Positions 1 through 64,000 of a stretch of DNA of 64,000 bases are shown here, piece by piece. Under the pieces are notes generated by a model. The model was not told the DNA's origin. It made no database searches and was given only the letters and a program-made list of their open reading frames with translations. Source of the stretch: Candidatus Yanofskybacteria bacterium RIFCSPLOWO2_01_FULL_42_49 (lineage in GTDB: Bacteria; Patescibacteriota; Minisyncoccia; 2-02-FULL-40-12; GWA2-44-9); contig MGKI01000014.1 of the NCBI GenBank assembly GCA_001795615.1, positions 69,380-133,379 on the forward strand. Reading direction: 5' to 3'. Numbering within the stretch: position 1 is the stretch's first letter; every line of letters begins with the position of its first letter. The position numbers and the translations under genes are program-made.

Positions 1-236
1 GTAGGATACTCAAAAGACAAAAAGGAGACGAGCTTATTTCCGATCCTACAGATCCGGCTGTTTATGACAGGTTAAAGACCCTCTGGCAAAATATTGGGGT
101 AGATTTCCAATATCCCGGAGAAGATCATGTCGCTTACCTCCAATTCGACAGCGAAAAAAATAAACTCAAAAGAATTATTCCCAGAAAAGGAATGCGGGAA
201 ATCTTCAACCAAATTGAAAAAACATTGAGGTCATAA
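1..236 (+). CDS. 3' end of an upstream ORF (partial, function unknown)
   Basis: Open frame from the window edge to a TAA stop at 234-236 with no internal stop codons. The translation ends ...FNQIEKTLRS. No family is recognisable. Confidence 0.3.
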   Translation, partial: RILKRQKGDELISDPTDPAVYDRLKTLWQNIGVDFQYPGEDHVAYLQFDSEKNKLKRIIPRKGMREIFNQIEKTLRS

Positions 237-240
237 GAAA

Positions 241-900
241 ATGAACACATCCCTATCTCTCATTAAAGCTGTGGGGTTTGATCTGGACAGAACGCTTTAT
301 CCCAATACTCCGGAAATGAACGAGAGGGTAGCTCAAGAAATTTTTAAAGCCATTTTAAAACTCAAACCGGAATTAGAAACAGTAGAAAAAGTTAGAACAA
401 TTTACAAAAAGAGAGGTGAAGAACTTCGCAGTTGGTCAAGGGTCTTAGAAGAGATCGGGATGAAAAATCCCGGAGAAGTAGTAAAAAATTGTTTAGATTC
501 GGCTGACATTACCGATCTAATTAAAGAAGATAAAAAACTGGTCCGAATCATGGAACAGTTAAGCCAAAAATTTTTTCTTTTTTTGGTCACCAGGTCTACT
601 CAAGATCAGGCCACTAAAAAACTGGCCAAGATAGGGATCCGACCGGAACTTTTCCACCTCTCTTCTTTTGGAGACGACCCTCATTCTTTATCTGAAAAAT
701 TTGGCAAGAATTTCCAATATTTCTTGTTCCAGTCGCCTTATCAACCCTATGAACATATTTATATTGGAGATAACCCCCAAACAGATATAATCCCTCCAAA
801 AAATCTCGGCATGAAAACTATTATTGTCGGAAAATATTTAAAAGAAGCGGATTTTTCCGTCGCCAATATCCATGAAATCGAACAACTATTGCTTCCTTAA
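241..900 (+). CDS. HAD-superfamily hydrolase
   Basis: An N-terminal GFDLDRTLY motif (HAD motif I, DxDxT) is followed later by a GDNPQTD-like motif. Length is 219 aa and the gene is followed by a hairpin terminator. Confidence 0.7.
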   Translation: MNTSLSLIKAVGFDLDRTLYPNTPEMNERVAQEIFKAILKLKPELETVEKVRTIYKKRGEELRSWSRVLEEIGMKNPGEVVKNCLDSADITDLIKEDKKLVRIMEQLSQKFFLFLVTRSTQDQATKKLAKIGIRPELFHLSSFGDDPHSLSEKFGKNFQYFLFQSPYQPYEHIYIGDNPQTDIIPPKNLGMKTIIVGKYLKEADFSVANIHEIEQLLLP

Positions 901-923
901 TCCTCGCCAGACGAGGATTTTTA
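900..923 (+). terminator. Rho-independent terminator after the HAD gene
   Basis: A 7 bp stem ATCCTCG/CGAGGAT with loop CCAGA is followed by TTTTT. It overlaps the TAA stop. Confidence 0.6.
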
Positions 924-998
924 CTTTTATGACCTCATTGACAAAACCTAAATAAATTTATAAGTTTTCACGGGACTTTGAAATTTTGAAGGATTCCG

Positions 999-1952
999 GT
1001 GAAATACAGAAAACTGGGCGAGATAATGGTTTCTGAAATTGGGTTTGGAACTTGGGGCATTGGCGGATTAACGGAGGGTGCTTCCTCTTATGGTCCGACC
1101 GACGATTCTGTCTCTAAATTGGCAATTAGAACTGCCCTAGGTCGAGGAATTAATTTTTTCGAAACTTCTGAACTCTACGGCAATGGCCACAGTGAAGAAC
1201 TGCTCGGAGAAGTAATGCGCCAAGACAACTGTCGAGATTCAGCAGTCATAGCTACCAAAGGAGGCCTGACTAAATACCACGGGGATCGTGATCTTTCCAT
1301 AAAAGGCCTAAGAAATTCTCTAACCGGCAGTTTGAGAAGACTAAAGACTAATTATGTGGACCTTTACCAATTACATGATCCGCCGATTGAAATGATCGAT
1401 AAAGAAGTCATCGATACTTTGCAAGAACTTAGAAAAGAGGGATTGATAAAAGAATTCGGCCTTTCATTAAAATCTCCTAAGGATGGCGCTAGAGCCATCG
1501 CCCTAGGTTTTAAGATCTTGCAAATCAACTTCAATCTGGTTGATCAGAGGGCCTGGGACTGCGGATTGCTGGATGAAGCCAAGAGAAGAGAAGTTAAACT
1601 TATCGCCCGCACTCCTTTTTGTTTCGGTTTTTTAACCGGTAAAATAACCAGTTTGAACTTCCACGCCAGAGATCACCGGTCAAGTTGGCCCAAGGCCCAA
1701 TTAGAAAAGTGGCTTGAGGCCGCTGAAATGTTTGACCGAATTAATGAAAATAAGGACAGAGGACTAAACGTTTTGGCTCTTAAATTCTGCCTTATTTCAG
1801 AAGTGTTTTCTTCTGTAATTCCGGGAATACAAACCCCCGATGAGGCCTTGGAAAACGCCGCCGCTTCCCAATGGCCCGATCTGACCCCCGAAGAAATAAA
1901 AGCCATTCGGAACATTTATCAGAAAAATAATTTCCATATCACGGCGACCTAA
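999..1952 (+). CDS. Aldo/keto reductase family oxidoreductase
   Basis: The translation contains GFGTWGIGG and INFFETSELYGNGHSEELLGEVM, typical AKR N-terminal motifs. The track ORF starts at GTG 999; ATG 1026 (MVSEIGFG) is a more likely start. A TTGACA-N17-TAAGTT promoter-like sequence lies at ~939-967. Confidence 0.85.
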   Translation: MKYRKLGEIMVSEIGFGTWGIGGLTEGASSYGPTDDSVSKLAIRTALGRGINFFETSELYGNGHSEELLGEVMRQDNCRDSAVIATKGGLTKYHGDRDLSIKGLRNSLTGSLRRLKTNYVDLYQLHDPPIEMIDKEVIDTLQELRKEGLIKEFGLSLKSPKDGARAIALGFKILQINFNLVDQRAWDCGLLDEAKRREVKLIARTPFCFGFLTGKITSLNFHARDHRSSWPKAQLEKWLEAAEMFDRINENKDRGLNVLALKFCLISEVFSSVIPGIQTPDEALENAAASQWPDLTPEEIKAIRNIYQKNNFHITAT

Positions 1953-2015
1953 GGGTCGCTTTTGTTTTAATAATCTCATTGCTAATTTAATAAACATACT
2001 GTATGCTCATAAAAA

Positions 2016-2892
2016 TTGAACTTTAAAAATGAGGTTGATATGACAGTCTTGAAAGACAAAGCCAGGCAAATTAGATTGTTGGTTTTGGACATGATTTACC
2101 GCGCTAAAACCAGTCATATTGGAACAGCTTTTTCTTGTGCTGATATTTTAGCCGCCCTTTACTTTGGGAATGTCATGAACATACAACCAGAGTCACCATC
2201 TTGGCCCGAAAGAGACAGATTTATTTTAAGCAAAGGCCATGGCTGCTCCGCTTTTTACGCTGCTTTAGCGTTAAAAGGTTATTTTCCCTTAGAAATACTT
2301 GGACAATTTAGCCAGGATGGTTCAAATATTTCTTGTCATTCTACTCTGGGAGTTCTGCCCGGTATTGAAGCTACTGGCGGATCTGGTGGCCATGGTTTAA
2401 GCATCGGCGCGGGTATGGCTTTAGCGGCAAAATTAGATAGCAGAAGTTCTCAAATATTCGTACTAACCGGAGACGGAGAATGCCAGGAAGGTTCAATTTG
2501 GGAAGCAGCCATGTTTGCCGGGCAACATCAACTAAACAACCTAACCCTTATCGTAGATAACAACCAATTGCAAATTCTCGGTAAAACCAGAGAGATAATC
2601 AATCCGGAGCCGTTGCTAGATAAATTTAATGCTTTTAATTGGCAGATTAAACAAAATAAATATCAGGAAAGCCGTTTTTTCTCTTGAAGAACATAGTATT
2701 TACGGCGGTTTGGGAAGCGCGATTGCCGAAGTTATCAGCGAAGCCGGTTTTGAAGGAAAGCCGCCGGTTTTTAGAATGTTAGACGTCAAGGACAAATTCA
2801 CTTCTGTGATCGGTTCCGTAAGAACGCTTAGAAAAGACAATAATATAGACAGCGACAGTATCGTTAAAGAAATCTTACATTTAACGACCTAG
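2016..2892 (+). pseudogene. Transketolase remnant with an internal deletion and frame change
   Basis: ORF 2016-2687 encodes the N-terminal (TPP-binding) part, with GHGCSAFYAALALKGYF and TGDGECQEGSIWEAAMFAGQHQLNNLTLIVDNN. It stops early after FNAFNWQ. The overlapping ORF 2629-2892 in another frame encodes only the extreme C-terminal ~80 aa of the C-terminal subunit (EEHSIYGGLGSAIAEVISEAG...). The whole pyrimidine-binding domain (~250-300 aa) is missing. The likely original start is ATG 2040, with GAGG 7 nt upstream. Confidence 0.55.
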
Positions 2893-2894
2893 AG

Positions 2895-2918
2895 AGCAGC
2901 TTTTTCAGCTGCTTTTTA
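2895..2918 (+). terminator. Rho-independent terminator
   Basis: Stem GCAGCT/AGCTGC with loop TTTTC followed by TTTTT, immediately after the transketolase remnant stop. Confidence 0.5.
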
Positions 2919-2935
2919 TTTATAGAGCTGATGCC

Positions 2936-4003
2936 CTACCTACTTTCTATAAAATCTTTGACAATTTTATAATCAGCAAAATACTTTGATTCCGGCCTAG
3001 TGACATAGTCGGGGGGGTTGAATTTATAGTAGACCTTTTTAAGAAAGGGCTTATTTGAAGCAAAATGTTTCAGTTTTTTAAGTAGATCTAGTTCTGACCA
3101 AACAGACCCTGGTTTCGCAGAAGAAACGGGCTCTTTCTGCCCAATAGACAACCATGTTTTTTCTATAGAATATTGCTGGGCAAGATAAACAATGAACATC
3201 CCCCTAACGGCGAATCGGCTTTCTTTTTCTGATATGCCTTTTTTCCGTATAATTTCCGAGAATCCTTCTTCGCAAATTCTCCACTGCTCGCCGATAGACG
3301 GATGCATCAGAAAATCTTCCGTGAGACTGTGATCAAAGAAAGGCAGGTCGCTTCTTTGCATAATATATCCTAATTTATCAAGCACCTTGGCTTTGCCAGA
3401 AATTATCAGCATATCAAACAATAAAAATTCGAACATGTCCCCGGCTATGGCAAAGTGCTTTGTAATATTGCGTATTTCTCTCTCTGTTTCGGTTCTTGTG
3501 ACCGCAAAACAAATAAAATATTGGTCGGACCAGAAATTTTTTACCCGGGCAAGCATATTCTCGTCTTCAACTGATCTGCCGAATGGCCGAGTTTGTTTCT
3601 CAATAATACCAAAAGGGTTGTTATAATCCTCGCGTCGAAATCGAATATTGATCTGCTTGCCGGCGCAAGTCCCGTAATCGGGATTTTTTTCCAAAAAATC
3701 CGCGCATTCAGAGATGGTCTTTGGAATAATAATATCATCGTCGCATGACCGCACACAGTATTTTTCCTCTATAAAAGGCATCAGATTATATGTATGATCT
3801 TTCCCCGGAGGAGCCCATTGGTAAATTATCTTAAAATTTTTAAATTTCTTTATGCCATTCTTAAGCTTCTCGGCATTCTCCGGATTACTACTGTCTAGAA
3901 TATAAATCGGGTGAGGACTATTCATCAATTCATAGAACTCAAACTGCCTCAACATAAAATCAGGGCGGTTCATGGTGGAAATTATGATGGCCACTTTAAT
4001 CAT
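2936..4003 (-). CDS. Divergent GT-A fold (GT2-like) glycosyltransferase, paralog 1 of 3
   Basis: N-terminus KVAIIISTMNRPDF...PIYILDSSNPEN and a CDDDIIIP (DxD-like) motif. It shares strong protein and DNA similarity with the adjacent gene 3996-5156. Start and stop overlap that neighbour by 8 bp. Confidence 0.55.
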   Translation of the reverse strand: MIKVAIIISTMNRPDFMLRQFEFYELMNSPHPIYILDSSNPENAEKLKNGIKKFKNFKIIYQWAPPGKDHTYNLMPFIEEKYCVRSCDDDIIIPKTISECADFLEKNPDYGTCAGKQINIRFRREDYNNPFGIIEKQTRPFGRSVEDENMLARVKNFWSDQYFICFAVTRTETEREIRNITKHFAIAGDMFEFLLFDMLIISGKAKVLDKLGYIMQRSDLPFFDHSLTEDFLMHPSIGEQWRICEEGFSEIIRKKGISEKESRFAVRGMFIVYLAQQYSIEKTWLSIGQKEPVSSAKPGSVWSELDLLKKLKHFASNKPFLKKVYYKFNPPDYVTRPESKYFADYKIVKDFIESR

Positions 4004-5156
4004 TATGGTTTTTTTCTAAAAAATCTTTAACTACTTTAAAATCGTTAAAATATTTTGACTCCGGTCTGGTCGCATCGTTGGTGGGATGATATTTATAATA
4101 TATACTTTCAAGAAGCGGCCAGCGCGAAACAAAATATCTTGCTTTTTTAAACAAACCTCGTCCCAGCCGGGCAGATGTTGGCCGAGTAGGGGTAGATTTA
4201 AAATGACCGATCGTTTGGGTAACAGGCGGCCAATCGGTCTCCAAAGTAAACTGGCGCGCAAGATAAAGAACAAATATCCATTTGGCAATTTTTAATCCTT
4301 CTTCCTCTGTATACCCTTTTTCTCTTATGATTTCAGCGAATTCCTTATGGGCTATCGCCCATTGGCTGCTCATATTTGGATCTGTCACGACATCAACCGT
4401 TAAACTATGGGTAAAACTGTAACGGTTACTACTCTTTTGCATGACATACCCTAATTTGTCAAGCACTTTAAATTTACCGGAAATTACCAATATAGAAGTT
4501 GATAAAAATTCCAAGATATGTTCAGTCAAAGAAAAATACTTAGTAACATTTCGAATTGATTTTTCCAACTCAACGCTTCTAACCACGAAACAAATAAAAG
4601 CTACGTTTCTGATGGAAACTTCGGAGTTGTTAATCTTTAGATCAAACCAAAACTCCTTAACCCTGGCCAGCATATTATCATCTTCAAGCGACCTGCCATG
4701 CGGCAGTGTCTGACGCTCAATGATGCCGTAGGGCTTATTATAATTTTTCTTCTGAAAACTAAAATTAATCTGCTTTCCGGCGCAAGTTGCATAATCGGGA
4801 TTTTTTTCCAAAAAATCCGCGCATTCAGACATTGTACTGGGAATAAGAAGGTCGTCATCTCCCATCTGAATGCAGTACTTTTCTTTTACTTGGGGCAAAA
4901 GTTGATACAAACAATCTTTCCCCGGCGGAGCCCATTGATATATTATACTTAACTTCTTAAATTTCTTTATCTCTTTTTTTAACTTATCCGCATTCTCTGG
5001 ATTACTACTATCCAAAACATAAATCGGATGGGGACTATTCATCAATTCATAGAACTCAAACTGCCTCAATATAAAATCGGGACGGTTCATTGTTGGAATT
5101 AGGATGGCTACTTTAGTCATTGTTGAATGGTATAATTTGGGTACGATAAAGTCCAT
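3996..5156 (-). CDS. Divergent GT-A fold (GT2-like) glycosyltransferase, paralog 2 (tandem duplicate of paralog 1)
   Basis: TKVAILIPTMNRPDFILRQFEFYELMNSPHPIYVLDSSNPEN is near-identical to paralog 1, and the C-terminus ...TRPESKYFNDFKVVKDF is also conserved. Probable start is MTKVAIL at ~5120. Long nucleotide stretches are shared with paralog 1, for example around 3895-3990 and 5040-5100. Confidence 0.55.
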   Translation of the reverse strand: MDFIVPKLYHSTMTKVAILIPTMNRPDFILRQFEFYELMNSPHPIYVLDSSNPENADKLKKEIKKFKKLSIIYQWAPPGKDCLYQLLPQVKEKYCIQMGDDDLLIPSTMSECADFLEKNPDYATCAGKQINFSFQKKNYNKPYGIIERQTLPHGRSLEDDNMLARVKEFWFDLKINNSEVSIRNVAFICFVVRSVELEKSIRNVTKYFSLTEHILEFLSTSILVISGKFKVLDKLGYVMQKSSNRYSFTHSLTVDVVTDPNMSSQWAIAHKEFAEIIREKGYTEEEGLKIAKWIFVLYLARQFTLETDWPPVTQTIGHFKSTPTRPTSARLGRGLFKKARYFVSRWPLLESIYYKYHPTNDATRPESKYFNDFKVVKDFLEKNHND

Positions 5157-5175
5157 AGTTCTTGTTTATAACACC

Positions 5176-5206
5176 CGTTGATACCTTCTGACACTTTTTG
5201 ATACTG
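5176..5206 (+). promoter_or_regulatory. Phased TGAYAC direct repeats (x3, 10 bp spacing), a promoter/operator-like motif upstream of the HemN-like gene
   Basis: TGATAC at 5179, TGACAC at 5189 and TGATAC at 5199, separated by T-rich spacers. The region can also be read as TTGATA-N16-GATACT (sigma70-like). A GAGGGG SD precedes ATG 5279. The same motif recurs at 6711-6741 and 18454-18493. Confidence 0.5.
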
Positions 5207-5278
5207 ATACAAAGTACTGGACAATATCTGTTAAATTTATTATGATTTTGTCAAAGCTTCTTAAAAACGAGGGGTAAA

Positions 5279-6664
5279 ATGCTCAAGAATGTGAACCCAA
5301 ATATATTACAAATAACCAATGCCTTTATGTATACCGAATACCCCCACAAGAGTTTTTGGTCAACTGATATGGGAAGTGAAGATTGTCATTCGGCGCTACT
5401 TGAATTATTAACCGATGAGCCCAATGTCCCTCTTTTGCTCTATGTCCATATATTGTACTGCACAAAACTTTGCTGGTTCTGTAATTGTCACATAGGAGAG
5501 ATCACCCAAAGCCAAGACAAGAGAAAAGATTATCTTGAGCTTCTTTATTCAGAAATACGATTGTTTAAGAAACTTTTTGACAAACACTCTTTGGCTCCGA
5601 ATTTTACAGAAATACATCTAGGAGGCGGATCTCCTACGGATCTTAGCATGAATGACTTTAGCCGACTGGTAGAAAATTTGAGTTCAATCGTAGATATCAA
5701 AAACTTGAGTGAATTTTCTATTGAAATAGATCCAAGACACAGCAGCAGAGAAATGCTTAGATTTTACCATAACCAAGGAATAAACCGAATTTCCTTTGGA
5801 ATTCAGGACTTTGACCCTGGTGTCCAAAAAGCCATTAACAGAATCCAGCCGATAGAGCTTGTAGAAAAACTTATGGGGCCGGAAATTAGTGATCTTTTCC
5901 CCAATGGTATAAATTTTGACATTATTTGCGGCCTGCCTCATCAAACAACCGAAACAATCAAGAGAACGATGGATGAATGTGTCCGTCTTTCGCCGGATAG
6001 GATTTGCTTCAATTATCTCCACCAGGCTCCCGAATTTTCAAAACATCAGCGACTTATGTCTGACGGTAAATTTGGAAGACCAGATCATCTTCCGGATTAT
6101 TATGAGAGGAAAAAACTCTTCACTATAGCCATGGAAACATTGATTAAAGCCGGCTATATCCGCACCGGATATGACCATTTTGCCAAACCAACTGATGCCG
6201 TGGCCAAGGCGATGGCAGAAGGTAAAATGCAATGGAATGCATTGGGAGTTACTGCGGGAAGATACACCAGTATTATTGGCGTGGGAATCCAGAGTTTTAG
6301 CACAATCGGCAATTATTATTTTCAGAATTTTTATGACTTGAAAAAATACCGGGAATCTTTGAGACAAGGACAATTTCCGATTTTCCGCGGCCATCGGCAA
6401 AACCAAGATGATCTTATCAGAAGAGATGTTATTCAAACTTTAAGAAGTTTCTTTTCTATAGATTTCAGATGTATTGACGAAAAATACGCTATTAATTTTG
6501 AGGAATATTTCGATCCAGAACTTGTGGCATTAGATGATTATGTAAGGGACGGCCTGATAGAAATAAAAGACAGGTCGATTATTATTACTGAGAAAGGGCA
6601 TCAATTCGCTAATACTGTCTGTTATGTATTTGATAAATATAAAAAAAATCGGCCCAAATTTTAA
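5279..6664 (+). CDS. HemN-like radical SAM enzyme (coproporphyrinogen III oxidase-like / class C radical SAM family)
   Basis: CTKLCWFCNC gives the HemN-type CxxxCxxCxC cluster, and HLGGGSPT matches the HemN GGGTP-like motif. Length is 461 aa and a terminator follows. Confidence 0.8.
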   Translation: MLKNVNPNILQITNAFMYTEYPHKSFWSTDMGSEDCHSALLELLTDEPNVPLLLYVHILYCTKLCWFCNCHIGEITQSQDKRKDYLELLYSEIRLFKKLFDKHSLAPNFTEIHLGGGSPTDLSMNDFSRLVENLSSIVDIKNLSEFSIEIDPRHSSREMLRFYHNQGINRISFGIQDFDPGVQKAINRIQPIELVEKLMGPEISDLFPNGINFDIICGLPHQTTETIKRTMDECVRLSPDRICFNYLHQAPEFSKHQRLMSDGKFGRPDHLPDYYERKKLFTIAMETLIKAGYIRTGYDHFAKPTDAVAKAMAEGKMQWNALGVTAGRYTSIIGVGIQSFSTIGNYYFQNFYDLKKYRESLRQGQFPIFRGHRQNQDDLIRRDVIQTLRSFFSIDFRCIDEKYAINFEEYFDPELVALDDYVRDGLIEIKDRSIIITEKGHQFANTVCYVFDKYKKNRPKF

Positions 6665-6682
6665 AATTTGGGCCTTTTTATT
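6651..6682 (+). terminator. Rho-independent terminator
   Basis: A perfect 12 bp palindromic stem GGCCCAAATTTT/AAAATTTGGGCC is followed by TTTTTATT. An A-tract lies upstream. Confidence 0.6.
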
Positions 6683-6710
6683 AAAACTCGCCTATTCGGT
6701 TTACAGCGTC

Positions 6711-6741
6711 CGTTGACACTTTCTGACACTTTTTGATACTC
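6711..6741 (+). promoter_or_regulatory. Phased TGAYAC direct repeats (x3), a promoter/operator-like motif with very short leader to ATG 6752
   Basis: TTGACAC at 6713, TGACAC at 6724 and TGATAC at 6734 at 10 bp spacing. A TAAAAT -10-like hexamer sits at 6743-6748, only 4 nt before the ATG, so the message is leaderless or nearly so. Confidence 0.5.
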
Positions 6742-6751
6742 TTAAAATATC

Positions 6752-7852
6752 ATGGGCAATGAACAAAATACAAAAGTAGCCATATCAATATCCACAATGA
6801 ACCGGCCGGATTTCTTGGCTCGTACTCTTAATTATTACGCAAAATGTAAATCCCCCCACCCGGTCTATTTGTCCGATTCAAGTAGCCCTGAAAATGTTAA
6901 GATAATTAAATCAATTCTGAAAAAACTAGATAATAAATTAGAGATACATTACAACTGGCTCCCGCCCGGGTTAGAACCCCACGAAAGAACGCTTTCTGTG
7001 GTAAAAGAAAAATACGCCCTCATTAACGGAGACGACGACTACGAAATACCGTCCACTTTAACTAAGTGCGCAGAATTTCTAGAGAATAACCCGGACTATA
7101 CTGCAGCTGGGGGTCATGGCATATCTTTTCGACTTAAAACCAGTGGTCCATACGGAGAAATAAAAAGGTTGGCCGACTATCCTTTTTATCCAATTGAAGC
7201 AAATACGGCCTCTCAAAGATTAAATGATTTTTTAAAAAAATGTTTCGTCGTCACATCCGGAGTAAATCGAGTTGAACATTTGAAGAAGATCTGGGTCATT
7301 CCGTTGCCCATAATAAACACCTGGAGCGAACTATTTCAGATAAGCCATTGCGCCGTGTCCGGTAAAATAAAATTGCTGGACTGCCTGGGCATAGTTCGGC
7401 ACATTCATGACCAGCAATATTACCTGACAAGTATGGTTGATTGGCTGACCGAAAAAGAATTCTATAATTATTATACGATATTCCAAGACCACCTTGCTAA
7501 AACAATCGCAAAAATTGACAATGTTTCCATAGACCAGGCAAAACAAACTGTTAAAAACGCCTTCTGGGAATACCTGCAAGTATATATGGCAAACGAAAAA
7601 AAAGGATTGGGGGCTAACAATGAGGAGTTAAAGACAAGCTCCCCTACTTTAAAAACGTTAAGAGTAACGCTCGGAAAGACTTTTCCTGTTTTAAAAACCG
7701 CTTACCGTCAATACTTAAGACCCTTTATCTCTGATAAACAACAGATGCATTATGACGCGATGAACTCACGCTCTCCATATTTTAAAGAGTTTCAGTTTGT
7801 AATGGATTCGTTCACGGGAAAGGATATAAAAACACATGACCAACAACAATAA
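6752..7852 (+). CDS. Divergent GT-A fold (GT2-like) glycosyltransferase, paralog 3
   Basis: TKVAISISTMNRPDFLARTL...PVYLSDSSSPEN and NGDDDYEIP share the architecture of the two paralogs at 2936-5156. It is the first gene of a long + strand operon. Confidence 0.55.
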   Translation: MGNEQNTKVAISISTMNRPDFLARTLNYYAKCKSPHPVYLSDSSSPENVKIIKSILKKLDNKLEIHYNWLPPGLEPHERTLSVVKEKYALINGDDDYEIPSTLTKCAEFLENNPDYTAAGGHGISFRLKTSGPYGEIKRLADYPFYPIEANTASQRLNDFLKKCFVVTSGVNRVEHLKKIWVIPLPIINTWSELFQISHCAVSGKIKLLDCLGIVRHIHDQQYYLTSMVDWLTEKEFYNYYTIFQDHLAKTIAKIDNVSIDQAKQTVKNAFWEYLQVYMANEKKGLGANNEELKTSSPTLKTLRVTLGKTFPVLKTAYRQYLRPFISDKQQMHYDAMNSRSPYFKEFQFVMDSFTGKDIKTHDQQQ

Positions 7853-8981
7853 ACAAAACAAAAGAAGCGTGGGATTTATCCCCTACGGCCGACAATCAAT
7901 TGATAATGATGATATTAAGGCCGTCGTTAATGTCTTGCGTTCGGACTGGTTGACCCAGGGTCCTGCGGTAAAACAATTTGAAGAGTCGCTGGCTAAATAT
8001 TGCAACGCCAAATATGCCGTAGCCGTTTCAAACGGCACGGCCGCTCTTCATTTAGCGTATTTAGCCGCCGATTTAAGCGCCGGTGATGAAGTTATCACAA
8101 CCCCAAATACATTTGCCGCAACTTCAAACATGCTCCTGGCGGTTGGAGCAAAACCTATTTTCTGTGATATACGGCTTGATAACTATAATCTTGACGAAAC
8201 AAAAATAGAAAAACTTGTCACCTCAAAAACAAAAGCCATAGTTCCGGTCCATTTTGGCGGCCATCCGTGCAATATGGACAAAATATTAAGTATGGCCAAA
8301 AAACACAGCCTGCTCGTAATTGAAGATGCTTGCCATGCTCTAGGCGCCTCATTTAAGAATGAGAAGGTTGGCGGCATCGGTGATATGTCGGTTTTCAGTT
8401 TTCATCCGGTCAAATCAATAACTACCGGTGAGGGTGGGGCAATTCTGACAAATAATCCTAAATTTTATAAAAAACTGGCCCATCTCCGAACACATGGCAT
8501 AACCAAAGATGAGGGTGGATTCAATGTTATGACCGCACTAGGTTATAACTACAGAATTACCGATATTCAGACGGCCTTGGGAATAAGTCAGTTGAAGAAA
8601 CTGGATAAATTTGTAAAAGCTAGGCAGAAGATTTTCGATATCTATAAAAAAGAGCTGGCCGGTGTAAAAGAGGTCTTCACTCCCTCTCTGGCCAAAAACT
8701 CCGTTTCTTCAAATCATCTTTTTGTAATAAGGACAAAAGACCCAACAAAAAGAAATCCTCTTGCTAATTTTCTTAAACAAAACGGCATAGGCGTAAATTT
8801 TCACTATCCAACCGTTTATTCCCACCCTTATTACAGAAAAAATGGCTATAAAGATGTAAAACTAGCCAACGCCGATCTATATCATAACTCCTGTATCACG
8901 CTTCCGCTTTATGTAACACTAGAAAAGAGCCAAATAAAATACATATGCAATAAAATAAAGGAATTCTTTAAAAAAGTTTAA
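7836..8981 (+). CDS. DegT/DnrJ/EryC1/StrS-family PLP-dependent sugar aminotransferase (PseC/LegC-like)
   Basis: Contains DWLTQGP and SNGTAALHLA, the Schiff-base lysine context FHPVKSITTGEGGAI, and YNYRITDIQTALG. The ORF overlaps the upstream gene. Confidence 0.85.
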   Translation: MTNNNKQNKRSVGFIPYGRQSIDNDDIKAVVNVLRSDWLTQGPAVKQFEESLAKYCNAKYAVAVSNGTAALHLAYLAADLSAGDEVITTPNTFAATSNMLLAVGAKPIFCDIRLDNYNLDETKIEKLVTSKTKAIVPVHFGGHPCNMDKILSMAKKHSLLVIEDACHALGASFKNEKVGGIGDMSVFSFHPVKSITTGEGGAILTNNPKFYKKLAHLRTHGITKDEGGFNVMTALGYNYRITDIQTALGISQLKKLDKFVKARQKIFDIYKKELAGVKEVFTPSLAKNSVSSNHLFVIRTKDPTKRNPLANFLKQNGIGVNFHYPTVYSHPYYRKNGYKDVKLANADLYHNSCITLPLYVTLEKSQIKYICNKIKEFFKKV

Positions 8982-9090
8982 AGTAGAGAATTAAAAGTTA
9001 AAAATCAAAGTTACAAGTTAAAATTTTTTATATATAACTTTGAATTTAAAACTTTAACTTTCAACTTTACACTTTTAACTTTTTACTTAT
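8982..9090. repeat. Palindromic AT-rich AAGTTAAAAG / AACTTTCAACTT repeat element filling the intergenic gap (copy A)
   Basis: The left arm (AAAAGTTAAAAATCAAAGTTACAAGTTAAAA) and the right arm (AACTTTGAATTTAAAACTTTAACTTTCAACTTTACACTTTTAACTTTTT) are near reverse complements. It shares the k-mers AAGTTAAAAG, ACTTTCAACT and CTTTTAACTT with copy B at 60874-61005. Confidence 0.7.
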
Positions 9091-10950
9091 ATGCAAACAT
9101 ACCTACTTTTTGAGATAGCCAATTCCTGCGCTGGGTCGAGCAAATTGATAGAAAAGTTGATAGATTCCCTACCGCAAGAGGATAATTTTGGCATTAACCC
9201 CCACACTCACTTTAGATATAGCTCAAAGAGCCAAAAACTAAAGCAAGTTAAAGTGAGTGTGGGGGTAAAATTTCAAGTTTATAAGTATAACGAAATTGCC
9301 TTATCCGACTATGAATGGTATCCGGTTTATAAGCAAACCTTCATAAATGCGCAGAATTGGAAAAAGATTTTTGCTCATGCAAAGAGCAAGGGCTTTGATA
9401 TCTGGATAGATGTTTTTGATCTATATAGCGTAGAAGTTATTAAAGATAATCTGCCGTTGGTAACCGGAATAAAACTCCAGTCTTCTGTTTTGAATAACCT
9501 CAAGGTATTGACTGCATTATCTGAAGTAATAAAAAACGGAAAGATTACGGTGATGTTAAATGTTGCCGGCAGAGACCTATCAAACATCAAAGAGTTGCTT
9601 AAAGATATAAGATCAAATTATTTTGACAATAAAATTATACTTCAAGCCGGTTTTCAGGGATATCCCACCGATAAAGAAGATCTAACCGTAAGTAAGGTCC
9701 GGATCTTAAAATCCGAATTTCCTAGTACAATAATATCTTATGCCGATCATGTTGACGGCAGTTCGCCTCTTGCGTTTGATATTCCGGTTTTTGCCGTATT
9801 GGCCGGCGCCGAGCACATAGAAAAGCATGTCTGCTTAGACAGGAAAAATACAAAATACGACTTCCAATCAGCAATTGAGCCCTATGAATGTGATCTATTA
9901 ATTTACAAGCTTAATGAAGCCGAAAAAATATTGGGAACAAAGTTTATACCAGACAAGGAAGCAAATTACCTCAAAACAACAATAGAGAAACCAATCGCTT
10001 CAGTTCATTTGAGAGCCGGCGATATTATAAATTTCAAAAACTTTGACTTTAGAAGAACCGGGCAGGAGGGGCTGACTGTAGCTGAAATAAAAGAATATAT
10101 GGAAAAAAGGTACGTACTGAAAAATGATATAAAGCCCGGGAAACCGATAACAAAAAATGATCTGAAAAAAGCCAGAGTAGGCGTTATTATCGCCTGCCGA
10201 ATGAAGTCAACCCGCTTAAAACATAAAGCCATATTACCCATTCAAGGACTGGCATCAATCGAAAGATGTATTTTGAACGCTAAAAAAATTAAATCGGCTG
10301 ATGAGATAATTTTGGCAACTTCAACCCTTGAAGAAGATCAAATTCTAAAAAAATACGCCTTAAAGCATAGGATCCGTTTTTTTGCCGGAGACCCCGAGGA
10401 TGTCATACTCCGCTATTTAGGCGTAGCTGAAAAATATAATCTTGATGTTACAATCCGAGTTACCGGTGATTGCCCGATAGTGTCGTATGAGATGGCCAAA
10501 TTTTTACTGAAAAGACATTTTGAAAAAGGTAATGATTATACTGGCCCCAAAGAATATTGTACCGGACAAAATAGCGAAATATACAGTGTAAATACATTAA
10601 AAAGAATTATAAAGTACTTGGGTGATGCCAGACATTCCGAATATATGACTTGGTATATGCTTACTAATAAAGACATCTTCCAAGTAGATATGGCCGAATT
10701 GCCCAAAGAATGGATCCGCGCTTACCGGCTAACCCTGGATGTCCAAGAAGACCTTGATATGTTTAATGCCTTATTTGAAAAATTGGGCAAAAAAGAAGTA
10801 AGCATTAAAAATGTATTCGGGGTAATTGACAAGAATCCCTGGATTCACGAACTTAACGATGCCATGGTTCTTAAATACAAATCGGATAAAAAATTAATAG
10901 ACATGCTGAATAAAGAAACGAGGATAAATCCGCCCAAAATTAAAAAATGA
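9091..10950 (+). CDS. Fusion protein: divergent NeuB-like (sialic/nonulosonic acid synthase-like TIM barrel + SAF domain) fused to an acylneuraminate cytidylyltransferase-like domain (SpsE-SpsF-like)
   Basis: N-terminal ~340 aa: the order of blocks matches NeuB (...GIKLQSSVLNNLKVL..., ...ISYADHVDGSSPLAFDIPVFAVLAGAEHIEKHVCLD...) and is followed by a SAF-like segment (VHLRAGDIINFKNFDF). C-terminal ~250 aa: ARVGVIIACRMKSTRLKHKAILPI...ILATS...IRVTGDCPIV is typical of CMP-sugar cytidylyltransferases (NeuA/PseF/SpsF). Confidence 0.6.
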   Translation: MQTYLLFEIANSCAGSSKLIEKLIDSLPQEDNFGINPHTHFRYSSKSQKLKQVKVSVGVKFQVYKYNEIALSDYEWYPVYKQTFINAQNWKKIFAHAKSKGFDIWIDVFDLYSVEVIKDNLPLVTGIKLQSSVLNNLKVLTALSEVIKNGKITVMLNVAGRDLSNIKELLKDIRSNYFDNKIILQAGFQGYPTDKEDLTVSKVRILKSEFPSTIISYADHVDGSSPLAFDIPVFAVLAGAEHIEKHVCLDRKNTKYDFQSAIEPYECDLLIYKLNEAEKILGTKFIPDKEANYLKTTIEKPIASVHLRAGDIINFKNFDFRRTGQEGLTVAEIKEYMEKRYVLKNDIKPGKPITKNDLKKARVGVIIACRMKSTRLKHKAILPIQGLASIERCILNAKKIKSADEIILATSTLEEDQILKKYALKHRIRFFAGDPEDVILRYLGVAEKYNLDVTIRVTGDCPIVSYEMAKFLLKRHFEKGNDYTGPKEYCTGQNSEIYSVNTLKRIIKYLGDARHSEYMTWYMLTNKDIFQVDMAELPKEWIRAYRLTLDVQEDLDMFNALFEKLGKKEVSIKNVFGVIDKNPWIHELNDAMVLKYKSDKKLIDMLNKETRINPPKIKK

Positions 10951-11516
10951 CAACAATATACATACTGGGCGGATTTTTAAAAAAAAATCGTGACGGAAGC
11001 TACGGCAGTGATCAATTAAGTTACATAAGGGTTCTGGCCGGATATTATCTTTACAAAAAATTATCTGGAAAAAACAAGATCGAACTGATTGTTTCTGGAA
11101 GCAGAGGAATTTATAGAGGAACTCCGGGCATTCCTCGAGTGGCAATAGTAATGAAACGGGAGCTGATAGAATTAGGCCTAAGCCCAAAAGAAATAAAAAT
11201 AGATAAAACGGACTTTACTTACAAGGAACTTATCTGGCTAAAAAAATATATAGCTAAAAAAACTGGGAAAGCATTTATTGTATCTAATGCCTACCACTTA
11301 CCCAGGATTAAAACGATGATCGATATTCTTCCAGAATTGAAGGAATTAAAAAATATAATTAAATTAGTCCCCGCGGATAAAATAGCAATTAAATTCGACG
11401 AAAAATTAAAACCCAGAATTAAAAAAGCCAATAAAAGTTCGGAAATGAAAAAAATAATTTCTTCTGAAAAAGAGGGTATACGCGCATTAAGATCAGGTAA
11501 CTATAAATTCAGGTGA
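10947..11516 (+). CDS. DUF218/YdcF(ElyC)-like domain protein
   Basis: ELIVSGSRG, TDFTYKEL and IVSNAYHLPR match the conserved DUF218 blocks. Length is 189 aa and the ORF overlaps both neighbours. Confidence 0.55.
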   Translation: MTTIYILGGFLKKNRDGSYGSDQLSYIRVLAGYYLYKKLSGKNKIELIVSGSRGIYRGTPGIPRVAIVMKRELIELGLSPKEIKIDKTDFTYKELIWLKKYIAKKTGKAFIVSNAYHLPRIKTMIDILPELKELKNIIKLVPADKIAIKFDEKLKPRIKKANKSSEMKKIISSEKEGIRALRSGNYKFR

Positions 11517-12583
11517 TGGAAAAACTCATAGTAAAAATAGGGAATGAGAAAAGGGAGATCGGCCCTAACCAGCCGGCTTTTATAATTGCCGAAATGTCGG
11601 CTAATCATGGACATAACATCAGGAAAGCGTACAAAATAATCGACGAAGTAGCCAAAGCTGGTGCAGATGCAATAAAACTTCAAACCTATACTCCGGACAC
11701 GATAACCATTGATTCAAATAAAAAATACTTCCAAGTAGAAATAAATGATGCTTGGAAAGGTCAGACTCTTTACAGCTTATATAGCAAAGCATACACACCT
11801 TGGGAGTGGATGCCAAAATTAAAAAAATACGCTGAAGACAAGGGACTGGTATTTTTTTCCTCTGTTTTTGACAATACTTCAGTTGATTTTCTAGAGACAA
11901 TTAACGTACCGATCTATAAGGTGGCATCCTTTGAAGTGGTCGATATTCCCCTTCTTAAAAGAATAGGCAGAACAAAAAAACCAGTTATTATATCCCGAGG
12001 TATGTCTACCCTCTCCGAACTGAAGTTAGCTCTTAAAACGTTAAAAAATGCCGGTACTTCTTCAATCGCAATCCTTCATTGTGTAAGTTCTTATCCGGCT
12101 AAATTCGACGAAATGAATATTTATACAATTACCGATCTAATAAAAAAATTCAATCATGTCGTCGGTCTTTCTGATCATTCTCCCGGAGCAACGGCCTCAA
12201 TAGCTGCCGTGAGCTTGGGAGCAAAAGTTATAGAAAAACACATAATTTTGTCCCGTTCCGAAGGCGGACCGGACGCTGCTTTTTCTCTTGAGCCAAATGA
12301 ATTCAAAAAACTTGTTGACTCTGTCCGAAATACTGAGGCTGCGTTGGGTAAGCCTTTTTACGGCTCAGGAATAAAAGAGTCGGAAAATATTGTTTTTAGA
12401 AAGTCACTTTTTGTCGTTGAAAATATTAAAAAGGGTCAAAAATTTACAGCTCAAAATATCCGTTCAATCCGCCCCGGACATGGTCTTGAACCGAAATATT
12501 ATGAGCGGGTTATTGGAAAACTAGCCAAAGTTGACCTAGAAAAAGGCACACCGCTTAAATTAATCCACATAGAAAATGTCTAA
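11513..12583 (+). CDS. N-acetylneuraminate/pseudaminate/legionaminate synthase family (NeuB/PseI/LegI) with C-terminal SAF domain
   Basis: The N-terminus GPNQPAFIIAEMSANHGHNIRKAYKIIDEVAKAGADAIKLQTY is canonical NeuB. It also contains GLSDHSPG, LGAKVIEKH and GPDAAFSLEP, and ends with a SAF-like tail. Confidence 0.85.
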   Translation: MMEKLIVKIGNEKREIGPNQPAFIIAEMSANHGHNIRKAYKIIDEVAKAGADAIKLQTYTPDTITIDSNKKYFQVEINDAWKGQTLYSLYSKAYTPWEWMPKLKKYAEDKGLVFFSSVFDNTSVDFLETINVPIYKVASFEVVDIPLLKRIGRTKKPVIISRGMSTLSELKLALKTLKNAGTSSIAILHCVSSYPAKFDEMNIYTITDLIKKFNHVVGLSDHSPGATASIAAVSLGAKVIEKHIILSRSEGGPDAAFSLEPNEFKKLVDSVRNTEAALGKPFYGSGIKESENIVFRKSLFVVENIKKGQKFTAQNIRSIRPGHGLEPKYYERVIGKLAKVDLEKGTPLKLIHIENV

Positions 12584-13190
12584 AATTGGGGTAATCAACT
12601 ATGGCGTTGGCAATCTGCAATCCGTGAAAAACTCACTGGATTTTTTAGGCATTCCAAACGAAATTGTCGACAAGTCGCAGGAGATAAGTAGTTTTGACAA
12701 AATAATTCTGCCGGGAGTAGGCGCTTTTGGAGCCGCAATAAAAAAATTAAATGACCTTGGTTTTACTGAAGAAATAAGAAAATTCTCCAGCCAAAATAAG
12801 CCAATCCTCGGTATCTGTCTAGGTATGCAGCTTCTATTTGATGAGAGTTACGAACACGGCCACCACCAAGGTTTAGGATTAATAAAGGGAAGGGTTCTGC
12901 CTTTCAATGAAAAAATAAAAAACCTGCCTCTGCCTCAAATCGGTTGGAATAACATAACTAAAGTAGGCGTATCCCCTATTTTAAAAAATGTCGAGGATAA
13001 TTCTTGTTTTTATTTTGTCCATAGTTTTTATTGCGAACCAGAGAAAAAAACTGCCACAATAGCTAGTTCTGATTATGGCATAAAATTTGCGGCAATTATT
13101 AACGAAAATAATATCTTCGGCTGCCAGTTCCACCCGGAAAAAAGCCAGTCGGCCGGACTTCATATATTAAAGAATTTCTCTAGCCTATGA
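12576..13190 (+). CDS. HisH-like glutamine amidotransferase subunit (glycan-associated, WbuY/PseA-partner type)
   Basis: Class I GATase motifs: ILPGVGAFG, GICLGMQLL and the FHPEKS triad. It sits next to HisF-like and PP-loop amidotransferase genes rather than his genes. Confidence 0.8.
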   Translation: MSKIGVINYGVGNLQSVKNSLDFLGIPNEIVDKSQEISSFDKIILPGVGAFGAAIKKLNDLGFTEEIRKFSSQNKPILGICLGMQLLFDESYEHGHHQGLGLIKGRVLPFNEKIKNLPLPQIGWNNITKVGVSPILKNVEDNSCFYFVHSFYCEPEKKTATIASSDYGIKFAAIINENNIFGCQFHPEKSQSAGLHILKNFSSL

Positions 13191-13972
13191 TTAAACGACG
13201 CTTAATACCAGTACTTTATATTAAGAATGGCCTTATCGTAAGAAGCGAGGGATTTTCTTATCACCACAATATAGGCAACGTGGTAAAAGAAGCTGCTCGC
13301 TATAATAGCTGGGATGTTGACGAGTTAATTTATATAGACATAAGTCGAGAAAAACACTACGATCTCCGCCGTGACGATTATAATGTAAACGCCTACAACT
13401 CAATCGGATCCATCATTAAAGAAATATCCAAGGTTTGCTTTATGCCCTTAACCTTTGGAGGGGGCATACGAACTATTGATGATGTCAGTTTCAGGATACA
13501 AAATGGGGCTGATAAAATAACCTTAAACACCGGCGCACTTGAAAATCCAAAATTAATAACTCAAGCAGCTGAGAGATATGGTTCACAAGCCGTGGTGATA
13601 TCTATTGATTATAAAATTATTGAAAACCAACCAATCGTATTCACTGATTTTGGCCAAAAAAATACGAGCAAATCTGTTTACAACTGGGTCAAAGAATGCG
13701 AAAATCTAGGTGCTGGAGAAATATTTATTAACTCGATTGACCGAGATGGAAAAGCCAACGGCTACGATATTGAAACAATCAATAAAACCGTCGCATCTAC
13801 TAAATTACCCACTATCGCTTGCGGCGGAGCTGGAAATCTTGAAGATTTTGTTGAACTGGCGAAACAAACAAATGTTTCAGCCGTAGCCGCTGGAAACATA
13901 TTTCACTTTACCGAGTTAAGTTATCCAAGATCAAAAATATTGCTTAAAAAAAATAATTTAAATTTCCGTTAA
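13187..13972 (+). CDS. HisF-like cyclase subunit (glycan-associated, WbuZ-type)
   Basis: (beta/alpha)8 HisF-like blocks: RLIPVLYIKNG, LTFGGGIRT and IACGGAGNLEDF. Its position fits the acetamidino-sugar trio. Confidence 0.8.
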   Translation: MIKRRLIPVLYIKNGLIVRSEGFSYHHNIGNVVKEAARYNSWDVDELIYIDISREKHYDLRRDDYNVNAYNSIGSIIKEISKVCFMPLTFGGGIRTIDDVSFRIQNGADKITLNTGALENPKLITQAAERYGSQAVVISIDYKIIENQPIVFTDFGQKNTSKSVYNWVKECENLGAGEIFINSIDRDGKANGYDIETINKTVASTKLPTIACGGAGNLEDFVELAKQTNVSAVAAGNIFHFTELSYPRSKILLKKNNLNFR

Positions 13973-13973
13973 C

Positions 13974-15173
13974 ATGACTAAGATAACATACTGCACAAAG
14001 TGCGTTTATCCCTCAAGTTCTGCTGTTCCCCTTGCCTTTGATGAAAAAGGGTTGTGTTCCGGCTGTAGAACCAGCGGAGAAAAAGCACAGATAGATTGGG
14101 ACGATCGCAAGAAAAAATTTGAGGATATTATTGAAGAATACCGCAATAAAGACGGCACTGGTTATGATCTAATAATTCCAGTTTCCGGAGGCAAGGACAG
14201 TTACTTTCAAGTCCATCTTATGAAAAAAATTTATGGACTTAATCCGCTTCTGGTAACCTACAACGGCAACAACTATACTCCGACCGGAATGGAAAATCTC
14301 ATTAACATGAGAAATGTTTTTGGAGTTGATCATATTTTCTTCACGGCCAACATTGATGTGCTGAAAACATTAAATCGCCTCGGTGTCCAAATTTTGGGTG
14401 ATATGCAGTGGCACTACGCTTCGGGCATCTACACATACCCAATAAGGGTAGCCGTAGAGACCAAGACGCCCTTGATGCTCTGGGGCGAACACGGGCATAT
14501 GGATCTTGGCGGAATGCACTCATATAATGACTTGGTGGAATTTACATACAGATATCGGCACGAACATGTAATTCGAGGATACGAGTGGACTGATTTTTTA
14601 AAAAGAGCGCCAGAATTCGGCGAAAAACTAACTAAACAACAACTAATCCCTTGGATGTATCCTTCAGATGAGGAGATAGCTAGTGTTGGTGTTCGGGGTA
14701 TTTATACCGCTAATTATTTTAAATGGGATGCCAATATCCACGGGCCAATGGTAATGGAAAAATACGGTTTTAAGGTACCCGATGAACCTTTTGAAAGGAC
14801 TTATAGAAAGATGTCAAACTTAGACGATATGCATGAGAATGGCGTACATGATTACCTAAAGTTTATAAAATTTGGCTATGGTCGAGCAACTGACCATGTT
14901 TGCAAAGATATCCGATCGGGCATTATGACCCGTGAACGAGGAATTGAATTAGTTAAAAACATGGACCACCTCAAACCAAAAGATACCCAGCGATGGTTAA
15001 AATATGTCGGTTGGACAGAAGAAAAATTTGATAAAATTGCCGATACTTTCCGCGACCAGCGAGTTTGGTGGATCAAAGACGGCCAGTGGTGGAAAGACAA
15101 TCTTTGGAGGGAACCATCTGCTTACGGAAAGGTCCACTTGGACCCGAAACAACAGAAAAAATACTTATTGTAA
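13974..15173 (+). CDS. N-acetyl sugar amidotransferase (PP-loop ATP pyrophosphatase; PseA/WbpG/WbuX-like)
   Basis: An N-terminal Cys-rich segment CTKCVYPSS...CSGCR is followed by the PP-loop SGGKDS. Length is 399 aa and it follows the HisH/HisF homologs. Confidence 0.8.
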   Translation: MTKITYCTKCVYPSSSAVPLAFDEKGLCSGCRTSGEKAQIDWDDRKKKFEDIIEEYRNKDGTGYDLIIPVSGGKDSYFQVHLMKKIYGLNPLLVTYNGNNYTPTGMENLINMRNVFGVDHIFFTANIDVLKTLNRLGVQILGDMQWHYASGIYTYPIRVAVETKTPLMLWGEHGHMDLGGMHSYNDLVEFTYRYRHEHVIRGYEWTDFLKRAPEFGEKLTKQQLIPWMYPSDEEIASVGVRGIYTANYFKWDANIHGPMVMEKYGFKVPDEPFERTYRKMSNLDDMHENGVHDYLKFIKFGYGRATDHVCKDIRSGIMTRERGIELVKNMDHLKPKDTQRWLKYVGWTEEKFDKIADTFRDQRVWWIKDGQWWKDNLWREPSAYGKVHLDPKQQKKYLL

Positions 15174-15231
15174 ATTTTACTTTTAACTCATTCATGCTAT
15201 CATCCTGTTAGTTTTTCAATACCGAGTAAAC

Positions 15232-15672
15232 ATGGGACTAATCATCAGACCAGCACAACTTGATGACGCACAAAGAATTTGGGAGATTAGGAATGAACCC
15301 CAAGCCAGGGCTGTTGCGGCCAACTCAGACGTAATTCCCCTCGCCCAGCATATTAGCTGGTTCGAGAACAAATATTTTAAACCCGAGGGTGATTCTTGTT
15401 TTGTGGCTGAAATTGACGGGAAAGTTATCGGTTATTGCCGTTTTGATTCGGAAGGAGATCATTACTTAAACTCAATCGCCGTTACTTCATCAATGCATGG
15501 CAAGGGAATCGGCACTATCCTACTCGGCCAATCAATAAAACAACTGAAAACAGACAAGCCGATCCACGCTGAGGTAAGGAGATATAATCTAGCATCTGTG
15601 AAAATATTTGAAAGAAACGGTTTTAAGAAAGTGTCCGAAGACAAAAAAAATATATATTATCAATTAACATAA
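15232..15672 (+). CDS. GNAT-family N-acetyltransferase (PseH-like)
   Basis: 146 aa with the GNAT acetyl-CoA pocket block HGKGIGTILL...RNGFKK. It is located inside the nonulosonate module. Confidence 0.7.
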   Translation: MGLIIRPAQLDDAQRIWEIRNEPQARAVAANSDVIPLAQHISWFENKYFKPEGDSCFVAEIDGKVIGYCRFDSEGDHYLNSIAVTSSMHGKGIGTILLGQSIKQLKTDKPIHAEVRRYNLASVKIFERNGFKKVSEDKKNIYYQLT

Positions 15673-15674
15673 AA

Positions 15675-15691
15675 GACCCCGAGAAGGGGTC
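15675..15691. terminator. Bidirectional hairpin between convergent genes
   Basis: GACCCC-GAGAA-GGGGTC. On the - strand it is followed by TTTTATG. It overlaps the stop codons of both flanking genes. Confidence 0.5.
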
Positions 15692-16761
15692 TATCGCTTA
15701 TAGTAATTTAAGACAGCTTGAGCAACACGCTCACCATTAAGCCCGTCTGCCTGAAAATATTTCTGCTGGGCTTGCAGCATAGCCGCTGTATCGCCGACAA
15801 GTATTCTCTTTAAACAGTTCCTGACTTCTTCTATGCTTTCTGCTTTTAAAGATGCGCCGAGATTAGTAATTGGCCATTCGGTCATAATGTTACTTCTTGC
15901 TTCTGAAAGCAATTGACCGATTTCAGGAGTCCAAATAGTAATTAGTGGTTTCCGTAAATAACACGCCTCAACCGTCATGGTTGAATATATTCCGACAACA
16001 ATGTCCGAGCCTGCCATAATTTCGCCGCTGGTAAGACCGCTGGGATTAACAACCTTGCCCATCCGTAAACAACTTAATTCCTTCCGATATTCTAAATAAA
16101 TCTTTTTAAACTCTTCTGTTGCCCCAGAAGAAACAACAGATGGATGATCTGCTAAGATAAGATAGATCGGATTATCAAAATTATTCACGGCCTCGACAAA
16201 CATTTTGACAGCTTTGGGCATTCCCCAAGCTTGACCGGCAAAAAATACCACCGGCCAGTTTTCTCTAAGCCTCAAAACATCATGTAATGCATATCGTGCA
16301 ATTTCAGTTTCAACTTCGGCATACTTATCAAAAAAAGGCATACCGGTTACATGAATATTAGATTCTGGATAGTTGGGCCACGACCTAAGAATCAGGCATT
16401 TCGCAAATTCATCCACGACGCAAACACCGTCCGGCAAGATATCCCACTTAAACGAAGCATGCCCTCCCCATACCTCCTCGACCAGAACGGTCGGCAGATT
16501 TCTTTGTTTAGCTTCTTTATTTAAACCTATTGGTATAGACCCGCCCTTGATAGCAACCGTTAAAATGACCAATGACGGCCCGAGGGAATTGAGTAAATCA
16601 CTTATTTTTTGTTCAGGAAAGAATAAAAGCTTGTCTTTCAAATATTCGGGCGCCAATCCTTCAGCATAAACAGATACTGGAATTCCTTTATCTTTAAGTA
16701 TGTTTATCACCGATAGACAAGCATTTACAGAACCGGTATCCCGTAACCCGAAAAGAACCAC
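15691..16761 (-). CDS. GT-B fold protein, candidate UDP-sugar hydrolase/2-epimerase of the nonulosonate pathway (PseG/NeuC-like)
   Basis: 356 aa with two Rossmann-like halves and a C-terminal G-rich loop ...AGSDIVVGIYSTMTVEA.... The assignment rests mainly on context and fold-level resemblance. Confidence 0.4.
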   Translation of the reverse strand: MVLFGLRDTGSVNACLSVINILKDKGIPVSVYAEGLAPEYLKDKLLFFPEQKISDLLNSLGPSLVILTVAIKGGSIPIGLNKEAKQRNLPTVLVEEVWGGHASFKWDILPDGVCVVDEFAKCLILRSWPNYPESNIHVTGMPFFDKYAEVETEIARYALHDVLRLRENWPVVFFAGQAWGMPKAVKMFVEAVNNFDNPIYLILADHPSVVSSGATEEFKKIYLEYRKELSCLRMGKVVNPSGLTSGEIMAGSDIVVGIYSTMTVEACYLRKPLITIWTPEIGQLLSEARSNIMTEWPITNLGASLKAESIEEVRNCLKRILVGDTAAMLQAQQKYFQADGLNGERVAQAVLNYYKR

Positions 16762-16829
16762 AAAATACTACCTTTTCAAGGAACTTTGAGCAATAATACC
16801 TCAATCGCCTAAAATAGCAATTTTAGAGA

Positions 16830-17306
16830 TTATCTAGCCTTTACTGACCAAACATCGCCCCATTTGTAAGGGTCGAAGCGCTTGTCATCTTTAAGAGACT
16901 CCTGGGTAGTGGAGGTTGAAGCGCAGATGAGAATTGTATCATCGGAAAGAGAAACCCAGCCATTGGCATAGAATGGGGGTATTATTATGAGATTATTTTT
17001 TCTTACCGAGCTGACGAATTGGAATTTATCGTCTGGTTTATCAGGATCTAATGCGACAAATTTAGCCGAACCGGACACGATAACAAAAAATTTCCATTCT
17101 TTTTCGTGATAATGAAACCCGCGGACAACCTCCTTGCTATCGTTACAAACATAATACATTCTCTTAATAACGCCTGCCTTGGGAGCTATTTCTTCCAAAC
17201 CATTTATAAACGGGGCAAAAGTCCCCCGATCATCGGCAAAAACAGGATATTCAACGGCTCGAGGTTGATTGTGATTCACTTTTTTCATTCTTTTTGTTTG
17301 CTTCAT
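16830..17306 (-). CDS. Cupin-fold sugar-nucleotide isomerase/epimerase (FdtA/WxcM C-terminal domain / RmlC-like)
   Basis: Cupin motif RGFHYHEKEWKFFVIVSGSAKF, of the form G-x-H-x-H...E...G. Length is 158 aa. Confidence 0.5.
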   Translation of the reverse strand: MKQTKRMKKVNHNQPRAVEYPVFADDRGTFAPFINGLEEIAPKAGVIKRMYYVCNDSKEVVRGFHYHEKEWKFFVIVSGSAKFVALDPDKPDDKFQFVSSVRKNNLIIIPPFYANGWVSLSDDTILICASTSTTQESLKDDKRFDPYKWGDVWSVKAR

Positions 17307-17315
17307 GTGGGATTT

Positions 17316-17436
17316 ATCCCGTTAGAGGTCCGACCCGCCTGAAAGGCGTGGTTCTCGGAGTGTGGGCATCCCCACTCCTGGGGAACTCTGTCGGCAGACG
17401 ACCCCGACTTGAGTCGGGGCGTCTTACCTCTAACGG
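17316..17436. ncRNA. GC-rich highly structured intercistronic element (candidate cis-regulatory RNA / sRNA / attenuator)
   Basis: A closing helix of 12 perfect bp (CCCGTTAGAGGT ... ACCTCTAACGGG) encloses CCGAC/GTCGG, a CGCC-TGAAA-GGCG hairpin, a GGAGTG/CACTCC hairpin and an AGACG-[CCCCGAC-TTGA-GTCGGGG]-CGTCT stem. The region is roughly 60% GC against AT-rich flanks. On the - strand it lies between the SDR stop (inside the helix) and the cupin start codon 11 nt away. On the + strand it is followed by ACCATATTTTTTT. Confidence 0.35.
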
Positions 17437-18443
17437 GACCATATTTTTTTATTATCCTTCATCAAACCCGCCAAATGTTTTTCGTTAAAGTGAACTGTCT
17501 CTTCTGAGGATGTTCTATTAAAACTGGCTAAAGATGCCATTTCTTTTATGCCATGGTCTAAATTATACCTCAACCCCTTAAGGAGTCCTGCTCTTTTTGC
17601 CTTATCTGCATTAACATGATAATTGCGCTCGTCTTGAAATGGCTGTTCAGTTGACTCAACTTTACAGTTTGTTAATTTGCTAACTCTGTCCGCCAAGTCC
17701 TTTATTTGAGAATTTTCGGTGACAAGATTGTAAATTCCTTTTGCGCTGTTATCAAGACCGTTAACAAAAGCCATGGCAATATCTTTCACATGAATAAATG
17801 GCCTCCACTGGGTACCGCCAAAGTAAGTTAGCTTACCCTCACCAATGGCCTTAAAACTCAAGAAGTTAACGGCTAGATCCAGACGGACCCTGGAGTGACT
17901 ATCGGAAATACCATAGGCAGTACCGATCCGATACATTAAAACATTCGGATGTTTAATGAGGAACGATTCTACTTCCAGCTTGCTTCTGGCGTAAAGCGAG
18001 AGTGGATTTGTCGGCGATGATTCAGTAAGCATTGAATCGCTCTTGCCATAAACAGAACAAGTTGAAGCAAAAAGTATCCGTCCTTTGTAATTTTTTACCA
18101 GCCACTTAACGGGTTCGACATTGACTGCCCTGGTCATCCATTCATCTATCTGGCAGCCCGGATCGCCGACAATTGCCGCTAGCCAAATAATGTGAGTATA
18201 TTTAGGCAATACGGACTTGAGTTTCTTATAATCCCTAACGTCACCATATACAAAATCAACCGGTTTTAAATACTGATGCTCGTAAACAAGCTTGTCGTAA
18301 ACGCTAAAAGGAATTCTTTTGGCAACCAAAATATCGGTTATAGCACCGCCAATATAACCGGCTCCACCGACAACAAGAACTTTGATTTTGCTGTTGTTTC
18401 CCATATAATTTTTATATAATAACAAAGATAAGCTGTAATGCAA
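17430..18443 (-). CDS. NAD-dependent sugar-nucleotide dehydratase/epimerase (extended SDR; PseB/LegB candidate)
   Basis: Rossmann motif VLVVGGAGYIGG and catalytic YARSK (YxxxK). Probable start is MGNNSKIKVL at ~18404. Confidence 0.8.
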   Translation of the reverse strand: MHYSLSLLLYKNYMGNNSKIKVLVVGGAGYIGGAITDILVAKRIPFSVYDKLVYEHQYLKPVDFVYGDVRDYKKLKSVLPKYTHIIWLAAIVGDPGCQIDEWMTRAVNVEPVKWLVKNYKGRILFASTCSVYGKSDSMLTESSPTNPLSLYARSKLEVESFLIKHPNVLMYRIGTAYGISDSHSRVRLDLAVNFLSFKAIGEGKLTYFGGTQWRPFIHVKDIAMAFVNGLDNSAKGIYNLVTENSQIKDLADRVSKLTNCKVESTEQPFQDERNYHVNADKAKRAGLLKGLRYNLDHGIKEMASLASFNRTSSEETVHFNEKHLAGLMKDNKKIWSR

Positions 18444-18453
18444 TATCTATTAT

Positions 18454-18493
18454 GTTGATATCTGTTGACACCTTTTGACATCTTTTGATACTC
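18454..18493 (+). promoter_or_regulatory. Phased TGAYAY direct repeats (x4, exact 10 bp spacing), promoter/operator-like
   Basis: TGATAT at 18456, TGACAC at 18466, TGACAT at 18476 and TGATAC at 18486, with CTTTT spacers. An AGAGG SD lies ~10 nt before ATG 18521. Confidence 0.5.
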
Positions 18494-18520
18494 TTTATGT
18501 AGGTCAGAGGTCAAAACTTT

Positions 18521-19414
18521 ATGCTAATAAGTACCGTCCAAAAACTCAAAGCCATTCCAAGTTATCTTTACAGGAATTATGCCGCTCCTAAATTTTACAG
18601 TATCCGAGACAGAATGATCCTGTCAAGAAATTTGGAACTTAAAAATAAATATGTCGGCCGGCGTTGTTTTATTCTTGGCGCCGGACCCTCTATAGCTGAC
18701 ACTGATCTTTCGCGGCTGAGACAAGAGCATGTTTTTGTAGTTAACGAGTTTGAGAAGAATAAACAGCATCGCTCTTTAACGCCGACATTTCACATCATAT
18801 CGGAATCAAATTATTTTAACGAAAACGGACCGGAGTATTGGCGCAACCGCTTTAAGGAAAAGAATAAATACATATCTGCCGACACAACTATTATAACCAA
18901 CTTGGCAGCAATACCATTCATTCAGAAACATGACTTGTTTAAAGAGCATAGGATATACTATACAGGCACACAGGGAATTTTCAGCAATAATCTGCCTTTT
19001 AGTATAGATCTTAATCACTATGTTCCCAATCCCAAAAATTCAATTTTAATGTGCATGATTGCGGCCACTTGGATGGGTTTTAATAAAATTTATCTTCTTG
19101 GCTGCGAACACAGTTTCCTGGCTCAACCTTTGGGTAAAAATAAATCTCTCGGGTTCGGTCATAGCTATGAAGATGAAACATCTAGCCTTGATAATGCCGA
19201 CAATGCAACCCTGAAGAAATATATTGATGCCAAAGAACTGAATTTTACCTACGAGATGAGCATCGCCAACATATTGCAATTATTTAAAAATTACCGCTTA
19301 TTTTACTCTAAAGCGCGCAGAATCCATCCAGATTTACAAATATTCAACGCCACGCCTAATAGTTTTCTGGATGTTTTTCCTATGATAAATTTTGAAGATA
19401 TAATGGGACTATGA
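18521..19414 (+). CDS. DUF115 / motility-accessory-factor (Maf)-like protein, candidate nonulosonic acid transferase
   Basis: FILGAGPSIADTDL...VFVVNEF and a C-terminal ...IYLLGCEH... resemble the MptE-like/Maf family. It is the first gene downstream of the shared promoter motif. Confidence 0.4.
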   Translation: MLISTVQKLKAIPSYLYRNYAAPKFYSIRDRMILSRNLELKNKYVGRRCFILGAGPSIADTDLSRLRQEHVFVVNEFEKNKQHRSLTPTFHIISESNYFNENGPEYWRNRFKEKNKYISADTTIITNLAAIPFIQKHDLFKEHRIYYTGTQGIFSNNLPFSIDLNHYVPNPKNSILMCMIAATWMGFNKIYLLGCEHSFLAQPLGKNKSLGFGHSYEDETSSLDNADNATLKKYIDAKELNFTYEMSIANILQLFKNYRLFYSKARRIHPDLQIFNATPNSFLDVFPMINFEDIMGL

Positions 19415-20136
19415 AACATATCCGATATAACAATATAGAGGTTGTATATAAAGAAAAGCTACATGGCGGAGGAATTAGATTCGGACAGCAATTTATTCCC
19501 ATAGTAAAGGAAAGGTTCGGCCATGTTGGCCACATATTTGAATTTTGTGCTGGACCTGGATTCATCGGATTTTCACTGCTTGCAAATAATCTCTGCGATA
19601 AATTAACTGTGGCCGATATAAACCCGGAAGCTGTTAAGGTGTTAAGTGAGACGGTCAAAAAAAATGGCCTAGAGTCAAAGGTTGCCGTCTATCTTTCCGA
19701 CTGTCTGGATAGCATACCTGAGACAGAAAAGTGGGATCTGGTCGTCAGTAACCCACCTCATGTTTTTTGCGCAAATGAAGATGAGCACAAAAAAAATATA
19801 ATTTTATTTGACCCTAATTTTAACATACATAAACGATTCTATAGGGATATCAAAAAATTTTTAAAGCCAACCGGTTCAGTGCTGCTTCAGGAACACACAG
19901 AATCAACAAACATAGACGATTTCAAAAGTATGATAGAAGAGAACGGGCTTAAAATAGTTGATGTTTTTACATATACTTCCCCAGTTAAAGTTATCGGCCC
20001 TAAAAACACTCTCGGTTTTAACTTTCCAACTCTGCGCAAAATTTTTAATCCGTTTAAAGTTTATAGGGCCGCAAAAAGACGGCTCTGGCCGAATAAGCCC
20101 AGGAACTATTATTTTATCCACGCTAAAATAGCATGA
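19411..20136 (+). CDS. Class I SAM-dependent methyltransferase
   Basis: FEFCAGPGFIG (motif I-like), DINPEA and VVSNPPH (NPPY-like motif IV). Confidence 0.7.
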   Translation: MKHIRYNNIEVVYKEKLHGGGIRFGQQFIPIVKERFGHVGHIFEFCAGPGFIGFSLLANNLCDKLTVADINPEAVKVLSETVKKNGLESKVAVYLSDCLDSIPETEKWDLVVSNPPHVFCANEDEHKKNIILFDPNFNIHKRFYRDIKKFLKPTGSVLLQEHTESTNIDDFKSMIEENGLKIVDVFTYTSPVKVIGPKNTLGFNFPTLRKIFNPFKVYRAAKRRLWPNKPRNYYFIHAKIA

Positions 20137-21983
20137 AGATTTTAGGTTTAAAAATTATTGACCACGACACGGGTGCCGCTCTCTTGGTGGATAACCAGGT
20201 AATAGCCATATCTCAAGAACGTCTAGATAGGAAGAAGTATTCCATGGCATTCCCGAAAGAATCTATTGATTACTGTTTGTCTGCGGCTGGCATAAAAAGT
20301 ATCGATGAAATAGATTCAGTCGCAGTTGAGCAAATAGATGCAACGCCTGCATCATTAATAAACCTGCTTAAACAACATGACTTGTGGGATAAGATCGCTC
20401 ACAAAACTATATTTGTTAACCATCATGATGCTCACGCAGCCAGTGCCTTTTTTTGTTCACCATTTGATGACGCGGCGGTTATGGTAGTTGATAGCGCCGG
20501 CCAAAAGGAAAAATTAGCAACGGGATTAATAGGCGTAGAGACGGAAACATTTTACAAAGGTAATAAAAATGGACTGTATCGGATCGTCCGCAATCATGCG
20601 CCAGTTAACCAATTTACCGGCCGGCTCTTGGATTTTTCCGGGATCGGCAATTTGTATTCACAGGTCACTTATTTTCTCGGGTTCGGCAAACATGAAGAGG
20701 GTAAAACAATGGGCCTAGCACCTTACGGAAAAGGTAGGTTAATTTCAGAGATTCCGGAAGAACAGTTCTTAAAAAAGGTAGACCAATTCCGTTATATCTT
20801 CCCTACTCGCCTAGAACCACACTCAGACATGGGCCTAAAATATCTCTTCAAAAAAACATCCTATTCCAGAAAATCTGCCCTAGTCAGAAAAATAAAATTA
20901 ATTATGCATTCTTTTTCTAAAAAGGGCTTGGCTTATGAAAAACCAGCACATTTCCCAAAGACGCCAGAGATTTTCTTTAAACACCCACGCGCAAATAAAA
21001 ATATCAAGCTTCCAGACAACTTTTACCCCCACACCCAGCCAGCGAATATTTATGATCGCCAAGAAGGCAATCGCCGGCTAGGTGTGGGGGTTTATACGGA
21101 ATTGGCTTACTGGGCACAGTTCTATTTAGAAAAAGTTATGACTGACTACGCTATATGTTTACACAATGTCACAAATTCAAAGAATCTTTGTATCGCCGGA
21201 GGCGTAGGCTTAAACAGTGTGGCCAACAAAAAGATCCTGGACAATACTCCTTTTGAAAATATTTTCATCCAACCCGCTTCCGGCGATTCCGGCTTGGCAT
21301 TGGGAGCAGCTTTGTGGGCCAATCACCAGTTCAATAAAAATCCGGTTGAGTGGAAAATGGATAACGCCTATCTTGGCAGAGAATATGGAGAGAAAGAAAT
21401 ATTGAATACCATCCAAGGATATCAATATGAAAAATTATCAAGTCCAGCCCAAACAGCGGCAAAATTACTGGCAGACGGAAAAATAATTGGCTGGTTTCAG
21501 GGTAAAAGTGAGCATGGCCCCAGAGCCTTGGGCAATAGAAGCATCCTATGCTCTCCCATTCCGCCCGGAATGAAAGACAAGCTGAACGCACAAGTAAAGC
21601 ATCGCGAATCATTTCGCCCATTTGCTCCAGCATGCCTCGAAGAATCTGCCGATGAATATTTTGAGCTTGATTGTCCAAGCCCGTTCATGCTTCTTGTTGC
21701 TAAGGTAAAAAAGGATAATATTCCCGCAGTAACCCACATAGACGGGACCGCCCGCGTCCAGACCGTCAATAGTAGTCAAAATCCGAAATTTTATTCGCTT
21801 ATAAAAGAATTCCAAAAACTAACCGGCGTACCAGTTGTATTAAATACATCGTTCAATGACTCTGGCGAACCCATTGTTGAAACGCCTGAAGACGCGATAA
21901 AAACTTTCAAATCCACAAACATTGACGCTCTCATCATCGGCGGCTATCTTCTCTTGCCGAACAATGACAAAATTAATACATAA
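20133..21983 (+). CDS. Carbamoyltransferase (NodU/CmcH family)
   Basis: N-terminal MKILGLKIIDHDTGAALL and FVNHHDAHAASAFF, and a C-terminal HIDGTARVQTV motif. Length is 616 aa. Confidence 0.85.
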   Translation: MKILGLKIIDHDTGAALLVDNQVIAISQERLDRKKYSMAFPKESIDYCLSAAGIKSIDEIDSVAVEQIDATPASLINLLKQHDLWDKIAHKTIFVNHHDAHAASAFFCSPFDDAAVMVVDSAGQKEKLATGLIGVETETFYKGNKNGLYRIVRNHAPVNQFTGRLLDFSGIGNLYSQVTYFLGFGKHEEGKTMGLAPYGKGRLISEIPEEQFLKKVDQFRYIFPTRLEPHSDMGLKYLFKKTSYSRKSALVRKIKLIMHSFSKKGLAYEKPAHFPKTPEIFFKHPRANKNIKLPDNFYPHTQPANIYDRQEGNRRLGVGVYTELAYWAQFYLEKVMTDYAICLHNVTNSKNLCIAGGVGLNSVANKKILDNTPFENIFIQPASGDSGLALGAALWANHQFNKNPVEWKMDNAYLGREYGEKEILNTIQGYQYEKLSSPAQTAAKLLADGKIIGWFQGKSEHGPRALGNRSILCSPIPPGMKDKLNAQVKHRESFRPFAPACLEESADEYFELDCPSPFMLLVAKVKKDNIPAVTHIDGTARVQTVNSSQNPKFYSLIKEFQKLTGVPVVLNTSFNDSGEPIVETPEDAIKTFKSTNIDALIIGGYLLLPNNDKINT

Positions 21984-22818
21984 AACGACTAAGAACCTCT
22001 TGCGCAAACTGCCCATTTTCCTTCCAGCTAAAAAACTGCATTATTTAGCGCGCAGATTCATATTTAAAATTTATAACGCTCTATTCCCAACCGCAACGAT
22101 ACTTCTTTACCATCGGATATCAGATTCAAAAAATGACCCTCATCGGCTTTGCGTATCGCCGGAAAATTTCCGCGAACAGATAAAATTTTTAAAAGAAAAT
22201 TTCCGCGTTATACCCCTGGTCCAGCTTGTCAGGGAAGTTCGTTCTAAAAAATTAAAAAGCAAGACCGTGGTCATTACCTTTGATGACGGCTATTCTGATA
22301 ATCTCCACAATGCCTTACCGGTTCTCCAAGAACTCGACATCCCAGCCACCATATTTTTTACGGCCGGTTATGTTGGCTCGAATAAGCTCTTTTATTGGGA
22401 CTTATATGCACAAACAGGCGAAAATACGCCCCCAGAAGACCAAGGTAGGCCATTGACCCTAGATGAGGCTAAAACCCTCTCTACGGCCCGTATAATCGAA
22501 ATTGGAGGCCATACTATAAACCACCCCAAACTAGCTAAAATACCCCCAAATGAGCAGTTTGTGGAAATATTCAAAGGGAAAATAATCGTTGAAGAAATGC
22601 TTGATATTCCCCTTTTAAGTTTTGCCTATCCGTTTGGAGGCAGGGACAGCTTTGATAAAAACACAATTGAACTGGTCAAAAAAGCCGGATTCCAATACGC
22701 TTGCTCCAACACACACAAAAGAGTGACAAATAATTCTAATATATATGCCTTACCCCGTTATGTGGTAAGAAATTGGAATTTAGAAGAATTTAAGAAAGAA
22801 TTCACTAAATTTATTTAA
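21922..22818 (+). CDS. Polysaccharide deacetylase (NodB-homology domain, CE4)
   Basis: TFDDGY, HTINHP and a later ...YPFGG... block. Likely start is MTKLIHK at ~21964, which overlaps the upstream stop. Confidence 0.8.
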   Translation: MTLSSSAAIFSCRTMTKLIHKTTKNLLRKLPIFLPAKKLHYLARRFIFKIYNALFPTATILLYHRISDSKNDPHRLCVSPENFREQIKFLKENFRVIPLVQLVREVRSKKLKSKTVVITFDDGYSDNLHNALPVLQELDIPATIFFTAGYVGSNKLFYWDLYAQTGENTPPEDQGRPLTLDEAKTLSTARIIEIGGHTINHPKLAKIPPNEQFVEIFKGKIIVEEMLDIPLLSFAYPFGGRDSFDKNTIELVKKAGFQYACSNTHKRVTNNSNIYALPRYVVRNWNLEEFKKEFTKFI

Positions 22819-22830
22819 TATTTACTCGGG

Positions 22831-24027
22831 ATGAATATTATCCAAATCAACACAATAGATAAAAAGGGTGGGGCAGCAATGGTTGCTTATTCTTTACAAC
22901 AAGAACTGGGAAAAAGGGGCCACACAATATCGATGTTTGTCGGGAGAAAGTATTCTGAGGAGAGTAATATTAAATTGCTTAACGACATGCGTTCTATCTC
23001 AGGTAAAGTCCGACGGAAACTTGCTTACTGGCTAGCTAATGACATCGATGTTTTTTCTTCTGACCACATTTTAAAAACTCCGGAATTTAAAAATGCCGAT
23101 ATCGTTCATTGCCACAATCTGCATAGCAACTACTTCAATCTGGGAACCTTGGAAAAAATGTCTCGCCTTAAGCCGGTTGTTTGGACATTCCATGATATGT
23201 GGCCGATTACCGCCCATTGTGGCCACGCTTTTAACGGTAAAATCAACAAGAATGGTTTTTTTACTTGTCCGGCCTTAAATATACCACCGGCTATCGCCTG
23301 GCACAACGAAAAATACCTAGAGAATAAAAAAACAAAAATATACAAAAACTCAAACTTTCACATTGTCACTCCCTCAAAATGGTTGGCGGAAAAAGTGGGT
23401 CAAAGTATTTTAAAAAATAAACCAATATCAATTATTTATAACGGCATTAACACAAACGCATTCAGCCCCTTACCCAAAGAGCAATGCCGCAAAGAACTAA
23501 ACCTGCCCTTGAACAAGAAGATTATTTTATCTGTTATTAAAAAACAAGATGACCAATGGAAAGGATGGGCGTTCGTAGTTGAAACTGCTGAACAATTCAA
23601 AAACAACAAAGATATTGTTTTTATAAACATCGGCAGAATCACCAGCAATAAGAACAATTTATTAGGACTTCCACCCATTAGCGAAGAAGGAGTGTTGAAA
23701 AAATACTATTCCGCCACCGATATTCTTCTCTATCCTTCAATAGCCGACAACTGTCCCTTGGTAGTCTTAGAAGCGATGGCTTGCGGTTTACCGATTGTCT
23801 CATTTAACACCGGCGGCATACCGGAGTTGATAGAACATAAAGCAAACGGATATATAGCCAAACATAAAGACACTGACGATCTCAAAAACGGTATAGAGTA
23901 TTTACTAAACTTGTCTAATCAAGAGTCAGAACAAATGAGACAACATTCAATAAAAAAAATAAAAAATGGATTTACGACGGAGAAAACGACTAACGAATAT
24001 ATTGAGCTTTACAATCACATCTTATAG
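22831..24027 (+). CDS. GT4-family (GT-B) glycosyltransferase
   Basis: C-terminal EAMACGLPIVSFNTGGIPELIE, with an E-x7-E-like donor-binding region. Confidence 0.8.
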   Translation: MNIIQINTIDKKGGAAMVAYSLQQELGKRGHTISMFVGRKYSEESNIKLLNDMRSISGKVRRKLAYWLANDIDVFSSDHILKTPEFKNADIVHCHNLHSNYFNLGTLEKMSRLKPVVWTFHDMWPITAHCGHAFNGKINKNGFFTCPALNIPPAIAWHNEKYLENKKTKIYKNSNFHIVTPSKWLAEKVGQSILKNKPISIIYNGINTNAFSPLPKEQCRKELNLPLNKKIILSVIKKQDDQWKGWAFVVETAEQFKNNKDIVFINIGRITSNKNNLLGLPPISEEGVLKKYYSATDILLYPSIADNCPLVVLEAMACGLPIVSFNTGGIPELIEHKANGYIAKHKDTDDLKNGIEYLLNLSNQESEQMRQHSIKKIKNGFTTEKTTNEYIELYNHIL

Positions 24028-25521
24028 ATTGTGCGGCTGTATTTCTTTAAATTTATATGGTTCTTGAAAAGAGGACCAGTAAATTTTATTGGGCAGTAGT
24101 CCTAATTCGGTTCCGAAATATTGGTCAAAAATAAAACGAAAAGTGTTTACATTAGAAACACTCTTGGACAATATGTTTTTTGACTTCCCCGGCAGATAAA
24201 ACGCGCTGAAATTTGAAACCATGGTCAAGGGGTCAACCGATTCCGGATTAAATCCATGATCGGATTGAATAATAATGACTGGCGGAATTTCCGAGTTTGA
24301 AATTATCAACTCAACAGTCTCCATTATTTTTCTGTTTGTATATTGCAATTGGCCCAGGTAATACTCTTTTTCTTTAACTAAATCCATTTCTTCCGTGTCA
24401 GAAAATTTAGCGGCAACTTTTTCTCCGTTAGGACCGAATAAATACGGCCAGTGCGGAACAGGCAGATGAGCATAAATAAATTTAGGACCCCCCAAATTAA
24501 GTTCCGGCATTTCTCCCAATCTTTTAAAAGCAAGGTCAATAACCGTTCTCATTCTATAATTTAAATAATCCCTAAATATGTTGCGACGATTACTAACCAA
24601 TCTGATCAGGGTTGAGTCTAACAATTTATAACTAAATTCGCCAACAGGCGGTCGTCCTATTTCTGCATCAACGTTAGAGATCGGCCAGCCAACACGAAAA
24701 CTAACTATTTTATAACCCCGCTGTTTCAAAAACCCCACAACCTTGTTTTTTCGTATCATGTCCAACAGAAACCTTGTGTCGGCTTGGGATTCCAGCAACA
24801 TTCCGTCTCCCAAGTATTTCATGTTAAGGACCGAGGGCAAAGAAAGAAGTGTTTGGGAATAGTTGCTCCGGCTTTCATCGGAAATTATAAAACCTTTTTC
24901 TTCAAGAAAGTCCGAAAATTCTTTATTGTCATAGCCGAAAAAATTTTTTAAAATTCCATTGCCCGCATATCTGTCCGGGATAATGTAATAAATATCCGGT
25001 AAATTAGCAGTCGCACTGTTTCCCTTGTCGATAGTTTGTAAAATGTCAGTTTTTATCCCTCCAACCCCACCAATCCCATATATAACTATGCTTATAAGCG
25101 GTATCAGCACAAGAACAACCGATGACAGATTAAGAATTTTTGTAAACGGTAACAGATATTTTTTAGTTTTGAGAACAAAAAACCCACCCGACAAAATCAT
25201 AACGAACCACACCGGAAATAAAAATTTGTGTCTTCCGACCAAAAGATCGGCCATTTTAACGCCATGAAAAATATCGTAAAAAATGCCGTAATAAAGGAAA
25301 AAAACAACGACGAGAGAGCTTATTATGCCAGCTTTATGACAGTCCGGAATTAACATTTTTAAAACAAAAAAGGCCGTGGCCGCAAATAAAAGAGCAACGA
25401 ATATCGGTACTAAAACTACATCAAATGCGATATGATTTCCAAGTTCACTAATGTTGTGAGCAAATAAAAAAACAATGAAAGAAACAGAAAGCAAAAAGGG
25501 GTGGAAAATGTATTTAGCCAC
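24022..25521 (-). CDS. Membrane-anchored sulfatase/alkaline-phosphatase-superfamily protein (LtaS/MdoB-like), tandem paralog A
   Basis: About 5 N-terminal TM helices, then an extracytoplasmic domain with LPDIYYIIPDRYAG and IIIQSDHGF (sulfatase-type metal/substrate motifs). It is paralogous to 25525-27096. Confidence 0.55.
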   Translation of the reverse strand: MAKYIFHPFLLSVSFIVFLFAHNISELGNHIAFDVVLVPIFVALLFAATAFFVLKMLIPDCHKAGIISSLVVVFFLYYGIFYDIFHGVKMADLLVGRHKFLFPVWFVMILSGGFFVLKTKKYLLPFTKILNLSSVVLVLIPLISIVIYGIGGVGGIKTDILQTIDKGNSATANLPDIYYIIPDRYAGNGILKNFFGYDNKEFSDFLEEKGFIISDESRSNYSQTLLSLPSVLNMKYLGDGMLLESQADTRFLLDMIRKNKVVGFLKQRGYKIVSFRVGWPISNVDAEIGRPPVGEFSYKLLDSTLIRLVSNRRNIFRDYLNYRMRTVIDLAFKRLGEMPELNLGGPKFIYAHLPVPHWPYLFGPNGEKVAAKFSDTEEMDLVKEKEYYLGQLQYTNRKIMETVELIISNSEIPPVIIIQSDHGFNPESVDPLTMVSNFSAFYLPGKSKNILSKSVSNVNTFRFIFDQYFGTELGLLPNKIYWSSFQEPYKFKEIQPHNL

Positions 25522-25524
25522 AGT

Positions 25525-27096
25525 TTATAACAGGCCCCATGGAACCTGTTTTATATTTTTAAAATCTGAGTGATTCTTTAAAAGCAAATAATCATAATAC
25601 TTATAAATCTTATCCTCCAAGAGATCATAATCGGCATTAAAATAGTTCTTAAAAATAAAACGGAAAGTGTTTACATTTGTGAGATTATCCGGCAAAAGCG
25701 TCTTTTTGCCGCCCGGTAAATAGAGTGCGCTAAAATTCTTGCCGCTTGCCCTAGTTGCTGTGGTAAATGTTTCTAACTCAAAAAAACGGTCGGACAAATC
25801 GTTCATCCAAAATACATAACCATGATCTGACTGAATTATAATAATAGGTTCCGTTTTAGACTTAGCTAATATCTCGTCAACAACCAAACTCAACTGTTTA
25901 TTTGCAAAGATAAGCTGGTCCAGCCAAAAACGACCATACTCCTCTTCTGTTAAAATAGAGGCCTCTTCAACGTTTACTTCTTCACCGTTACGATCGAATA
26001 AAAACGGCGGATGTGGAAGGAAAAGATGAAGAAAGACAAATTTGGGTCCGCCAACATCCAACTCTGGAATTTCTTTTAACTTCTCAAAACTGTATAAAAT
26101 TCTTTTTCTTTCCTCGTTATTTATGCTAAATCCAAAAAACTGTCTTTTGCTTACAAAGTATTTAAGCAATGAAGTTTCAATTATCCGATGGGAAAAATTA
26201 TTAAGACGACTTGGATTAAATCTTATATCGGCATACTTGTTATAGCTTGTTATGCCTAGGCCGGAATCAAACTGTATAATTTTATAACCCTGTGCCTTGA
26301 GAAATTGCTGAACACGGTTATTGTGGATTAGATTCGCTATGTCGTTCTTCTCTATAGTTTCAGGAAGCAGGTTATCCAAATAATCCATATTCATCGTTGC
26401 GGGTATGGACAGAACGGTATTTTGATAATTTGAATGGTTTTTCGAAAGAACCGAAAACCCTTTTTTCTTTAAAAAATTAATGAACTCACTATTGTCGTAA
26501 TTATGTACTTCTTTAAGTATATCCACGCGAGCATATGAGTCAGGAACAATATAATAAATATCGGGCAAATTTTGGTCTTGATTTAAACCTGTTTGAACCG
26601 CACCATCTTCAAAAACAACACTGCTTCGGCTATTTGAATAAGCGCTGAAACCAATACTTACAAAAGAAAAAGCAATTAACGCAAATCCAGCGGTTCTAAA
26701 AAACTTATATACAGCTCCCAAATCCTTGGATCTCATAATAAAATAGCTGGCCGATATAAAAGAAAAAATTCCCAAAGGATATAAATATTTGTCCCTGACA
26801 ATGCCTATATCTATCAGCCATCCAACAGAAAGAAGCAGTTCTTTAAAATTCCCGTATGACAGAAAAACTATAAAAAACAAAGAAAGAATCAACCCCGACT
26901 TTATATAATCTTTAACAAAGATACTTAAAATAATGGTAAAAACCAGAACTATAAAAGTAACAATGAAAAGAGGCAACCACAGCATCTCATACTTCAATTC
27001 GCTTATATTGTGGGCAAAAAGAAAAAGTATGGGAAAAATTCCATACAATAACGGCAGATATGGGATATTTTTGATAAAATCTTTAATTTTTATCAT
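25525..27096 (-). CDS. Membrane-anchored sulfatase/alkaline-phosphatase-superfamily protein (LtaS/MdoB-like), tandem paralog B
   Basis: Same architecture as paralog A: LPDIYYIVPDSYAR, IIIQSDHGY and N-terminal TM helices. Confidence 0.55.
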   Translation of the reverse strand: MIKIKDFIKNIPYLPLLYGIFPILFLFAHNISELKYEMLWLPLFIVTFIVLVFTIILSIFVKDYIKSGLILSLFFIVFLSYGNFKELLLSVGWLIDIGIVRDKYLYPLGIFSFISASYFIMRSKDLGAVYKFFRTAGFALIAFSFVSIGFSAYSNSRSSVVFEDGAVQTGLNQDQNLPDIYYIVPDSYARVDILKEVHNYDNSEFINFLKKKGFSVLSKNHSNYQNTVLSIPATMNMDYLDNLLPETIEKNDIANLIHNNRVQQFLKAQGYKIIQFDSGLGITSYNKYADIRFNPSRLNNFSHRIIETSLLKYFVSKRQFFGFSINNEERKRILYSFEKLKEIPELDVGGPKFVFLHLFLPHPPFLFDRNGEEVNVEEASILTEEEYGRFWLDQLIFANKQLSLVVDEILAKSKTEPIIIIQSDHGYVFWMNDLSDRFFELETFTTATRASGKNFSALYLPGGKKTLLPDNLTNVNTFRFIFKNYFNADYDLLEDKIYKYYDYLLLKNHSDFKNIKQVPWGLL

Positions 27097-27102
27097 CCTT
27101 AT

Positions 27103-28500
27103 TTATAACCCCTGGATCTTCCTCATAAGATAGAGCACTCTGTTGGAGTCTTCGATCTGATGCACCTTTTCGATTTTAAAATATAGGCTGAATGTTTTTT
27201 CAAACGATTCTTTGTCGTAATTAAAAAATACATCTTTTCGCGTAGAAAGCAATCTCTGAACCTGGGAATCTTCTTTCGACACAAATTCAATAATAAGCGA
27301 GTTGCCTATCCGGCTGAAGAATTCGGCGATAATCGAAAACGGCAAATTATTTGAAATGGCTAAATGGTGAACTAGCGCCAACGCAAAAACAACATCTGCC
27401 GGACCTCTTTCAACCAAAGACATTCTTTCTTTTAGTGCCCAGCCAATGGCAGGCGAGGGATTAAACAAGTCCGCGATAAGAGGCAAAATATTTTTTTCTT
27501 TGTTTTTTCGTAATCCAATATAATTCTGTTCAACTGCCGCAGGATCAATGTCAAATGCTATAGTAAAAATGTTATTGTCGGAAGCGAGACGACTAAACAG
27601 GCCATTATTAGCCCCAAGATCCCAAACCGAATTTGGTTCAATAATCTTCAAAAATTCAGATATCGTCCTTTTCTTATCTTCAAACCCTCTAACGGAGTAA
27701 TTAGTCTTGTCGTAGTAATCAGCCCATTCCGTATTTTTCGCTTCCCATTTAAACCCTTTAATGGCACGCTCCAAGTTATCAATTAGCACCAACAATCTCT
27801 GACGGCTTAAATAAACCTTTTTATCCTTCAGGGTCTTGTTTGAAAAATATTTCTGGGTTTTAGCGTGAAGATGAATGTGAGATAAAATGGAAAGAATAAA
27901 ACGGGTTTTTAGCGGCAATAATGAACTTGCCAAATCCAGAGGAACGCCGTCTATATAAATCCTGAACAGCTGGCTCAGTCGGACATCTCGATAACTCATA
28001 AGGGCAAGCGGGGCAAGAAAGTGCTGGCAGAATTGCTTATAAGCAACCCAGGGCTCTCCTTCCTTATACTTTTCAAAAGAAAGCGTATCAATTAAAATCG
28101 GCTTGCTGTCTTTAAACTGGATATTATAAGCACTGGCATCTTTCAAGGACATACCGAATTCAAGCGCCTTTTTCTGAATTTTAAGAGTTAGCAGGGCCGC
28201 GTCTTTTAACTGACTAAAGCACCACTCGTAGGGATAAGAAATAAAGGGTACTAATTCTGGTTTTATTATTTTATATCCCCCTTTAGACATCGGGACTCCC
28301 TCAGCAATCTCTTCGTGGCCTATTATAAAATCATCATTTAAAAGAGCCCCATAGAGGCCAGAGGATAAAAAATAATCAAAATTATCTTTGTGGGAAAGAT
28401 TAATTTGACGCAAAAGTGTTCTTTCGCTATAAAAAATGAATCCGCTTGGATCCCTAAAAGAGCTAGACAATTTGTCATTGTTAGCTTTATCGTTCTCCAT
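27103..28500 (-). CDS. Protein with C-terminal class I SAM-methyltransferase domain and uncharacterised N-terminal domain
   Basis: The C-terminal half contains VWDLGANNGLFSRLA...IAFDIDPAAV (motif I / post-I). The N-terminal ~250 aa (FRDPSGFIF...) match no family recognisable by eye. Confidence 0.5.
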   Translation of the reverse strand: MENDKANNDKLSSSFRDPSGFIFYSERTLLRQINLSHKDNFDYFLSSGLYGALLNDDFIIGHEEIAEGVPMSKGGYKIIKPELVPFISYPYEWCFSQLKDAALLTLKIQKKALEFGMSLKDASAYNIQFKDSKPILIDTLSFEKYKEGEPWVAYKQFCQHFLAPLALMSYRDVRLSQLFRIYIDGVPLDLASSLLPLKTRFILSILSHIHLHAKTQKYFSNKTLKDKKVYLSRQRLLVLIDNLERAIKGFKWEAKNTEWADYYDKTNYSVRGFEDKKRTISEFLKIIEPNSVWDLGANNGLFSRLASDNNIFTIAFDIDPAAVEQNYIGLRKNKEKNILPLIADLFNPSPAIGWALKERMSLVERGPADVVFALALVHHLAISNNLPFSIIAEFFSRIGNSLIIEFVSKEDSQVQRLLSTRKDVFFNYDKESFEKTFSLYFKIEKVHQIEDSNRVLYLMRKIQGL

Positions 28501-28696
28501 CTTTATTTCGTTTAAAAAACTTGTTCTGAAAATGCTGGATTTTACTTTTAAATTTAGTCCAGTAAATTTTTGTTGAAAATAAAAATCCGGCCATAGTAGC
28601 TATTATTATTTGAATAATAAAACTGCCGGTACCCGGATCAAGATAGGCATGAGTATTAAAGGGAATGATAAGCAACACAATAACTATAATTATCAT
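28487..28696 (-). CDS. Small hydrophobic protein (possible membrane peptide)
   Basis: 69 aa with two predicted hydrophobic segments. It overlaps the start of the downstream gene by 14 bp and a TATAAT sits ~15 nt upstream on the - strand. It could be spurious. Confidence 0.3.
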   Translation of the reverse strand: MIIIVIVLLIIPFNTHAYLDPGTGSFIIQIIIATMAGFLFSTKIYWTKFKSKIQHFQNKFFKRNKDGER

Positions 28697-28758
28697 AAAT
28701 ATAATTTATCATTATAGTCCCATGCATGCAAGGGGTTTCCTGATTAAAATTTGAACAT

Positions 28759-28790
28759 AAAAAAAATAAAAACCCTCTAATCTGAGGGTT
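28759..28790 (-). terminator. Rho-independent terminator of the radical SAM gene 28789-30369
   Basis: On the - strand, AACCCTCAGATTAGAGGGTT is followed by TTTATTTTTTTT. It overlaps the stop codon. Confidence 0.65.
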
Positions 28791-30369
28791 ACATATTCCG
28801 CTGTTTGGGCACCATTGAGCGAATAATATCAATCCTTTCCGGCTTATTTAAATACTCCCAAACTTTTCTGGAAACAAATTCCAGATAATTAGGGTCGACC
28901 CGTGTTTGAATGGATGGGTGCAACCAGTCCAAATCCGCTATATCAATTCCCGGCAGAAGTAAATTATTTTGAATAACATAGTCGTAGAGAACTGTGCCCG
29001 GAAAAGGAGTTACTATGGTAAAATTAACATATTCAGAACCGGCATCCATATGTTTTTTGGCAACCAAGATCGTCATTAGTAATTCTTCATAGGTCTCATC
29101 CGGATAACCAATGAGATAGCAACTGGAGACCAGAATGCCCAACGAATTTGCTTTTTTTATTAAAGCAGATATGTCATAGGTTTCATGGCTAATTTTACCG
29201 GCAGCCCACTTATCTATAATCCTTTGGGAACCGGACTCGACGGGGAATGAAAGCCGATTAAATCCGGCCTCGGCCATTGTTTCCAGCATCTCATCATCTA
29301 TTACTATCCGGCCAGTGCCGTCATTTTTGTGCAGATGTGATAAATTTACTCCATTAACATCGCCCAGCTTGAATCCAAATTTTATAAACATCTTAAAAAT
29401 GGCCAATGCTCTTTTTTTCTTGGCTAAAAGAGAATCGTCTTCAATATAAATATATTTAGCACCAAGCTCTTTAATGGCTAACGCTTCTCTTTCAACACGC
29501 TCGACTGATTGATATCGGAATTTTCCAATATTACCCATGGGCGAACCTTCTATCTCTGTGGAAATATGACAAAAACTGCAATCATAAGGACAACCCCTGG
29601 ATGTCGTTAATGATACATATGGTTGCGGCTTGTTTAGTTGGCCAACCCTGAGAACACTGCCGTGAGGACGATTTATTTCTGCAATACGATCCATGGGTAG
29701 TAAGTCTCTGGCTGGAATTGGTAGCCTATCTAAATCGTTATCAATTAGCCCCATTGGGTTGATTTTAATTCTACCATTACGCATAAAAGCAACGCCTGAT
29801 ATGTTTGAGAAATCGTGGCTTCCCCGGCGAAGAACATTACCAACTTCAACAATCGTTCTTTCCGCTTCTGAAAGACAAATGAGGTTAGCGCCGGCATCAA
29901 AAAATCTCTTCATCTGTGTCCTGGCATTTATGCCGCCCATCATAATAAATTTATCAGGATAGGCTTCCGAAATTGATCTAACCGTTTCTTCAACCATATA
30001 TGTCTGGGGGGTGAAGATAGAGCTTATGCCGATAACATCAAATTCTCGAGCTTCTTTGAGAATCATTTCTGGCGCAAGACCAACCCTCACCTTGCCAGCA
30101 GAAAGAGGAGTAACACGGTTAAAAGCTTCCTCCATCGTGTGGTGTTTACTGCCAATACAACAATCGAGAATATCTACCTCAAAACTATTTTCACGCAAGG
30201 CGGCAGCCAGATAGAGATTACCCAAAGATACTTCCGGTTTAACCGCACCATATTTTGGATCATGGCGTTGAGGCGAATACATCAGAAGAAATTTGGGGTC
30301 TTTGATATTTTTTATCAATGGCGGTGATTCTTGCTTTTTTTGTATCTTAATACCCGTCTGTATTTCCAT
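28789..30369 (-). CDS. B12-binding domain radical SAM protein (class B radical SAM family)
   Basis: The N-terminal Rossmann-like B12-binding region LLMYSPQ...LGNLYLAAAL...ILDCCIGS is followed by CPYDCSFC (CxxxCxxC). Length is 526 aa. Confidence 0.8.
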   Translation of the reverse strand: MEIQTGIKIQKKQESPPLIKNIKDPKFLLMYSPQRHDPKYGAVKPEVSLGNLYLAAALRENSFEVDILDCCIGSKHHTMEEAFNRVTPLSAGKVRVGLAPEMILKEAREFDVIGISSIFTPQTYMVEETVRSISEAYPDKFIMMGGINARTQMKRFFDAGANLICLSEAERTIVEVGNVLRRGSHDFSNISGVAFMRNGRIKINPMGLIDNDLDRLPIPARDLLPMDRIAEINRPHGSVLRVGQLNKPQPYVSLTTSRGCPYDCSFCHISTEIEGSPMGNIGKFRYQSVERVEREALAIKELGAKYIYIEDDSLLAKKKRALAIFKMFIKFGFKLGDVNGVNLSHLHKNDGTGRIVIDDEMLETMAEAGFNRLSFPVESGSQRIIDKWAAGKISHETYDISALIKKANSLGILVSSCYLIGYPDETYEELLMTILVAKKHMDAGSEYVNFTIVTPFPGTVLYDYVIQNNLLLPGIDIADLDWLHPSIQTRVDPNYLEFVSRKVWEYLNKPERIDIIRSMVPKQRNM

Positions 30370-30440
30370 TTTTAAAGAACCCTCTTAAAAATAAGTACTT
30401 GGGTCAAAAATAGCAAAAAGAGCTCTAAATAACAATCCAC

Positions 30441-30465
30441 ATAAAAAGCCCTGATTATAGGGCTT
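30441..30465 (-). terminator. Rho-independent terminator of the radical SAM gene 30485-32614
   Basis: On the - strand, AAGCCCTATAATCAGGGCTT is followed by TTTATGTGG. Confidence 0.6.
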
Positions 30466-30484
30466 GTACGGCCGCCTGTTTAAA

Positions 30485-32614
30485 TTAGTGATGGCCGGCA
30501 ATTTCTATATAAGGATTTTTACTGCCATACAGATATGCTCCGCGGCGGTTACAATACCAAACCATTTTTTGGCACCACTCTTCCCATGAATCCCATCTTT
30601 CGGTCGTACGGTCTATGCAGTAGCTATAATTTCCGGGTTTATAATCAGCAGTTCCGCCAAGTAATACGGTACGATAAACATCCCAAATATTGTAATTCAG
30701 TTCAAGATTTAAATCTTCATTTTTAAAAGGTAACTTAATAAGAGATCGGTTCAACTTCAGTGAGTCAAGGAGAACGTCAACCGGTTTATCGGAAGTCATA
30801 AACTGCATCATTACCATTTCCGCTTCCCGATAAAAAGCTTCCAGCTTATTTTCAGCGCAAAGTTTGATAAGTATATATTCTTCCGGCGGCCAATAAATGT
30901 TGAGCCATTCCTCAGAATGAAAATATTCTCCGGAACATCCCGCCTGTATGTCACGGGCCAAGTTAGCAAAAAATCTGTAAATCTCGGATAAAATGGGTAA
31001 CTCCCCGGAACAACTTGAATTTTTTACAAATGCTTCGAGCGCCTGACCATATGACACACCATAATATTCGTGCAGAGTCATGATGGGTATTTGTAAAAGC
31101 TTGTTAAAGTAGATGAGGCTGGTCATCCAGCAAAATACCCAAGCCTTGATCCATTCTTCTTTGGGCATAGTGTTGGTGGCTACAACCAGTTCCTGATATT
31201 CTTCCACGCCGCTGATAGAATCGTTGCGTTTGCCGTGATGACTGATCATTTTTGTACGAACTATCTCATATCCATAACGTTCCTGATATTCCGGATTACC
31301 CATCTCCGTATTGCGTAGAATGGTGAGAAAGTTGAGTTGGATATGATTATGCTGACCATTAGTGATGAGTGTAGAGGTTCCGTCAACAATGCTTTGATAT
31401 GTTTCTTCAGGCATCGGGAGAATAATATCAGTCATAGTATAAACACCTTCTGCGGCCAGCTGTTTCTGCATTACATAATATTCATCGAGTTTCATATTAT
31501 CCCTGCGCACCGCCTTAAGTGTCGCTGGGTTTAAAGACTGTTGAGACATAACTGTAACCCTGTTTAAACCGGCCTTGGCAAGAATTTTAAGAGCTTCAAT
31601 GGTATGCTTTTTGGGATTCTTGGAATTTTGAGTAGAGACTGCTTCCAGATAACCATACTTCGCCCTTGTTTCGGCGAAATATTCGGCGATCTGAATGTCC
31701 CGCTCAAGAATTCCAAAATTGGCATTACACAGAAATATATACGGAATCCTGTGTTCACCGACCCACATGATATCGCCGTAAATTTGTTCTAGTAAAAACC
31801 TGCTAACCCTGTCTTCGGTGGCTCCTCCCCAATCGCAATATGTACATTGAAAGGGGCAGCCCCGATCAGTTTCATACATCAGAACCCATTTTTGATCAGG
31901 AAAAACAGTCATGAGTTTGTCAAAGACACCGGTTGTAAACGGCGACGGAGCCTGGGCTAGCTCTTTGTCATTCATTCTTTCAACCTTAGGATTGAAATGA
32001 AAAATACCATTAGCGTCAACATAGCTGGCCGAGGGAATTAGACTTTTATCGTGGCAACTATCGATAGCCATCTGTTCAAGAATATATTTGAACACTCTTT
32101 CGCCTTCTCCGTGTACACAAATATCAATTTCCGGATTTAAATGGTGGAAATCCTCAGTGAAATTCATCCGCTTGCGCAGACTTTCCTTGGAACTCAAATC
32201 GACAGTTCTAACTCTTCTGAACTGTTTTTTGCTGTCAGGCACTTGCGGGCCGCCAAAAACAATAACAACCTCCGGTTTTCTCCTCTTTAGCTCCCGGGCA
32301 ATATCTAGAGAGTTCTCAAAATTCCACATGTATATACTGAAACCAACAATATCTGCATCACTGAGAAATTCAGCAGCCTCTTGAATGCGCATGAATGTAT
32401 AAATAGGCGCAAAAAATTCATAATCATCAGAGTGAGTCAAATGCTTTTGGGCATAAGCCTGGAGCATTCCCACCGAAAGAGGCAAATAGCACTGGCCGGA
32501 GAAACTGTTATTGATCTGGACAAAACCTATTTTTATTTTCTTATCAGGTTTTTTTGATTTAAACTCTAGTAAATTATCGTTTATAGTCCTAAGCGAAATT
32601 ATTCCCAAACTCAT
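30485..32614 (-). CDS. B12-binding domain radical SAM protein with long C-terminal extension
   Basis: The N-terminal B12-like region IKIGFVQINNSFSGQCYLPLSVGML is followed by GCPFQCTYC (CxxxCxxC). The protein is 709 aa, with ~300 aa of uncharacterised C-terminal region. Confidence 0.8.
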   Translation of the reverse strand: MSLGIISLRTINDNLLEFKSKKPDKKIKIGFVQINNSFSGQCYLPLSVGMLQAYAQKHLTHSDDYEFFAPIYTFMRIQEAAEFLSDADIVGFSIYMWNFENSLDIARELKRRKPEVVIVFGGPQVPDSKKQFRRVRTVDLSSKESLRKRMNFTEDFHHLNPEIDICVHGEGERVFKYILEQMAIDSCHDKSLIPSASYVDANGIFHFNPKVERMNDKELAQAPSPFTTGVFDKLMTVFPDQKWVLMYETDRGCPFQCTYCDWGGATEDRVSRFLLEQIYGDIMWVGEHRIPYIFLCNANFGILERDIQIAEYFAETRAKYGYLEAVSTQNSKNPKKHTIEALKILAKAGLNRVTVMSQQSLNPATLKAVRRDNMKLDEYYVMQKQLAAEGVYTMTDIILPMPEETYQSIVDGTSTLITNGQHNHIQLNFLTILRNTEMGNPEYQERYGYEIVRTKMISHHGKRNDSISGVEEYQELVVATNTMPKEEWIKAWVFCWMTSLIYFNKLLQIPIMTLHEYYGVSYGQALEAFVKNSSCSGELPILSEIYRFFANLARDIQAGCSGEYFHSEEWLNIYWPPEEYILIKLCAENKLEAFYREAEMVMMQFMTSDKPVDVLLDSLKLNRSLIKLPFKNEDLNLELNYNIWDVYRTVLLGGTADYKPGNYSYCIDRTTERWDSWEEWCQKMVWYCNRRGAYLYGSKNPYIEIAGHH

Positions 32615-32691
32615 ACTGTCATATTTACCTTTTAAGTTTTTAATGTTCTTACTGTTAGTTATAAACTAATAATTTATTTCTTACAATAAAA

Positions 32692-33741
32692 CTATAGTTG
32701 CTTCACCCTGTCTAGTAAATTTTTGGCTAAAATATGAGATTTCAAATAACTTTGATATAGCCTATAACCATTTTCAGCCACCCTTTCAGAGATTGAATAA
32801 TTATTCTTAACCCATAAGATCTTATTGGCTAAAGATCTGAAATCAGCCGGCTTACAAGTAATACAAGTTTCTCCATCCTTTAAAAGCTCGAGAATGCCAG
32901 TATTTGCAGCTGTCAGATATGGCAACTTCATAGCCAACGATTCGTAGGCCTTATGGGGAATAGTCCGCTGAAGACGTTCGTGGTCAGATAATTGGCCTAA
33001 ACTCACATGGCATTTCCCCATTAATATTCTTAGTTCTTCGGTCGGTAAAAAATCAAAAAAATATTCAATGTTATTTGGCCTTAATTCTTCGATCAAAACT
33101 TTTAGCTTACCGACCAGCTGACCGCCTACATGCATGATAAATCTTACGTCTTCTCCTTTAAGTAGTTCGGCTGCTCGAACCACATATTCTGCGCCGGTTT
33201 CAGGCTGTAACGCTCCCCGGAACAAAACTGTGAATTTATCAGGCTTATTTATGATTGGATCATAAAAAAACTTATCTTCATCAACGCCAATCCAACTTCT
33301 AAAAATTTTATTTTTAGAAACCTTAAATAACTTTTTAAAATACTCGGCTTGATTATATGACTCCACAACAGTTAAATTTGCAAAATGTACAGCCGCAAAA
33401 TCAAGCAGCCAATAATAAATAGCTTTCTTCGAAAAAGGGGAAGCTAACTCTCTGGAAACTATTAAACCTTCATATAATGAGCGAAATGCAACATAAATTA
33501 TTTTTTTATTGCAAAATGGGCGCATAAAAATTACCAGCAATGGACTGTCAAAGCCAATAAAAACATAATCTGTATCTGATTTATTTTTTCTAAAAAAACT
33601 TAGGGCCTCAAGATACCCGCGAACACCCCCGGATGCAACTCTGAACGACTCGACCCTGACACCATTCTCCTTCAATCCTTTTATATAAACGACATTTAAA
33701 GACGAGCCAACTCTAGTTCTGCTTATATATAATATTTTCAT
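32692..33741 (-). CDS. GT-B fold glycosyltransferase (GT4-like)
   Basis: The C-terminal block ...HKAYESLAMKLPYLTAANTGILELLKDGETCI is a GT4-type donor-binding region. It overlaps the upstream gene by 4 bp. Confidence 0.6.
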   Translation of the reverse strand: MKILYISRTRVGSSLNVVYIKGLKENGVRVESFRVASGGVRGYLEALSFFRKNKSDTDYVFIGFDSPLLVIFMRPFCNKKIIYVAFRSLYEGLIVSRELASPFSKKAIYYWLLDFAAVHFANLTVVESYNQAEYFKKLFKVSKNKIFRSWIGVDEDKFFYDPIINKPDKFTVLFRGALQPETGAEYVVRAAELLKGEDVRFIMHVGGQLVGKLKVLIEELRPNNIEYFFDFLPTEELRILMGKCHVSLGQLSDHERLQRTIPHKAYESLAMKLPYLTAANTGILELLKDGETCITCKPADFRSLANKILWVKNNYSISERVAENGYRLYQSYLKSHILAKNLLDRVKQL

Positions 33742-34514
33742 CTATTTTGTTTTAACAAACTCAACTCTTTCTGCCAATTATAATCCCCCCAATGTCTATA
33801 TCTCATCTTAATGTCCTCGTTTCTGTGGCCCGGATGACAACCAAGTTCAACAATTTTATCTGAATGTTCTTCGGCTAATTTTTTAGCTTTATCTATGTCT
33901 TTTTTGCCTAATTTACCGGCATTCACAAAACCGACAAAGTAATCGTTGCACTGCAGACCAGCCCTGCGTATCTTGTTCTTCGCCGCCGTTGACAAGAAAT
34001 TTAAAAATAACAGTTGAAGTTTTCTAAACAACTTGCCACCAGACAAATTAAACGGTTCATTAACAACTCTTATATACGGGATATTATACTCTATGGCCAA
34101 TTTTATGCATATATTCATGATCCCCGGCAACAAGTGCAAATGTTGATTGCCGTTTATAAAAGTTGGCTTTATTCCGGCCTGAATAACTTTTTTAATCTGC
34201 GCCTCAAGCTCTTGCCGAATATGATCTTTTTTAACCAGCCCTAAAATATATTTTAGAAAAAAAACACGATGATTTTTATACATTAACCCCCCAGAAACGA
34301 TCGACCTTTGTTCAACTAGATTTAAATGGGCTCCGATATTCTCAAGTCTCGCATCTAGAATTTGTTGGACGGCATCGTCAAACGCTTCCCCGTTAGCCAT
34401 TAAAGATGCCCCGCTGATTTTATTTTCTTTCAATAAAAAAATTATTCCGTCGTTAACGGACTCGTGGAGACCAAGGTCGTCAGCAATAATTTTTAAATTA
34501 GGGGGTTCGATCAT
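33738..34514 (-). CDS. YdjC/ChbG/HpnK-family carbohydrate deacetylase (NaxD-like candidate)
   Basis: N-terminal IIADDLGLHESVNDGI (ADDxG), and later LHLLP and CHPG blocks. Length is 258 aa and it overlaps the GT2 gene upstream. Confidence 0.7.
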   Translation of the reverse strand: MIEPPNLKIIADDLGLHESVNDGIIFLLKENKISGASLMANGEAFDDAVQQILDARLENIGAHLNLVEQRSIVSGGLMYKNHRVFFLKYILGLVKKDHIRQELEAQIKKVIQAGIKPTFINGNQHLHLLPGIMNICIKLAIEYNIPYIRVVNEPFNLSGGKLFRKLQLLFLNFLSTAAKNKIRRAGLQCNDYFVGFVNAGKLGKKDIDKAKKLAEEHSDKIVELGCHPGHRNEDIKMRYRHWGDYNWQKELSLLKQNR

Positions 34515-35484
34515 TCTCTAGATTTTTAGTTTCAGAAACTATATATACCGGGCGGCCTTTTATTTCGTTGAACATTTTATATAAGTACTCACCCATAATA
34601 CCAATGACCATAAGTTGAATACTGCCCAACGCCAGAACAACAATCGTTAAAGAAGAAAGACCCTCAATAAGATGTTCCGGATACAAGTATTTTTCTATAA
34701 CAACGGATAAGCCATAACCGATGCTCCCCAGAAAGATTACCAAACCTATCCAAAAAGAGATTCGGAGAGGAAAGGCGGAAAATGAGGTTACTCCGTTCAA
34801 AATAAAACTAAATAACCTTTTAACGGAGATTGGCTGGCCATATTTGCGGGCCCTTACTGCGTAAGGAACGTATTTTTTCTTAAAACCGACCCATTGAGCC
34901 AATCCTCTGAAAAATTTCTCTCTCTCGGGTAATTTTTTAATCACATCAACAACCCGTCTTTTATACAAAACAAAATCGCTGGCGTTTTTAAATTCAAGTC
35001 CTGTCATAGTGCTTAAAAATTTATAGATAGCCCTGCCCGCGACTTCCCTGAAAAAAGAATTTTGTTCATTGGTTATCCTCTCTCCGATAACAATATCGTG
35101 TCCTGCTTCGGCTTGTTTTATGAATTCTGAAATTACTTGTGGTGGATGCTGTAAATCGCTATCCATAGTTACCACCATTTCTCCGCTTGAAGCATCTATT
35201 CCGGCGCTTAAAGCCGCTTGATGCCTGAAATTCCTTGAAAAACGGATGATCTTGACCCTTGGGTCCTTGTCTGCGTATTCGTTCAAGATTTCCGAGGTTC
35301 TATCGCGAGAACAGTCGTCAACAAAAATTATCTCATAACTTTTACCGATAGAATCGCAAACAGAGTAAAGCTCCTTCATCAATTCCGGAAGGGACTTTTC
35401 TTCATTGAAAATAGGCAAAACTACCGATAAATAGATGGCCTTTGGTTGACTAATCATTTGTATAATTATACATAGCCAACCCAA
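34498..35484 (-). CDS. Polyprenyl-phosphate glycosyltransferase (GT2; ArnC/GtrB/FlmF2/DPM1-like) with C-terminal TM helices
   Basis: LSVVLPIFNEE, FVDDCSRDRT and MDSDLQHPP (DxD / QxxRW-region equivalents), plus two C-terminal hydrophobic helices. Confidence 0.8.
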   Translation of the reverse strand: MGWLCIIIQMISQPKAIYLSVVLPIFNEEKSLPELMKELYSVCDSIGKSYEIIFVDDCSRDRTSEILNEYADKDPRVKIIRFSRNFRHQAALSAGIDASSGEMVVTMDSDLQHPPQVISEFIKQAEAGHDIVIGERITNEQNSFFREVAGRAIYKFLSTMTGLEFKNASDFVLYKRRVVDVIKKLPEREKFFRGLAQWVGFKKKYVPYAVRARKYGQPISVKRLFSFILNGVTSFSAFPLRISFWIGLVIFLGSIGYGLSVVIEKYLYPEHLIEGLSSLTIVVLALGSIQLMVIGIMGEYLYKMFNEIKGRPVYIVSETKNLENDRTP

Positions 35485-35494
35485 GATTGTCTAG

Positions 35495-37192
35495 TCAGTT
35501 TATAGTCAGAGAACGGCAGTCAAAGATGTATGAATCTATATATTTATCAGTGAATTTTTTGTTCAGTTCGCATCTGGATATTAATTTCCAATACAAGCTG
35601 TTTTTGTCAATAGCCGGAAAATCAACTATCATATAGTACCCCCTGTGATAAGTGAGTCTTTGGCTGTAATCACGAGAAGGAGCTGTGTAAAATCTTCCTG
35701 TGTACTTATCTGCTATTTTTAAATAATAGACTCCCGCGTCATAATATGTAACAACATCGTTAATCTCTTCATCATTGACCACGCGCTCAACAGACGCTTT
35801 AGTAATATTGTTTACGCTACCATAAAAAGCGCCCATTAAATTTTCACTTGAAAGCAGGAGATTATAACCAACACCGAAAACAACAAAAAAGGCAATCGCT
35901 AATTTTTTCTTATTAAACAAAAGCCACAGAAAACCCACAGCCCATATCCACAAAACAAACTGCGCTGAAACATAAAATCCTATCGGCCCCGAACCTCCTG
36001 TCATAGGAATAAGAAAGTTAAAGTCCAGATCTTTGACTTTTTGCACATAGGCCTCCTTTGGGTTAAGGGGCACAATGTCGTGAGCGATAAAAAGAGTAAA
36101 GGCCAAAAGAACCGCAAAACCTAATATACTTAATAAAAGTCGTTTCTTGTCCAACCCTGAAAGCAATGAATAAATGACATGGCCGCTTATAATAACCGCC
36201 GGCGCTATTATGAACATAAAGTATCTCTCTATCGGAAGCCGGGCAAAGTCAAAAATTACAAGATAGAAAATAAAATTGAATAAAGTATAGATATACCAAA
36301 TACGATATTTTATGAAAAAATCTTTTTTTCCGCCGACGGAGACCCGGCTATGCACGGGTCCCTCTCCAGGCAAAGCGGATCCGCCTCCAGCAGAGAATAA
36401 TCCATACACCATCGGCAAAAATAAAAGCGGAGAGAACCAGATAAAAAACTTAACTAGGCGGAGAAGCAACTCAAAATAAGCTCTTGATGCAAAATCAAAT
36501 ATCTTAAAGTTGGTAGAATACTCTACAAATCTCGGATCGGTCTTTCCGTAAAATAAATAGAGCCCGGCAATAAAAACTCCTGAAATACCCAGGATCAGAC
36601 CCGCTCTTTTTATCTCCTGTGTAAATTTGCCCTTATCATACAAAGTCCACAGATACTCGATTGCCAACGCTCCGACAAAAATCACAAAACTCAACTTCGT
36701 TAACAAACCGGCAATTATCACCACGGCCAGCGGCAGAATAAATTTTTTATCGCCGTCCTTAACTGTTCTGATGTAAAAATAGTATGTTAAAAGAACAAAA
36801 AACGGCAAAACGGCGCCGTCAATGTCTATCATCAGGTTGGCGATAAGACCATAAACACTGATAACATAAAGACCCGATGAAAGATAAGCGATCTTTCTGT
36901 TATCGGTGATCTTTAGAGAAACCGCATAAATAAGAAGAAGATTTAAAATACCAAAAACAAAAGGTACTACCCTCAAGTTATCATAGCCAAACATCTTGCC
37001 GACCAGCGAAAGAGTACTCTGCATTATCGGCGGATGGGGAGAGTCAACTTCGCCGAATTCTGCCGTATATACTTGAGAAACCCACCTGTATTCATCCTGA
37101 TGATATAACTGGTCCAAGCCCAAAAATCTAGTGGCGATAAACAACAAAACCAACAGCCAAAGCCAGTAATTATTTTTTAGTATTACTGTCAT
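35495..37192 (-). CDS. GT-C fold polytopic membrane glycosyltransferase (ArnT/PMT/FlmK-like)
   Basis: 565 aa with more than 10 predicted TM helices. An acidic DE motif sits in the first extracytoplasmic loop (LYHQDEYRW), as in the GT39/GT83 families. Confidence 0.55.
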   Translation of the reverse strand: MTVILKNNYWLWLLVLLFIATRFLGLDQLYHQDEYRWVSQVYTAEFGEVDSPHPPIMQSTLSLVGKMFGYDNLRVVPFVFGILNLLLIYAVSLKITDNRKIAYLSSGLYVISVYGLIANLMIDIDGAVLPFFVLLTYYFYIRTVKDGDKKFILPLAVVIIAGLLTKLSFVIFVGALAIEYLWTLYDKGKFTQEIKRAGLILGISGVFIAGLYLFYGKTDPRFVEYSTNFKIFDFASRAYFELLLRLVKFFIWFSPLLFLPMVYGLFSAGGGSALPGEGPVHSRVSVGGKKDFFIKYRIWYIYTLFNFIFYLVIFDFARLPIERYFMFIIAPAVIISGHVIYSLLSGLDKKRLLLSILGFAVLLAFTLFIAHDIVPLNPKEAYVQKVKDLDFNFLIPMTGGSGPIGFYVSAQFVLWIWAVGFLWLLFNKKKLAIAFFVVFGVGYNLLLSSENLMGAFYGSVNNITKASVERVVNDEEINDVVTYYDAGVYYLKIADKYTGRFYTAPSRDYSQRLTYHRGYYMIVDFPAIDKNSLYWKLISRCELNKKFTDKYIDSYIFDCRSLTIN

Positions 37193-38093
37193 TTTTTTGG
37201 AGAATCAATTCTAACTCATCTTTAAGATTAGGCATTTTAAGGCCAAGTTTAGCGGCTTTATCAATATTAAACCACATCTCCTTGGGCCGAGCAGCAAAAT
37301 TTCCAGGCATATTATCAACAGAGATTATCTTGGCTTCACCAGAAAAATTAGGAAATTTACTAATAACCACCTGCCCTATTTCAGCTTTGGACAATCGATC
37401 CCTGCTTCCGATATGAAGAATCCCTTTTGACAGAACTTCTGGGACTTTTAACAACAGTCCTGCGAGAGTTTTAGCGCTTATCGCGTTAATATATACATCG
37501 CTAAAAAGGTTGAACGACCTATTGTTGCTAACTGAATCCACAAGCCACTCTATAAAATTAGCTTGGGGTCGGCCAATACTGTGAATACCAATGGGTACGA
37601 CCCTGACCACTATTCCTTGATTGTAAGCTAAAACAGCTTCTTCTCCCAACAACTTGGTCCATGAGTAAAAATTTTTAGGATCCGGCGTGTCGCTTTCTTT
37701 ATAGTTCCCTTTCACTCCAGAAAAAACGGAACCAGTTGATATGTATATTAATTTCGCCCCCTGCTTCTTTGCCAATTCGGTAATATTTCTCGTCCCCACA
37801 ACATTGACTCGCCAACAATCCTCTCTGTTTTTCTCGCACTTATCAATATTTGTCATTGATGCACAATGAAATATCGTATTGATTTTACCTATTTTCTTAT
37901 CTAAAAAATTAACGGCTTTGGCGACACCAATGTCGCATTTTAAGTTTACATAATCCTTATCAGTTAAATTTGGATTCTCGTTATAAGTACCGATCACACC
38001 ATAACCGCTTTTCTTGGCGCAACGAGTCAACTCCAAACCCAAAAGACCGCTTGCTCCGGTTACTAAAATTTTATTTTTTGTTGATCTTTTCAT
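37170..38093 (-). CDS. RmlD-like NAD(P)-dependent sugar-nucleotide reductase (dTDP-4-dehydrorhamnose reductase family), paralog 1
   Basis: KILVTGASGLLG Rossmann motif, length ~300 aa, and a conserved C-terminal block shared with 43949-44845. Confidence 0.6.
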   Translation of the reverse strand: MKRSTKNKILVTGASGLLGLELTRCAKKSGYGVIGTYNENPNLTDKDYVNLKCDIGVAKAVNFLDKKIGKINTIFHCASMTNIDKCEKNREDCWRVNVVGTRNITELAKKQGAKLIYISTGSVFSGVKGNYKESDTPDPKNFYSWTKLLGEEAVLAYNQGIVVRVVPIGIHSIGRPQANFIEWLVDSVSNNRSFNLFSDVYINAISAKTLAGLLLKVPEVLSKGILHIGSRDRLSKAEIGQVVISKFPNFSGEAKIISVDNMPGNFAARPKEMWFNIDKAAKLGLKMPNLKDELELILQKNDSNTKK

Positions 38094-38259
38094 TAAAAAA
38101 GTATTATCCGAATATTACTGTAAAAACTAAATTTTATCAACTGACAGAGAGAGACGCCGCTAAGGTATTGAGCCCGTTAAAGGAGCATGTGACAAATATA
38201 GTTAGTTATGTTAGAGTAATTCGAAATCGTTCTTAAACAACAAGGCGGAAAGGATAGCT

Positions 38260-39273
38260 ATGAAAAAAGACGTTCCGTCAATTTTGCTTGTTGGTGTAGG
38301 GTGGTGGGGCGGAAACCATTTGCGAATTTTGCTCAAGTTGCAAGCCATGAAGCTTTGCCGCTTGGTGGGCGTTCAGGCTAATAATCAGAACGTACTCCAA
38401 TACGTTGGCGGAGAATTTGGGGTCAAGACATTTTGCAATGATCAAGGACTAGAAGAAGCTGACGCTGTTGTTATCGCAACTCCAACGCACAACCACTTTG
38501 CAATAGCAGAGAAAGCGTTATTGGCAGGAAAAGATGTGCTTATAGAAAAACCACTGACCCAAACCCTAGAAGAAGCGTATAAGCTCAAAAAAATTCATGC
38601 CAATTCCTCGCAGATATTTATGGTGGGCCACACCTTTCGCTATAATCCGGCTGTGGATTGTGTCAAGAAACTTCTGTCAGATGGGGAAATAGGAAACATC
38701 CGATTTTTCCGAGGGCATTTCATGGGTCTTAGATCCAAAGAACAAGACGCTGGAATTCTCGCCACGGTTGCAATTCATTTTATTTACACATCAAATTATT
38801 TCATAGGCAGACTTCCAAAAAAGGTGTGGGCAAAAACAAATTACTTTCTGGATTCAAAACTAGAAGACCATTGCCTTGTACGGCTTGATTATAATCCGGA
38901 ATTTAGTCTTATTGAATCGGACTACTTTACTCCGGGCAAGTGGAGAACGTTTGATATCATCGGAACACAGGGAGCCATCTTCCTAGACGCACTTAACCAA
39001 AAAGTAGAATTGCACCAAAAAAGACACATATACACGGAATGTGGGTTTGAAGTATATGACGGAAATACAATGTATCCTAATTTAGAGTTTCAAGAACCCC
39101 TATATTTGGAACTTAGCCACTTCGTGAAATGTGTCCAACAAAGGACAGAACCTCTTACTGGGATTGAAGAGAGTATAAATGTTTTGGAAATTATTGAAGC
39201 AGCTTACGAATCGTCCCGTTCCGACCAAACAGTAATACTTGACACCCGGCCAACAACAGAAAGGAGAAGGTAG
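38260..39273 (+). CDS. Gfo/Idh/MocA-family NAD(P)-dependent oxidoreductase
   Basis: N-terminal ILLVGVGWWGGNHLR Rossmann fold and the EKPL motif (LIEKPLTQT). An AAAGGA SD precedes the start. Confidence 0.75.
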   Translation: MKKDVPSILLVGVGWWGGNHLRILLKLQAMKLCRLVGVQANNQNVLQYVGGEFGVKTFCNDQGLEEADAVVIATPTHNHFAIAEKALLAGKDVLIEKPLTQTLEEAYKLKKIHANSSQIFMVGHTFRYNPAVDCVKKLLSDGEIGNIRFFRGHFMGLRSKEQDAGILATVAIHFIYTSNYFIGRLPKKVWAKTNYFLDSKLEDHCLVRLDYNPEFSLIESDYFTPGKWRTFDIIGTQGAIFLDALNQKVELHQKRHIYTECGFEVYDGNTMYPNLEFQEPLYLELSHFVKCVQQRTEPLTGIEESINVLEIIEAAYESSRSDQTVILDTRPTTERRR

Positions 39274-40506
39274 ATGTCAAAGAAAAGCGTTCGTTGTCAA
39301 ATATGTGAAAGCACCACAAAGCAATTTTTAGACCTAGGCGAACATCCTCCATGCAACTTTCTAAACGAGCACGAACTGCAGCAGGAAATTTTGTACCCCA
39401 TGGTAGTCCATTTTTGCCCAGTGTGCAGTCTCGTACAATTAGGCAAACCTGTTAACCAGGAAGCGCTTTTTTTGCCTCATACTGGCTATCACCATATAGC
39501 CGCATTGTCATCAAGCTTCTCAAAACACCTTGATGTTCTGGCTTCTAAAACAGCAAAGAAATTTAATCTTAAGCCAAAAGATCTGGTAGTTGAGATCGGA
39601 GCAAACGACGGCGCCTTGCTTGAAGCGTTCCAAAAGAAAAATGTAAGAGTACTAGGAGTTGATCCGTCTGATATTGCCGAAATCGCCGCCAATAGAGGAC
39701 TCCCCGTCTTAAAGAAGTTCTTCAATGAGGAAATTGCATCTGAAATAGTCGACACCTGTGGCCAAGCAAGAATTATGACTGCATTAAATGTTTTTGCCCA
39801 CTTATCTTCGCTTCACTCTGTTGTAAGAGGAATTGAAAAATTACTTACCGCTGATGGAGTTTTTGTCAGTGAAAATGGTTACATATTGGATCTGATCAGA
39901 GATATGCAGTATGACTTCATCTATCAAGAACATCTGCGTTATTATTCCTTGCATGCATTAATTTACTTGTTTAACATGTCTGGTATGGATGTGTTTGATG
40001 TAGAACGGATCCCTGAACACGGCGGTTCCATAAGAGTATTTGCCTGCAAAAAAGGTGCTTATCGGATCTCGAATTCGGTAACAGTTCTCCTTAAAGAAGA
40101 GGTGCGATTCGGACTTAATACATTTGACACTTATATGGAATTTTCCAAAAAGGTCAAAGATCATCGAAAAAGTTTAAGAAAGATGTTGGAAAAAATTCGA
40201 GCAGAAGGCGGAACAATTGCCGGTCTTACATTTCCAGCCAGAGCAGAAACGCTTCTTACTTATTGCGGAATTGGTCCAAAAATAATTAGTTATGTTACCG
40301 AGTGGAGCGACATTAAAATTGGCAAGTTCACTCCGGGAACCCACATCAAGGTTGTGGACCAGGACATACTCTTCGGCGACAAAGCACCAGACTATGGCCT
40401 CATGCTATCCTGGCACATTCAAGAAGAGCTTATAGCTCGCTTTAGGAAAAACGGTTTCAAGGGAAAATTCATTATCCCCTTGCCGACACCGGCTATTATA
40501 TCCTGA
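39274..40506 (+). CDS. NDP-hexose C-methyltransferase (TylC3/Methyltransf_13-14 architecture)
   Basis: An N-terminal Cys4 zinc-ribbon CQIC...CNFL...CPVC is followed by the SAM motif VVEIGANDGALL and the family-typical C-terminal domain. Confidence 0.7.
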   Translation: MSKKSVRCQICESTTKQFLDLGEHPPCNFLNEHELQQEILYPMVVHFCPVCSLVQLGKPVNQEALFLPHTGYHHIAALSSSFSKHLDVLASKTAKKFNLKPKDLVVEIGANDGALLEAFQKKNVRVLGVDPSDIAEIAANRGLPVLKKFFNEEIASEIVDTCGQARIMTALNVFAHLSSLHSVVRGIEKLLTADGVFVSENGYILDLIRDMQYDFIYQEHLRYYSLHALIYLFNMSGMDVFDVERIPEHGGSIRVFACKKGAYRISNSVTVLLKEEVRFGLNTFDTYMEFSKKVKDHRKSLRKMLEKIRAEGGTIAGLTFPARAETLLTYCGIGPKIISYVTEWSDIKIGKFTPGTHIKVVDQDILFGDKAPDYGLMLSWHIQEELIARFRKNGFKGKFIIPLPTPAIIS

Positions 40507-40508
40507 TA

Positions 40509-40556
40509 TAAAACATCACCCCCACTCCACGAAACGGATCAGGGGGTTTTATGTTT
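40509..40556. terminator. Bidirectional hairpin between convergent genes
   Basis: AAAAC-ATCA-CCCCC...GGGGG-TTTT. The loop is long, so this is a weaker call. Confidence 0.4.
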
Positions 40557-40572
40557 ATATTGGCTCCGATAT

Positions 40573-41514
40573 TTATTCGCCTGCCGACATCTTCTTTATC
40601 TTCTTTCTTGCAATATCTATGCCATAAGCAAAGAAGTCATATCTCCTGGGGCTTGTAAAATGTTTCATAACTGTGTTTTCACCGGGCCTACCTTTAATTA
40701 TATATGTGTCGACTGGAAAAAAATCAAAATTAACCTGAGATATTAATGACCCCCAACCGGACATACCCACAAGATAGTCTTTAACTTCTCTTTTTGTGTT
40801 TCTAAAATAATTTACGAACATATCCAGCGTAAATTTTTTTCTATTAATTAATATGAGTCCGGAGTTCATAAAATCAGCATGCTTTTCTATTAACTGATGT
40901 CTTTGCTCATATTCCTTACTAACCATTAAATCATAGACCCCCTGACGAGAAACCAGGGCATCAAATTGACTTTTTCCGTTAACAAAATTGATAATCTCAT
41001 CGGGCCTCTTGAAGAAAAGTATATCCGTATCGCATATCATTACTTTTTTAGCGCTACTTAACAAGAAGAGGTCAAAAAACTCCAATATTACCGCATGCCC
41101 ACCACCCCTATACTTTCTTATATCGTCCGGCAAGCCGGGATATTTTTCAATAAGCCGATCCGCCTCAACCTTGAATAAAACCTTCAAATTTCTAAACCTC
41201 TTCTCTAAAACAGAAGCTGATTTTTTATTAAATGACCCGTCGTCGTGGACAATAATATTAGGGCATAATTTAGAAAAATACAAAAAAGATTTCAATGCCC
41301 ACTCCAACATTCTAATATCACTTTTTTGACACAGAACATGGATTTCAAAACCAGGATCAGCGGAACATTCCTGTCCGAGCAACTTGGGCAGAAACAGATG
41401 ACTAAAGAGTTTATTCTTAAAATAGTTGAAATAATCTATGGCATGATATTTCTGACTAAACAACCTCCTTATAAAAAAGAGCTCTATCTTTATTTTTTTA
41501 AATATAGCTAACAT
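40573..41514 (-). CDS. Uncharacterised protein, possibly a GT-A-like nucleotide-sugar transferase
   Basis: 313 aa. The call rests on an IVHDDGS segment resembling a GT2 DxD region. No other family signature was recognised. Confidence 0.3.
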   Translation of the reverse strand: MLAIFKKIKIELFFIRRLFSQKYHAIDYFNYFKNKLFSHLFLPKLLGQECSADPGFEIHVLCQKSDIRMLEWALKSFLYFSKLCPNIIVHDDGSFNKKSASVLEKRFRNLKVLFKVEADRLIEKYPGLPDDIRKYRGGGHAVILEFFDLFLLSSAKKVMICDTDILFFKRPDEIINFVNGKSQFDALVSRQGVYDLMVSKEYEQRHQLIEKHADFMNSGLILINRKKFTLDMFVNYFRNTKREVKDYLVGMSGWGSLISQVNFDFFPVDTYIIKGRPGENTVMKHFTSPRRYDFFAYGIDIARKKIKKMSAGE

Positions 41515-41605
41515 CGTTATTATTATTAAATATTTATTATTTTACTTGATTTGTTGTCTTCCCTTTGATACCATGCCACCATATCACAAGATTACATTTA
41601 AATAA

Positions 41606-42808
41606 ATGACCGGCATTACAACGGCGGGGAATGTCACTAAAATGGTAGATAAACATAAAAAAAACAACGATGTTAAGATCCTTAGAGATAACCCTAAACA
41701 AGTTGTCGGCATTATTGGGGGTGGTATTTTTGGAATTCTAACAGCTCTCGAAGTGGCGAAGAAGGGCTATTCAGTTATTATTTTTGAAAAAGAAAAAGAT
41801 GTCATAACGGGAGCATCGCTTGTCAACCATTGTAGGGTTCATATGGGCTATCATTATCCCAGAGATAAAAAAACTGTCACACAAAGCTTAAAAGCTAAAA
41901 CACCATTTGAAAATTTCTTTGGTAAATCGATAGTAAGAAAAATAAATAATTACTATATGGTCGCGAAGGAAGGAAGCATGACCGACCATAGAGATTTCTT
42001 GTCATTTTGTAAAAAAACAAACTTGCCACATAAAATATCATGGCCTTCTGGCTTAAAAATATCGAAAGAAAAAATAGCCGTTAGCGTCAAGGTGCCGGAA
42101 AAAGTTTTTGATGCTAACAGAAAAAGAGATTTTCTTCTTAAAAAAATATCGAGGGAAAAAAATATCACCCTACTGACAGATGCGGAGGTTGTAGACATCA
42201 AAAAAAGTAACGACGGATTTGTAGTAAGCCACGGATTAGGTGAAAACAAAAAAATTACCAACTGCACAGCCTTGGTAAATGCAACATACAGCGCGATAAA
42301 TCATATTAACAATCTGCTTGGCTTGCCGCTCCAAACATTTCAGTATGAGCTATGTGAATTGCCTGTGGCCCTTGCACCGTGGAAAGGTACCGGTTGGATG
42401 ATTATGGATGGACCGTTTTTCAGTGCAATGCCTTTTGGTTACTCAAAAAACCATCTTTTTTATGATGTTGAACTTTCTGTTTTAGAAAGAACCATCGGCA
42501 AAACTCCAAATTTCAAATTCGGAATAGATTACTATGATACTAAAAAAAGAAGGCTGGAAAGATTCAATAAATACAAAGAAAAGTGGAAATATTGGATTGG
42601 AGAAATTAAGGGTTGCAGATATCTTTATTCCATGTACACCACAAGGGTTGTTTTACCAAAAGTAGAAAAAACAGACATGCGCCCTACCATAATAAAAGAA
42701 CTTATGCCCGGTTTTTGGCAGATTTTTTCTGGAAAAGTTACTACCAGTGTACCAGGATCAATAGAAATTAGTAACAAAATCGATAGATTCCTAAAAAGAA
42801 AGTCCTAG
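41606..42808 (+). CDS. FAD-dependent oxidoreductase
   Basis: N-terminal dinucleotide-binding VVGIIGGGIFGILTALEVAKKGYSVIIFEKE. Length is 400 aa. Confidence 0.6.
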   Translation: MTGITTAGNVTKMVDKHKKNNDVKILRDNPKQVVGIIGGGIFGILTALEVAKKGYSVIIFEKEKDVITGASLVNHCRVHMGYHYPRDKKTVTQSLKAKTPFENFFGKSIVRKINNYYMVAKEGSMTDHRDFLSFCKKTNLPHKISWPSGLKISKEKIAVSVKVPEKVFDANRKRDFLLKKISREKNITLLTDAEVVDIKKSNDGFVVSHGLGENKKITNCTALVNATYSAINHINNLLGLPLQTFQYELCELPVALAPWKGTGWMIMDGPFFSAMPFGYSKNHLFYDVELSVLERTIGKTPNFKFGIDYYDTKKRRLERFNKYKEKWKYWIGEIKGCRYLYSMYTTRVVLPKVEKTDMRPTIIKELMPGFWQIFSGKVTTSVPGSIEISNKIDRFLKRKS

Positions 42809-43945
42809 GTAAGCTCCGATTCTTTCTGCTCTTTTCTGCCAAGTATAATTCTTAACATCTTCAAGCCCTTTGGCAGATATCTGATTACATATATCCTGAT
42901 GTTCTAGAGCCTTTATTATGCCATTGGATAAGTCTAAGTTATCATCCGGTTTTACTAAAATAGCATTGTTTTGATTCAAAATTTCTCCTATCGACTCAAG
43001 GTTAGATGCAACTATTGGTCTCCCTGAAGCCATATATTCGAAAAGTTTAAGCGGCGAGGTGTAGCTTGATATCTTATTACTGGCCGAATTAGGTAGAACC
43101 AAAATGTCGGCTGCTTTCAAAAATAACGGCATCTCTTTGTGTGGTTTCTGTCCCAATATCAAAGTGTTGCTCAGGCCTTCAGCTTTTTTTTTAAATTGTT
43201 TTAGGTCATATTCCGTCCCTCCAACAAAAACGAACAGAATGCCTCCTTTTTTCTCAAAATCAGAAATTCTAAATTCAAAATTACGCGCTACTTCTAGCAG
43301 CACATCAGCCCCCTTCCAATCAAATAAATGTCCGGCATACATAATGATCTTCTGATCTTTTGGTAAATTAGTTTTTGACCGAGCTTCTTCTTTGGGAATG
43401 TCCACATCAAATAAGTCCATATCAACGCCGTCATGGGCAACCAAAATACTTACCGGAAAACCAAACTTAACAAAATCTTTTTTTATTGCTTCTGAGATAA
43501 CTACGACCCTAACGCCTTTTTTCTTAAATCGATTGTAAAAAGATTTTCTCTTTGGTGAAAATCTGTGCGCTTCAAAAATTAAGTTGTTTTTAAAAAAACT
43601 CAAAAAATATATCGGCCATTCATCGCGGGAATAGATAAAATCGGCACCAGAAAATAAACCATAAAAAGCTAGAAAAAGGGCAGAGATAAAACTTTTCACG
43701 ACAACTGAAATTTTATCTAAAGAACCAGACAAATAAAAATCAACGGCCGGAATTACTTTAATTTTAAAATTCTTTTTGATACCATAATAATTAAAAAAAT
43801 CTCTATGGGGATTTTTCCTATAGGGATATGCTAGTAAAACCTCCAAACCGATGCCAGCAAAAGCCGAACACATTTCCGCAATTTGAATGCCATATGCTTT
43901 TTCTGTCGGTAATCGCAAATTTGATAAATAAAGAAGTTTTTTCAC
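42791..43945 (-). CDS. GT4-family glycosyltransferase
   Basis: C-terminal EYMASGRPIVASNLESIGEIL. Confidence 0.75.
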   Translation of the reverse strand: MKKLLYLSNLRLPTEKAYGIQIAEMCSAFAGIGLEVLLAYPYRKNPHRDFFNYYGIKKNFKIKVIPAVDFYLSGSLDKISVVVKSFISALFLAFYGLFSGADFIYSRDEWPIYFLSFFKNNLIFEAHRFSPKRKSFYNRFKKKGVRVVVISEAIKKDFVKFGFPVSILVAHDGVDMDLFDVDIPKEEARSKTNLPKDQKIIMYAGHLFDWKGADVLLEVARNFEFRISDFEKKGGILFVFVGGTEYDLKQFKKKAEGLSNTLILGQKPHKEMPLFLKAADILVLPNSASNKISSYTSPLKLFEYMASGRPIVASNLESIGEILNQNNAILVKPDDNLDLSNGIIKALEHQDICNQISAKGLEDVKNYTWQKRAERIGAYLGLSF

Positions 43946-43948
43946 TTT

Positions 43949-44845
43949 TTAATTATTCGAAATTTCCTTTAAAACTAGCCCCACTTCATCTTTCCAATCT
44001 GGCAAAGAAAAACCCATATCAGTAGCTTTTTGTACATTTAACCACATCTCATGCGGACGCAAAGCAACCTTTCCGGCTTGAGTTTTATTCACGCTTAACC
44101 TAGTTACTTTGCCGGAATAATTTGGAAACAGTTTTACTACCTCTTCCCATATTTGTGCCTTATTAACTCGGTTTTTGCTGCCTAAATGCAAAACGCCAGG
44201 CCTGAAATTATTAATAACATCGCCGATAATCAAAGCCAGAGTTGCAGTACTAATCGGATTTATCACCACATCCGTAAATAAGCTGAATGAGCGATTGTTT
44301 GACGCCATATCAACAAACCACTGCATAAAACTGGGATGAGCGCCCAGTGGTCGTTTGCCTATGGGATTTGCCCTTAAAACAAGGCCCTTTTTATATTTTA
44401 TGACAATTTTCTCCGCTTCATTTTTAGTTTTACCGTAATAGTTAACCGGATCAGTTTTATCATTTTCAACATAGTTGCCTTTTTTCCCAGAAAACACCAT
44501 CGGCGTAGAAATATAAATAAAATGAGCACCTAAAGATTCAGCCAAATCTAACAAATTTTCAGTTCCATAAATATTTACTTTACGGCAAATAGATTTGTTT
44601 AATTCGCAAAAATTAACATCTGTAACTGCGGCGCAGTGAATTATGGTTTGGATATTTTTAAACCAGCGGGGATGTACTTTTTCAGTTATATCAAGGCTAA
44701 CCTTGCTAATGTGTTTGCCGCTAGGAACAAATTCTTCGTTGGAATTATAAGCCGCCAGAACAGGAAATCCTTTTCTGGCTAAAATATCTGAGATTTTAGA
44801 GCCCAGCATTCCGCTGGCCCCGGTAATTAATATTTTTTGTTTCAT
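43949..44845 (-). CDS. RmlD-like sugar-nucleotide reductase, paralog 2
   Basis: KILITGASGMLG. It shares its architecture and a C-terminal block with 37170-38093. Confidence 0.6.
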   Translation of the reverse strand: MKQKILITGASGMLGSKISDILARKGFPVLAAYNSNEEFVPSGKHISKVSLDITEKVHPRWFKNIQTIIHCAAVTDVNFCELNKSICRKVNIYGTENLLDLAESLGAHFIYISTPMVFSGKKGNYVENDKTDPVNYYGKTKNEAEKIVIKYKKGLVLRANPIGKRPLGAHPSFMQWFVDMASNNRSFSLFTDVVINPISTATLALIIGDVINNFRPGVLHLGSKNRVNKAQIWEEVVKLFPNYSGKVTRLSVNKTQAGKVALRPHEMWLNVQKATDMGFSLPDWKDEVGLVLKEISNN

Positions 44846-46023
44846 AAAGAATTAAGGAACTTCTCCATCCGTTCAGCCGTAGAACGATGGCTAAAATGTT
44901 CAACAACATATTTTCTACCCGCCTTACCCATGGTTTCTCTCAAATTATCATCCATAATAATTTTTTTCATCGCTCTATAAATATCATCGGGCTCGCTTTT
45001 TTCCACTAATATTCCTGTCTTACCATCTAAAACAGTTTCTTCTAGTGACCCGGTTTTGCTTGTAATAACCGGGGTGCCGCAAGCTTGTGCTTGAAGCATC
45101 AAAAGCCCCCACTGTTCCTCCCAACCCTCAAAAGGAACTGATGGGTGAACCATTATATCCGATTGGGCATAAATGGGAGCCAATTCATTTAGTGGCTGCC
45201 AAGGTAGCAGTGTAACCCTGTTTTTAATACCAGATTCTTCTATTATCTGCCTGACCCTGGATTCTAATTCGCCGGTTCCTATAATTACTAAATGGGCATC
45301 GATAATCTCTCTAGAAAGCATCTTGAATGCTTCAATGGTTTGTAAAGTTCCCTTCCTAGATGTAAATGTGGCTGAATAGGTAATAACTTTTTTGCCAATT
45401 AGACCGTATTTTACTCTAAAATCATTTTCGGCTTCTGGATTAAAGGTGTCCGTATCCACTCCGGCTTGGTTGAATACAGCAATTTTTATATTTGGATTAT
45501 ATCTTTCGAAATAATCTTTATGTATCTCATACGCTTTCTGCATTCCGCAAACTCCGGCTGCACTTAATTCTATATTCTTTTTTAACAACCACTCTATTAA
45601 TTTCAACTTAAAACCTGATAGCCGGCCGCGATAAGGAACATTCTGCCAAGTAAAAAAAACATGTTTAAGCTTTAAATTTTTAGCAATAAGACCATAAATA
45701 TATGTAACCAGCAGATTTGGCTCATAGGCACTAAAAAAAATATCGCCTGGCCTTGATTCCTTTTTTAATATAAACCAAAGCATCGGCATCCAACCCTTCA
45801 ACTGTCCTCTGATAATCGGGTACTTAGAATGATAAAATAATGTCGAAGCGGAAATAACTTTGATGTTTTTTAATTTTGGAGAAAAGACCGTCTTTTTACT
45901 ACCCTTGGTTGATTTCCATTTTTTAGGCACAACCAAGACAAGGTTGTTTTTGTTTATAAAGTAATCAAAGACTCGGTAATTATGGTCGTATATGTAAGTA
46001 TAGGAAGTAGAAAAAATTCGCAT
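44842..46023 (-). CDS. GT4-family glycosyltransferase
   Basis: C-terminal QAQACGTPVITSKTGSLEETV. Confidence 0.75.
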   Translation of the reverse strand: MRIFSTSYTYIYDHNYRVFDYFINKNNLVLVVPKKWKSTKGSKKTVFSPKLKNIKVISASTLFYHSKYPIIRGQLKGWMPMLWFILKKESRPGDIFFSAYEPNLLVTYIYGLIAKNLKLKHVFFTWQNVPYRGRLSGFKLKLIEWLLKKNIELSAAGVCGMQKAYEIHKDYFERYNPNIKIAVFNQAGVDTDTFNPEAENDFRVKYGLIGKKVITYSATFTSRKGTLQTIEAFKMLSREIIDAHLVIIGTGELESRVRQIIEESGIKNRVTLLPWQPLNELAPIYAQSDIMVHPSVPFEGWEEQWGLLMLQAQACGTPVITSKTGSLEETVLDGKTGILVEKSEPDDIYRAMKKIIMDDNLRETMGKAGRKYVVEHFSHRSTAERMEKFLNSL

Positions 46024-46041
46024 GTGTGTCGAGGATTAATT

Positions 46042-46668
46042 TTAGGACCGCTTTGGTTTTAAATAAAAACAAACCTGAAAACCGAAAAGATTTGGCCAAA
46101 TATCACGCAATATTTTTCTTCCATTGGAAGAACATATCTCTTTTACCTCAAACCCAGAGTTTTCAGCGGTTTTTATAAAATCATTGACTGACCAGTATCT
46201 TAGATGCTCTTCTGGGGCAATTGCCCATTGCTTAGGAAATTTACCCGATAAAAGCTGGAGACGGAATTTCCAATAAGCAATGTTGGGTATTGATATCAGA
46301 ACACCTTTTTTAGCTATTCGGCCAACAACCCTAAGGACTTCCTCTGAATTAGGAATATGTTCAATAAATTCGGACATAATCACAAAATCAAAACTTTCTG
46401 GGTCAAATTTGCTTATATCGCTTGAAGCGTCAAGTTGAATAACTTTCAAACCCCGGCTTCTGGCTGAATTTAGAGCGGTTTCAGAAATATCAGCACCAGT
46501 ATAATCTACTTTTTTGTTACTAACCAAAAATTCCCCGAAATATCCATCGCCACAGCCAATGTCAAGAACTTTTGAACCGGATGGCATCCAATTAGAAAAA
46601 ATATGATAACGGGGTCGATTGCCTGATTTTCCTCTTTTTCGCCAATAATTCTCGTAGAAAATTTTCAT
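46042..46668 (-). CDS. Class I SAM-dependent methyltransferase
   Basis: VLDIGCGDGYFG (motif I). Length is 208 aa. Confidence 0.75.
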   Translation of the reverse strand: MKIFYENYWRKRGKSGNRPRYHIFSNWMPSGSKVLDIGCGDGYFGEFLVSNKKVDYTGADISETALNSARSRGLKVIQLDASSDISKFDPESFDFVIMSEFIEHIPNSEEVLRVVGRIAKKGVLISIPNIAYWKFRLQLLSGKFPKQWAIAPEEHLRYWSVNDFIKTAENSGFEVKEICSSNGRKILRDIWPNLFGFQVCFYLKPKRS

Positions 46669-47708
46669 CAGATTAACTTTTCAGTCCAAGTTTTAGGAGT
46701 TTTAGGGTGTTCAAGCTCTAAACTTTTCAAATAAAAAAACGGTTGCTTGCCTATAGATTTAGCCCATTTCATCATTTTTTCAACTCCATTTGACAAATCG
46801 ACTTTGGGCCTAAATCCTAAGAGTTTCTCAGCCACTTTATGCTCACAATAAGCATATTTAACCTCACGGGGTCGATCGGGTACATTCTTGGGAAGAATCG
46901 TTTTAGGAACATTTTTCATATCGCCATAAAATGTTTTTAATACAATTTCGGCTAATTCCTTTAAGGTTACTGGTTTATCAGAACCAATATTTATAATCTT
47001 GCCTTCGCATTCTTTTTTAAAAGCAGCTTTTACGGTAGCCGGCGCCACATCATCAATATAAGAAAATGCTCTTTTTTGCATCCCGTCACCATAAATATAA
47101 AAATTCCGACCGTGAAGTAAACTGTTAATAAAAATTCCGACAACATTTCTGTAGGGATCGGACAAATTTTGTCTGGGACCATACACATTATGTGGCCTGA
47201 TAATGACATATTTAAAACCATAAACATCAGACAAGACATGAGTCGTCTTTTCCATGGACATTTTAGAAATACCATAAATATCTTCCGGCTGAGGTATCAT
47301 ACTCTCCCTGAATGGAACTTGCTGCGCTCCGTATACACTCATTGAGCTGGTCAATATAATTTTCTTCAAACCGTGTTTGATGGCCGGAACGAGAAGATTT
47401 ATATAAGCGACAATATTTCTATCAATAGCGCTGAATGGGGTAAACTGGCTTCTGCCCTCGGTTGCGTCGGCAGCAAAATGAAAAATGATGTCTGGCTTTA
47501 GTTTTGCAATATAATTTGCAGTTTTTATTCGATCTCGTAAATCAAGTTTCGTGAAGAATTTTTTTTGCGAAACATTTCTCATAAATCCTCCCGAGAGATC
47601 ATCCACTCCATAAACTCGACAACCCATATTAAAAAGCAGATCATAGACATGACTCCCTATAAAACCAGCCGAACCGGTGACTAAAATTTTTGGTTTATTC
47701 AAGCTCAT
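46668..47708 (-). CDS. NAD-dependent sugar-nucleotide epimerase/dehydratase (extended SDR)
   Basis: ILVTGSAGFIGSH and YGISK (YxxxK). Confidence 0.8.
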   Translation of the reverse strand: MSLNKPKILVTGSAGFIGSHVYDLLFNMGCRVYGVDDLSGGFMRNVSQKKFFTKLDLRDRIKTANYIAKLKPDIIFHFAADATEGRSQFTPFSAIDRNIVAYINLLVPAIKHGLKKIILTSSMSVYGAQQVPFRESMIPQPEDIYGISKMSMEKTTHVLSDVYGFKYVIIRPHNVYGPRQNLSDPYRNVVGIFINSLLHGRNFYIYGDGMQKRAFSYIDDVAPATVKAAFKKECEGKIINIGSDKPVTLKELAEIVLKTFYGDMKNVPKTILPKNVPDRPREVKYAYCEHKVAEKLLGFRPKVDLSNGVEKMMKWAKSIGKQPFFYLKSLELEHPKTPKTWTEKLI

Positions 47709-48738
47709 TAATTATATCTTTGAACTTTCCACCCAATATAAGCGGGGAAGCATTATTTTTAAACTTCTCATAACCATTAGCGGCTATTTTATTCATTAGT
47801 GCTGGATCTTGTTTCAGGCGTAAAATAGCATCGGCCAAAGATTCTGGATTTGCCGGTTCCACCAATATTAAATCTCCTTCATTAAACAACTCTCTCACTG
47901 CCGGTGTATTAGCCGTAACAATCGGTTTCTTCATAGCCAAACACTCATAGACTTTATTAGGAATAACTCTCTGCGTTTTTTGAGTATTACCAAATATCCC
48001 TAGACAAACATCGGCCTTGGCAATATTTTCTCTTATCCATTCCTGGCTCATAAAATCCGTGAATTCGACATTTTTTAAACCAAGTTTATCAGACAACTCT
48101 ACCATCTTTTTTTTCTCTTGTCCATCCCCAATAATAAGGAATTCGATGTCGTCTTTTTGGCATATTTTTGCCGCTCTTAAAATATACTCGATCCCCTGCA
48201 GGGGTATAAACGACCCATGAAAAACAATGAGAAATTTACCAGAATTTAACTGTGGCATAGGATAAAACACGCTATCCCTTGCCCCTATCCATATTCTTCT
48301 AAACTTTCTTGTTTTTATTCCAAATTCTTCCGATGCATATTGGATATGCTGATCAGTATCAAATAAAACGATATCAGCCAGTCGCATAGACAGCCAATCT
48401 AAAACCCAATAATAAAAAGCTCTTAGGGAACCCGCCCTTACTGTTTTACGGTCAAAGACATTTGAGTCATAAAGGGATAGGAACGCATCAAAAACAATAG
48501 GCTTTCTTGAGATCAGCTTTGCAAAAGGCACAATTTGCTGCCCTAAAAAACCGACCACCATCACATCATATTTATTTTTTAATCGTCTATGTTTTTGGTA
48601 AAGTTTTATGAATTTACCAATTCCGGGTGAATCATCCCTACACTCAATTACCTCAACATCATTCTGCTTTAAGCCATCTATCAAAACTCTATTTCTGGAA
48701 TAATCCGGATTGTACGATCCAAAATATAAAACTCTCAT
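47695..48738 (-). CDS. GT-B fold glycosyltransferase (GT4-like)
   Basis: The C-terminal block ...NKVYECLAMKKPIVTANTPAVRELF... and overall architecture resemble 32692-33741. Confidence 0.65.
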   Translation of the reverse strand: MRVLYFGSYNPDYSRNRVLIDGLKQNDVEVIECRDDSPGIGKFIKLYQKHRRLKNKYDVMVVGFLGQQIVPFAKLISRKPIVFDAFLSLYDSNVFDRKTVRAGSLRAFYYWVLDWLSMRLADIVLFDTDQHIQYASEEFGIKTRKFRRIWIGARDSVFYPMPQLNSGKFLIVFHGSFIPLQGIEYILRAAKICQKDDIEFLIIGDGQEKKKMVELSDKLGLKNVEFTDFMSQEWIRENIAKADVCLGIFGNTQKTQRVIPNKVYECLAMKKPIVTANTPAVRELFNEGDLILVEPANPESLADAILRLKQDPALMNKIAANGYEKFKNNASPLILGGKFKDIINELE

Positions 48739-49796
48739 GACATTATCATCTCACTGATTTTATCAATTAACTTATAGAGATTATGATTTTCTATAACATA
48801 ATTTCTTAGGTCTGGATTAGCTTGCTGTTTGGCTATAATAACTATTTTATCGGCCAAATCCATCGGATTATTTTCAAATAAAAACAATCCTGTCGACATA
48901 AAAGCTCGAGCAGCGTCACTTGAACTTAGAATTTTCATACCACACGAGATAGCCTCAAGCATAGTTTTGTCTAAACTACCGGTTTTGCTTAAGTGGATAA
49001 ACAAATCATGGGACTGATAATATCGAGGCAAATCGTCATGACCTACTTTACCTAAAAATTTAAAACAGCTTTCCAGTCCCAGACTCTTTATTTTTGATTT
49101 TAAATCTTTTTCATAAGTTTTATCTTCTTCAAGTGCGGGCTCACCAATCATTGTAACTTGAAAATTTATATTCCAACCTTTGAGCAATTTGCATGCATCT
49201 ACTAATATTTCATAATTTTTGACTGGCGCTATTCTACCCACGCTTAGTATTTTGAGTTTTTCAGGTTCTAGTTTTGGCCGATTGCTTGGCTTAAATAATT
49301 CTGTATCAATTCCATGACCAGTAACAATAACTTTATTTGATTTCAAGCGGAAGCTTTCGGGAGAAGCGGTAAAAATAGTATCCGCAAACTTTTCAGCCCA
49401 CCTTAACTGAAATGTCACTCCTCCACTCGTATACCAAAAAAAACTTCTCTTGCCCAATAACTTCCATAACATACCGCCCGCTATCATCCAGATAGGATTC
49501 ATGTGGACAAAGACCGCGTCGTATTCACGACGACGAGTAGAGAGTAGGAAGTATAAAGTATAAAGTTGTCGAATCTTTGAATGGCCTTTATCTTTACCTA
49601 AACTTAGAACTTCAACATTTTCTGGTAAATTAAAACCGCTTTTTTCAAGACAAAAAACGGTCACTTTTTCAAACTTCTTTGAAAATAATCTTATCCACTC
49701 AATGAAAAAACCGAGCAACTGGTCGTTTTCATCGACGGTTTTAGTTGTAATTAAAAGATTCATTGTTGCATTGCCGTATTGCTGAATTGCTAACAA
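48735..49796 (-). CDS. GT-B fold glycosyltransferase (GT4-like)
   Basis: C-terminal ...LEAISCGMKILSS.... The track start is a TTG; ATG at ~49763 (MNLLITTK) is more plausible. The gene contains a degenerate 7-nt periodic tract at 49537-49564. Confidence 0.6.
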   Translation of the reverse strand: MLAIQQYGNATMNLLITTKTVDENDQLLGFFIEWIRLFSKKFEKVTVFCLEKSGFNLPENVEVLSLGKDKGHSKIRQLYTLYFLLSTRRREYDAVFVHMNPIWMIAGGMLWKLLGKRSFFWYTSGGVTFQLRWAEKFADTIFTASPESFRLKSNKVIVTGHGIDTELFKPSNRPKLEPEKLKILSVGRIAPVKNYEILVDACKLLKGWNINFQVTMIGEPALEEDKTYEKDLKSKIKSLGLESCFKFLGKVGHDDLPRYYQSHDLFIHLSKTGSLDKTMLEAISCGMKILSSSDAARAFMSTGLFLFENNPMDLADKIVIIAKQQANPDLRNYVIENHNLYKLIDKISEMIMS

Positions 49797-49830
49797 TGTA
49801 ACAATTTAACAATATAACAATTTTAAGATT
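49764..49830. repeat. Leader region with 8-nt periodic ATTGTTAN x4 and CAATNCNN x3 repeats upstream of gene 48735-49796
   Basis: Read on the - strand: AATTGTTATATTGTTAAATTGTTACATTGTTAGCAATTCAGCAATACGGCAATGCAACAATG. Confidence 0.7.
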
Positions 49831-51018
49831 TCAGTCCTCTAAAATCTTGAAGAGTTTATCAGCATAATTCTTGACCATAATTTTCCTCTCAAACTTACTG
49901 GCAAGTTCGACTCCAGTTGCCGATAACCTCTCTCTTTCTTCGCCATTTTCTAAAAGTTCTCTGGCTTTTTGGGCGATATCTTCGGCATTCCAGTCAATTA
50001 TTTTGGCCACATTCTTTTCGGCAAAATCAGGTATCAAGCCGACATTAGTCGCTAAAACCGGCACGCCACAAGCCATTGCTTCTAAAATAACTCTCGGTCC
50101 GCCTTCGTTGTAGGAGGGCATAATTAGAATTTTGGACTTATTCATAAGTTCGGCTATTTCTTTCTGGTCTTTCGCCCAGCCGTAATTGGTAATTGGTAAT
50201 TGGTAATTGGTAATTTGCGATTGTACCCAATCACGAAGTGCTCCATCCCCAACAACTAAACATTTGATTCTTGATTCTTGATTCTTGAAATTTCTTATCA
50301 CTTCAAGCAATAAGGTGATCCCTTTGTTATTTTCTAGCCGACCAACAAATATCAGATCGTATTCTTTGAATAAACTTAAAGGTTTAAAAATGTCCAAATC
50401 AATATACATTGACGGGATATAAACAATTTTTTCTTTTGGCACACCTGATTTTATAAGAAATTCAGGAACCTGAATTTGATTTACCACCCTAACCGCTAGT
50501 GCCCTTGAAACATCAAATTTTGTAAACCACCTCATTAAATTCCGATAAACGCTTTCTTTAAAACTTGCTGCTTTAGGGTATCCGGGAATGTGATGAATTT
50601 CTAAAACATATGGCACACGGATTTTCCACCACAACAACCTCGCCCCGATACCGTTATAAAACGGGGGGAATTCGTGAACTGTCATCAGGTCAAATTTTTG
50701 TTCTTTGTAAATCTCCAGGCTCTTTTTTAAAAACCAAAACGGATGAAAAATTAACGGCCACGGAGAAATGTGGACATAAACGTTTCCGAATAAGTTTATA
50801 ATTTGAGATTTGGTCCGCCAGTTGGCGGATTGAATTTGTTTAGAGTTTAGAGTTTCGAGTTTAGAGTTTCCCGAATTGATATTATTTGTTTTGGGACAAA
50901 TAATATCAATTCGGGTCCAGTATTTGCTAAACTCTTCCAGAGTATTATAAAATGCCCCTTTCCTGCCGGAAGCTAAGTCTCTCGCACTGCCTAAACCGGT
51001 TATCATGAGCAGTTTCAC
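49831..51018 (-). CDS. GT4-family glycosyltransferase containing three in-frame heptanucleotide tandem-repeat tracts
   Basis: C-terminal EAMACGVPVLATNVGLIPD. The coding sequence contains (GTAATTG)x4, (TTGATTC)x3 and (GTTTAGA/GTTTCGA)x4. Confidence 0.75.
   Translation of the reverse strand: MKLLMITGLGSARDLASGRKGAFYNTLEEFSKYWTRIDIICPKTNNINSGNSKLETLNSKQIQSANWRTKSQIINLFGNVYVHISPWPLIFHPFWFLKKSLEIYKEQKFDLMTVHEFPPFYNGIGARLLWWKIRVPYVLEIHHIPGYPKAASFKESVYRNLMRWFTKFDVSRALAVRVVNQIQVPEFLIKSGVPKEKIVYIPSMYIDLDIFKPLSLFKEYDLIFVGRLENNKGITLLLEVIRNFKNQESRIKCLVVGDGALRDWVQSQITNYQLPITNYGWAKDQKEIAELMNKSKILIMPSYNEGGPRVILEAMACGVPVLATNVGLIPDFAEKNVAKIIDWNAEDIAQKARELLENGEERERLSATGVELASKFERKIMVKNYADKLFKILED
50183..50217. 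repeat. Heptanucleotide tandem repeat (GTAATTG)x4 plus partial unit, inside the GT4 coding sequence
   Basis: Perfect copies at 50183-50210 encode ...ITNYQLPITNY... on the - strand. The unit length is not a multiple of 3. Confidence 0.85.
50264..50284. repeat. Heptanucleotide tandem repeat (TTGATTC)x3 inside the GT4 coding sequence
   Basis: Perfect copies, about 45 nt from the GTAATTG tract. Confidence 0.8.
50838..50868. repeat. Heptanucleotide tandem repeat (GTTTAGA)x4, one variant unit, in the 5' coding region of the GT4 gene
   Basis: GTTTAGA GTTTAGA GTTTCGA GTTTAGA GTTTCCC. Confidence 0.8.
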
Positions 51019-51077
51019 TGCTTAATGTACAATTTACAACATACAATATACAATCTTTTATTGTTGATTGTCGATTG
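51019..51077. repeat. Leader region of GT4 gene 49831-51018 with 7-nt periodic repeats (ATTGTAN x4; CAATCNA x3)
   Basis: On the - strand: ...CGATTAACAATCGACAATCAACAATAAAAGATTGTATATTGTATGTTGTAAATTGTACATT.... Confidence 0.75.
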
Positions 51078-52241
51078 TTAATCGTTAGTTAGTATCTTTA
51101 TTGTTTCCTCTACCATTCTATTCGAACTGAATCTGGCAACGGTGTCTTTGCCTGACTCCGTAAGTCCTTCTTTAAATTCAGGGTTTTGCCAAATTGTTTT
51201 AATCGCCTCCACCAGATTAAATTCGTCATTATATTTAACTAAAAAGCCGTTATCTCCTTGCGTTATTAACTCCCTGTTACCGCCCACCGCAGACGCAATC
51301 ACCGGTATGCCGCAGGTCATTGCTTCCAAAATCTGATGGGAAAAGCCCTCATAGCCGCTATTAAGAACAAACATATCTGCAGCCGCCAGATATGTGGCAA
51401 GTTCCTCTCTTGGTTTTTTTCCGGCCAGAAAAACTTTTTTGTCCAAATTCAAATTGTTAATCATCAAGTTCAGGGATTCCCGATCCGGACCATCACCGAT
51501 AATTACAAGGCGCGCAAATTGATTTAAATTCAGAAGTTGAGGCATTATTTTTATAAGCATCCTGAAACCTTTCCACGGAACCAGCCGACCGACCGAAAGA
51601 ATTATGTTACCATGAATGCCAATCTTGCTCCTTGCTTCTTCTTTTGACAAATCTGACGGCTTAAAATCAACGCCGTTATAAACGATTTTGATTTTGGTTT
51701 CCGGCACCCCCCAGCCCTTCACAATACCGTTTAAATATTTCGAGGGAACAATTACCAAATCCGATTTTTTACAAACCCAACCCTGTAATTTATACAAAAG
51801 GCCAATCCAACCCTTTTTCTTGGATTCCTGGAAATCATCAATAAGAAGCTTCACCTTACCATTCCCCACTCCAACTTCCCAGGCATAATCGCCAACGATC
51901 CTTACAATGAATTTTTTTCTGAGGATTTTAGAAACAACCAGGGACGGAAACCCCGCACTCCAGACATTCAGGGCAAGAATAATATCACTCTTTCGGGCTA
52001 GCCCCAGAAGCTTAATCCCAAAAATAAAATGTTTAATCCAAATCGGCCACTTTCCCCAGACACGAACAATCTTAAATTTGTATTTAGAATCGAAATTGCT
52101 AGTTCTAAATTTTCTTGAATAAGTTAACACGCCAACATTAAATCCCCTGCCATTTAAAGCACCGGCCATAAACCCGGCATAAGACGCCGGACCGCCTATG
52201 TCGGGAGGGAAAATTCCCGTTGTAATTAAAATTTTATTCAT
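51078..52241 (-). CDS. GT4-family glycosyltransferase
   Basis: EAMTCGIPVIASAVGGNRELI. Confidence 0.75.
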   Translation of the reverse strand: MNKILITTGIFPPDIGGPASYAGFMAGALNGRGFNVGVLTYSRKFRTSNFDSKYKFKIVRVWGKWPIWIKHFIFGIKLLGLARKSDIILALNVWSAGFPSLVVSKILRKKFIVRIVGDYAWEVGVGNGKVKLLIDDFQESKKKGWIGLLYKLQGWVCKKSDLVIVPSKYLNGIVKGWGVPETKIKIVYNGVDFKPSDLSKEEARSKIGIHGNIILSVGRLVPWKGFRMLIKIMPQLLNLNQFARLVIIGDGPDRESLNLMINNLNLDKKVFLAGKKPREELATYLAAADMFVLNSGYEGFSHQILEAMTCGIPVIASAVGGNRELITQGDNGFLVKYNDEFNLVEAIKTIWQNPEFKEGLTESGKDTVARFSSNRMVEETIKILTND

Positions 52242-53077
52242 TTTCGGATAAATAAATTGTATCTGATTATATGATAAATCGCCGCAATTCCATCCTTCCA
52301 GTTTATTTTCTTTCCTTCCTCATAAGTCCGACCCTCATAAGAAACAGGTACTTCAACTATTTTTAAATCCAATTTTCCAACCCAAGCGGTCAGCTCCGGA
52401 TCAATACCAAATCTTTTAGAATCAAGGCGGGGATAAATCTGGTTGATTGCCTCTCTGGTAAATACTTTATAGCAAGTATACATGTCTGTTAACCAAATAC
52501 CGCTTAAAAAATTAGACAGCCAATTTAATATCTGACTAACAATATAACCTTGCTTATAAACGATTTTATTCCCCAGCCTTGGATCAAGAAACCGCGAACC
52601 GTAAACGACATCAGCCTTGCCGTCCAAAATCGGTTTTATTAAAGTTGGATAATCTTGCGGATTGTATTCTAAATCAGCGTCCTGAATAAGCACAACATCT
52701 CCTGTCGCCTCCTGAAAGCCTTTTTTAACTGCCACCCCTTTGCCCATATTCTTATCTAAAAACAAAACCATGATCTCTTGTGAGAGGTTGTGTGGAGGGG
52801 CATCCTCCACACTTTTGGAAATGTGTTGTAGTATTTCCCGCGATCCGTCAGTTGAACAATCGTCCACCATTATTATTTCTTTATCCAATGATATTTCAAT
52901 TTTTCTTATTGCGGCCAAAATTGCCGGGATAGTCTTCCTTTCGTTAAATACGGGAATTATTATGCTTAACTTTTTGTGTGATTCACTGTTCATTGTTCGA
53001 AGCCTCCAGATATAATTCTCTAAATTTATCAGATATTTTATCCCAAGTATATTTCGCTTCCACCAGTTTACGACCAT
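52238..53077 (-). CDS. GT2 polyprenyl-phosphate sugar synthase-like (DPM1/Ppm1-like, soluble type)
   Basis: LSIIIPVFNERKTI, MVDDCSTDGSREIL and a later DxD block IQDADLEY. No C-terminal TM helices. Likely start is MNSESHKK at ~52993. Confidence 0.7.
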   Translation of the reverse strand: MVVNWWKRNILGIKYLINLENYIWRLRTMNSESHKKLSIIIPVFNERKTIPAILAAIRKIEISLDKEIIMVDDCSTDGSREILQHISKSVEDAPPHNLSQEIMVLFLDKNMGKGVAVKKGFQEATGDVVLIQDADLEYNPQDYPTLIKPILDGKADVVYGSRFLDPRLGNKIVYKQGYIVSQILNWLSNFLSGIWLTDMYTCYKVFTREAINQIYPRLDSKRFGIDPELTAWVGKLDLKIVEVPVSYEGRTYEEGKKINWKDGIAAIYHIIRYNLFIRK

Positions 53078-54143
53078 TTGTTATTAATCTGTTCCTTAGG
53101 TTGTCATCGGACAATATCGTATTTATTTTTTCTGCGATATCTTCCGGATCGCCTACCTTGCAGAAAAGGCCCGTCTCGCCATCTTTAAGAAAGTCGGGAA
53201 TACCACCGACTGGCGTGGCGACAACCGGTAAACCGGCCGCCATTGCCTCTAAAAATGCTATGCCTAGGCCTTCGGAAAGAGATGGGCGGACAAAAATACT
53301 TGCTTTGGCTAAATACTGGGGCAGTAAGTCATTTGGAACCTCACCTATAAATTCAATGTTGTTTTCTAATCCCAGCAACGACGATTTTGTTTTTAATTCT
53401 TTTGCTTGTTCTCCGCTGCCGACAACAAGAAGTTTAATATCGGGAACTTCTTTTTTAACTACAGCAATCGCGTCAACCAAGTCCCCTATACCGTTCTTTT
53501 TAACCAAACGGGAGCTTGTGATAATAACTTTCGAATTATGCTCACCTTCCGGCTTAAATTTACTAACATCAACTCCGTTTGGAATTATTGATATCGGCAC
53601 CTTTGAATTTTGAGACCTAACATACTGCGCCAAATAGTTGCTGATAACAGTAATGACATCGGCTTTTCTAAAAATAAAATGCCTTAAAAATCTCATAAGC
53701 CACGGCTGCCTGTTTAAATCTTTGCCCTCCTGGATTGTCAGTAAAAAAGGGGTTTTTGGATAAACCCACTTCAATAACCATCCCCCTCCCGCTGCCTGTG
53801 AGGCTTGGTAGGCGTGTATGACATCATAGTGCCCCTGTTTGCGTATCAGTTTTACTGCTTTCAAAAAAACAGAGATGGGAAAGAAGTTTTTGGGCAACAA
53901 AAAAGAAGAGAGGCCCATTATTTCGCCAACGCGATAGACATTTACATCGCCGATCCTTTCATATTCTGGAACGTCTTTAGACAACTGGGATGTTATCAGA
54001 TCAAACTTAATTTCCGGCAAACGATCTGTGGTATTTTTTATAGCAAGTTCTGAACCACCAATCTGGGGCAAATAAGCCGTGGTAAGTATCAAAACCCTTG
54101 TTTTTTCTAGCATTTGTGCTATTATGTTAACAAAAATGGACAC
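52983..54143 (-). CDS. GT4-family glycosyltransferase
   Basis: LEAMAAGLPVVATPVGGIPDFL. The track start is GTG at 54143; ATG at ~54113 (MLEKTRVLIL) is more plausible. Confidence 0.75.
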   Translation of the reverse strand: MSIFVNIIAQMLEKTRVLILTTAYLPQIGGSELAIKNTTDRLPEIKFDLITSQLSKDVPEYERIGDVNVYRVGEIMGLSSFLLPKNFFPISVFLKAVKLIRKQGHYDVIHAYQASQAAGGGWLLKWVYPKTPFLLTIQEGKDLNRQPWLMRFLRHFIFRKADVITVISNYLAQYVRSQNSKVPISIIPNGVDVSKFKPEGEHNSKVIITSSRLVKKNGIGDLVDAIAVVKKEVPDIKLLVVGSGEQAKELKTKSSLLGLENNIEFIGEVPNDLLPQYLAKASIFVRPSLSEGLGIAFLEAMAAGLPVVATPVGGIPDFLKDGETGLFCKVGDPEDIAEKINTILSDDNLRNRLITNGRKLVEAKYTWDKISDKFRELYLEASNNEQ

Positions 54144-55407
54144 TCAAATCAATGCCCCAGAACACAATACTATAGACTCCAAACAAAAGGTTTTATTTGT
54201 GATAACTCAGTCCGAACTCGGAGGTGCTCAAAGGTTTTTGCGCACATTGGTTAATCGTTTAGACAAGAACCAATACAAGCTGCTCGTTGCCGCAGGACCG
54301 ATCTACACAGGACACAGGATACAGGACACAGAACACAAAAGTTACGATTTATTAGATCAACTAGAAACAGAGGGGCTTAAAACAGCCAGATTAAGACACC
54401 TTCACAGAGAAATAAGACCCCTTTCTGACTTAAGAGCCATTTTAGAACTAAGAAAAATAATAAAAGAATTCAAGCCAGACACGCTTTTCCTCTTAAGCTC
54501 CAAGGCCGGCTTCATTGGCTCTCTAGCCGCTCGAAATATCAAAATACCTGTCCGTCCGGCAGGCGAGTCGAAATATCGAAATATCGAGGTCGTCTATCGT
54601 ATCGGCGGCTGGACCTTCAACGACCCGTGGCCGGCATGGAAGAAAAAATTATGGGTATTTTTGGAAAGAATAAGCGCAAAATGGAAAGACGTGATAATCG
54701 TTAACAATAAGCACGACCTAGAACAAGCACACGAATTAAAAATAAAACCGAGAAAAGAAATAAAACTAATTCACAACGGTCTCGATGTTTATAAAATAGA
54801 TTTCCTGCCCAAAGAAGAAGCAAGGCTAAAATTATTCGAAAAAGCATCAAGACAATCCGGAAGAATATTCAACGCCGGAATAATCGTGGGCACTGTCGCA
54901 AATTTTTATCCGACTAAGGGCCTTGAATATCTCATTAGCGCGGCAGAACATTTCAAAAATAATGACGACATTACTTTCGTTGTTATTGGTGACGGAACAG
55001 AACGGTCCCATCTTGAACATTTAATCGCTGACAAGGGCCTTGATAAAAAAGTCCTCTTGTTGGGCCAGTTGCCTGATGCCTACCGGGTTATCCCGGCATT
55101 TGATATTTTCATCCTGTCTTCGGTAAAAGAAGGCTTTCCGTGGGCTGTAATTGAAGCCATGGCTGCGAAAGTGCCGGTTATCGCTACGAGAGTCGGAGCA
55201 ACACCGGAAATCATAGAAGATGATAAAAACGGCATGCTTGTAGAACCAGGCCGGCCAGAACAAATAGCCAAGAAGATACAAGAACTGGTGGCCAACGAAC
55301 ACCTAAGGCAGGAACTGGGCATACAAGCCCACCAAACGGTTTTGTTTAAATTTTCACTCGACAAGATGATAAAAGAAATCGAATCGGCAATGAGCAATAA
55401 TCAATAG
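54079..55407 (+). CDS. GT4-family glycosyltransferase
   Basis: IEAMAAKVPVIATRVGATPEII. Probable start is ATG 54124 or 54136. It diverges from 52983-54143 with almost no spacer. It contains a heptamer tract at 54306-54340. Confidence 0.75.
   Translation: MVSIKTLVFSSICAIMLTKMDTQINAPEHNTIDSKQKVLFVITQSELGGAQRFLRTLVNRLDKNQYKLLVAAGPIYTGHRIQDTEHKSYDLLDQLETEGLKTARLRHLHREIRPLSDLRAILELRKIIKEFKPDTLFLLSSKAGFIGSLAARNIKIPVRPAGESKYRNIEVVYRIGGWTFNDPWPAWKKKLWVFLERISAKWKDVIIVNNKHDLEQAHELKIKPRKEIKLIHNGLDVYKIDFLPKEEARLKLFEKASRQSGRIFNAGIIVGTVANFYPTKGLEYLISAAEHFKNNDDITFVVIGDGTERSHLEHLIADKGLDKKVLLLGQLPDAYRVIPAFDIFILSSVKEGFPWAVIEAMAAKVPVIATRVGATPEIIEDDKNGMLVEPGRPEQIAKKIQELVANEHLRQELGIQAHQTVLFKFSLDKMIKEIESAMSNNQ
54306..54340. 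repeat. Degenerate heptanucleotide tandem repeat (CACAGGA-like x5) in a GT4 coding sequence
   Basis: CACAGGA CACAGGA TACAGGA CACAGAA CACAAAA, encoding ...YTGHRIQDTEHK.... Confidence 0.75.
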
Positions 55408-55462
55408 AAAATCCGCCCCACAAGAGCGGATTTTCTATCTTTATGATTGTCCTGTTTCTTAA

Positions 55463-57724
55463 TTACAATTCTCTCCCCAAACTTCTTAAAAACATCCTGG
55501 CATCCGGTTCAAAAGACGGATCAACTTGAACCGCTTTGCGAGCCATAGCCACCGCGTCATCAATTCTTCCTAAATTGGCATATGCAGCGGCCAGTGAAGC
55601 ATAATGTTGAGGATCTCTCGGATTTACGGCAATAAGTCGTTCAAATGTTCGAGCTATATTAGGACGGTCATTTAATTCGACATAAACAGAAAGCATCCTT
55701 GAATATTCCTGTTCGCTCGGCATGTATCTGTTTTTAACCTCCAGAGACCTCTCCAGGTTCTTAATCCCGCTTTTATCGCCAGCCTGAAGTTTAGCCACCC
55801 CCAAATACCAATGAGATATTCCAGTATCAGGATTTAAGTCAACGGCTCTTTGGAAATATTCTATGGCCTTAACAAGATCTTTCTTGTTAAGATATGCTTG
55901 GGCTATTTCAAAATAAGTCCTGACAAAAGTTGGCGATAGTTCAAGAGCTTTAAGAGAATATTCAAGAGACTTATCGTTATATAATGACTCGGGATCATGC
56001 TGACCAAGCATAATATTTAACCTCGAACCGTATAAATAGGGCAGATAATCAATCGAGTTTTCTCTAATATTTTTGTCGATTTCTTCCAAAACATAAAGAT
56101 AGATCTGTCTGACCTTTTCTTCTTTCACGCTTGGGCCGCCCGCACCAACCAAGTATTGTGCAAGACGGTGTCTATAGTCATATTTACCAGGCACATCATA
56201 TAACAAGGATTCTTTATATTTATTAATAGCTCCATCAAAATCACCCTGCCAGCCCCTAACAATAGCTCTTGTGGTCGCATAGTTGGCTTTGGCTGGCAAA
56301 ATATTCGTTTTATATATCAACCATGGAATAAATATAACCAAAACTATCACAATAGTATTAAATAGGATTTTATTTGGTTTTCTAAGATTTTTAATTCGTT
56401 GCGTCTGCGCATCATTCGTATTATATCCACGCGCAAGCGCGGAAATAAGGCCCAAAATAGTAAAGAAAATAATAAAATTAGCCGAAGTATCGAAGATAAA
56501 AGAGTTATGAATTATATAGGCAACAACCAGCGGTATAAAACCGACCCCATAAATTACAAGTTCCGAATTTCTTAACCATCTGCGCAAATAAATAAACATC
56601 GCCGTGAAAATACCGAGATAAGACAGAAGGCCGGTCAGTCCCATTGTTACAAGAACCTCTACAAACATATTGTGAGCTCTGTCGAACAGTGTCTCCGCTC
56701 CCTGCCCGGCGTAAAATTTGGGGTTAAAGTATTTGGAAAACGGAATATTGAAATTCTCCGGCCCCCAACCGAGAAGAATAGTTTTAGGGCTGTCGGTCCA
56801 ACCCTTGAGTCCCGCTTCCCAGGCCCAAAAACGGGTTTCAGTTGTTTGTGATCTTAAGGACAGATCGGTTATCCTGCTCAAATATTTTGACTTTTCTATA
56901 AATTGGGAGTTCCCAAAAAGAAGCGAAAAAATAATAAAAAGAGCCGCAAAGCCAATTAAATAACTAAATGCCAATCGTCCAAAACGAGATTTCTTGTATA
57001 CTCCCCATAAAAACGCAAAAACCGTGATCCCGACCGCGTAGGCCAAAACAGACCCCCTGACTGCAGTCATTAAAGCGGCGATAGAAGTAACGGCAAAAGC
57101 AAACGCGTAGAATATTTTACGATTCTTGGTATTTTGGGAACTGAAAAATAGCGTAAGAGACAGAAATACCGCGAAAAGCTGGGAACCAGCAAATAAGGCC
57201 GCATTGCCGGTAGTACCGAATATTCTTGTCCTGTTACCGGACCCGACAAAAAACTCAATATCAGTTTTTTGTCCAAACCCATAAAATGCCGACAATACCC
57301 CGGCAACAATGGTAATGTCCAAAATTCTTTGCCAATGCTCCTTTTTTGTTAATACGGAGGTTAAGATTATATAAAATAGAAAATAGTGCCAGAATGTCCA
57401 AAGTCCGCCCATTCTTTCAAGTGTTCCCCAAAAACTAGGATATCTTAAAACACTGGTAGTGGTGGTTAAAGTAAATGCCGCGACAAAAAACAAAAACGCC
57501 CAGAATATCTTATCCCGGCGCGGTAAATAAGACCTGTCTTTCAATATCAGAATAAGATAAGCCGCTCCCAGAATTTCTATTAAACTCCTGAATACGACAA
57601 CTTTCCCGAAATGAAACGGGGAGATAAAATCCTTAAATATCACAAGCGGCACTAAAGCCGTCAGATATATACCAAAACGTAAAAATTTTATTAAACCTGA
57701 TTCTTTTTGATTGCTTCTCTCCAT
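55463..57724 (-). CDS. O-antigen ligase/Wzy_C-like polytopic membrane protein with C-terminal TPR repeats
   Basis: About 12 TM helices with a large external loop in the N-terminal ~450 aa. C-terminal TPR-like repeats follow (AQAYLNKKDLVKAIEYFQRAVDLNP...). Confidence 0.6.
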   Translation of the reverse strand: MERSNQKESGLIKFLRFGIYLTALVPLVIFKDFISPFHFGKVVVFRSLIEILGAAYLILILKDRSYLPRRDKIFWAFLFFVAAFTLTTTTSVLRYPSFWGTLERMGGLWTFWHYFLFYIILTSVLTKKEHWQRILDITIVAGVLSAFYGFGQKTDIEFFVGSGNRTRIFGTTGNAALFAGSQLFAVFLSLTLFFSSQNTKNRKIFYAFAFAVTSIAALMTAVRGSVLAYAVGITVFAFLWGVYKKSRFGRLAFSYLIGFAALFIIFSLLFGNSQFIEKSKYLSRITDLSLRSQTTETRFWAWEAGLKGWTDSPKTILLGWGPENFNIPFSKYFNPKFYAGQGAETLFDRAHNMFVEVLVTMGLTGLLSYLGIFTAMFIYLRRWLRNSELVIYGVGFIPLVVAYIIHNSFIFDTSANFIIFFTILGLISALARGYNTNDAQTQRIKNLRKPNKILFNTIVIVLVIFIPWLIYKTNILPAKANYATTRAIVRGWQGDFDGAINKYKESLLYDVPGKYDYRHRLAQYLVGAGGPSVKEEKVRQIYLYVLEEIDKNIRENSIDYLPYLYGSRLNIMLGQHDPESLYNDKSLEYSLKALELSPTFVRTYFEIAQAYLNKKDLVKAIEYFQRAVDLNPDTGISHWYLGVAKLQAGDKSGIKNLERSLEVKNRYMPSEQEYSRMLSVYVELNDRPNIARTFERLIAVNPRDPQHYASLAAAYANLGRIDDAVAMARKAVQVDPSFEPDARMFLRSLGREL

Positions 57725-57774
57725 TCAAAATATCATACCACTATTTTCCCTTAATTCCTAGAAAATAAATAATA

Positions 57775-59589
57775 CTAAAATTCCCCCAAAATAACCACCT
57801 CAGACCCCTCGAATGTTCTAATAAAATCCTCCATGCTTGTTTTTGGGTCTTTAACTTGCTCAAAATATCTGTACGCTGATTCTTTGTCTCCCTTATTAAA
57901 GTAGGCCCACCCTAAGGCAAATCTAAGCTCTTTCTGCTGAGGGTTATCGCCAAAATGTTTATGAATAAGCTCAATTGCCTCCTCCGGTTTTTCAAGGCTC
58001 ACTTTTGTCAAAGCTAAAAATAAAACTTCCGACCACCGCGGATAAATATCAACGGAATCAACTAAGACATTCTCAGCCGATTCAAAATATCCGTTTTCAT
58101 AATATAAAACTCCTAAACTTAAATAAGCCCTCAGGTAGTCAGCCCTTAACTCTATGGCTTTCTTCCACAATTCTTCCGACTTTTGGAGCTGACCTAATTT
58201 TTTGTAATTCTGTCCGGCAAGATTGAGAGCGGGAACATGTTCCGGGGCCAAATACAGTATCTTGTTTAATATCTCCTCTGCTTCCATGTACTTACCGGCT
58301 TTAAATTCCAAGTAGGCTTTGTTAGTCTGATTTACAATGCTATCAGGAGCCGCGGCATATGCGCTTTCGTATAGATTAGCGTCATTAAGCCAGTCTCGAT
58401 TCCTGTCTAGTATCAAGAACCCATAAAAAACCAAAATTATTGACACACATCCATATAAAACACGGGTATTTTTGACCCTAGGACCCAGCCACACAAAAAC
58501 AGCTCCAATCATAAAAGCAAGGCCAAGCGAGGGCATATAAAGCAACCGTTCCGCCATTATTGTGCCAGTTTTAAAAACCCAGTTGGAGATCACGAAATAA
58601 GAAGACAGGAAAATTATAATCCCGGATCGCATTAAAATATCTTTTCCCCTAAAGAGCAGCAGAACAACCAAACAGAATATAGCGATTCCCAGCATTGCTT
58701 CAAGCGAAGCAACGAGAGTTTTCACTGGTGGTATTTGGCCGAAAGAATAGTCGCTGGAAAGGTGAATCGGGAAAAAGGTCTTCACAAGATATAGATAAAA
58801 AACTTTAAACGATGTCCAAAGTCCGCTGAAAAAAGACGCAAATTTAATAGGATTGTAGACCGCCGTTGCGTCATTCTTCAAAAAATGTTCTCCCAAAGCT
58901 ATATAACGCAGGACGGCATAAAAAATAACAGATGGGATAAAATAATAAATATTTTTTACGGCTTTTTGGAAGCCAGGCTTCCAGCTGGAAGCCTGGCTTC
59001 CGGAACTAAATAATTCTAGGAACAAAAATATCGGCAAAAACGCTACGGCCATTTCCTTGCTCAATAAGCCAAGGAAGAACAAGGTAGAAGCAAAAATATA
59101 CCTTTGTTTAAGAGCAAGCAGCAGCGCTCCGATAACGAAAAGCAGAGAAAGAATCTCGGCCCTGCCTACTATTGATGTCACTGCTTCAGTATGGATCGGC
59201 AGAAACATAAAAAATAAAAAGCCGGCGAAGGCGGCTATTTTTGAAACGCTCAAACGATATAACAGAACAAACGCTAAAAAAGAAGTAAGGGCGTGAAGAA
59301 AAATATTGACAACATGAAAACCGACCGGAGAAGAGCCAAGTACAAAAGCGTTTAGAGAATAACTGGCAATAGTTAATGGCCTATAAAGCCCCGGGTGTGG
59401 CTGATAGGCGAAATAGGGGGTAATAAAAATCTTCCCAAACCCACCAAGCTGTCCGTCAATAAAAGGATTACCGACAATTACAATAGTATCGTCAAAAACA
59501 AAATCACCCCCTATCCCGTTGCCGAAAAGGACAAATGATAAAATAAGAGCCAAAACGGCAGCTAAAATTAGATCCTTAGTTCTGCCCAT
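57775..59589 (-). CDS. TMTC/PMT-like GT-C membrane glycosyltransferase with C-terminal TPR repeats, paralog A
   Basis: N-terminal GNGIGGDFVFDDTIVIVGNPFI (loop-1 acidic DD motif), ~11 TM helices, and a C-terminal TPR array (AYLEFKAGKYMEAEEILNKILYLAP...). Confidence 0.6.
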   Translation of the reverse strand: MGRTKDLILAAVLALILSFVLFGNGIGGDFVFDDTIVIVGNPFIDGQLGGFGKIFITPYFAYQPHPGLYRPLTIASYSLNAFVLGSSPVGFHVVNIFLHALTSFLAFVLLYRLSVSKIAAFAGFLFFMFLPIHTEAVTSIVGRAEILSLLFVIGALLLALKQRYIFASTLFFLGLLSKEMAVAFLPIFLFLELFSSGSQASSWKPGFQKAVKNIYYFIPSVIFYAVLRYIALGEHFLKNDATAVYNPIKFASFFSGLWTSFKVFYLYLVKTFFPIHLSSDYSFGQIPPVKTLVASLEAMLGIAIFCLVVLLLFRGKDILMRSGIIIFLSSYFVISNWVFKTGTIMAERLLYMPSLGLAFMIGAVFVWLGPRVKNTRVLYGCVSIILVFYGFLILDRNRDWLNDANLYESAYAAAPDSIVNQTNKAYLEFKAGKYMEAEEILNKILYLAPEHVPALNLAGQNYKKLGQLQKSEELWKKAIELRADYLRAYLSLGVLYYENGYFESAENVLVDSVDIYPRWSEVLFLALTKVSLEKPEEAIELIHKHFGDNPQQKELRFALGWAYFNKGDKESAYRYFEQVKDPKTSMEDFIRTFEGSEVVILGEF

Positions 59590-59592
59590 CTT

Positions 59593-60180
59593 TTAAAAAC
59601 TGATTCTTACTTCAGCTTGGCCGGAACAGTTGACTTCTTTTACTTTTAAGTCCCCCCCCATAAACTGGCCATAAGTAACCGAAGCAGTAAGCAAATATGT
59701 CTTTGAAACTGGTTTTTCCGGCAAACGAATAGTCAAATTTTCATATTGTCCGTCAGGGACGATTAGATTGGCAAATAGATTCGGCCCGATGATCAAACTG
59801 TCATTCGGGATGATACGCCAATTTATTAAACGGCCTTGACTGTCTACATTCTGCCAGGATATTTTAGTATTAGAGGAATATAATCTGGGTTCAGAGAATT
59901 CAGCTTCGCCACTTACTTGGCAAGTGGCCGGTGACTTTATGCCATTAGGCCCAATGAAGGGTTCCCCTGTCGTAGCTGTTGGTTTTATTGTCATAGCAGG
60001 TGTCAAGGTAGGGATAGGCGCTGAAGAAGAACTTTGAACAACGTTTGGTCCGGTTGTGGGTTCAGCTGTTTGTTCAATATACTCCGCCGGTTTCGCAAAG
60101 TAAACAACCGAAATAATTCCTAGCACAAGGACCGCTACACTCCCCCACAACATAAAATTTCTCTTATTTTCCATCTCCAA
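59593..60180 (-). CDS. Signal-anchored secreted protein with Ser/Thr/Pro-rich linker
   Basis: N-terminal TM (LWGSVAVLVLGIISVVYF), a linker SSSSAPIPTLTPAMTIKPTATTGEP, then a ~130 aa beta-rich domain with 2 Cys. It lies 3 nt from the paralog A GT-C gene. Confidence 0.45.
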   Translation of the reverse strand: MEMENKRNFMLWGSVAVLVLGIISVVYFAKPAEYIEQTAEPTTGPNVVQSSSSAPIPTLTPAMTIKPTATTGEPFIGPNGIKSPATCQVSGEAEFSEPRLYSSNTKISWQNVDSQGRLINWRIIPNDSLIIGPNLFANLIVPDGQYENLTIRLPEKPVSKTYLLTASVTYGQFMGGDLKVKEVNCSGQAEVRISF

Positions 60181-60216
60181 ATACTATCAAATATGACCAA
60201 TTAAATCAACTTCGGC

Positions 60217-62055
60217 TCAGATATCTATGTTAAATATTTTTGTACTCTTTAAGTTCCAAAAGAACGCATCTTCAGACAAAGCCGGATCCTTCAATCCCAA
60301 AAGCAGTTCTCTCGCCCTTAAATCATCGTCTAGCTTTAAATACGCTACACCGAGGATAAATCTTAATTCATATATTTTAGGTTTTATGCCGAATTTTTCT
60401 TCAATCAAACTTATGACTTCACGGTATTCTCCTAAACCAATCTTATTAAAGGACAGGAGAGTGGTCACATTTGGAGTATCGTACATTTCTTTTGCCTTAT
60501 GGAGTATTTCTTTACCAGATCCAAAGTCACCTCTTTTATAATATAATGCCCCCAAACTAAGATACGGATAGAGATAATCCGGTTGAGCTATGGTTGCTTT
60601 CCGCCACCATTCTTCGGCAATTTTATCTTCGCCTATTCTTTTATAAATTTGTCCGCCCAGGTGTAGCGTTGGGCTGTTTTTTGGTTCAATCTCTAGGGCC
60701 TTGTTTATTTTTTCCAACGCTTCTTCGTTTTTGCCCTCTCGAAAAAGTATACTTGCCACATTGGTTATATTTACAACACTATTAGGCGCTACTGCATAGG
60801 CGCTCTCAAAAAGATTCTTTTCATTAAGCCAATCTCTGTTCCGGTCAATAATCACATATCCATACCAAACAAATAAAGTTAAAAGTGGAAAATATAAAGT
60901 TAAAAGTGAAAGTTTTAAGTTAAAAATTTTAAACCTTGAGCTTTGATTTTCCCTCGACCTGAGCTCGGGACGAAGGTTAACTTTTAACTTCAAACTTTCA
61001 ACTCCAGCTGCTATCAGCATAACCAGCCCTAGTGATGGCATATACATCAGCCGTTCGGCCATTATCGTGCCGATTTTGACAAATAAGTTGGAAACGACTA
61101 GATAAGAAAATAGGAAAATCGTTGCTCCTAACCCAACCAAACTATTGTGTTTTGATATGGACAGATAACCAATGGCCACAAAAATGCCAATTCCCGCCAG
61201 CGCTTGCCACGAATCAAATAAATTGTTTACAGCAGTGATCTGGTTGTAGGAGTAATCAGATGAAAAATAGATCGGAAAAATGATCTTCTGAGCATAAAGA
61301 CAGGCGACCTTAAAGGCCGTCCATAAACCTGGCAGAATATCCATCGCCGCAATAGGATTAAAGAAGGAGTAGGTGTTAGTGTTGATAAAGTATTCAAAGC
61401 CCAACGCATTATACCGAAGCACCGCATAAACAGCCAACGACGGAATAAAATACACGATTTTTTTAAACAAACCCATGACCGATTCTTTTCTCTGCACAAA
61501 TTCAAAGAATAAAAATATCGGAATAAAGGCAATGCCGGTTTCTTTGCTCAACAAAGACAGAAAGAAAAAAACGGCAGCTGTCTTATAATAACCCTTCTTG
61601 ATTGATAAAAACGAGGCCAAGAAAAATAAGAACATCAAAAGTTCGCTCCTACCGGCAATCGAAGTCACTGCCTCAACATGAATAGGTAAAAATAAAAACA
61701 ACAACGAACTGACAATGGCCGTCGTTCTGTTTTTAAATCCTGACACGATTAAATAGATTAAAAATGAGGCGACGGCGTGAAGAAATATGTTAACCAAATG
61801 AAAACTTTGAGGTTGTCCGGGGGAAATACGCCAATTTAAAACATAACTGGCTATAGTTAGGGGACGATAAAGCCCTGATTGAAGCCGATCATAGTGATAA
61901 GGATGTAAAAAGGTCTTAAATACTCCAACAGAATCTTCCATTAGCGGATTGTCGGTAACTACCGAATGATCGTCAAACACAAAATCGCCATTAATACCGT
62001 TGCCGAAGAGAACAAGTGACAGAACAATAATAAGCGAGAAAATTAATTTATCCAT
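60217..62055 (-). CDS. TMTC/PMT-like GT-C membrane glycosyltransferase with C-terminal TPR repeats, paralog B
   Basis: GNGINGDFVFDDHSVVTDNPLM, ~11 TM helices and a C-terminal TPR array. It carries an in-frame ~22 aa insertion relative to paralog A, encoded by repeat copy B. Confidence 0.6.
   Translation of the reverse strand: MDKLIFSLIIVLSLVLFGNGINGDFVFDDHSVVTDNPLMEDSVGVFKTFLHPYHYDRLQSGLYRPLTIASYVLNWRISPGQPQSFHLVNIFLHAVASFLIYLIVSGFKNRTTAIVSSLLFLFLPIHVEAVTSIAGRSELLMFLFFLASFLSIKKGYYKTAAVFFFLSLLSKETGIAFIPIFLFFEFVQRKESVMGLFKKIVYFIPSLAVYAVLRYNALGFEYFINTNTYSFFNPIAAMDILPGLWTAFKVACLYAQKIIFPIYFSSDYSYNQITAVNNLFDSWQALAGIGIFVAIGYLSISKHNSLVGLGATIFLFSYLVVSNLFVKIGTIMAERLMYMPSLGLVMLIAAGVESLKLKVNLRPELRSRENQSSRFKIFNLKLSLLTLYFPLLTLFVWYGYVIIDRNRDWLNEKNLFESAYAVAPNSVVNITNVASILFREGKNEEALEKINKALEIEPKNSPTLHLGGQIYKRIGEDKIAEEWWRKATIAQPDYLYPYLSLGALYYKRGDFGSGKEILHKAKEMYDTPNVTTLLSFNKIGLGEYREVISLIEEKFGIKPKIYELRFILGVAYLKLDDDLRARELLLGLKDPALSEDAFFWNLKSTKIFNIDI
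60874..61005. repeat. Palindromic AAGTTAAAAG / ACTTTCAACT repeat element (copy B) located in-frame inside the GT-C gene
   Basis: AAAGTTAAAAGTGGAAAATATAAAGTTAAAAGTGAAAGTTTTAAGTTAAAAA ... GGTTAACTTTTAACTTCAAACTTTCAACTCC, with inverted-repeat arms around a GAGCTC-centred core. It is related to copy A at 8982-9090. Confidence 0.7.
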
Positions 62056-62078
62056 TTAAACAAAATACAAAAAAACAA

Positions 62079-62113
62079 ACTAAAATAAAAGGCTCATCGT
62101 GATAAGCCTTTTA
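62079..62113. terminator. Hairpin terminator downstream of - strand gene 62133-63374
   Basis: AAGGCT-CATCGTGATA-AGCCTT flanked by A-tract/T-tract on both sides. Confidence 0.45.
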
Positions 62114-62132
62114 TTATTCAAATTTTTAGTTT

Positions 62133-63374
62133 TTAGATCTTTTCCAAATAATCACCATGAACCCACCCTTCTTTGCCCTCAAATGTTATCTTGTGCCATA
62201 AACCACTTTTGCCCAAACTCGTTACTTTGTCGCCAGCATCAAGCTGTCCCAAAATTGAACCTGCGGTACTAGCCGATGATCTGACGTTAAGGAACCCAAC
62301 ACTAGAAACAATCTTGTACTGATTGGCTGTTGATACGGTAGTTCCAGAAGATGCAGTTCCAGAAGATGAGGTAGCTTTTCTTGTATAATCGGGTATTTGA
62401 TTTACGGAAGTATAATCAGATCCCTTTGGGTACCAATTAAACTCTTTAGTATTTATACAGAAAACCTTTTTAAAGAAATTGGGATCGTCGGCAACAGCTT
62501 GCGCTCCGGTAGTGTTAACCCAGTGAAGTTTCCCTGTATCTTCGCCGGTGGTTTCCACACCATAAACTTTTACATCATTAGTTTCGCAATTTCTGAAAAG
62601 ACCAGAGGTTACGAACACATCCCTCGTCGTAGATGTAGCGCTTTTAATCTTGGAAAATCCGCCAAGATGGCCATAGAATCCAAATATCGCAGGATTTAAG
62701 AATAACCTTTTATAACCATGCGGGTTAACTATATAAACATCGGGGTCACTTGAACCGGCGGCACTAATGACATCACCGTCTTTTAAGCTTACGGCCGCCA
62801 AGCTGACGAACCCTTGTGAGGCCGGGGTTGGCTTGCTTGTTGAAACAGATGTGGGCGACACAGTCGGGGTCGGCGTCACTGAAACCGCCGGACTCACTGT
62901 CGGAGTTGGAGTCGGAGTTGGAGTTGCCGTAGTCGTGGTCGTGGTTGTAGTTGTGGTCGTTCCGCCTCCACCACCACCTCCACCACCACTATTTCCTGCG
63001 GTACCGCAAGCATTCGAGCTGGGTGTTATTATTACCGTTTTTGTAGAACTAGGAGCTATCGTCAATTCCGACTTATCGCTGAAACATTCGTATTCAAAAG
63101 CGCTGTCATTGGTCAACAATTTCCTATCAGACGATCGAAGCTTAAATGTCTGACCAGAGGTAATCTCAATGGTTATGGTGGTATTGGTAGTTATTATCGA
63201 ATTTACCACGGAACCGTCTACTATCGTCATGTTTCCCACATCAAGAGCAACAGTTGTGTCTCCAGTAGAAGTGGCGGTTGTAGCATTGGTTTTGTTTACT
63301 CCGACCAATAGCAGTCCTGCCATTAAAACAATAACGAGTAACGGCAGAAAAAAGTTAGTTTTTAATAATTTCAT
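62133..63374 (-). CDS. Secreted protein with Gly9-Thr11-(Thr-Pro)n linker and C-terminal SH3b-like domain
   Basis: Signal peptide MKLLKTNFFLPLLVIVLMAGLLLVG, then the linker GGGGGGGGGTTTTTTTTTTTATPTPTPTPTVSPAVSVTPTPTVSPTSVSTSKPTP. The C-terminus ...GFLNVRSSASTAGSILGQLDAGDKVTSLGKSGLWHKITFEGKEGWVHGDYL is SH3_3-like. Confidence 0.6.
   Translation of the reverse strand: MKLLKTNFFLPLLVIVLMAGLLLVGVNKTNATTATSTGDTTVALDVGNMTIVDGSVVNSIITTNTTITIEITSGQTFKLRSSDRKLLTNDSAFEYECFSDKSELTIAPSSTKTVIITPSSNACGTAGNSGGGGGGGGGTTTTTTTTTTTATPTPTPTPTVSPAVSVTPTPTVSPTSVSTSKPTPASQGFVSLAAVSLKDGDVISAAGSSDPDVYIVNPHGYKRLFLNPAIFGFYGHLGGFSKIKSATSTTRDVFVTSGLFRNCETNDVKVYGVETTGEDTGKLHWVNTTGAQAVADDPNFFKKVFCINTKEFNWYPKGSDYTSVNQIPDYTRKATSSSGTASSGTTVSTANQYKIVSSVGFLNVRSSASTAGSILGQLDAGDKVTSLGKSGLWHKITFEGKEGWVHGDYLEKI
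62860..63000. repeat. Low-complexity tandem repeats in DNA encoding the Thr/Pro linker and poly-Gly
   Basis: GTCGGAGTTGGAGTCGGAGTTGGAGTTGCC, GTCGTGGTCGTGGTTGTAGTTGTGGTCGTT and CCGCCTCCACCACCACCTCCACCACC on the + strand. Confidence 0.8.
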
Positions 63375-63394
63375 TTGTGGTGATTAGATTATTT

Positions 63395-63802
63395 TTATTT
63401 TTGTTGCTGAATACTCTGAATCGTTTTGACAACTTGAGAGTCAAGCCTCATATTTTCCCAAAATAGAACTTGATCTTGGTTTACTATCATTTCGTCCTTA
63501 GGGCCATGAGGCTCGCCTACGCCAAGCTTAACAAGTTGGCCAGCGCCACTTTCATTTATCTTAACATAATAAACATCGGATAAGATCAAATAATCTGAAC
63601 TGATATTCTTCAAGCGTCCAAAGTATATCTGGTCATTTGTTAAGAACACTGCTTGGTATGTATCCGAATCAATAAATTTACTTCTATCGTAACTGTCATA
63701 CTTTAACCAATTGGTTAGAAAAGATGATCCAATAACACCGACAACAAATCCGACTACAACCAAACCGACAGTGACAATTGGAACATACTTAATCTTAGGC
63801 AT
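63395..63802 (-). CDS. Small signal-anchored protein of unknown function
   Basis: 135 aa. N-terminal TM helix VPIVTVGLVVVGFVVGVIGSSFL, then a soluble beta-rich domain. Confidence 0.4.
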   Translation of the reverse strand: MPKIKYVPIVTVGLVVVGFVVGVIGSSFLTNWLKYDSYDRSKFIDSDTYQAVFLTNDQIYFGRLKNISSDYLILSDVYYVKINESGAGQLVKLGVGEPHGPKDEMIVNQDQVLFWENMRLDSQVVKTIQSIQQQK

Positions 63803-63820
63803 GGACTATGTTTCAATTAA

Positions 63821-64000
63821 TTAATGGCATCGAACAGTACTGAGGGTCGGCGTGGTAGAACCTTGATTAAAGCGCATATATATCCATGCTCCTGTTGAAG
63901 ATTTCAATTGAAAACAAGTGCCTAGAGTCGCAGTATTCCCGCCGCCGAAGTAAAAACTAGCCGTACCCGTACCAGGACCAACAAACTGCGCAGTATAACC
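63821..64000 (-). CDS. 3' end of a - strand ORF running off the window (partial; Gly/Thr-rich secreted-like C-terminus)
   Basis: Open frame ending at stop TAA (63821-63823 on +). The translation reads ...GYTAQFVGPGTGTASFYFGGGNTATLGTCFQLKSSTGAWIYMRFNQGSTTPTLSTVRCH. Confidence 0.3.
   Translation of the reverse strand, partial: GYTAQFVGPGTGTASFYFGGGNTATLGTCFQLKSSTGAWIYMRFNQGSTTPTLSTVRCH

What the first reader, a model, noticed from the sequence alone, without database searches (positions are those of the whole stretch)
49529..51077. Cluster of heptanucleotide tandem repeats inside and around GT4 genes: candidate phase-variable (contingency) glycosyltransferase
Gene 49831-51018 contains three separate in-frame heptamer arrays: (GTAATTG)x4 at 50183, (TTGATTC)x3 at 50264 and (GTTTAGA)x4 at 50838. 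Its 5' leader at 51019-51077 carries ATTGTAN x4 and CAATCNA x3 arrays. The leader of the neighbouring gene at 49764-49830 carries ATTGTTAN x4. A degenerate 7-nt periodic tract (GTAGAGA GTAGGAA GTATAAA GTATAAA) lies in gene 48735-49796 at 49537-49564. Many units contain CAAT/ATTG cores, reminiscent of the CAAT tetranucleotide repeats that phase-vary Haemophilus LPS glycosyltransferases. Seven is not a multiple of three, so loss or gain of one unit by slipped-strand mispairing would frameshift the GT4 and switch a glycan epitope on or off. The density of 7-nt arrays in a 1.5 kb span is far above expectation.
Basis: seen in the sequence. Interest (0 to 1): 0.7.

Follow-up and report, generated by a model that had tools for sequence, protein, structure and literature searches.

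The report
Translated heptamer micro-arrays in glycosyltransferase genes
A sugar-transferase gene of an uncultured groundwater bacterium (Candidatus Yanofskybacteria) really does carry several short 7-base tandem repeats, but they look like stable, translated pieces of the protein that change in whole-codon steps, not like a proven on/off switch.

Summary
Gene 49831-51018(-), a GT4 glycosyltransferase, carries (AATTACC)x4.9, (TCAAGAA)x3.6 and (AAACTCT)x4.6 on its sense strand. Both flanking spacers carry 7- or 8-nt arrays. Chance predicts about 0 such arrays in 64 kb.

The phase-variation reading is only partly supported.
- Adding or losing 1-2 units would truncate the enzyme before its EX7E motif.
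- All 80 coding heptamer arrays found in 58 related Parcubacteria loci plus this window lie in GT4-like ORFs; none lies in 110 kb of other ORFs.
- One ortholog has a natural frameshift allele made by loss of one 17-nt repeat unit.
- Against this, an identical protein is encoded on 16 contigs. The four loci fetched have identical coding and spacer arrays.
- All orthologs read as single uninterrupted matches.
- Arrays recur at the same few structural sites and are almost always 30-35 nt.
- Units that would create a stop codon carry a stop-avoiding substitution.
- Strains with a long array differ by 7-amino-acid (21-nt) steps.

Best reading: slippage-born heptamer arrays that are kept and translated at sites that tolerate them, with only three-unit changes surviving. 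The spacer arrays are inverted pairs that fold into periodic hairpins. I also found a perfect 20-bp hairpin next to array A.

The parts
49831..51018 (-). GT4 glycosyltransferase gene. The ORF list starts it at GTG 51018; public annotations start at ATG 51006 and give 391 aa.
   Evidence: Pfam Glycos_transf_1 1.4e-35 and Glyco_transf_4. 100% match to a Candidatus Yanofskybacteria protein. AlphaFold model has a GT-B fold, pLDDT 83. EX7E motif E305..E313 is visible in the translation. Nearest solved relatives are BshA and PglA.
50838..50869 (-). Array A: sense (AAACTCT)x4.6, encoding NSKLETLNSK. One copy reads AAACTCG (C at 50856 on the + strand), which removes an in-frame TAA.
   Evidence: TRF; translation. 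It lies in the disordered loop aa 45-71 (pLDDT<50). The identical 32 nt, including the G, occur in ortholog L012.
50870..50915 (-). Perfect 20-bp inverted repeat with a 6-nt loop, directly adjoining array A. One arm encodes the conserved RIDIIC strand and the other encodes TNNINSG.
   Evidence: the repeat finder. RNA fold -28.4 kcal/mol, z -10.3. Kept in L001, L003, L012 and L050, with a two-sided compensatory change in L050. It caused a fold-back contig end in L063.
50264..50288 (-). Array B: sense (TCAAGAA)x3.6, perfect, encoding NQESRIK.
   Evidence: TRF. It lies at the end of helix 234-247 and the following loop, 10 residues before the VGDG strand. The closest ortholog, L001, has a perfect array of the same length there, but its unit differs at 3 positions in every copy.
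50182..50215 (-). Array C: sense (AATTACC)x4.9, perfect, encoding ITNYQLPITNY.
   Evidence: TRF. It encodes the end of helix 262-271, a turn and strand 276-280, in a high-confidence part of the model. The same peptide occurs in orthologs P0003 and P0006.
51019..51079 (-). Spacer upstream of the GT4 gene. On the sense strand, (ACAATCN)x3 is followed by (ATTGTAN)x4 in inverted orientation. They fold into a hairpin of 5-bp stems separated by 2-nt internal loops.
   Evidence: TRF. RNA fold -15.3 kcal/mol, z -2.05. Identical in the three same-species loci that cover it.
49764..49830 (-). Spacer between the GT4 stop codon and the next GT4's likely ATG at 49763. Two 8-nt arrays (ATTGNNNN x4 and ACAATNTA x4 on the + strand) lie in inverted orientation and form a periodic hairpin whose 3' arm reaches the start codon.
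   Evidence: TRF (period 8). RNA fold -16.6 kcal/mol, z -2.56. Start codon inferred from the translation and one of two public gene calls.
49537..49566 (-). Decayed heptamer array in the downstream GT4 gene (48735-49763), encoding QLYTLYFLLST. It is the ortholog of perfect (ACTTTCT)x4.7 arrays in other genomes.
   Evidence: TRF (x2.6). Translation. Orthologs L006, L015, L036 and L050 encode QLSTFYFLLST with 96-100% arrays.
54305..54337 (+).
   Evidence: TRF; Pfam; position aa 77-88.
8972..9088 (+). Another spacer built from two inverted heptamer arrays (AAAAGTT... / AACTTTN...), between a DegT-type aminotransferase gene and a NeuB/cytidylyltransferase gene.
   Evidence: TRF. RNA fold -22.9 kcal/mol, z -3.14. 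Pfam.

Best explanation
The repeats are heptanucleotide simple-sequence arrays born by replication slippage and fixed as translated sequence. They sit in a few structurally tolerant positions of Parcubacteria GT4 glycosyltransferases: the loop after strand 2, the segment just before the VGDG strand, and the helix-turn-strand just after it.

Seven and three share no factor, so only changes of three units (21 nt, 7 aa) keep the enzyme intact. Selection therefore holds the arrays at quantised lengths, mostly about 33 nt. It forces a stop-avoiding substitution in units that contain a stop codon. It lets arrays turn over in concert while the length stays the same. The visible result is slow, in-frame remodelling of surface segments. 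One-unit slips do occur, but they are null alleles that stay rare.

In this organism the arrays are fixed. The spacer arrays are a different object: pairs of inverted arrays that fold into periodic hairpins between genes of the operon. They most likely act on the transcript (stability, processing or access to the start codon).

Shown: the anatomy, the conservation, the length quantisation and the invariance. Inferred: slippage as the origin, selection as the filter, and any role for the hairpins.
For: 1. The feature is lineage-wide. In 311 kb of related loci, 104 of 209 TRF rows have period 7 and 35 have period 14.
2. Lengths are quantised. Of 80 coding arrays, 76 are 36 nt or shorter with a peak at 30-35 nt; the other four are 50-68 nt. 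In cyanobacteria the same kind of array is mostly non-coding and spans 20-174 nt continuously.
3. Arrays recur at fixed sites with lineage-specific units.
4. Arrays are translated. Of 36 arrays whose unit contains a stop codon, 35 are imperfect; examples are TGA to TGG giving KLKIENWKL, and TAA to GAA in array A. Of 44 stop-free arrays, 22 are perfect.
5. Strain variation is in-frame. The P0106 cluster (92-99% identity) has 393, 400 or 414 aa. The differences lie in a 151-nt GAACCAT array that has a 21-nt superperiod.
6. Turnover is concerted at constant length. The window and L001 have perfect site-B arrays of similar length at the same position (25 and 32 nt by TRF), but the units TCAAGAA and TCAAATC differ at 3 positions in every copy.
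7. No variation appears in this species. The identical protein is on 16 contigs and four fetched loci are 99.7-100% identical to the window.
8. No ortholog is frameshifted.
9. Structure: site A is disordered; sites B and C are in the model's ordered C-terminal Rossmann domain, upstream of the EX7E motif in sequence.
10. Heptamers are already known as the most abundant long-repeat class in many bacteria, which has been attributed to polymerase slippage (Mrazek et al. 2007, as summarised in PMC4679880 and PMC4692102).
Against: - Tolerance alone does not obviously explain why all 80 coding arrays are in GT4-like ORFs and none in 110 kb of neighbouring ORFs. Those other proteins do carry linker repeats with period 3, 6 or 12 (62899-62989).
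- Going from 2 to 5 copies one unit at a time must pass through frameshifted states. That fits genes which can be switched off for a while.
- A real one-unit frameshift allele exists in an ortholog.
- Codons for identical residues match in 75% of cases inside arrays against 44% outside. The hairpin also shows a compensatory change. Both hint at constraint on the nucleic acid itself. The codon figure is partly circular, because the arrays were selected for being periodic.
- All population evidence comes from consensus contigs, not reads.
Confidence: 0.6

Rival explanations
1. This is a true contingency locus. The heptamer arrays are selected mutational hot spots, and one-unit slips reversibly switch this GT4 (and its paralogs) off and on. 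That would vary the surface glycan of an episymbiotic bacterium under pressure from hosts or phages.
For: - The unit is not a multiple of 3 and lies inside a GT ORF. Plus or minus 1-2 units truncates the protein before EX7E.
- Enrichment is exclusive: 80 arrays in GT4-like ORFs, 0 in other ORFs of the same loci.
- Many arrays are 100% perfect, so they are young or recently homogenised.
- L184 differs from L004 only by loss of one 17-nt unit at site A, giving a frameshifted allele that was assembled as a sample consensus.
- The whole 64-kb window is a glycan-synthesis island.
Against: - No length variant appears among 16 contigs that encode the identical protein, and no truncated near-identical protein appears among the top hits of a database of 5.8 billion protein clusters, apart from one assembly artefact.
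- None of the 58 ortholog loci is frameshifted.
- Copy numbers of 3.6-4.9 are far below the tracts of characterised switches (my knowledge: typically more than 10 units for Haemophilus tetranucleotides).
- Array lengths and peptides are conserved across 60-70% identity orthologs.
- Three arrays at fixed structural sites are not needed for a switch.
- The only copy-number polymorphisms seen in heptamer arrays are in-frame.
- The single OFF allele is about 1 of at least 27 contigs and involves a 17-nt unit, not a heptamer.
Confidence: 0.2
2. The arrays and hairpins work as nucleic-acid elements, for example binding sites for a single-strand or RNA-binding regulator, or structures that control transcript stability or translation. 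This was proposed for the TAACTGA repeats upstream of start codons in Beggiatoaceae. On this reading their translation is incidental.
For: - Spacer arrays lie immediately upstream of start codons and form hairpins with z -2 to -3.
- The coding hairpin has z -10.3 and is kept with a compensatory change.
- Synonymous codon identity is 75% inside arrays against 44% outside.
- The precedent is in PMC4679880.
Against: - Unit sequences differ from site to site and from genome to genome. Units are not shared within a genome beyond chance (p about 0.3), so no common recognition sequence exists.
- No Rfam family matches.
- Promoter and terminator scans are not clearly above shuffles.
- Template-switch mutation can also perfect a palindrome, so compensatory changes do not prove selection.
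- The codon-identity statistic is inflated because arrays were picked for being periodic.
Confidence: 0.12
3. The arrays are copied between GT4 paralogs by gene conversion, or are spread by a small mobile element. On this reading their restriction to GT4 genes reflects shared flanking homology and not tolerance or selection.
For: - Arrays occupy equivalent positions in several GT4 paralog families.
- A few loci have the same unit in two paralogs: AAGTTAC twice in L017 and AGCGACA twice in L002.
- N-terminal modules look exchanged between lineages in P0004 and P0160.
Against: - Within-locus sharing of units is no higher than in shuffles (d=0: 3.0% against 2.3%; d<=1: 12.8% against 11.1%; p about 0.3).
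- Arrays have no conserved termini or flanks.
- Units differ between sister lineages at the same site.
- P0004 and P0160 come from read-level assemblies and may be chimeras.
Confidence: 0.05

Closest known systems
Simple-sequence contingency loci in LOS/LPS glycosyltransferases (Haemophilus influenzae lic2A and lgtC tetranucleotides, losA octanucleotide; Campylobacter poly-G). From my knowledge.
   Same: A tandem repeat whose unit is not a multiple of three lies inside a surface-glycan glycosyltransferase ORF. A one-unit slip gives a frameshift null. Such repeats are concentrated in GT genes.
   Different: Only 3.6-4.9 copies. No ON/OFF or length polymorphism in this species. There are three arrays per gene at conserved structural sites. 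Arrays are conserved as peptides in distant orthologs and carry stop-avoiding substitutions. The variation that is seen comes in three-unit steps.
Heptanucleotide long simple-sequence repeats: cyanobacterial STRR, Beggiatoaceae TAACTGA repeats (MacGregor 2015, PMC4679880), Xanthomonas/Nostoc GGGAATC (Rehm 2015, PMC4692102), and the Mrazek 2007 survey.
   Same: 7-nt units. The very unit AATTACC occurs as arrays of at least 4 copies in many filamentous cyanobacteria, Parabeggiatoa, Chloroflexota, WOR-3 and Patescibacteria. Inverted array pairs and arrays just upstream of start codons are also described there.
   Different: Those arrays are mainly intergenic and of continuous length, up to 174 nt in my sample. 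Here 80 of 91 arrays are coding, are capped near 35 nt, and are confined to GT4-like genes.
Tandem repeats in Borg elements that create disordered protein regions (Schoelmerich et al. 2023, PMC9879509; abstract only seen).
   Same: Perfect, recently formed, rapidly evolving tandem repeats inside ORFs that add new peptide segments. Site A here is predicted to be disordered.
   Different: Here the unit is 7 nt, so the frame is kept only by three-unit quantisation. The arrays are tiny and limited to one enzyme family.
Rickettsia palindromic elements inserted in-frame in protein genes (Ogata et al. 2000). From my knowledge.
   Same: DNA-level, hairpin-forming sequence is tolerated and translated within loops of otherwise conserved enzymes. 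Examples are the 20-bp hairpin at 50870-50915 and other palindromes at site A in L010, L023 and L049.
   Different: There is no dispersed repeat family and no shared sequence. One hairpin arm here is the conserved coding sequence itself, which points to a local inverted duplication and not to an insertion.

Membership tests
SSR-mediated phase-variable (contingency) gene | Tandem repeat tract in the ORF or promoter whose unit length is not a multiple of three | tested here: met
   Three heptamer arrays lie in the ORF. Plus or minus 1-2 units truncates the product at 54-295 aa.
SSR-mediated phase-variable (contingency) gene | Tract length differs among strains or within populations of the same species | tested here: not met
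   The identical protein is on 16 contigs. Four fetched loci from different samples are 99.7-100% identical, including every array they cover. Ten near-identical contig pairs of other species also show no change in heptamer copy number. This is consensus-level evidence only.
SSR-mediated phase-variable (contingency) gene | Both in-frame (ON) and frameshifted (OFF) alleles occur in nature | tested here: inconclusive
   None was found for this gene or for any heptamer array. One OFF allele caused by loss of a 17-nt unit occurs in the P0017 ortholog.
SSR-mediated phase-variable (contingency) gene | High, reversible switching rate | not testable with these tools
   This needs read-level population data or a reporter assay.
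GT4 (GT-B fold, retaining) glycosyltransferase | Glycos_transf_1 C-terminal domain, GT4-type N-terminal domain, EX7E motif and a two-Rossmann-domain fold | tested here: met
   Pfam PF00534 1.4e-35, PF13439, PF13579. E305-x7-E313 in the translation. AlphaFold model pLDDT 83 with alternating strands and helices. PDB relatives BshA and PglA. Enzyme activity was not tested.
Heptanucleotide long SSRs (STRR-like) | Head-to-tail 7-nt units of at least 3 copies, over-represented relative to other periods in the lineage | tested here: met
   (window). 104 of 209 TRF rows are period 7 in related loci. Chance expectation is about 0.
Heptanucleotide long SSRs (STRR-like) | Predominantly intergenic location with a broad length range | tested here: not met
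   80 of 91 arrays are coding and 76 of those 80 are 36 nt or shorter. Cyanobacterial loci give 185 non-coding against 48 coding arrays, 20-174 nt long.

The most novel reading that the evidence does not exclude
In Parcubacteria, heptamer micro-arrays may be an evolvability device tied to GT4 glycosyltransferases. On this reading they are self-renewing cassettes of about 33 nt, quantised by reading frame, at a handful of fixed structural sites. They would do two things: remodel surface segments in 7-residue steps, and through rare one-unit slips take individual transferases out of and back into service. That would diversify the cell-surface glycan of these episymbionts. The adjoining hairpins would promote or position the slippage.
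Probability: 0.15. Interest if true: 0.7.

Novelty: new variant of a known kind. Interest (0 to 1): 0.5.

Why it matters
Candidate Phyla Radiation bacteria live attached to other cells, and their surface glycans are probably central to that contact. Almost nothing is known about how those glycans vary.

This locus shows that their GT4 genes, and apparently only those genes among their neighbours, hold a repeat class that ordinary coding sequence avoids. It also shows a simple rule (three-unit steps and stop-avoiding substitutions) by which such repeats persist in frame.

If the arrays prove mutable at the read level, they would be the first candidate contingency loci in this radiation. If they do not, they are a clean natural example of how non-triplet repeats are domesticated into protein sequence. 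They are also a warning against inferring phase variation from repeat anatomy alone.

Tried and rejected
- **Apparent copy-number difference between L006 and L007** (4.7 against 3.7 copies in TRF). It is two substitutions in the last unit, not an indel.
- **P0002, a 284-aa "truncated" 100%-identical protein.** Its contig carries the unchanged array A and begins with a fold-back copy of the 20-bp hairpin, so it is an assembly artefact.
- **L038, where an array seemed to lie outside any ORF.** The gene is intact. It overlaps its neighbour and my greedy ORF filter dropped it.
- **P0144/P0145 split gene, and the L187 and P0118 deletions of 67 and 60 nt.** None of these is at a repeat array.
- **Genome-specific unit preference or copying of arrays in trans.** Within-locus sharing of units equals shuffles.
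- **Known RNA families.** None above noise.
- **Promoters and terminators at the spacer hairpins.** Counts are not clearly above shuffles, and the hairpins are not picked up as terminators.
- **L062's 12-nt "indel".** It is a run of N in a scaffold.
- **A "2 + 3 = 5 copies" origin for the 35-nt cap.** The length differences to array-free orthologs at site B are 4-6 aa and do not fit cleanly (alignment A1), so I keep it only as a conjecture.
- **Literature searches.** Searches for heptanucleotide repeats in Patescibacteria or CPR found nothing specific.
Full report
**What is there**

The window comes from a Candidatus Yanofskybacteria (Parcubacteria, Candidate Phyla Radiation) genome. The protein of ORF 49831-51018(-) is 100% identical to a public protein from that organism. 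The ORF is a GT4 glycosyltransferase:
- Pfam Glycos_transf_1 at 1.4e-35, plus the N-terminal GT4 domains.
- An E305-x7-E313 motif in the translation.
- A confident GT-B model, pLDDT 83.
- BshA and PglA as nearest solved relatives.

The gene sits in a row of GT4, GT2, epimerase and methyltransferase genes. The whole 64 kb is a glycan-synthesis island.

Read on the sense strand they are:

| Array | Unit and copies | Window coordinates | Peptide |
|---|---|---|---|
| C | (AATTACC)x4.9, perfect | 50182-50215 | ITNYQLPITNY |
| B | (TCAAGAA)x3.6, perfect | 50264-50288 | NQESRIK |
| A | (AAACTCT)x4.6, one mismatch | 50838-50869 | NSKLETLNSK |

Exact period-7 arrays of at least 3 copies occur nowhere else in the window. 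Simulated sequence gives 0.00 per 64 kb. This 1.5 kb has the highest lag-7 score in the window.

- The two arrays in each flanking spacer are inverted relative to each other. They fold into hairpins built of 5-8-bp stems separated by 1-2-nt internal loops. The spacers are 51019-51079 and 49764-49830 (the latter with 8-nt units). A third example lies at 8972-9088. The z-scores are -2.0 to -3.1.
- Directly next to array A lies a perfect 20-bp inverted repeat with a 6-nt loop (50870-50915). It folds at -28.4 kcal/mol, z -10.3. One arm is the conserved RIDIIC strand of the enzyme. The other arm is its reverse complement, translated as TNNINSG. Four orthologs keep this hairpin, and one of them has a two-sided compensatory change.
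- The degenerate tract at 49537-49566 is the decayed counterpart of perfect (ACTTTCT)x4.7 arrays at the same position in the same downstream GT4 family in other genomes.

**The wider pattern**

A scan of metagenome contigs returned 58 loci encoding orthologs of 40-71% identity. Period 7 dominates their tandem repeats: 104 of 209 TRF rows, with 35 more at period 14.

After removing duplicates there are 91 arrays in the 58 loci plus this window. Of these, 80 lie inside ORFs. Their lengths are sharply peaked: 76 are 36 nt or shorter, mostly 30-35 nt, and the remaining four are 50-68 nt.

Every one of the 80 lies in a GT4-like ORF (187 kb). None lies in the 110 kb of other ORFs in the same loci. 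Within the window the same holds. The neighbouring non-GT4 proteins instead carry period-3, 6 or 12 linker repeats. One such hexamer repeat is polymorphic between near-identical contigs.

The arrays fall at a handful of equivalent positions in several GT4 paralog families:
- after the RIDIIxP strand;
- after IPNGVD..F;
- 10-15 residues before the GxG strand;
- 9-14 residues after the GxG strand;
- one further site in the downstream gene family.

The units differ from lineage to lineage.

In the model, site A is a disordered loop (aa 45-71, pLDDT<50). Site B is a helix end plus a loop. Site C is a helix end, a turn and a strand of the C-terminal Rossmann domain.

**The arrays are translated and selected as protein**

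A heptamer array reads its unit in all three frames. A unit that contains a stop codon in any frame therefore cannot be repeated perfectly three times inside a gene.
- Of the 36 coding arrays with such units, 35 are imperfect.
- The mismatch sits where the stop would be. Examples are AAATTGA to AAATTGG, giving KLKIENWKL in seven orthologs, and AAACTCT to AAACTCG in array A here.
- The array A substitution is identical in L003, L012 and this window.
- Of the 44 arrays with stop-free units, 22 are perfect.

**Do they vary?**

In this species they do not, as far as assemblies can show.
- The identical protein is encoded on 16 contigs.
- The four loci shown, from different samples, are 99.7-100% identical to the window over 3.8-7.2 kb. 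This includes every coding array and each spacer array they cover.
- The one truncated near-identical protein in the database is a fold-back artefact at the 20-bp hairpin.
- All 58 ortholog loci give a single uninterrupted match.
- Ten pairs of near-identical contigs from other species show no change in heptamer copy number.

Variation does exist elsewhere in the family, and it is informative.
- In a cluster of strains 92-99% identical, site A carries a 151-nt GAACCAT array with a 21-nt superperiod. The proteins are 393, 400 or 414 aa, so they differ by whole 7-residue (three-unit) steps.
- The window and its closest ortholog L001 both have perfect site-B arrays of similar length at the same position (25 and 32 nt by TRF). 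Their units, TCAAGAA and TCAAATC, differ at three positions in every copy. Only expansion and contraction can produce that; independent point mutations cannot.
- In the P0017 ortholog, contig L184 is identical to L004 except for the loss of one unit of a perfect (TCCAACAAGCGAAGCGA)x2.5 repeat at site A. The loss shifts the frame and truncates the gene call. This is a genuine slipped-strand OFF allele. It is about one contig in at least 27, and the unit is 17 nt, not 7.

**Interpretation**

The most economical account is that heptamer arrays arise by slippage. This bias is already documented for many bacteria (Mrazek 2007, as summarised in PMC4679880 and PMC4692102). In these compact genomes they survive only where they can be translated harmlessly.

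Because 7 and 3 share no factor, selection passes only three-unit changes. That explains the 30-35-nt peak, the few longer arrays of 50-68 nt, the 7-residue strain polymorphism, concerted turnover at constant length, and the absence of frameshifted consensus alleles.

Simulated plus or minus 1-2 unit changes in the three window arrays give products of 54, 251-264 and 285-295 aa, all without the EX7E motif. Plus or minus 3 units at arrays B and C, and minus 3 at array A, restores the frame.

I put 0.6 on this reading and 0.2 on true phase variation. The main argument for phase variation is the exclusive association with GT4 genes. A repeat class that coding sequence normally avoids, concentrated in accessory surface-glycan genes, is the classic signature of contingency loci. 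Building a five-copy array one unit at a time also needs the gene to tolerate being off.

A nucleic-acid-level function gets 0.12. In its favour are the hairpins, codon identity of 75% inside arrays against 44% outside, and arrays abutting start codons. Against it are the lack of any shared unit and the absence of a known RNA family. Spread by gene conversion or a mobile element gets 0.05.

**Relation to what is known**

The unit AATTACC itself forms arrays in many filamentous cyanobacteria, and also in Parabeggiatoa, Chloroflexota, WOR-3, Stahlbacteria and other Patescibacteria. There the arrays are mostly non-coding and of any length from 20 to 174 nt.

Where that unit is coding in the non-cyanobacterial genomes, it is again read as ITNYQLP and is often about 33 nt (ten arrays span 29-86 nt). 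The host genes include a Wzy-type ligase, a GT2-GT2 fusion and the linker of a PBP1.

These are therefore members of the known class of heptanucleotide simple-sequence repeats. They form a previously undescribed variant: coding, frame-quantised, and restricted to GT4 genes in the loci sampled. My literature searches found no report of them in this radiation.

**Limits**

- All population evidence is from consensus assemblies.
- Look-up by exact protein cannot find variant alleles directly. I relied on their absence from the top 120 homolog hits listed and from cluster members.
- The GT4 restriction was measured in glycan-gene neighbourhoods, not whole genomes.
- Orthologous arrays are not independent events.

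Noticed in passing
window 50870-50915: A perfect 20-bp inverted repeat with a 6-nt loop lies inside the GT4 coding sequence. One arm encodes the conserved RIDIIC strand. RNA fold z is -10.3. Four orthologs conserve it, one with a compensatory change. It looks like a local inverted duplication that became part of the protein.
   Followed up: yes
L184:1300-1620 vs L004:2940-3260: In a related Paceibacteria species, two contigs are identical except for the loss of one unit of a perfect 17-nt x2.5 repeat in the same loop (site A). The loss frameshifts the ortholog. This is a natural slipped-strand null allele.
   Followed up: yes
L185:1614-1764 and proteins P0106, P0129, P0132-P0136: A 151-nt GAACCAT array (21.6 copies with a 21-nt superperiod, encoding TMNHEPR repeats) varies between 92-99% identical strains in steps of exactly 7 residues.
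   Followed up: yes
L063:1-40: The contig begins with a fold-back copy of the hairpin arm. This made a gene caller report a truncated protein (P0002). It shows how such palindromes corrupt short-read assemblies.
   Followed up: yes
proteins P0004 and P0160: Two database proteins combine the N-terminal ~100 residues of one ortholog lineage (including its site-A insert) with the remainder of another. This is either recombination of the N-terminal module between co-occurring species or chimeric read-level assembly.
   Followed up: partly
L043:3001-4020 and L051:671-1458: These orthologs run directly from the site-B array into DGWAKD, so they lack the VGDG strand and the following helix. This could be a deletion between the two array sites.
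   Followed up: no
L010, L023, L049, L057, L058 (site A of the orthologs): Other orthologs carry unrelated strong palindromes in the same loop. L023, for example, has an 11-bp GC-rich stem at -31.6 kcal/mol. The loop collects hairpin-forming DNA as well as repeats.
   Followed up: partly
window 62899-62989: A dense block of period-3, 6 and 12 repeats (GTCGGAGTTGGA, CGTGGT, CCA) lies in the ORF of an SH3-domain protein (62133-63374). These are ordinary in-frame linker repeats and contrast with the heptamers in the GT4 genes.
   Followed up: no
L032:6564 vs L033:6564: Near-identical contigs from two samples differ by one CCCAAC hexamer unit. A period-6 repeat is polymorphic where none of the heptamer arrays is.
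   Followed up: partly
window 9194-9269: A 21-nt inverted repeat (95% complementary, 34-nt loop) lies at the start of the NeuB/cytidylyltransferase ORF, just downstream of the heptamer-array spacer at 8972-9088.
   Followed up: no
window 58968-59001: A perfect 34-bp palindrome (17-nt arms with no spacer) lies inside the TPR-protein ORF 57775-59589.
   Followed up: no
L187:1190-1200 vs L189:1400-1470; protein P0118: Two early public assemblies of a related Yanofskybacteria/Wolfebacteria ortholog lack 67 and 60 nt of the same conserved segment (PWPIIFHPFWFLKKGIEIYKEQK). No repeat is involved. This may be an assembly problem or a real deletion.
   Followed up: partly
L064-L143 (genome-contig hits): The exact array (AATTACC)x4 is common in Nostocales and Oscillatoriales cyanobacteria. 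It also occurs in Parabeggiatoa, Anaerolineae, WOR-3, Stahlbacteria, Saprospiraceae and Planctomycetales. The same heptamer unit is therefore shared across very distant phyla.
   Followed up: partly
window 47161-47168 vs L060:6839-6846: The only differences between the window and one same-species contig are five clustered mismatches within 8 nt of the epimerase gene. This is a small patch replacement, not scattered SNPs.
   Followed up: no

Follow-up and report, generated by a model that had tools for sequence, protein, structure and literature searches.

The region at positions 57775 to 63374 belongs to a window of 64,000 nucleotides, i.e., the whole stretch of DNA that was analyzed, from Candidatus Yanofskybacteria (CPR), an uncultured groundwater bacterium. 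All open reading frames (ORFs) lie at the coordinates of the preliminary description and, like every feature given below in the form start..end, on the minus strand, and its observation of paired enzymes, linker proteins, and neighbors is confirmed by ORF coordinates, domains, and motifs. The enzymes are the TMTC-like GT-C glycosyltransferase A (604 aa; 57775..59589), recognized by motifs, TPR matches, and comparison with TMTCs, and its paralog B (612 aa; 60217..62055), with 44% identity across the full length. Both contain the sequence GDFVFDD, with the DD at nt 59488-59493 in A and nt 61969-61974 in B, together with YRPL (59374-59385 and 61858-61869), GRAE in A (59155-59166) or GRSE in B (61642-61653), (S)KE (59053-59061 and 61540-61548), SSDYS (58744-58758 and 61249-61263), and AERLLY in A (58537-58554) or AERLMY in B (61042-61059). 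In A, an 11-TM catalytic domain (nt 58390-59589) is combined with about six TPRs (nt 57817-58383), and Pfam finds C-terminal TPR matches in both proteins; the position of the repeats is as described before, but the supposed long array amounts to about 190 aa with roughly six repeats and 12 helices. B has a K/R-rich insert of about 30 aa in the predicted cytoplasmic TM10-TM11 loop. A third paralog, more divergent than A and B, is located just outside the window, and further GT-C genes also lie beyond it.

Between the two enzymes, the signal-anchored protein with an S/T/P linker was found as a 195-aa ORF (59593..60180), composed of a TM anchor (nt 60097-60162), a disordered S/T/P-rich linker (nt 59968-60090), and a conserved two-Cys Ig-like beta-sandwich domain (nt 59596-59958). 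The ORF includes SSSSAPIPTLTPAMTIKPTATTGEP at nt 59959-60033; gene callers begin it at 186 or 193 aa, and its stop codon and the beginning of gene A are 3 nt apart. These genes form an apparent operon, B-195-A-Wzy_C, whose intergenic gaps measure 36, 3, and 50 nt and gave no terminator-like site in a pattern scan. The last gene (55463..57724) encodes a 753-aa membrane protein of the Wzy_C (O-antigen ligase/PglL/polymerase) superfamily with C-terminal TPRs (Pfam Wzy_C, E value of 3.4e-15, residues 208-370; TPRs, 580-745) and is kept beside the cluster in three related loci (L009, L010, and L012). Its identity had been recognized correctly, but with respect to the direction of transcription it is located downstream, not upstream. 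Its Wzy_C domain scores above the Pfam threshold, as in the WaaL/PglL/Wzy proteins, which ligate or polymerize Und-PP-linked glycans and of which the PglL type transfers glycans to Ser/Thr of proteins; it differs from them in the C-terminal TPR array and in NCBIfam subfamily matches far under the cut-offs. Two terminator-like hairpins were detected, by pattern scan only: one with a 17-bp stem (55403..55439) follows the Wzy_C-TPR gene in the space between convergent genes, and the other, with a 14-bp stem and a T-rich tail (62084..62115), separates the SH3b gene from B, so that the two seem to be transcribed separately.

The SH3b gene (62133..63374) encodes a secreted protein of 413 aa with a signal peptide and an N-terminal domain, the Gly9-Thr11-(TP)n linker already noticed in the preliminary description (nt 62817-62987), a conserved central domain (about nt 62421-62789), a Ser/Thr linker (nt 62328-62375), and a C-terminal SH3b domain (nt 62136-62318; SH3_3, E value of 3.7e-16). 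When the 54 ORFs of the window are ranked by their S/T/P-rich 30-aa stretches, the two linker proteins are at the top (25/30 and 17/30; next, 13/30). The central domain shows 72-77% identity to the N terminus of secreted proteins of about 1,200 aa that adjoin the TMTC-like clusters of relatives, and syntenic SH3b orthologs are present in L001, L009, and L012. A 135-aa signal-anchored protein (63395..63802), without a family match in Pfam and NCBIfam, is conserved in position and sequence in the same three loci, its gene always being placed between that of a T/S/G-rich protein and the SH3b gene. At 63821..64000, the window edge truncates a gene to its 3' end (last 59 codons), whose translation corresponds to the secreted Thr/Ser/Gly/Ala-rich repeat protein of 319 aa in L005, with orthologs in L001 (363 aa), L009 (270 aa), and L012 (371 aa); the product could be a surface-fiber protein and, possibly, an acceptor. 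The synteny of the cluster is kept in six genomes in addition to the 14 reference loci given below, and the surface-protein neighborhood is conserved in relatives.

An HMM search for the PMT_2 and TMTC families gave only sub-threshold Pfam matches for the paired window proteins (PMT_2, 22.8 bits versus a gathering score of 26.1 bits, with an E value of 1e-4 for B; TMTC_DUF1736, 16.5 versus 27 bits), and it was the published TMTC alignment that decided the family; among 36 relatives, TMTC_DUF1736 is matched by 15 and PMT_2 by 9. The membrane domains of A and B can be aligned over their entire length with human and fly TMTC1-4, so that homology to the metazoan proteins (GT105) extends over the whole 11-TM catalytic domain (BLASTP, 22-29% identity over 370-450 aa at about 60-128 bits; B versus human TMTC3, 27.5% over 396 aa, 128 bits). 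A family profile assigns 138-200 bits to TMTCs, -0.6 to ArnT, and -3.0 to Pmt1. By sequence, A and B are true TMTC-family GT-C enzymes, and of the earlier label "TMTC/PMT-like," the first half holds, but the PMT (GT39) half does not. Grouping with ArnT (GT83, the lipid A aminoarabinose transferase), which had been envisaged as counterevidence, was checked and an ArnT-like lipid glycosyltransferase ruled out: at about 0 bits, ArnT has no detectable sequence relationship to A and B, and it differs further in its lipid acceptor and the absence of a TPR domain.

Six of the seven TMTC motifs are kept in A and B, namely, M1 (DD), the M2 core (YRPL), M3 (GRxE), M4 (KE), M5 (D-Y), and M7 (ERxxY), which are invariant or nearly so among the 36 relatives and line up with the human motifs (DD, YRPL, GRxE/D, KE, D(W/Y), and ERxxY in metazoan TMTC1-4). 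Neither the SHKS part of M2, a modeled mannose contact, nor M6 (PxxP) is conserved in the alignment with TMTCs. Further likenesses to the metazoan enzymes are the C-terminal TPR domain on the noncytoplasmic side and several paralogs per genome; differences are the location at the bacterial cytoplasmic membrane instead of the ER, the number of only about six TPRs, and the sub-threshold DUF1736 score. PMT/POMT proteins (GT39; yeast Pmt1-7 and actinobacterial Pmt) share the GT-C fold and an acidic motif in loop 1, and a lipid-phosphate-mannose donor, Ser/Thr acceptors, and dimers of paralogs are counted as additional likenesses, but A and B lack a MIR domain and have DD instead of DE. An AlphaFold model displays the GT-C fold. 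Because of the loop charges (11 K/R per 39 inside-loop residues versus 10 per 149 outside-loop residues), the N terminus is predicted to be inside and the DD loop and the TPRs outside, the extracytoplasmic placement on which the preliminary description depended.

With respect to function, we infer a catalytic activity, a donor sugar, an acceptor, and an acceptor site as follows. At the cytoplasmic face, a GT2 enzyme would use a nucleotide sugar to load polyprenyl phosphate (not dolichyl phosphate, as in metazoans) with a monosaccharide, the lipid-linked sugar would be flipped across the membrane, and at the outer face the 11-TM domain would move it onto Ser/Thr hydroxyls of exported envelope proteins. 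As in TMTC models, catalysis in A would depend on D33, the first Asp of the loop 1 DD motif; E179 and D280 would form a metal site, and K178 and R348 would contact the phosphate. A comparable route, from GT2 via Und-P-sugar and GT-C to Ser/Thr-rich regions, has been established by experiment in streptococci (GtrB/PgtC2 and Pgf with PgfS and PgfM1/M2), where disordered extracytoplasmic regions of membrane-anchored or wall proteins are targeted and the Pgf cluster contains the genes of two GT-C paralogs as well as those of substrates; the streptococcal GT-Cs, however, are YfhO family members without a TPR domain.

Two GT2 candidates for donor loading are present in the window. The DPM1-like enzyme (52238..53077; Glycos_transf_2, E value of 1e-32; likely true start at 52993 according to gene callers, hence 251 aa and 52238-52993) has no detected hydrophobic segment. 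Polyprenyl-phosphate sugar synthases are, as proposed before, its nearest relatives in the PDB (DPMS, 1.6e-15; ArnC, 9e-15; GtrB, 5e-9) and NCBIfam (AglJ, ArnC, PgfS, and PpgS, all under cut-offs), making it a candidate for this activity. It is, however, situated in a conserved GT4/GT2/GT4 block, in which the orthologs of relatives are 50-63% identical, and in only 6 of 80 loci do a DPM1-like GT2 gene and a TMTC-like gene lie no more than 3 kb apart, which counts against our preferred explanation. By sequence, undecaprenyl-phosphate sugar synthase activity is more readily expected of the full-length PgfS/ArnC/GtrB-type GT2 with hydrophobic C-terminal TM helices (34498..35484, 328 aa; PgfS, 236 bits end to end with a model cut-off of 500 bits; ArnC, 179 bits), the stronger of the two candidates. 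Together with a YdjC-like protein (33738-34514), it adjoins a second kind of GT-C (35495..37192, 565 aa) of the PMT_2 family (E value of 1.3e-8, above the gathering score) without TPRs and without a match to the TMTC-like family profile; these genes constitute a separate lipid-phosphate-sugar transfer module. A flippase for the lipid-linked sugar was not identified. The idea of a self-contained set with its own donor synthase was therefore abandoned, also in view of the paralog and GT-C genes outside the window.

The likeliest clients, picked by the extracytoplasmic TPRs, would be the proteins encoded alongside, above all the co-operonic 195-aa protein with its linker and/or Ig-like domain, and also the SH3b protein and the secreted proteins rich in Thr/Ser. 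In 14 reference loci, the 195-aa family is encoded beside TMTC-like genes on the same strand, and the gene is a lineage-specific partner of these; in relatives, it comes after the gene of the ~1,200-aa secreted T/S-rich protein. The only characterized TMTCs target conserved Ser/Thr residues on beta-strands of folded Ig-like domains (cadherin EC domains in metazoans, where the candidate client here offers an Ig-like beta-sandwich), and disordered regions are the targets of POMT/PMT. Glycosylation of linkers in particular, as originally suggested, is therefore unsupported and not the sole reading, since the partner has such a domain. The 195-aa protein is a candidate for either an acceptor or an accessory subunit. 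In the latter case, which is unlikely as a full account but compatible with the preferred one, A and B would glycosylate proteins with the partner as a substrate adaptor, a trans-acting counterpart of the PMT MIR domain or TfpX, and the linker proteins would be merely colocated with enzymes whose true clients (pilins or S-layer-like proteins) are encoded elsewhere. The ectodomain, with 41 invariant positions, is indeed far better conserved than the linker, the gap of 3 nt points to translational coupling and to coproduction in stoichiometric amounts, and the ~1,200-aa protein would be a good potential client. On the other hand, the S/T/P composition of the linker is retained in all orthologs despite free drift of its sequence, and in the TfpW/pilA case the substrate gene is next to the GT-C gene. 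By its description, the pilin O-arabinofuranosyltransferase TfpW of Pseudomonas aeruginosa, a bacterial GT-C, resembles A and B in that its N terminus is cytoplasmic, it spans the membrane with 11 TM segments, both its DDx motif and its C-terminal TPR domain are periplasmic, and it modifies a protein on Ser/Thr, but its best structural template is ArnT, it transfers and polymerizes D-Araf, and a pilin gene is absent beside A and B.

A different acceptor would be required if A and B were TMTC-fold enzymes acting on a cell wall glycopolymer, lipoglycan, or lipid-linked oligosaccharide assembled by the products of the GT4, GT2, and Wzy_C genes around them, with the TPRs docking the enzyme to the polysaccharide assembly machinery. 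Such an acceptor is plausible because the genes are located in a >60-kb glycan biosynthesis island with many GT4s, a nonulosonic acid pathway, Wzy_C, and another GT-C; most characterized bacterial GT-Cs have lipid or polysaccharide acceptors, S/T/P linkers are common among exported proteins, and the SH3b gene seems to be transcribed on its own, all of which weigh against protein glycosylation, as does the fact that our literature search found no experimental datum on any bacterial TMTC homolog. We nevertheless consider this alternative rather doubtful, as A and B are related in sequence specifically to TMTCs, the known acceptors of which, like that of TfpW, are proteins, the gene kept in tight pairing with them across the lineage encodes a small anchored Ig-like protein and is not a glycan synthesis gene, and the cluster keeps exported Ser/Thr-rich proteins. 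TMTC proteins were at first described as TPR adaptors of the ER with chaperone-like roles, which is in line with a third view of A and B as inactive TPR scaffolds or chaperones with a retained GT-C fold. Transferase activity of purified TMTCs was also reported to be undemonstrated as of 2021 (PMC7801869). This view is very improbable, because the invariance of all catalytic, metal-binding, and phosphate-binding residue classes in 36 diverged relatives is unexpected for an inactive scaffold.

Overall, the enzyme family, the topology, and the DPM1-like GT2 of the preliminary interpretation are retained, but not the linker specificity, the self-contained set, and the choice of a hexose, or of mannose, as the sugar. 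A, B, and the third paralog represent new bacterial members of the already known TMTC family of GT-C glycosyltransferases (CAZy GT105), and the reading as a whole, for which we estimate a probability of about 0.58, is that A and B would transfer sugar to Ser/Thr residues of exported envelope proteins.

The encoded proteins match those recorded for a metagenome-assembled genome of Candidatus Yanofskybacteria (CPR/Patescibacteria). The part of the cluster inside the window lies on the minus strand. In the direction of transcription, it comprises the 3' end (63821-64000) of a gene whose product is secreted, rich in Thr, Ser, and Gly, and 319 aa long, then the gene for a 135-aa signal-anchored protein of no known family (63395-63802), and after it the gene for a secreted SH3b protein of 413 aa (62133-63374). 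Next come the genes for polytopic protein B (60217-62055), for a protein of 195 aa (59593-60180), for polytopic protein A (57775-59589), and for a protein with Wzy_C and TPR domains (55463-57724). All features named in the preliminary description were present at their positions; the Wzy_C gene, which had been called upstream, lies downstream with respect to transcription, and the supposedly long TPR arrays comprise a region of only about six repeats. A and B are 44% identical and have the GDFVFDD motif and the C-terminal TPRs in common, and the top two Ser/Thr/Pro-rich stretches among the 54 ORFs of the window are those of the two linker proteins, i.e., the 195-aa partner and the SH3b protein. 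In a pattern scan, the only intergenic terminator-like hairpins were those that follow the SH3b gene and the Wzy_C gene, and the placement of these pattern matches suggests a transcription unit consisting of B, the partner gene, A, and the Wzy_C gene. Promoter scans performed no better than shuffled controls (27 sites versus 21.5 +/- 4.2).

The search for PMT_2 and TMTC families that the preliminary description had proposed gave only subthreshold matches on A and B. Scans with Pfam and NCBIfam models, which are not decisive alone, returned TPRs together with PMT_2 for B (22.8 bits; cutoff, 26.1) and TMTC_DUF1736 (PF08409) for A (16.5 bits; gathering cutoff, 27); B had no TMTC_DUF1736 match in the Pfam scan, and neither protein matched PMT (PF02366) or MIR. 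Among 36 relatives, 15 matched TMTC_DUF1736 at an E value of <0.01 (best, 5e-8). PDB sequence searches with A and B matched only TPRs, and a profile of the membrane domain matched zero PDB sequences. The decisive comparison relied on an alignment of the N-terminal domains of TMTCs that has been published together with partial sequences of ArnT and Pmt1 (Eisenhaber et al. 2021, PMC7801869, supplement); its rows were transcribed by hand, and errors in this step could only reduce the TMTC scores. The profile of the bacterial family (A2) scored the eight TMTCs with 138 to 200 bits, the partial ArnT row with -0.6 bits, and the partial Pmt1 row with -3.0 bits. End-to-end BLASTP alignments of A and B with human and Drosophila TMTC1-4 covered 370 to 450 aa at 22 to 29% identity (about 60 to 128 bits), and the structural model predicts a GT-C fold whose first external loop carries an acidic catalytic residue. 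A and B are thus almost certainly members of the TMTC family, GT105 in the CAZy numbering (PMC10214176). With respect to the former designation "TMTC/PMT-like," the first half was upheld by the BLASTP and profile comparisons and the second half, GT39, was not. An assignment to the ArnT-like (GT83) lipid glycosyltransferases, the grouping that would have contradicted the preliminary description, is ruled out by the near-zero ArnT score, and an assignment to PMT/POMT (GT39) by the Pmt1 score and the lack of MIR and PMT (PF02366) matches.

Published TMTC models assign seven motifs to catalysis and to the binding of metal, phosphate, and mannose, and six of the seven were recognizable and invariant or nearly so over the 36 relatives (numbering of protein A). 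The DD pair of motif 1 aligned with that of the TMTCs, D33 being invariant and D34 conserved in at least 90% of the relatives. Motif 2 has kept YRP(L) at residues 69 to 72 with invariant R70 and P71, and its SHKS residues, modeled as mannose contacts in TMTCs, are replaced by (P/S)GL. Motifs 3 (G142-R143-x-E145, D to E), 4 (K178-E179; KE(T/Q)xxT in TMTCs), 5 (D280-Y281, W to Y), and 7 (E347-R348-x-x-Y351) all occupy the aligned columns. Motif 6, the PxxP of TM9, is absent, with SYFVISN in place of the PFIPASN of TMTCs and Asn alone in common. Since SHKS is replaced and motif 6 is absent, the donor sugar need not be mannose. The AlphaFold2 (AF2) model predicts 11 TM helices and, C-terminal to them, the 12 helices of the TPRs. 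When the model helices were taken as TM segments, the short loops on the side of the N terminus contained 11 Lys/Arg in 39 residues and those on the opposite side 10 in 149; B carries an additional Lys/Arg-rich insert in the TM10-TM11 loop, on the inside. The topology check recommended earlier, based on these loop counts and the AF2 helices, therefore predicts a cytoplasmic N terminus and an extracytoplasmic DD loop and TPRs, an orientation like that of the TMTCs and of TfpW.

Bacteria are known to O-glycosylate exported proteins with sugars from lipid-phosphate donors. In streptococci, disordered regions rich in Ser and Thr are modified by GtrB or PgfS together with GT-Cs of the YfhO type (PMC12041528), and in Pseudomonas aeruginosa, the pilin is modified by TfpW, a GT-C with 11 TM helices, DDx, and C-terminal TPRs, whose gene adjoins pilA; A and B resemble TfpW in this described architecture. 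Such precedents render plausible the general idea of the preliminary description, namely, a set of enzymes, donor synthase, and Ser/Thr/Pro-linker substrates, and we assign a probability of roughly 0.6 to protein O-glycosylation of exported envelope proteins as the function of A and B. The competing explanation, a glycan or lipid as the acceptor, appears somewhat unlikely. If the acceptor were a glycan, the cluster would be an ordinary envelope-polysaccharide island, and the rest of the window is indeed devoted to glycan biosynthesis, with many GT4s, RmlD-like and epimerase genes, and methyltransferases. The Wzy_C domain of the adjacent gene is clear (PF04932, 56.6 bits; cutoff, 31.7), and the NCBIfam scan did not separate the ligase, O-OTase, and polymerase subfamilies for it. 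Candidate protein acceptors are encoded next to the enzymes.

The TMTC family itself, however, differs from these precedents in its acceptors. In cadherins, TMTC1-4 attach single mannoses to Ser/Thr residues that are conserved on beta-strands B and G of the Ig-like domains, and disordered mucin-like regions are the targets of POMT1/2 (PMC11292533). Since TMTCs act on Ig-like domains, the conserved Ig-like domain of the 195-aa partner would, by analogy, be no weaker a candidate acceptor than its linker, and its ectodomain, the candidate Ig-like client, contains an invariant T165-x-S167-x-T169 strand. By the same analogy, TPR-guided A and B might add single sugars to Ser/Thr of this folded ectodomain, e.g., at T165-x-S167-x-T169, and of related surface proteins, as a prokaryotic enzyme and client module ancestral to cadherin O-mannosylation; in this specific form, the proposal is speculative and, in our estimate, unlikely. 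In that case, A and B, as tandem paralogs, may work as a heterodimer. None of the 73 homologs of the partner is named or has a Pfam domain, and many are located on contigs of the same size as those with TMTC-like matches. The partner was found in 14 of 80 reference-genome loci inspected with 3-kb flanks, all 14 from Patescibacteria and always on the same strand as, and beside, TMTC-like genes.

The central domain of the SH3b protein (62421-62789, minus strand), which has no Pfam model, shows the motif DGDV.SAAGS.DPDVYIVN..GYKRLFLNPAIF.FYGHL... It is 72 to 77% identical to the N terminus of secreted Thr/Ser/Gly-rich proteins of about 1,200 aa in relatives (loci L009, 718-4275; L010, 1721-5470; L011, 1106-4741; L003, 3537-7142), a conservation far above the 40 to 46% of the enzymes themselves. 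The Gly9-Thr11-(TP)n linker (62817-62987, minus strand) has mixed codons and imperfect periodicities of 3, 6, and 12 nt and is not a pure triplet repeat; its orthologs have kept the composition, Gly-rich and then Thr/Pro-rich, and not the sequence. The tandem-repeat scan of this Gly/Thr run found mixed codons and did not detect a clean hypermutable repeat. The conserved Thr/Ser-rich secreted protein at the edge of the window (270 to 363 aa) reads AASTIGTNMSTTGT... after the signal peptide, is extremely rich in Thr, Ser, Gly, and Ala with repeated TTFEVQGTASASY units, and ends with a Cys...Cys motif. The window contains only its last 59 codons (63821-64000, minus strand); full-length genes are located on L005, a public scaffold with this cluster (7276-8235), and at the loci L001 (6537-7628) and L009 (11882-12694) of relatives, always upstream of the 135-aa and SH3b genes. 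It may represent a surface-fiber protein.

On L005, the cluster continues beyond the window edge. Located there are another TMTC-like paralog, the third, which is divergent and scores 123 bits against the family profile, one PMT_2 and one GSDH-like protein, and a protein of 719 aa with faint TPR matches. In six more genomes of the Yanofskybacteria type, with enzymes of only 40 to 64% identity, a recurrent gene order comprises the ~1,200-aa secreted protein, the ~200-aa partner, two to three TMTC-like genes, PMT_2, the Thr/Ser-rich protein, the 135-aa protein, the SH3b protein, GSDH, Wzy_C-TPR, and a GT4/GT2/GT4 block. At least four genomes have conserved both the sequence and the position of the 135-aa protein. 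A GSDH/TrAA12-like beta-propeller of the soluble glucose/sorbosone dehydrogenase family, here just outside the window, is a constant member of the cluster in relatives (L005, 3892-5202; L009, 14487-15797; L010, 9811-11124; L012, 13946-15220). Two strict peptide patterns alone retrieved 244 relatives, and the family was found in Patescibacteria, Acidobacteriota, Binatia, Verrucomicrobiota, Myxococcales, Planctomycetota, Ignavibacteria, Clostridia, and other groups. Tandem copies are frequent, with at least two TMTC-like genes within 3 kb in 37 of the 80 reference loci.

The GT2 at 52238-53077, formerly proposed as the donor synthase, has DPMS, ArnC, and GtrB as its best PDB matches, possesses a DAD motif, lacks TM segments, and matches NCBIfam models only far below their cutoffs; its kinship would fit the proposal, but it is the ortholog of the GT2 embedded in the conserved GT4 block and may serve the pathway of that block instead. 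A GT2 was paired with a TMTC-like gene in only 6 of the 80 loci, so that this pairing is not a rule. A Solibacteraceae genome (L044, 2872-6925) has TMTC-like copies on both sides of a DPM1-like GT2. A separate module on the minus strand (33738-37192) encodes a YdjC-like protein, a full-length GT2 of the PgfS/ArnC type that carries TM helices at its C terminus, and a PMT_2 GT-C that lacks TPRs, and thereby shows the classic combination of a lipid-phosphate sugar synthase and a GT-C. Its GT2 (34498-35484), which has a hydrophobic C terminus, scored 236 bits against PgfS over profile positions 3 to 306 of 308 and 179 bits against ArnC, below the curated cutoffs of 500 and 529 bits, respectively; these profile matches support the type of enzyme and not equivalog membership. 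With a third paralog beyond the window and no flippase identified, the set can no longer be called self-contained.

The island further contains a nonulosonic-acid pathway of the pseudaminic/legionaminic type (7836-15173, plus strand), with a DegT aminotransferase, a fusion of NeuB and CMP-transferase, DUF218, NeuB, a HisH/HisF-like pair, and a WbuX amidotransferase (325 bits). Sugars of this type typically decorate flagellins, pilins, and surface glycans. Two adjacent B12-binding radical-SAM enzymes of 526 and 709 aa (28789-32614, minus strand) may methylate or otherwise modify sugars. Three sizeable ORFs of the island (523, 465, and 313 aa; 25525-28500 and 40573-41514, minus strand) had no convincing Pfam or NCBIfam match, the sole one being weak (465-aa ORF; E value, 9e-4; 18.7 bits).

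Overall, A and B are best filed as bacterial additions to a known enzyme family, in a kind of pathway that is also known, and the lineage-specific Ig-like partner is one new detail. To our knowledge, only animals are known to have TMTC enzymes; there these enzymes mannosylate cadherins, and mutations in them lead to brain malformation and hearing loss. Both the transferase activity of TMTCs and the way in which they recognize substrates are still poorly defined. Prokaryotic homologs are mentioned merely in passing in the literature, our literature search found no study of any bacterial member, and protein glycosylation in CPR/Patescibacteria was still called unexplored in a study from late 2024. 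Since ultrasmall CPR episymbionts rely on their surface to contact a host, a conserved cluster in which genes for surface proteins lie together with genes for glycosylation offers a reasonable point of entry. Close bacterial homologs of the TMTCs, encoded beside candidate clients and donor synthases, would provide a simple system for reconstitution of the reaction and could reveal what the TPR domain reads. If true, the Ig-like-client module would represent a minimal, genetically linked system in which to study the recognition of folded domains by TMTC-type enzymes.

Follow-up and report, generated by a model that had tools for sequence, protein, structure and literature searches.

A palindromic AT-rich repeat is present in two copies in the window, by which we mean the whole 64,000-nt stretch of DNA analyzed here, from a groundwater bacterium of the Candidate Phyla Radiation (CPR). 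One copy occupies an intergenic spacer, and the other lies in frame in a gene for a membrane protein. By their layout, both copies are members of a widespread class of hairpins with inverted heptamer arrays. With a probability of about 60%, we consider that the in-frame copy is a hairpin of this class which has become part of the reading frame, is old, sits in a mosaic patch, and has its nucleotides preserved at the level of DNA or RNA. The features discussed are the following:

60217..62055, minus strand: host gene, coding for a multi-pass membrane protein of 612 aa whose C-terminal part is a TPR domain; PMT_2/TMTC-like below the Pfam threshold.
57775..59589, minus strand: tandem paralog, 46% identical to the host gene and without the element; used as the comparison sequence.
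60865..61002, minus strand: whole in-frame element, V352-W397 of the host gene; imperfect palindrome of AAAAGTN and NACTTTT heptamers.
60977..61002, minus strand: A-rich arm, sense GTTGAAAGTTTGAAGTTAAAAGTTAA, encoding VESLKLKV(N); from alignments and the AlphaFold helix H337-359.
60950..60976, minus strand: 27-nt GC-rich hairpin nested in the element, sense CCTTCGTCCCGAGCTCAGGTCGAGGGA, giving 9 codons within NLRPELRSRE.
60865..60949, minus strand: centre and T-rich arm, sense AAATCAAAGCTCAAGG TTTAAAATTTTTAACTTAAAACTTTCACTTTTAACTTTATATTTTCCACTTTTAACTTTATTTGTTTGG, encoding NQSSRFKIFNLKLSLLTLYFPLLTLFVW; helix H381-409.
8972..9090, no strand assigned: intergenic copy, the whole spacer from the gene of a DegT-family aminotransferase (stop codon at 8979-8981) to that of a NeuB/cytidylyltransferase fusion (start at 9091).

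The preliminary description had proposed a dispersed palindromic repeat, present once between genes and once in frame, and this is borne out by several measures. Words of the type AAGTT/AACTT number nine per 130 nt at 8959-9088 and seven at 60873-61002, the mean over the window being 0.47 and the next-highest value 4. AAGTTAAAAG, with zero or one mismatch, clusters at 8972-9090 and 60865-61002. An array detector, which requires three successive AAAAGT units with a total of at most 3 mismatches, found exactly four arms over the 64 kb, two per element, compared to about 0.3 in shuffled windows. Both sites are imperfect palindromes with period-7 and period-21 structure, and at least three contiguous 7-nt units are present on all four arms, as in tandem heptanucleotide repeats. 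When compared with dinucleotide shuffles, the hairpin at 8972-9090 has a z of -3.1, and the in-gene copy also folds better, with a z of -2.2.

It has next to no probability that the likeness is a chance one between low-complexity A/T words and that no repeat exists. Both regions are AT-rich and made of short words, and the k-mer count over the whole window exceeds that of shuffled sequence only modestly (23 vs 15.0, sd 3.6). However, the two copies share a mirrored architecture, and their local alignment reaches a score of 38, a value attained by none of 1000 dinucleotide shuffles (14-16, sd 2.5, maximum 26). All other 109-nt windows score at most 18, including twenty with at least 75% A+T. 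Together with the confinement of the detector matches to two sites, these controls rule out chance similarity and establish an alignable structure.

The intergenic copy consists of an A-rich arm (~8972-9026) and a T-rich arm (~9035-9090) without the GC core, and has stops in all six frames. The same DegT protein is carried by 14 contigs, and the four of these places shown all have the intergenic copy with an unchanged 109-nt spacer. Over the in-gene element, the frame of the gene alone is free of stops and the other frames contain 1-8 of them; in that frame, the element has the potential to be translated. An identical host protein, insert included, is encoded on 20 contigs of ENA and JGI assemblies that were made independently. 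As the same protein occurs on so many independently assembled contigs, the presence of the element in the gene is no assembly artefact.

In the host protein, several TPR families are matched clearly by Pfam. PMT_2 stays below its cutoff of 26.1 bits with a score of 22.8, and the paralog has a weak match to TMTC_DUF1736. Close homologs carry a precomputed PF13231 assignment, and one of them (P0006) was named protein O-mannosyl-transferase by JGI. The N-terminal 331 aa have no PDB sequence match, and a Foldseek search of the AlphaFold model against the PDB returned mostly TPR proteins, which do not settle the GT-C assignment. The model has a mean pLDDT of 81. At the element, it predicts a helix at 337-359, a low-confidence loop at 360-380 and a helix at 381-409, and the encoded residues 364-379 have pLDDT values below 50.

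In the AlphaFold model, VESLKLKV(N) prolongs the penultimate membrane helix at its C-terminal end with a Lys-rich stretch, and NQSSRFKIFNLKLSLLTLYFPLLTLFVW closes the loop and opens the last membrane helix, of which it makes up the N-terminal half. Within the segment coding for NQSSRFKIFNLKLSLLTLYFPLLTLFVW, 21 nt are duplicated in tandem (60868-60888 and 60889-60909). Alignment with the paralog, which lacks the element, and the structural model agree with the earlier placement of the in-frame copy between the last two membrane helices, with the frame kept. The earlier estimate of about 22 added residues in the loop also agrees with this alignment, in which they appear as gaps of 6 and 16. They are composite, though: the 27-nt GC-rich hairpin contributes 9 aa and the AT-rich palindrome a net of about 13 aa, and the remaining palindrome replaces ancestral loop and helix residues, including about half of the last membrane helix. 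Likewise, the first coordinates given for the element, 60874-61005, marked the right site, but the block conserved among orthologs is slightly wider (60865-61002). Its low divergence coincides with the ends of the element, GAA AGT ... GTT TGG.

The GC-rich hairpin is, from the comparison of copies, a later insertion into the element: it is missing from the otherwise collinear copy of locus L007 and identical in P0021. The copy of L008 has a different GC-rich insert of ~75 nt. Second copies were looked for and not found, neither for the 27-nt sequence in the 64-kb window and all fetched loci nor for the inserts of L008 and L133.

The element is old relative to species splits, as judged from the orthologs, which speaks against a clean insertion and against the recent one that had been suggested. 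It occupies the same codon positions in P0007, P0008 and P0011, which are only 63-68% identical to the host protein, and is also present in P0021. In P0002-P0006, P0009 and the paralog it is absent. The closest orthologs, P0002-P0006 (71-77% identity), do not differ by a simple gap but by a replaced patch of ~90 codons. Identity to P0002 is 75-95% throughout but falls to 7-32% at residues ~340-410, and trees of the patch and of the remaining gene disagree. P0021, in turn, is 100% identical over residues 341-396 and 80-95% elsewhere, and L137, a paralog-type gene, has an identical stretch just downstream. These alignments and trees indicate that the ~90-codon patch carrying the element has recombined among orthologs and paralogs.

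A recent MITE-like transposition into a permissive loop, with the frame kept by luck and the insertion merely tolerated, is very unlikely in our estimate. The preliminary description had called the repeat MITE-like. This holds in so far as the element is small, palindromic and dispersed, with a second copy in the window. Its absence from the paralog and the closest orthologs would fit such an event, as would the exact 17-nt match AAAAGTTAAAAATCAAA between the intergenic copy of the window and the in-gene copy of L007, and the lineage-specific nested GC-rich inserts, which are expected with active small mobile hairpins. There is also a precedent for in-frame palindromic elements in Rickettsia (PMC10969869). 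However, the shared codon positions in distant orthologs, the small net gain of ~13 aa from the AT-rich part and the coding of half of a required membrane helix, which is more than a loop, argue against it. Discrete terminal repeats, a target-site duplication and an empty site were not found: no fixed termini are definable from the copies compared, the whole element being one long imperfect heptamer palindrome, and no junction is readable from the element-free closest orthologs, which diverge over the ~90 codons. Only two copies occur in the 64 kb and none in the ~8 kb by which L001 extends past the window end. An all-against-all BLASTP of 719 ORFs from the 119 class loci listed (see below) gave no recurrent neighbour gene or transposase, the widest family spanning 7 loci, and none of the ~93 class members listed elsewhere lies inside a real gene.

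It is distinctly unlikely, though somewhat more conceivable, that the element arose in situ. In an AT-rich genome, the coding of a Lys-rich loop and, after it, a Leu/Phe-rich helix would provide a ready quasi-palindrome, which heptamer slippage and intrastrand template switching could sharpen into a hairpin, and the likeness to the intergenic arrays would then be convergence. Unrelated repeats in the same loop of other family members (L134, L133, L137, L009 and L136) favor such an origin, and heptanucleotide repeats are, according to Mrazek 2007 (cited in PMC4679880), the commonest long simple repeats in prokaryotes. On the other hand, the in-gene and intergenic copies have long exact words and the unit order in common, and both have the same peptide register (ELKVKNQSYKLKFFIYNF vs SLKLKVKNQNLKFKIFNF). 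Moreover, slippage leaves the fixity of synonymous sites between species unexplained.

This fixity is evidence that a class hairpin in the reading frame is preserved as nucleic acid. We compared dS and dN among four in-gene DNA copies (window, L007, L008 and L132), with ~21-28 synonymous sites per pair. Across pairs, the element has a dS of 0.18-0.35 and a dN/dS of about 1 (0.4-1.1). In the adjoining 30 codons, dS is 0.6-2.0, with one pair saturated, and in the remaining gene 1.0-2.5, with dN/dS of ~0.1 in both. For the window and L007, the values are 0.18 for dS and 1.0 for dN/dS in the element, 1.73 and 0.07 in the next 30 codons, and 2.5 and 0.09 in the rest of the gene. The same contrast between element and flank is seen for window-L008, window-L132 and L007-L132, and is weaker in the closest pair, L007-L008 (dS 0.28 in the element, 0.59 in the adjacent flank). 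In the pairs inspected, the conserved block stops exactly at the ends of the element, and third-position identity is highest there.

The comparison thus establishes conservation of the element at the nucleotide level. As all three codon positions are near constant and the flanks are saturated, the preserving force likely acts on the DNA or RNA and not on the peptide, and we infer that it reflects a nucleic-acid function common to the intergenic copies. The hairpin is kept in the copies of the window and of L007 (z -3.0) but lost in that of L132 (z -0.2), which argues against an indispensable structure. To call the insertion tolerated in a loop, as was done earlier, is therefore incomplete: synonymous sites inside the element are strongly conserved, and half of the last helix is encoded. 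A synonymous-site conservation ~10x that of the flanks is the signature expected of a nucleic-acid element overlapping a coding region.

Low synonymous divergence would also result without any function if the in-gene copy were repeatedly overwritten and hence looked young. Intergenic family members could do so through ectopic gene conversion, or other species through short-tract recombination. We regard this explanation as highly improbable. The surrounding patch is demonstrably mosaic, the identical stretch in L137 lies just downstream, and palindromes are break-prone and hence repair-prone, all of which would suit overwriting. However, the ends of the block are the ends of the element in the inspected pairs, with saturation outside save for the closest pair, and such sharp ends are unlike recombination tracts, which require flanking homology. 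In addition, the in-gene copies have a mutual score of 61 but only 39.5 to the intergenic copy of the same genome.

The intergenic copy points to a family that extends beyond this genome. It scores 60-64.5 against intergenic copies of other CPR phyla, compared to 39.5 against the in-gene copy and a class mean of 34.6. The two window copies had been paired as one repeat, and they do share the class architecture, but they are not mutual closest relatives: class members from other phyla are at least as close to them, and the intergenic copy is nearer to the intergenic copies of other CPR phyla. A further intergenic copy adjoins the GT-C paralog of a relative (L009:1766-1859).

A genome scan with the pattern AAGTTAAAAN{40,70}ACTTTTAACTT, which selects one heptamer type, gave at least 119 loci. 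Heptamer arrays are present on both arms in 81 among the 119 matches listed, whereas viral contigs, which served as the control for chance matches, have arrays in 4 of 43 pattern matches. The matches listed come from CPR, Bacteroidota, Cyanobacteria, Gammaproteobacteria, Nitrospirota, Acidobacteriota, Chloroflexota and other taxa, with a locus G+C of 28 to 68%, including genomes of 60-68% GC. AAAATTC units are mixed with AAAAGTC/T in arrays of the matches listed, and genus-specific families with shared cores occur among them, as in Alloalcanivorax/Alcanivorax (L030, L039, L086, L104). The ~93 array pairs among the matches listed are nearly all intergenic, and their median distances to the flanking ORFs are 19 and 11.5 nt. 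The flanking genes of the matches listed are convergent in 20 cases, divergent in 10 and co-directional in 48, a mild skew only.

Three class members appeared to lie in ORFs. One lies ahead of the true start of a Mur ligase gene, and the other two are in ORFs without a Pfam match. We consider these cases artefacts because GC-rich genomes contain long spurious or over-extended ORFs. Among the ~93 class members listed, none therefore lies inside a real gene outside the GT-C/TPR family. A peptide search of 5.8 billion proteins with the translated element yielded no candidate, there being too few indexed words in common.

From these observations, we suggest the following course of events. A member of the class is made up of an array of AAAAGTN, a variable and often GC-rich centre and a mirror array of NACTTTT, which normally fills intergenic spacers. 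In one lineage of Yanofskybacteria genes for membrane-plus-TPR (GT-C-like) proteins, such a hairpin would have joined the reading frame in the linker before the last helix. The genetic code would then turn the A-rich arm into a Lys-rich juxtamembrane segment (ESLKLKV), the centre, with the later 27-nt insertion, into a disordered loop, and the T-rich arm into a Leu/Phe/Thr-rich sequence with which the last membrane helix may now begin, as its first half. The element is carried on the ~90-codon patch that has recombined among orthologs and paralogs.

Regarding the role of the hairpin, our leading guess is that it acts as RNA or single-stranded DNA, with a general single-strand-binding factor attached to its U/T-rich heptamers, and that it could modulate translation or serve as a termination or 3'-end element. 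As a terminator alone, it has no support from the orientation of flanking genes or from a consensus terminator scan, which called neither window element. In the in-gene copy, what follows the GC hairpin is A on the sense strand and TTAACTTTTAACTT, which is U-rich only, on the antisense strand. Rfam 15 gave no match at gathering score in the window or in six representative loci. It is conceivable, although we would not expect it, that the inverted AAAAGTN/NACTTTT arrays are one constrained nucleic-acid element across phyla. A universal binder such as a cold-shock-domain protein or S1 would then read one U/T-rich heptamer per unit, and the GT-C copy would be under dual constraint, as nucleic-acid element and as coding sequence for a positively charged loop plus membrane helix. 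If this were true, the hairpins would be a ready source of new membrane-helix modules, because A-rich arms give Lys-rich and T-rich arms Leu/Phe-rich peptides in either orientation.

To our knowledge, textbook cases of in-frame palindromic repeats come from Rickettsia only. These RPEs (Ogata et al. 2000, 2002) are, as summarised in PMC10969869, palindromes of ~100-150 bp, intergenic or in frame, with the host protein intact. The element resembles them in its size range, in being in frame in an intact gene as well as intergenic, and in having its peptide at a place tolerated by the fold. It differs in several respects. RPEs occur in many unrelated genes of one genus, whereas the element is found, among the loci compared, in one GT-C/TPR gene family only, and its host belongs to the CPR. 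When compared by description, RPEs are sequence-defined families with a conserved peptide and the present arms are tandem heptamers found across phyla. Finally, a membrane helix is encoded in part by the T-rich arm. The present case is an in-frame palindromic repeat in the CPR with, going by the AlphaFold model, a contribution to a membrane helix that exceeds mere tolerance.

Tandem heptamers known as STRR were reportedly described in cyanobacteria by Mazel and colleagues in 1990. Nostoc PCC 7120 has contiguous heptamer arrays of TTTTGAA/TTCAAAA near start codons (bioRxiv 10.1101/2022.06.06.494920). As in the present class, the cyanobacterial units are 7-nt tandem repeats of the A4/T4 type, mostly intergenic and near gene ends, with a suspected binding protein. 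As published, however, they are direct arrays, whereas the arrays here form mirror-image hairpin pairs with a variable centre, extend far beyond cyanobacteria and are in one case translated, as predicted. TAACTGA direct repeats of Beggiatoaceae, Cyanobacteria and Bacteroidetes are intergenic and directly by start codons, and single-strand binders of the S1/CSP type were proposed as their readers (PMC4679880). They are likewise tandem heptamers in intergenic DNA, scattered over the same unusual phyla. Their unit is a different one. Of 170 sets, all but one inverted case are direct; they form no palindromes, and none is reported to have a coding role in frame.

The SDR of cyanobacteria, the subject of work by Elhai and colleagues in 2008 (Genome Res 18:1484; cited in PMC3116915), are said to be palindromic inserts of very small size that settle within other repeats. 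The 27-nt hairpin of the window and the ~75-nt one of L008 are similarly nested in another repeat; unlike SDR, the former has no second copy in the window or the fetched loci and hence is a candidate repeat only. REP and REPIN (see PMC3116915 and PMC8266576) are also short extragenic palindromes in dispersed families. They are fixed palindromes of 20-40 nt that come with RAYT transposases, whereas the present arms are arrays of variable unit number, with neither a RAYT nor a recurrent gene near the listed loci. A literature search with the repeat sequence and keywords, over one library of papers, retrieved descriptions of direct heptamer repeats only and none of inverted AAAAGTN/NACTTTT arrays. 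Mirrored-array hairpins, little described and present in many phyla at 28-68% G+C, would call for a common generating mechanism or a common reader, and culturable carriers such as Hymenobacter, Alloalcanivorax and Nostoc make this question testable.

The loop before the last helix holds repeats of other kinds in other members of the gene family. L134 has inverted arrays of AAAGCGC/GCGCTTT at a gain of only 3 aa, and L133 has a perfect 44-bp palindrome. Direct heptamer arrays are present in L137 and L009, and arrays of ATTTTCA/CAAAATT in L136. In 13 of 15 family genes, the mRNA at this position is more structured than that of the remaining gene, clearly so in only ~5 of them.

A palindromic AT-rich repeat had been described at two sites of the window, and this observation is confirmed. 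AAGTT/AACTT words cluster solely at 8959-9088 (9 per 130 nt) and 60873-61002 (7), against a mean of 0.47 per 130 nt in the window and 4 at the next-best site. Each site is an imperfect palindrome whose arms have a 7-nt period. An array detector demanding three successive AAAAGT units found exactly four arms in 64 kb, both arms of both elements; shuffled windows gave about 0.3 each. The similarity is more than shared low-complexity words, as the two copies align locally with a score of 38, compared with 14-16 for shuffles (sd 2.5) and at most 18 for other windows. Folding against shuffles gave z -2.2 for the in-gene and z -3.1 for the intergenic copy. Of the six frames across the in-gene element, the gene's own is the only stop-free one, and alignment with the paralog gives the host gene 22 extra residues here with the frame kept.

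Features of the window
60217-62055, minus strand: host gene, 612-aa multi-pass membrane protein with C-terminal TPR repeats
60865-61002, minus strand: in-gene copy of the element
60950-60976: nested GC-rich hairpin CCTTCGTCCCGAGCTCAGGTCGAGGGA, 27 nt, delimited by alignment with L007
57775-59589: paralog adjoining the host gene, 46% identity
7836-8981: DegT-family aminotransferase gene, on one side of the intergenic copy
8972-9090: intergenic copy
9091-10950: NeuB/cytidylyltransferase fusion gene, on the other side

Host: The source organism belongs to the CPR/Patescibacteria, and the window has about 39% G+C. Exact matches to the host protein were obtained on 20 contigs of Rifle-type groundwater samples, assembled independently in ENA and JGI data; the longest is a 188,658-bp scaffold. 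PMT_2 scores slightly under the Pfam threshold; PF13231 is present in close homologs. The neighbourhood (55463-57724 and L001:1-7093) is a large surface-glycan cluster with an O-antigen-ligase (Wzy_C)-TPR fusion, at least four consecutive PMT_2/TPR membrane proteins, several GT4/GT2 glycosyltransferases and one SH3_3 protein. Between gene 62133-63374 and the start of the host gene lies a well-formed terminator-like hairpin (62084-62115, minus strand) with a 14-pair stem (AATAAAAGGCTTATCACGATGAGCCTTTTATT); an A tract before it and a T tract after it give it a bidirectional design.

Intergenic copy: The fusion gene is one 619-aa ORF with NeuB (sialic/nonulosonic acid synthase) and CTP_transf_3 (cytidylyltransferase) domains. 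Its start abuts the end of the hairpin, with no Shine-Dalgarno sequence visible. Past its TAA stop (8979-8981), the DegT frame is stop-free across the whole element (8979-9090) and encodes ELKVKNQSYKLKFFIYNFEFKTLTFNFTLLTF, in register with the peptide that the in-gene copy of L007 specifies. Each of the other five frames contains 4-5 stops. In L009, no frame of the intergenic copy is free of stops.

In-gene copy: Ortholog DNA was compared at L007, L008, L009 and L129-L137. In L007 (protein P0007, 68% identity) the AT-rich palindrome occupies the same codons, without 27 nt that the window copy has. The window copy is therefore a palindrome plus a nested GC-rich hairpin, and no second copy of this 27-nt core was found in the window or any locus compared. 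Unlike the window, L008 (1153-1236; ortholog P0008) has a GC-rich insert of about 75 nt, a few bases from the window's insert position. It encodes PFDGFNKLTVVRNSNHKLRVISLSKD, and its ends, CCATTCGAC and TCGAAGGAC, are inverted repeats. It resembles small GC-rich hairpin repeats that are widespread and are recognised by their 'FDKLR/SLSK' peptides.

The AT-rich part encodes about 35 aa, for a net gain of about 13. In an AlphaFold model of the host protein (mean pLDDT 81), residues 337-359 are helical, the penultimate membrane helix continuing through ESLKLKV; 360-380 are non-helical, with the core peptide at 364-379 (pLDDT <50); 381-409 form the last helix, whose first half (KLSLLTLYFPLLTLFV) comes from the T-rich arm. 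The element is thus more than the proposed insertion in a loop between C-terminal membrane helices: its central residues are loop, and its arms are predicted to form helix. In a perfect AAAAGTT array every frame meets TAA once per 21 nt; the super-period of 21 nt seen in the coding copy may be what remains after only one in three units keeps TTAA.

Age and history: Three orthologs of 63-68% identity, P0007, P0008 and P0011 (L131/L132), have the element, as does P0021; P0002-P0006 (71-77%), P0009 and the paralog lack it. Its occurrence at the same codons in such distant orthologs speaks against the recent insertion that had been suggested as one reading. Compared with P0002, the window protein shows 75-95% identity over its full length except at residues ~340-410 (7-32%), which are closer to P0007, P0008 and P0011. 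In neighbour-joining trees (no bootstrap values), the window gene is nested in the P0002-6 group when this patch is omitted, and all DRNxDW-type sequences cluster when the patch is used alone. L137, a paralog-type gene, has an identical stretch in common with the window gene immediately downstream of the element. The differing phylogeny and the sharing with L137 indicate that the segment was exchanged among orthologs and paralogs. On these alignments, the window gene differs from its nearest orthologs by a replaced patch of about 90 codons and not by an insertion; its partial presence in paralog-type genes suggests that the tandem GT-C/TPR genes have undergone gene conversion or recombined with one another. 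The patch (residues ~340-425; also in L137 and L129/L130) comprises the loop, the last membrane helix and DRNRDWLNEK...APNS.

Nei-Gojobori divergence in three zones (element; adjacent 30 codons; rest of gene)
Window and L007: element dS 0.18, dN 0.19, dN/dS 1.0; adjacent dS 1.73, dN/dS 0.07; rest dS 2.5, dN/dS 0.09
L007 and L008: dS 0.28; 0.59; 1.0
Window and L132: dS 0.35; 2.0; 2.3

Between the window and L007, synonymous differences number 3.5 at 22 sites in the element and 12.5 at 18 in the adjacent codons. With its low dS and dN/dS of 1.0, the element changes slowly and equally across codon positions. The low-divergence block runs from GAA AGT to GTT TGG, the element's own ends; third-position identity peaks there at 77-86% (about 50% elsewhere), and P0021 is 100% identical to the window protein over residues 341-396 (80-95% in the rest). 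This pattern suggests that the nucleic acid itself is under constraint or is being homogenised, and dS of 0.18-0.35 inside against 0.59-2.0 in the flanks disagrees with a merely tolerated element. In most pairs divergence is already saturated directly outside the element, which makes recombination tracts an improbable cause. Overwriting by the same genome's intergenic copy is also unlikely, as in-gene copies are closer to each other (score 61) than to that copy (39.5). The hairpin is kept in the window copy (z -2.2) and L007 (z -3.0) and lost in L132 (z -0.2), so any constraint is not absolute.

In other members of the family, in-frame repeats of unrelated sequence occupy the same loop position.

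L134:4032-4095: inverted AAAGCGC/GCGCTTT arrays, 30-nt arms, only +3 aa
L133:2651-2694: perfect 44-bp palindrome (22+22 nt, no spacer; AATACAAAGGGCATCTTTGTTG/CAACAAAGATGCCCTTTGTATT), in frame, RNA fold z -7.6
L137:270-297: four direct TTATAGC units
L136:214-271: ATTTTCA and CAAAATT arrays
L009:4900-4930: four AGTGATC/AGTGGTC units

L133 is a 63%-identical ortholog with the palindrome in its inter-helix loop, and no other copy of it occurs in any locus compared. The linker appears to be a hotspot of 7-nt repeats. These repeats would also suit an origin of the element in situ by slippage and template switching, which we regard as improbable. A hairpin may itself be favoured at this position; a folding survey of the gene family was suggestive of this, not decisive. 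We prefer, with a probability of roughly 0.6, that a heptamer-array hairpin was co-opted long ago into the reading frame as a charged loop plus membrane helix, and would since have been carried on a recombining patch with its nucleotides still conserved. What stands of the preliminary description is a dispersed palindromic repeat of which one copy is in frame; a demonstrable MITE and a recent, merely tolerated insertion do not.

Wider class: The pattern AAGTTAAAAN{40,70}ACTTTTAACTT, scanned in one genome per species, gave at least 119 loci. Among the matches listed, 81 of 119 have heptamer arrays on both arms; they include CPR (15), Bacteroidota (28), Gammaproteobacteria (8), Nitrospirota/Nitrospinota (7), Acidobacteriota (7), Cyanobacteria (4), Chloroflexota (3) and others, at a locus G+C of 0.28 to 0.68. 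Viral contigs gave 43 matches, only 4 with arrays, the picture of chance matches. A typical member runs from (AAAAGTN)n through a unique, often GC-rich hairpin or spacer to (NACTTTT)n, with variant units in mirrored order (e.g., Hymenobacter L048, L107, L115). Nearly all of the matches listed are intergenic and almost fill the spacer (median distances of 19 and 11.5 nt from the neighbouring ORFs); flanking genes are co-directional in 48 cases, convergent in 20 and divergent in 10, and no neighbouring gene family recurs among them. The window's intergenic copy scores higher against those between genes in Falkowbacteria, Kuenenbacteria and a Yanofskybacteria relative (60-64.5) than against the in-gene copy. 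The window and six representative loci have no Rfam match.

Related direct heptamer arrays of unexplained function have been reported (bioRxiv 10.1101/2022.06.06.494920; PMC4679880): TTTTGAA/TTCAAAA arrays close to start codons in Nostoc (bioRxiv 10.1101/2022.06.06.494920), and TAACTGA arrays in Beggiatoaceae, Cyanobacteria and Bacteroidetes, for which cold-shock proteins or S1 have been proposed as readers (PMC4679880). Rickettsia RPEs are a documented case of in-frame palindromic repeats (PMC10969869). We favour the class as a candidate single-strand or hairpin element that some general nucleic-acid-binding factor would recognise.

Some families are confined to the genus level and share a core at non-orthologous loci, e.g., in Alloalcanivorax/Alcanivorax. 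There (L030, L039, L075, L086, L104; 65-68% G+C), AT-rich AAAGTTN heptamer arms surround a GC-rich core that starts AAAACGCGGG in L030, L086 and L104 and AAAAAGCGCGGG in L039, which looks like a dispersed family in very GC-rich genomes. A Shapirobacteria contig carries three heptamer-array hairpins in 8 kb (L015:2110-2181, 5870-5955, 7925-7996), so the density of the class can far exceed the window's two per 64 kb.
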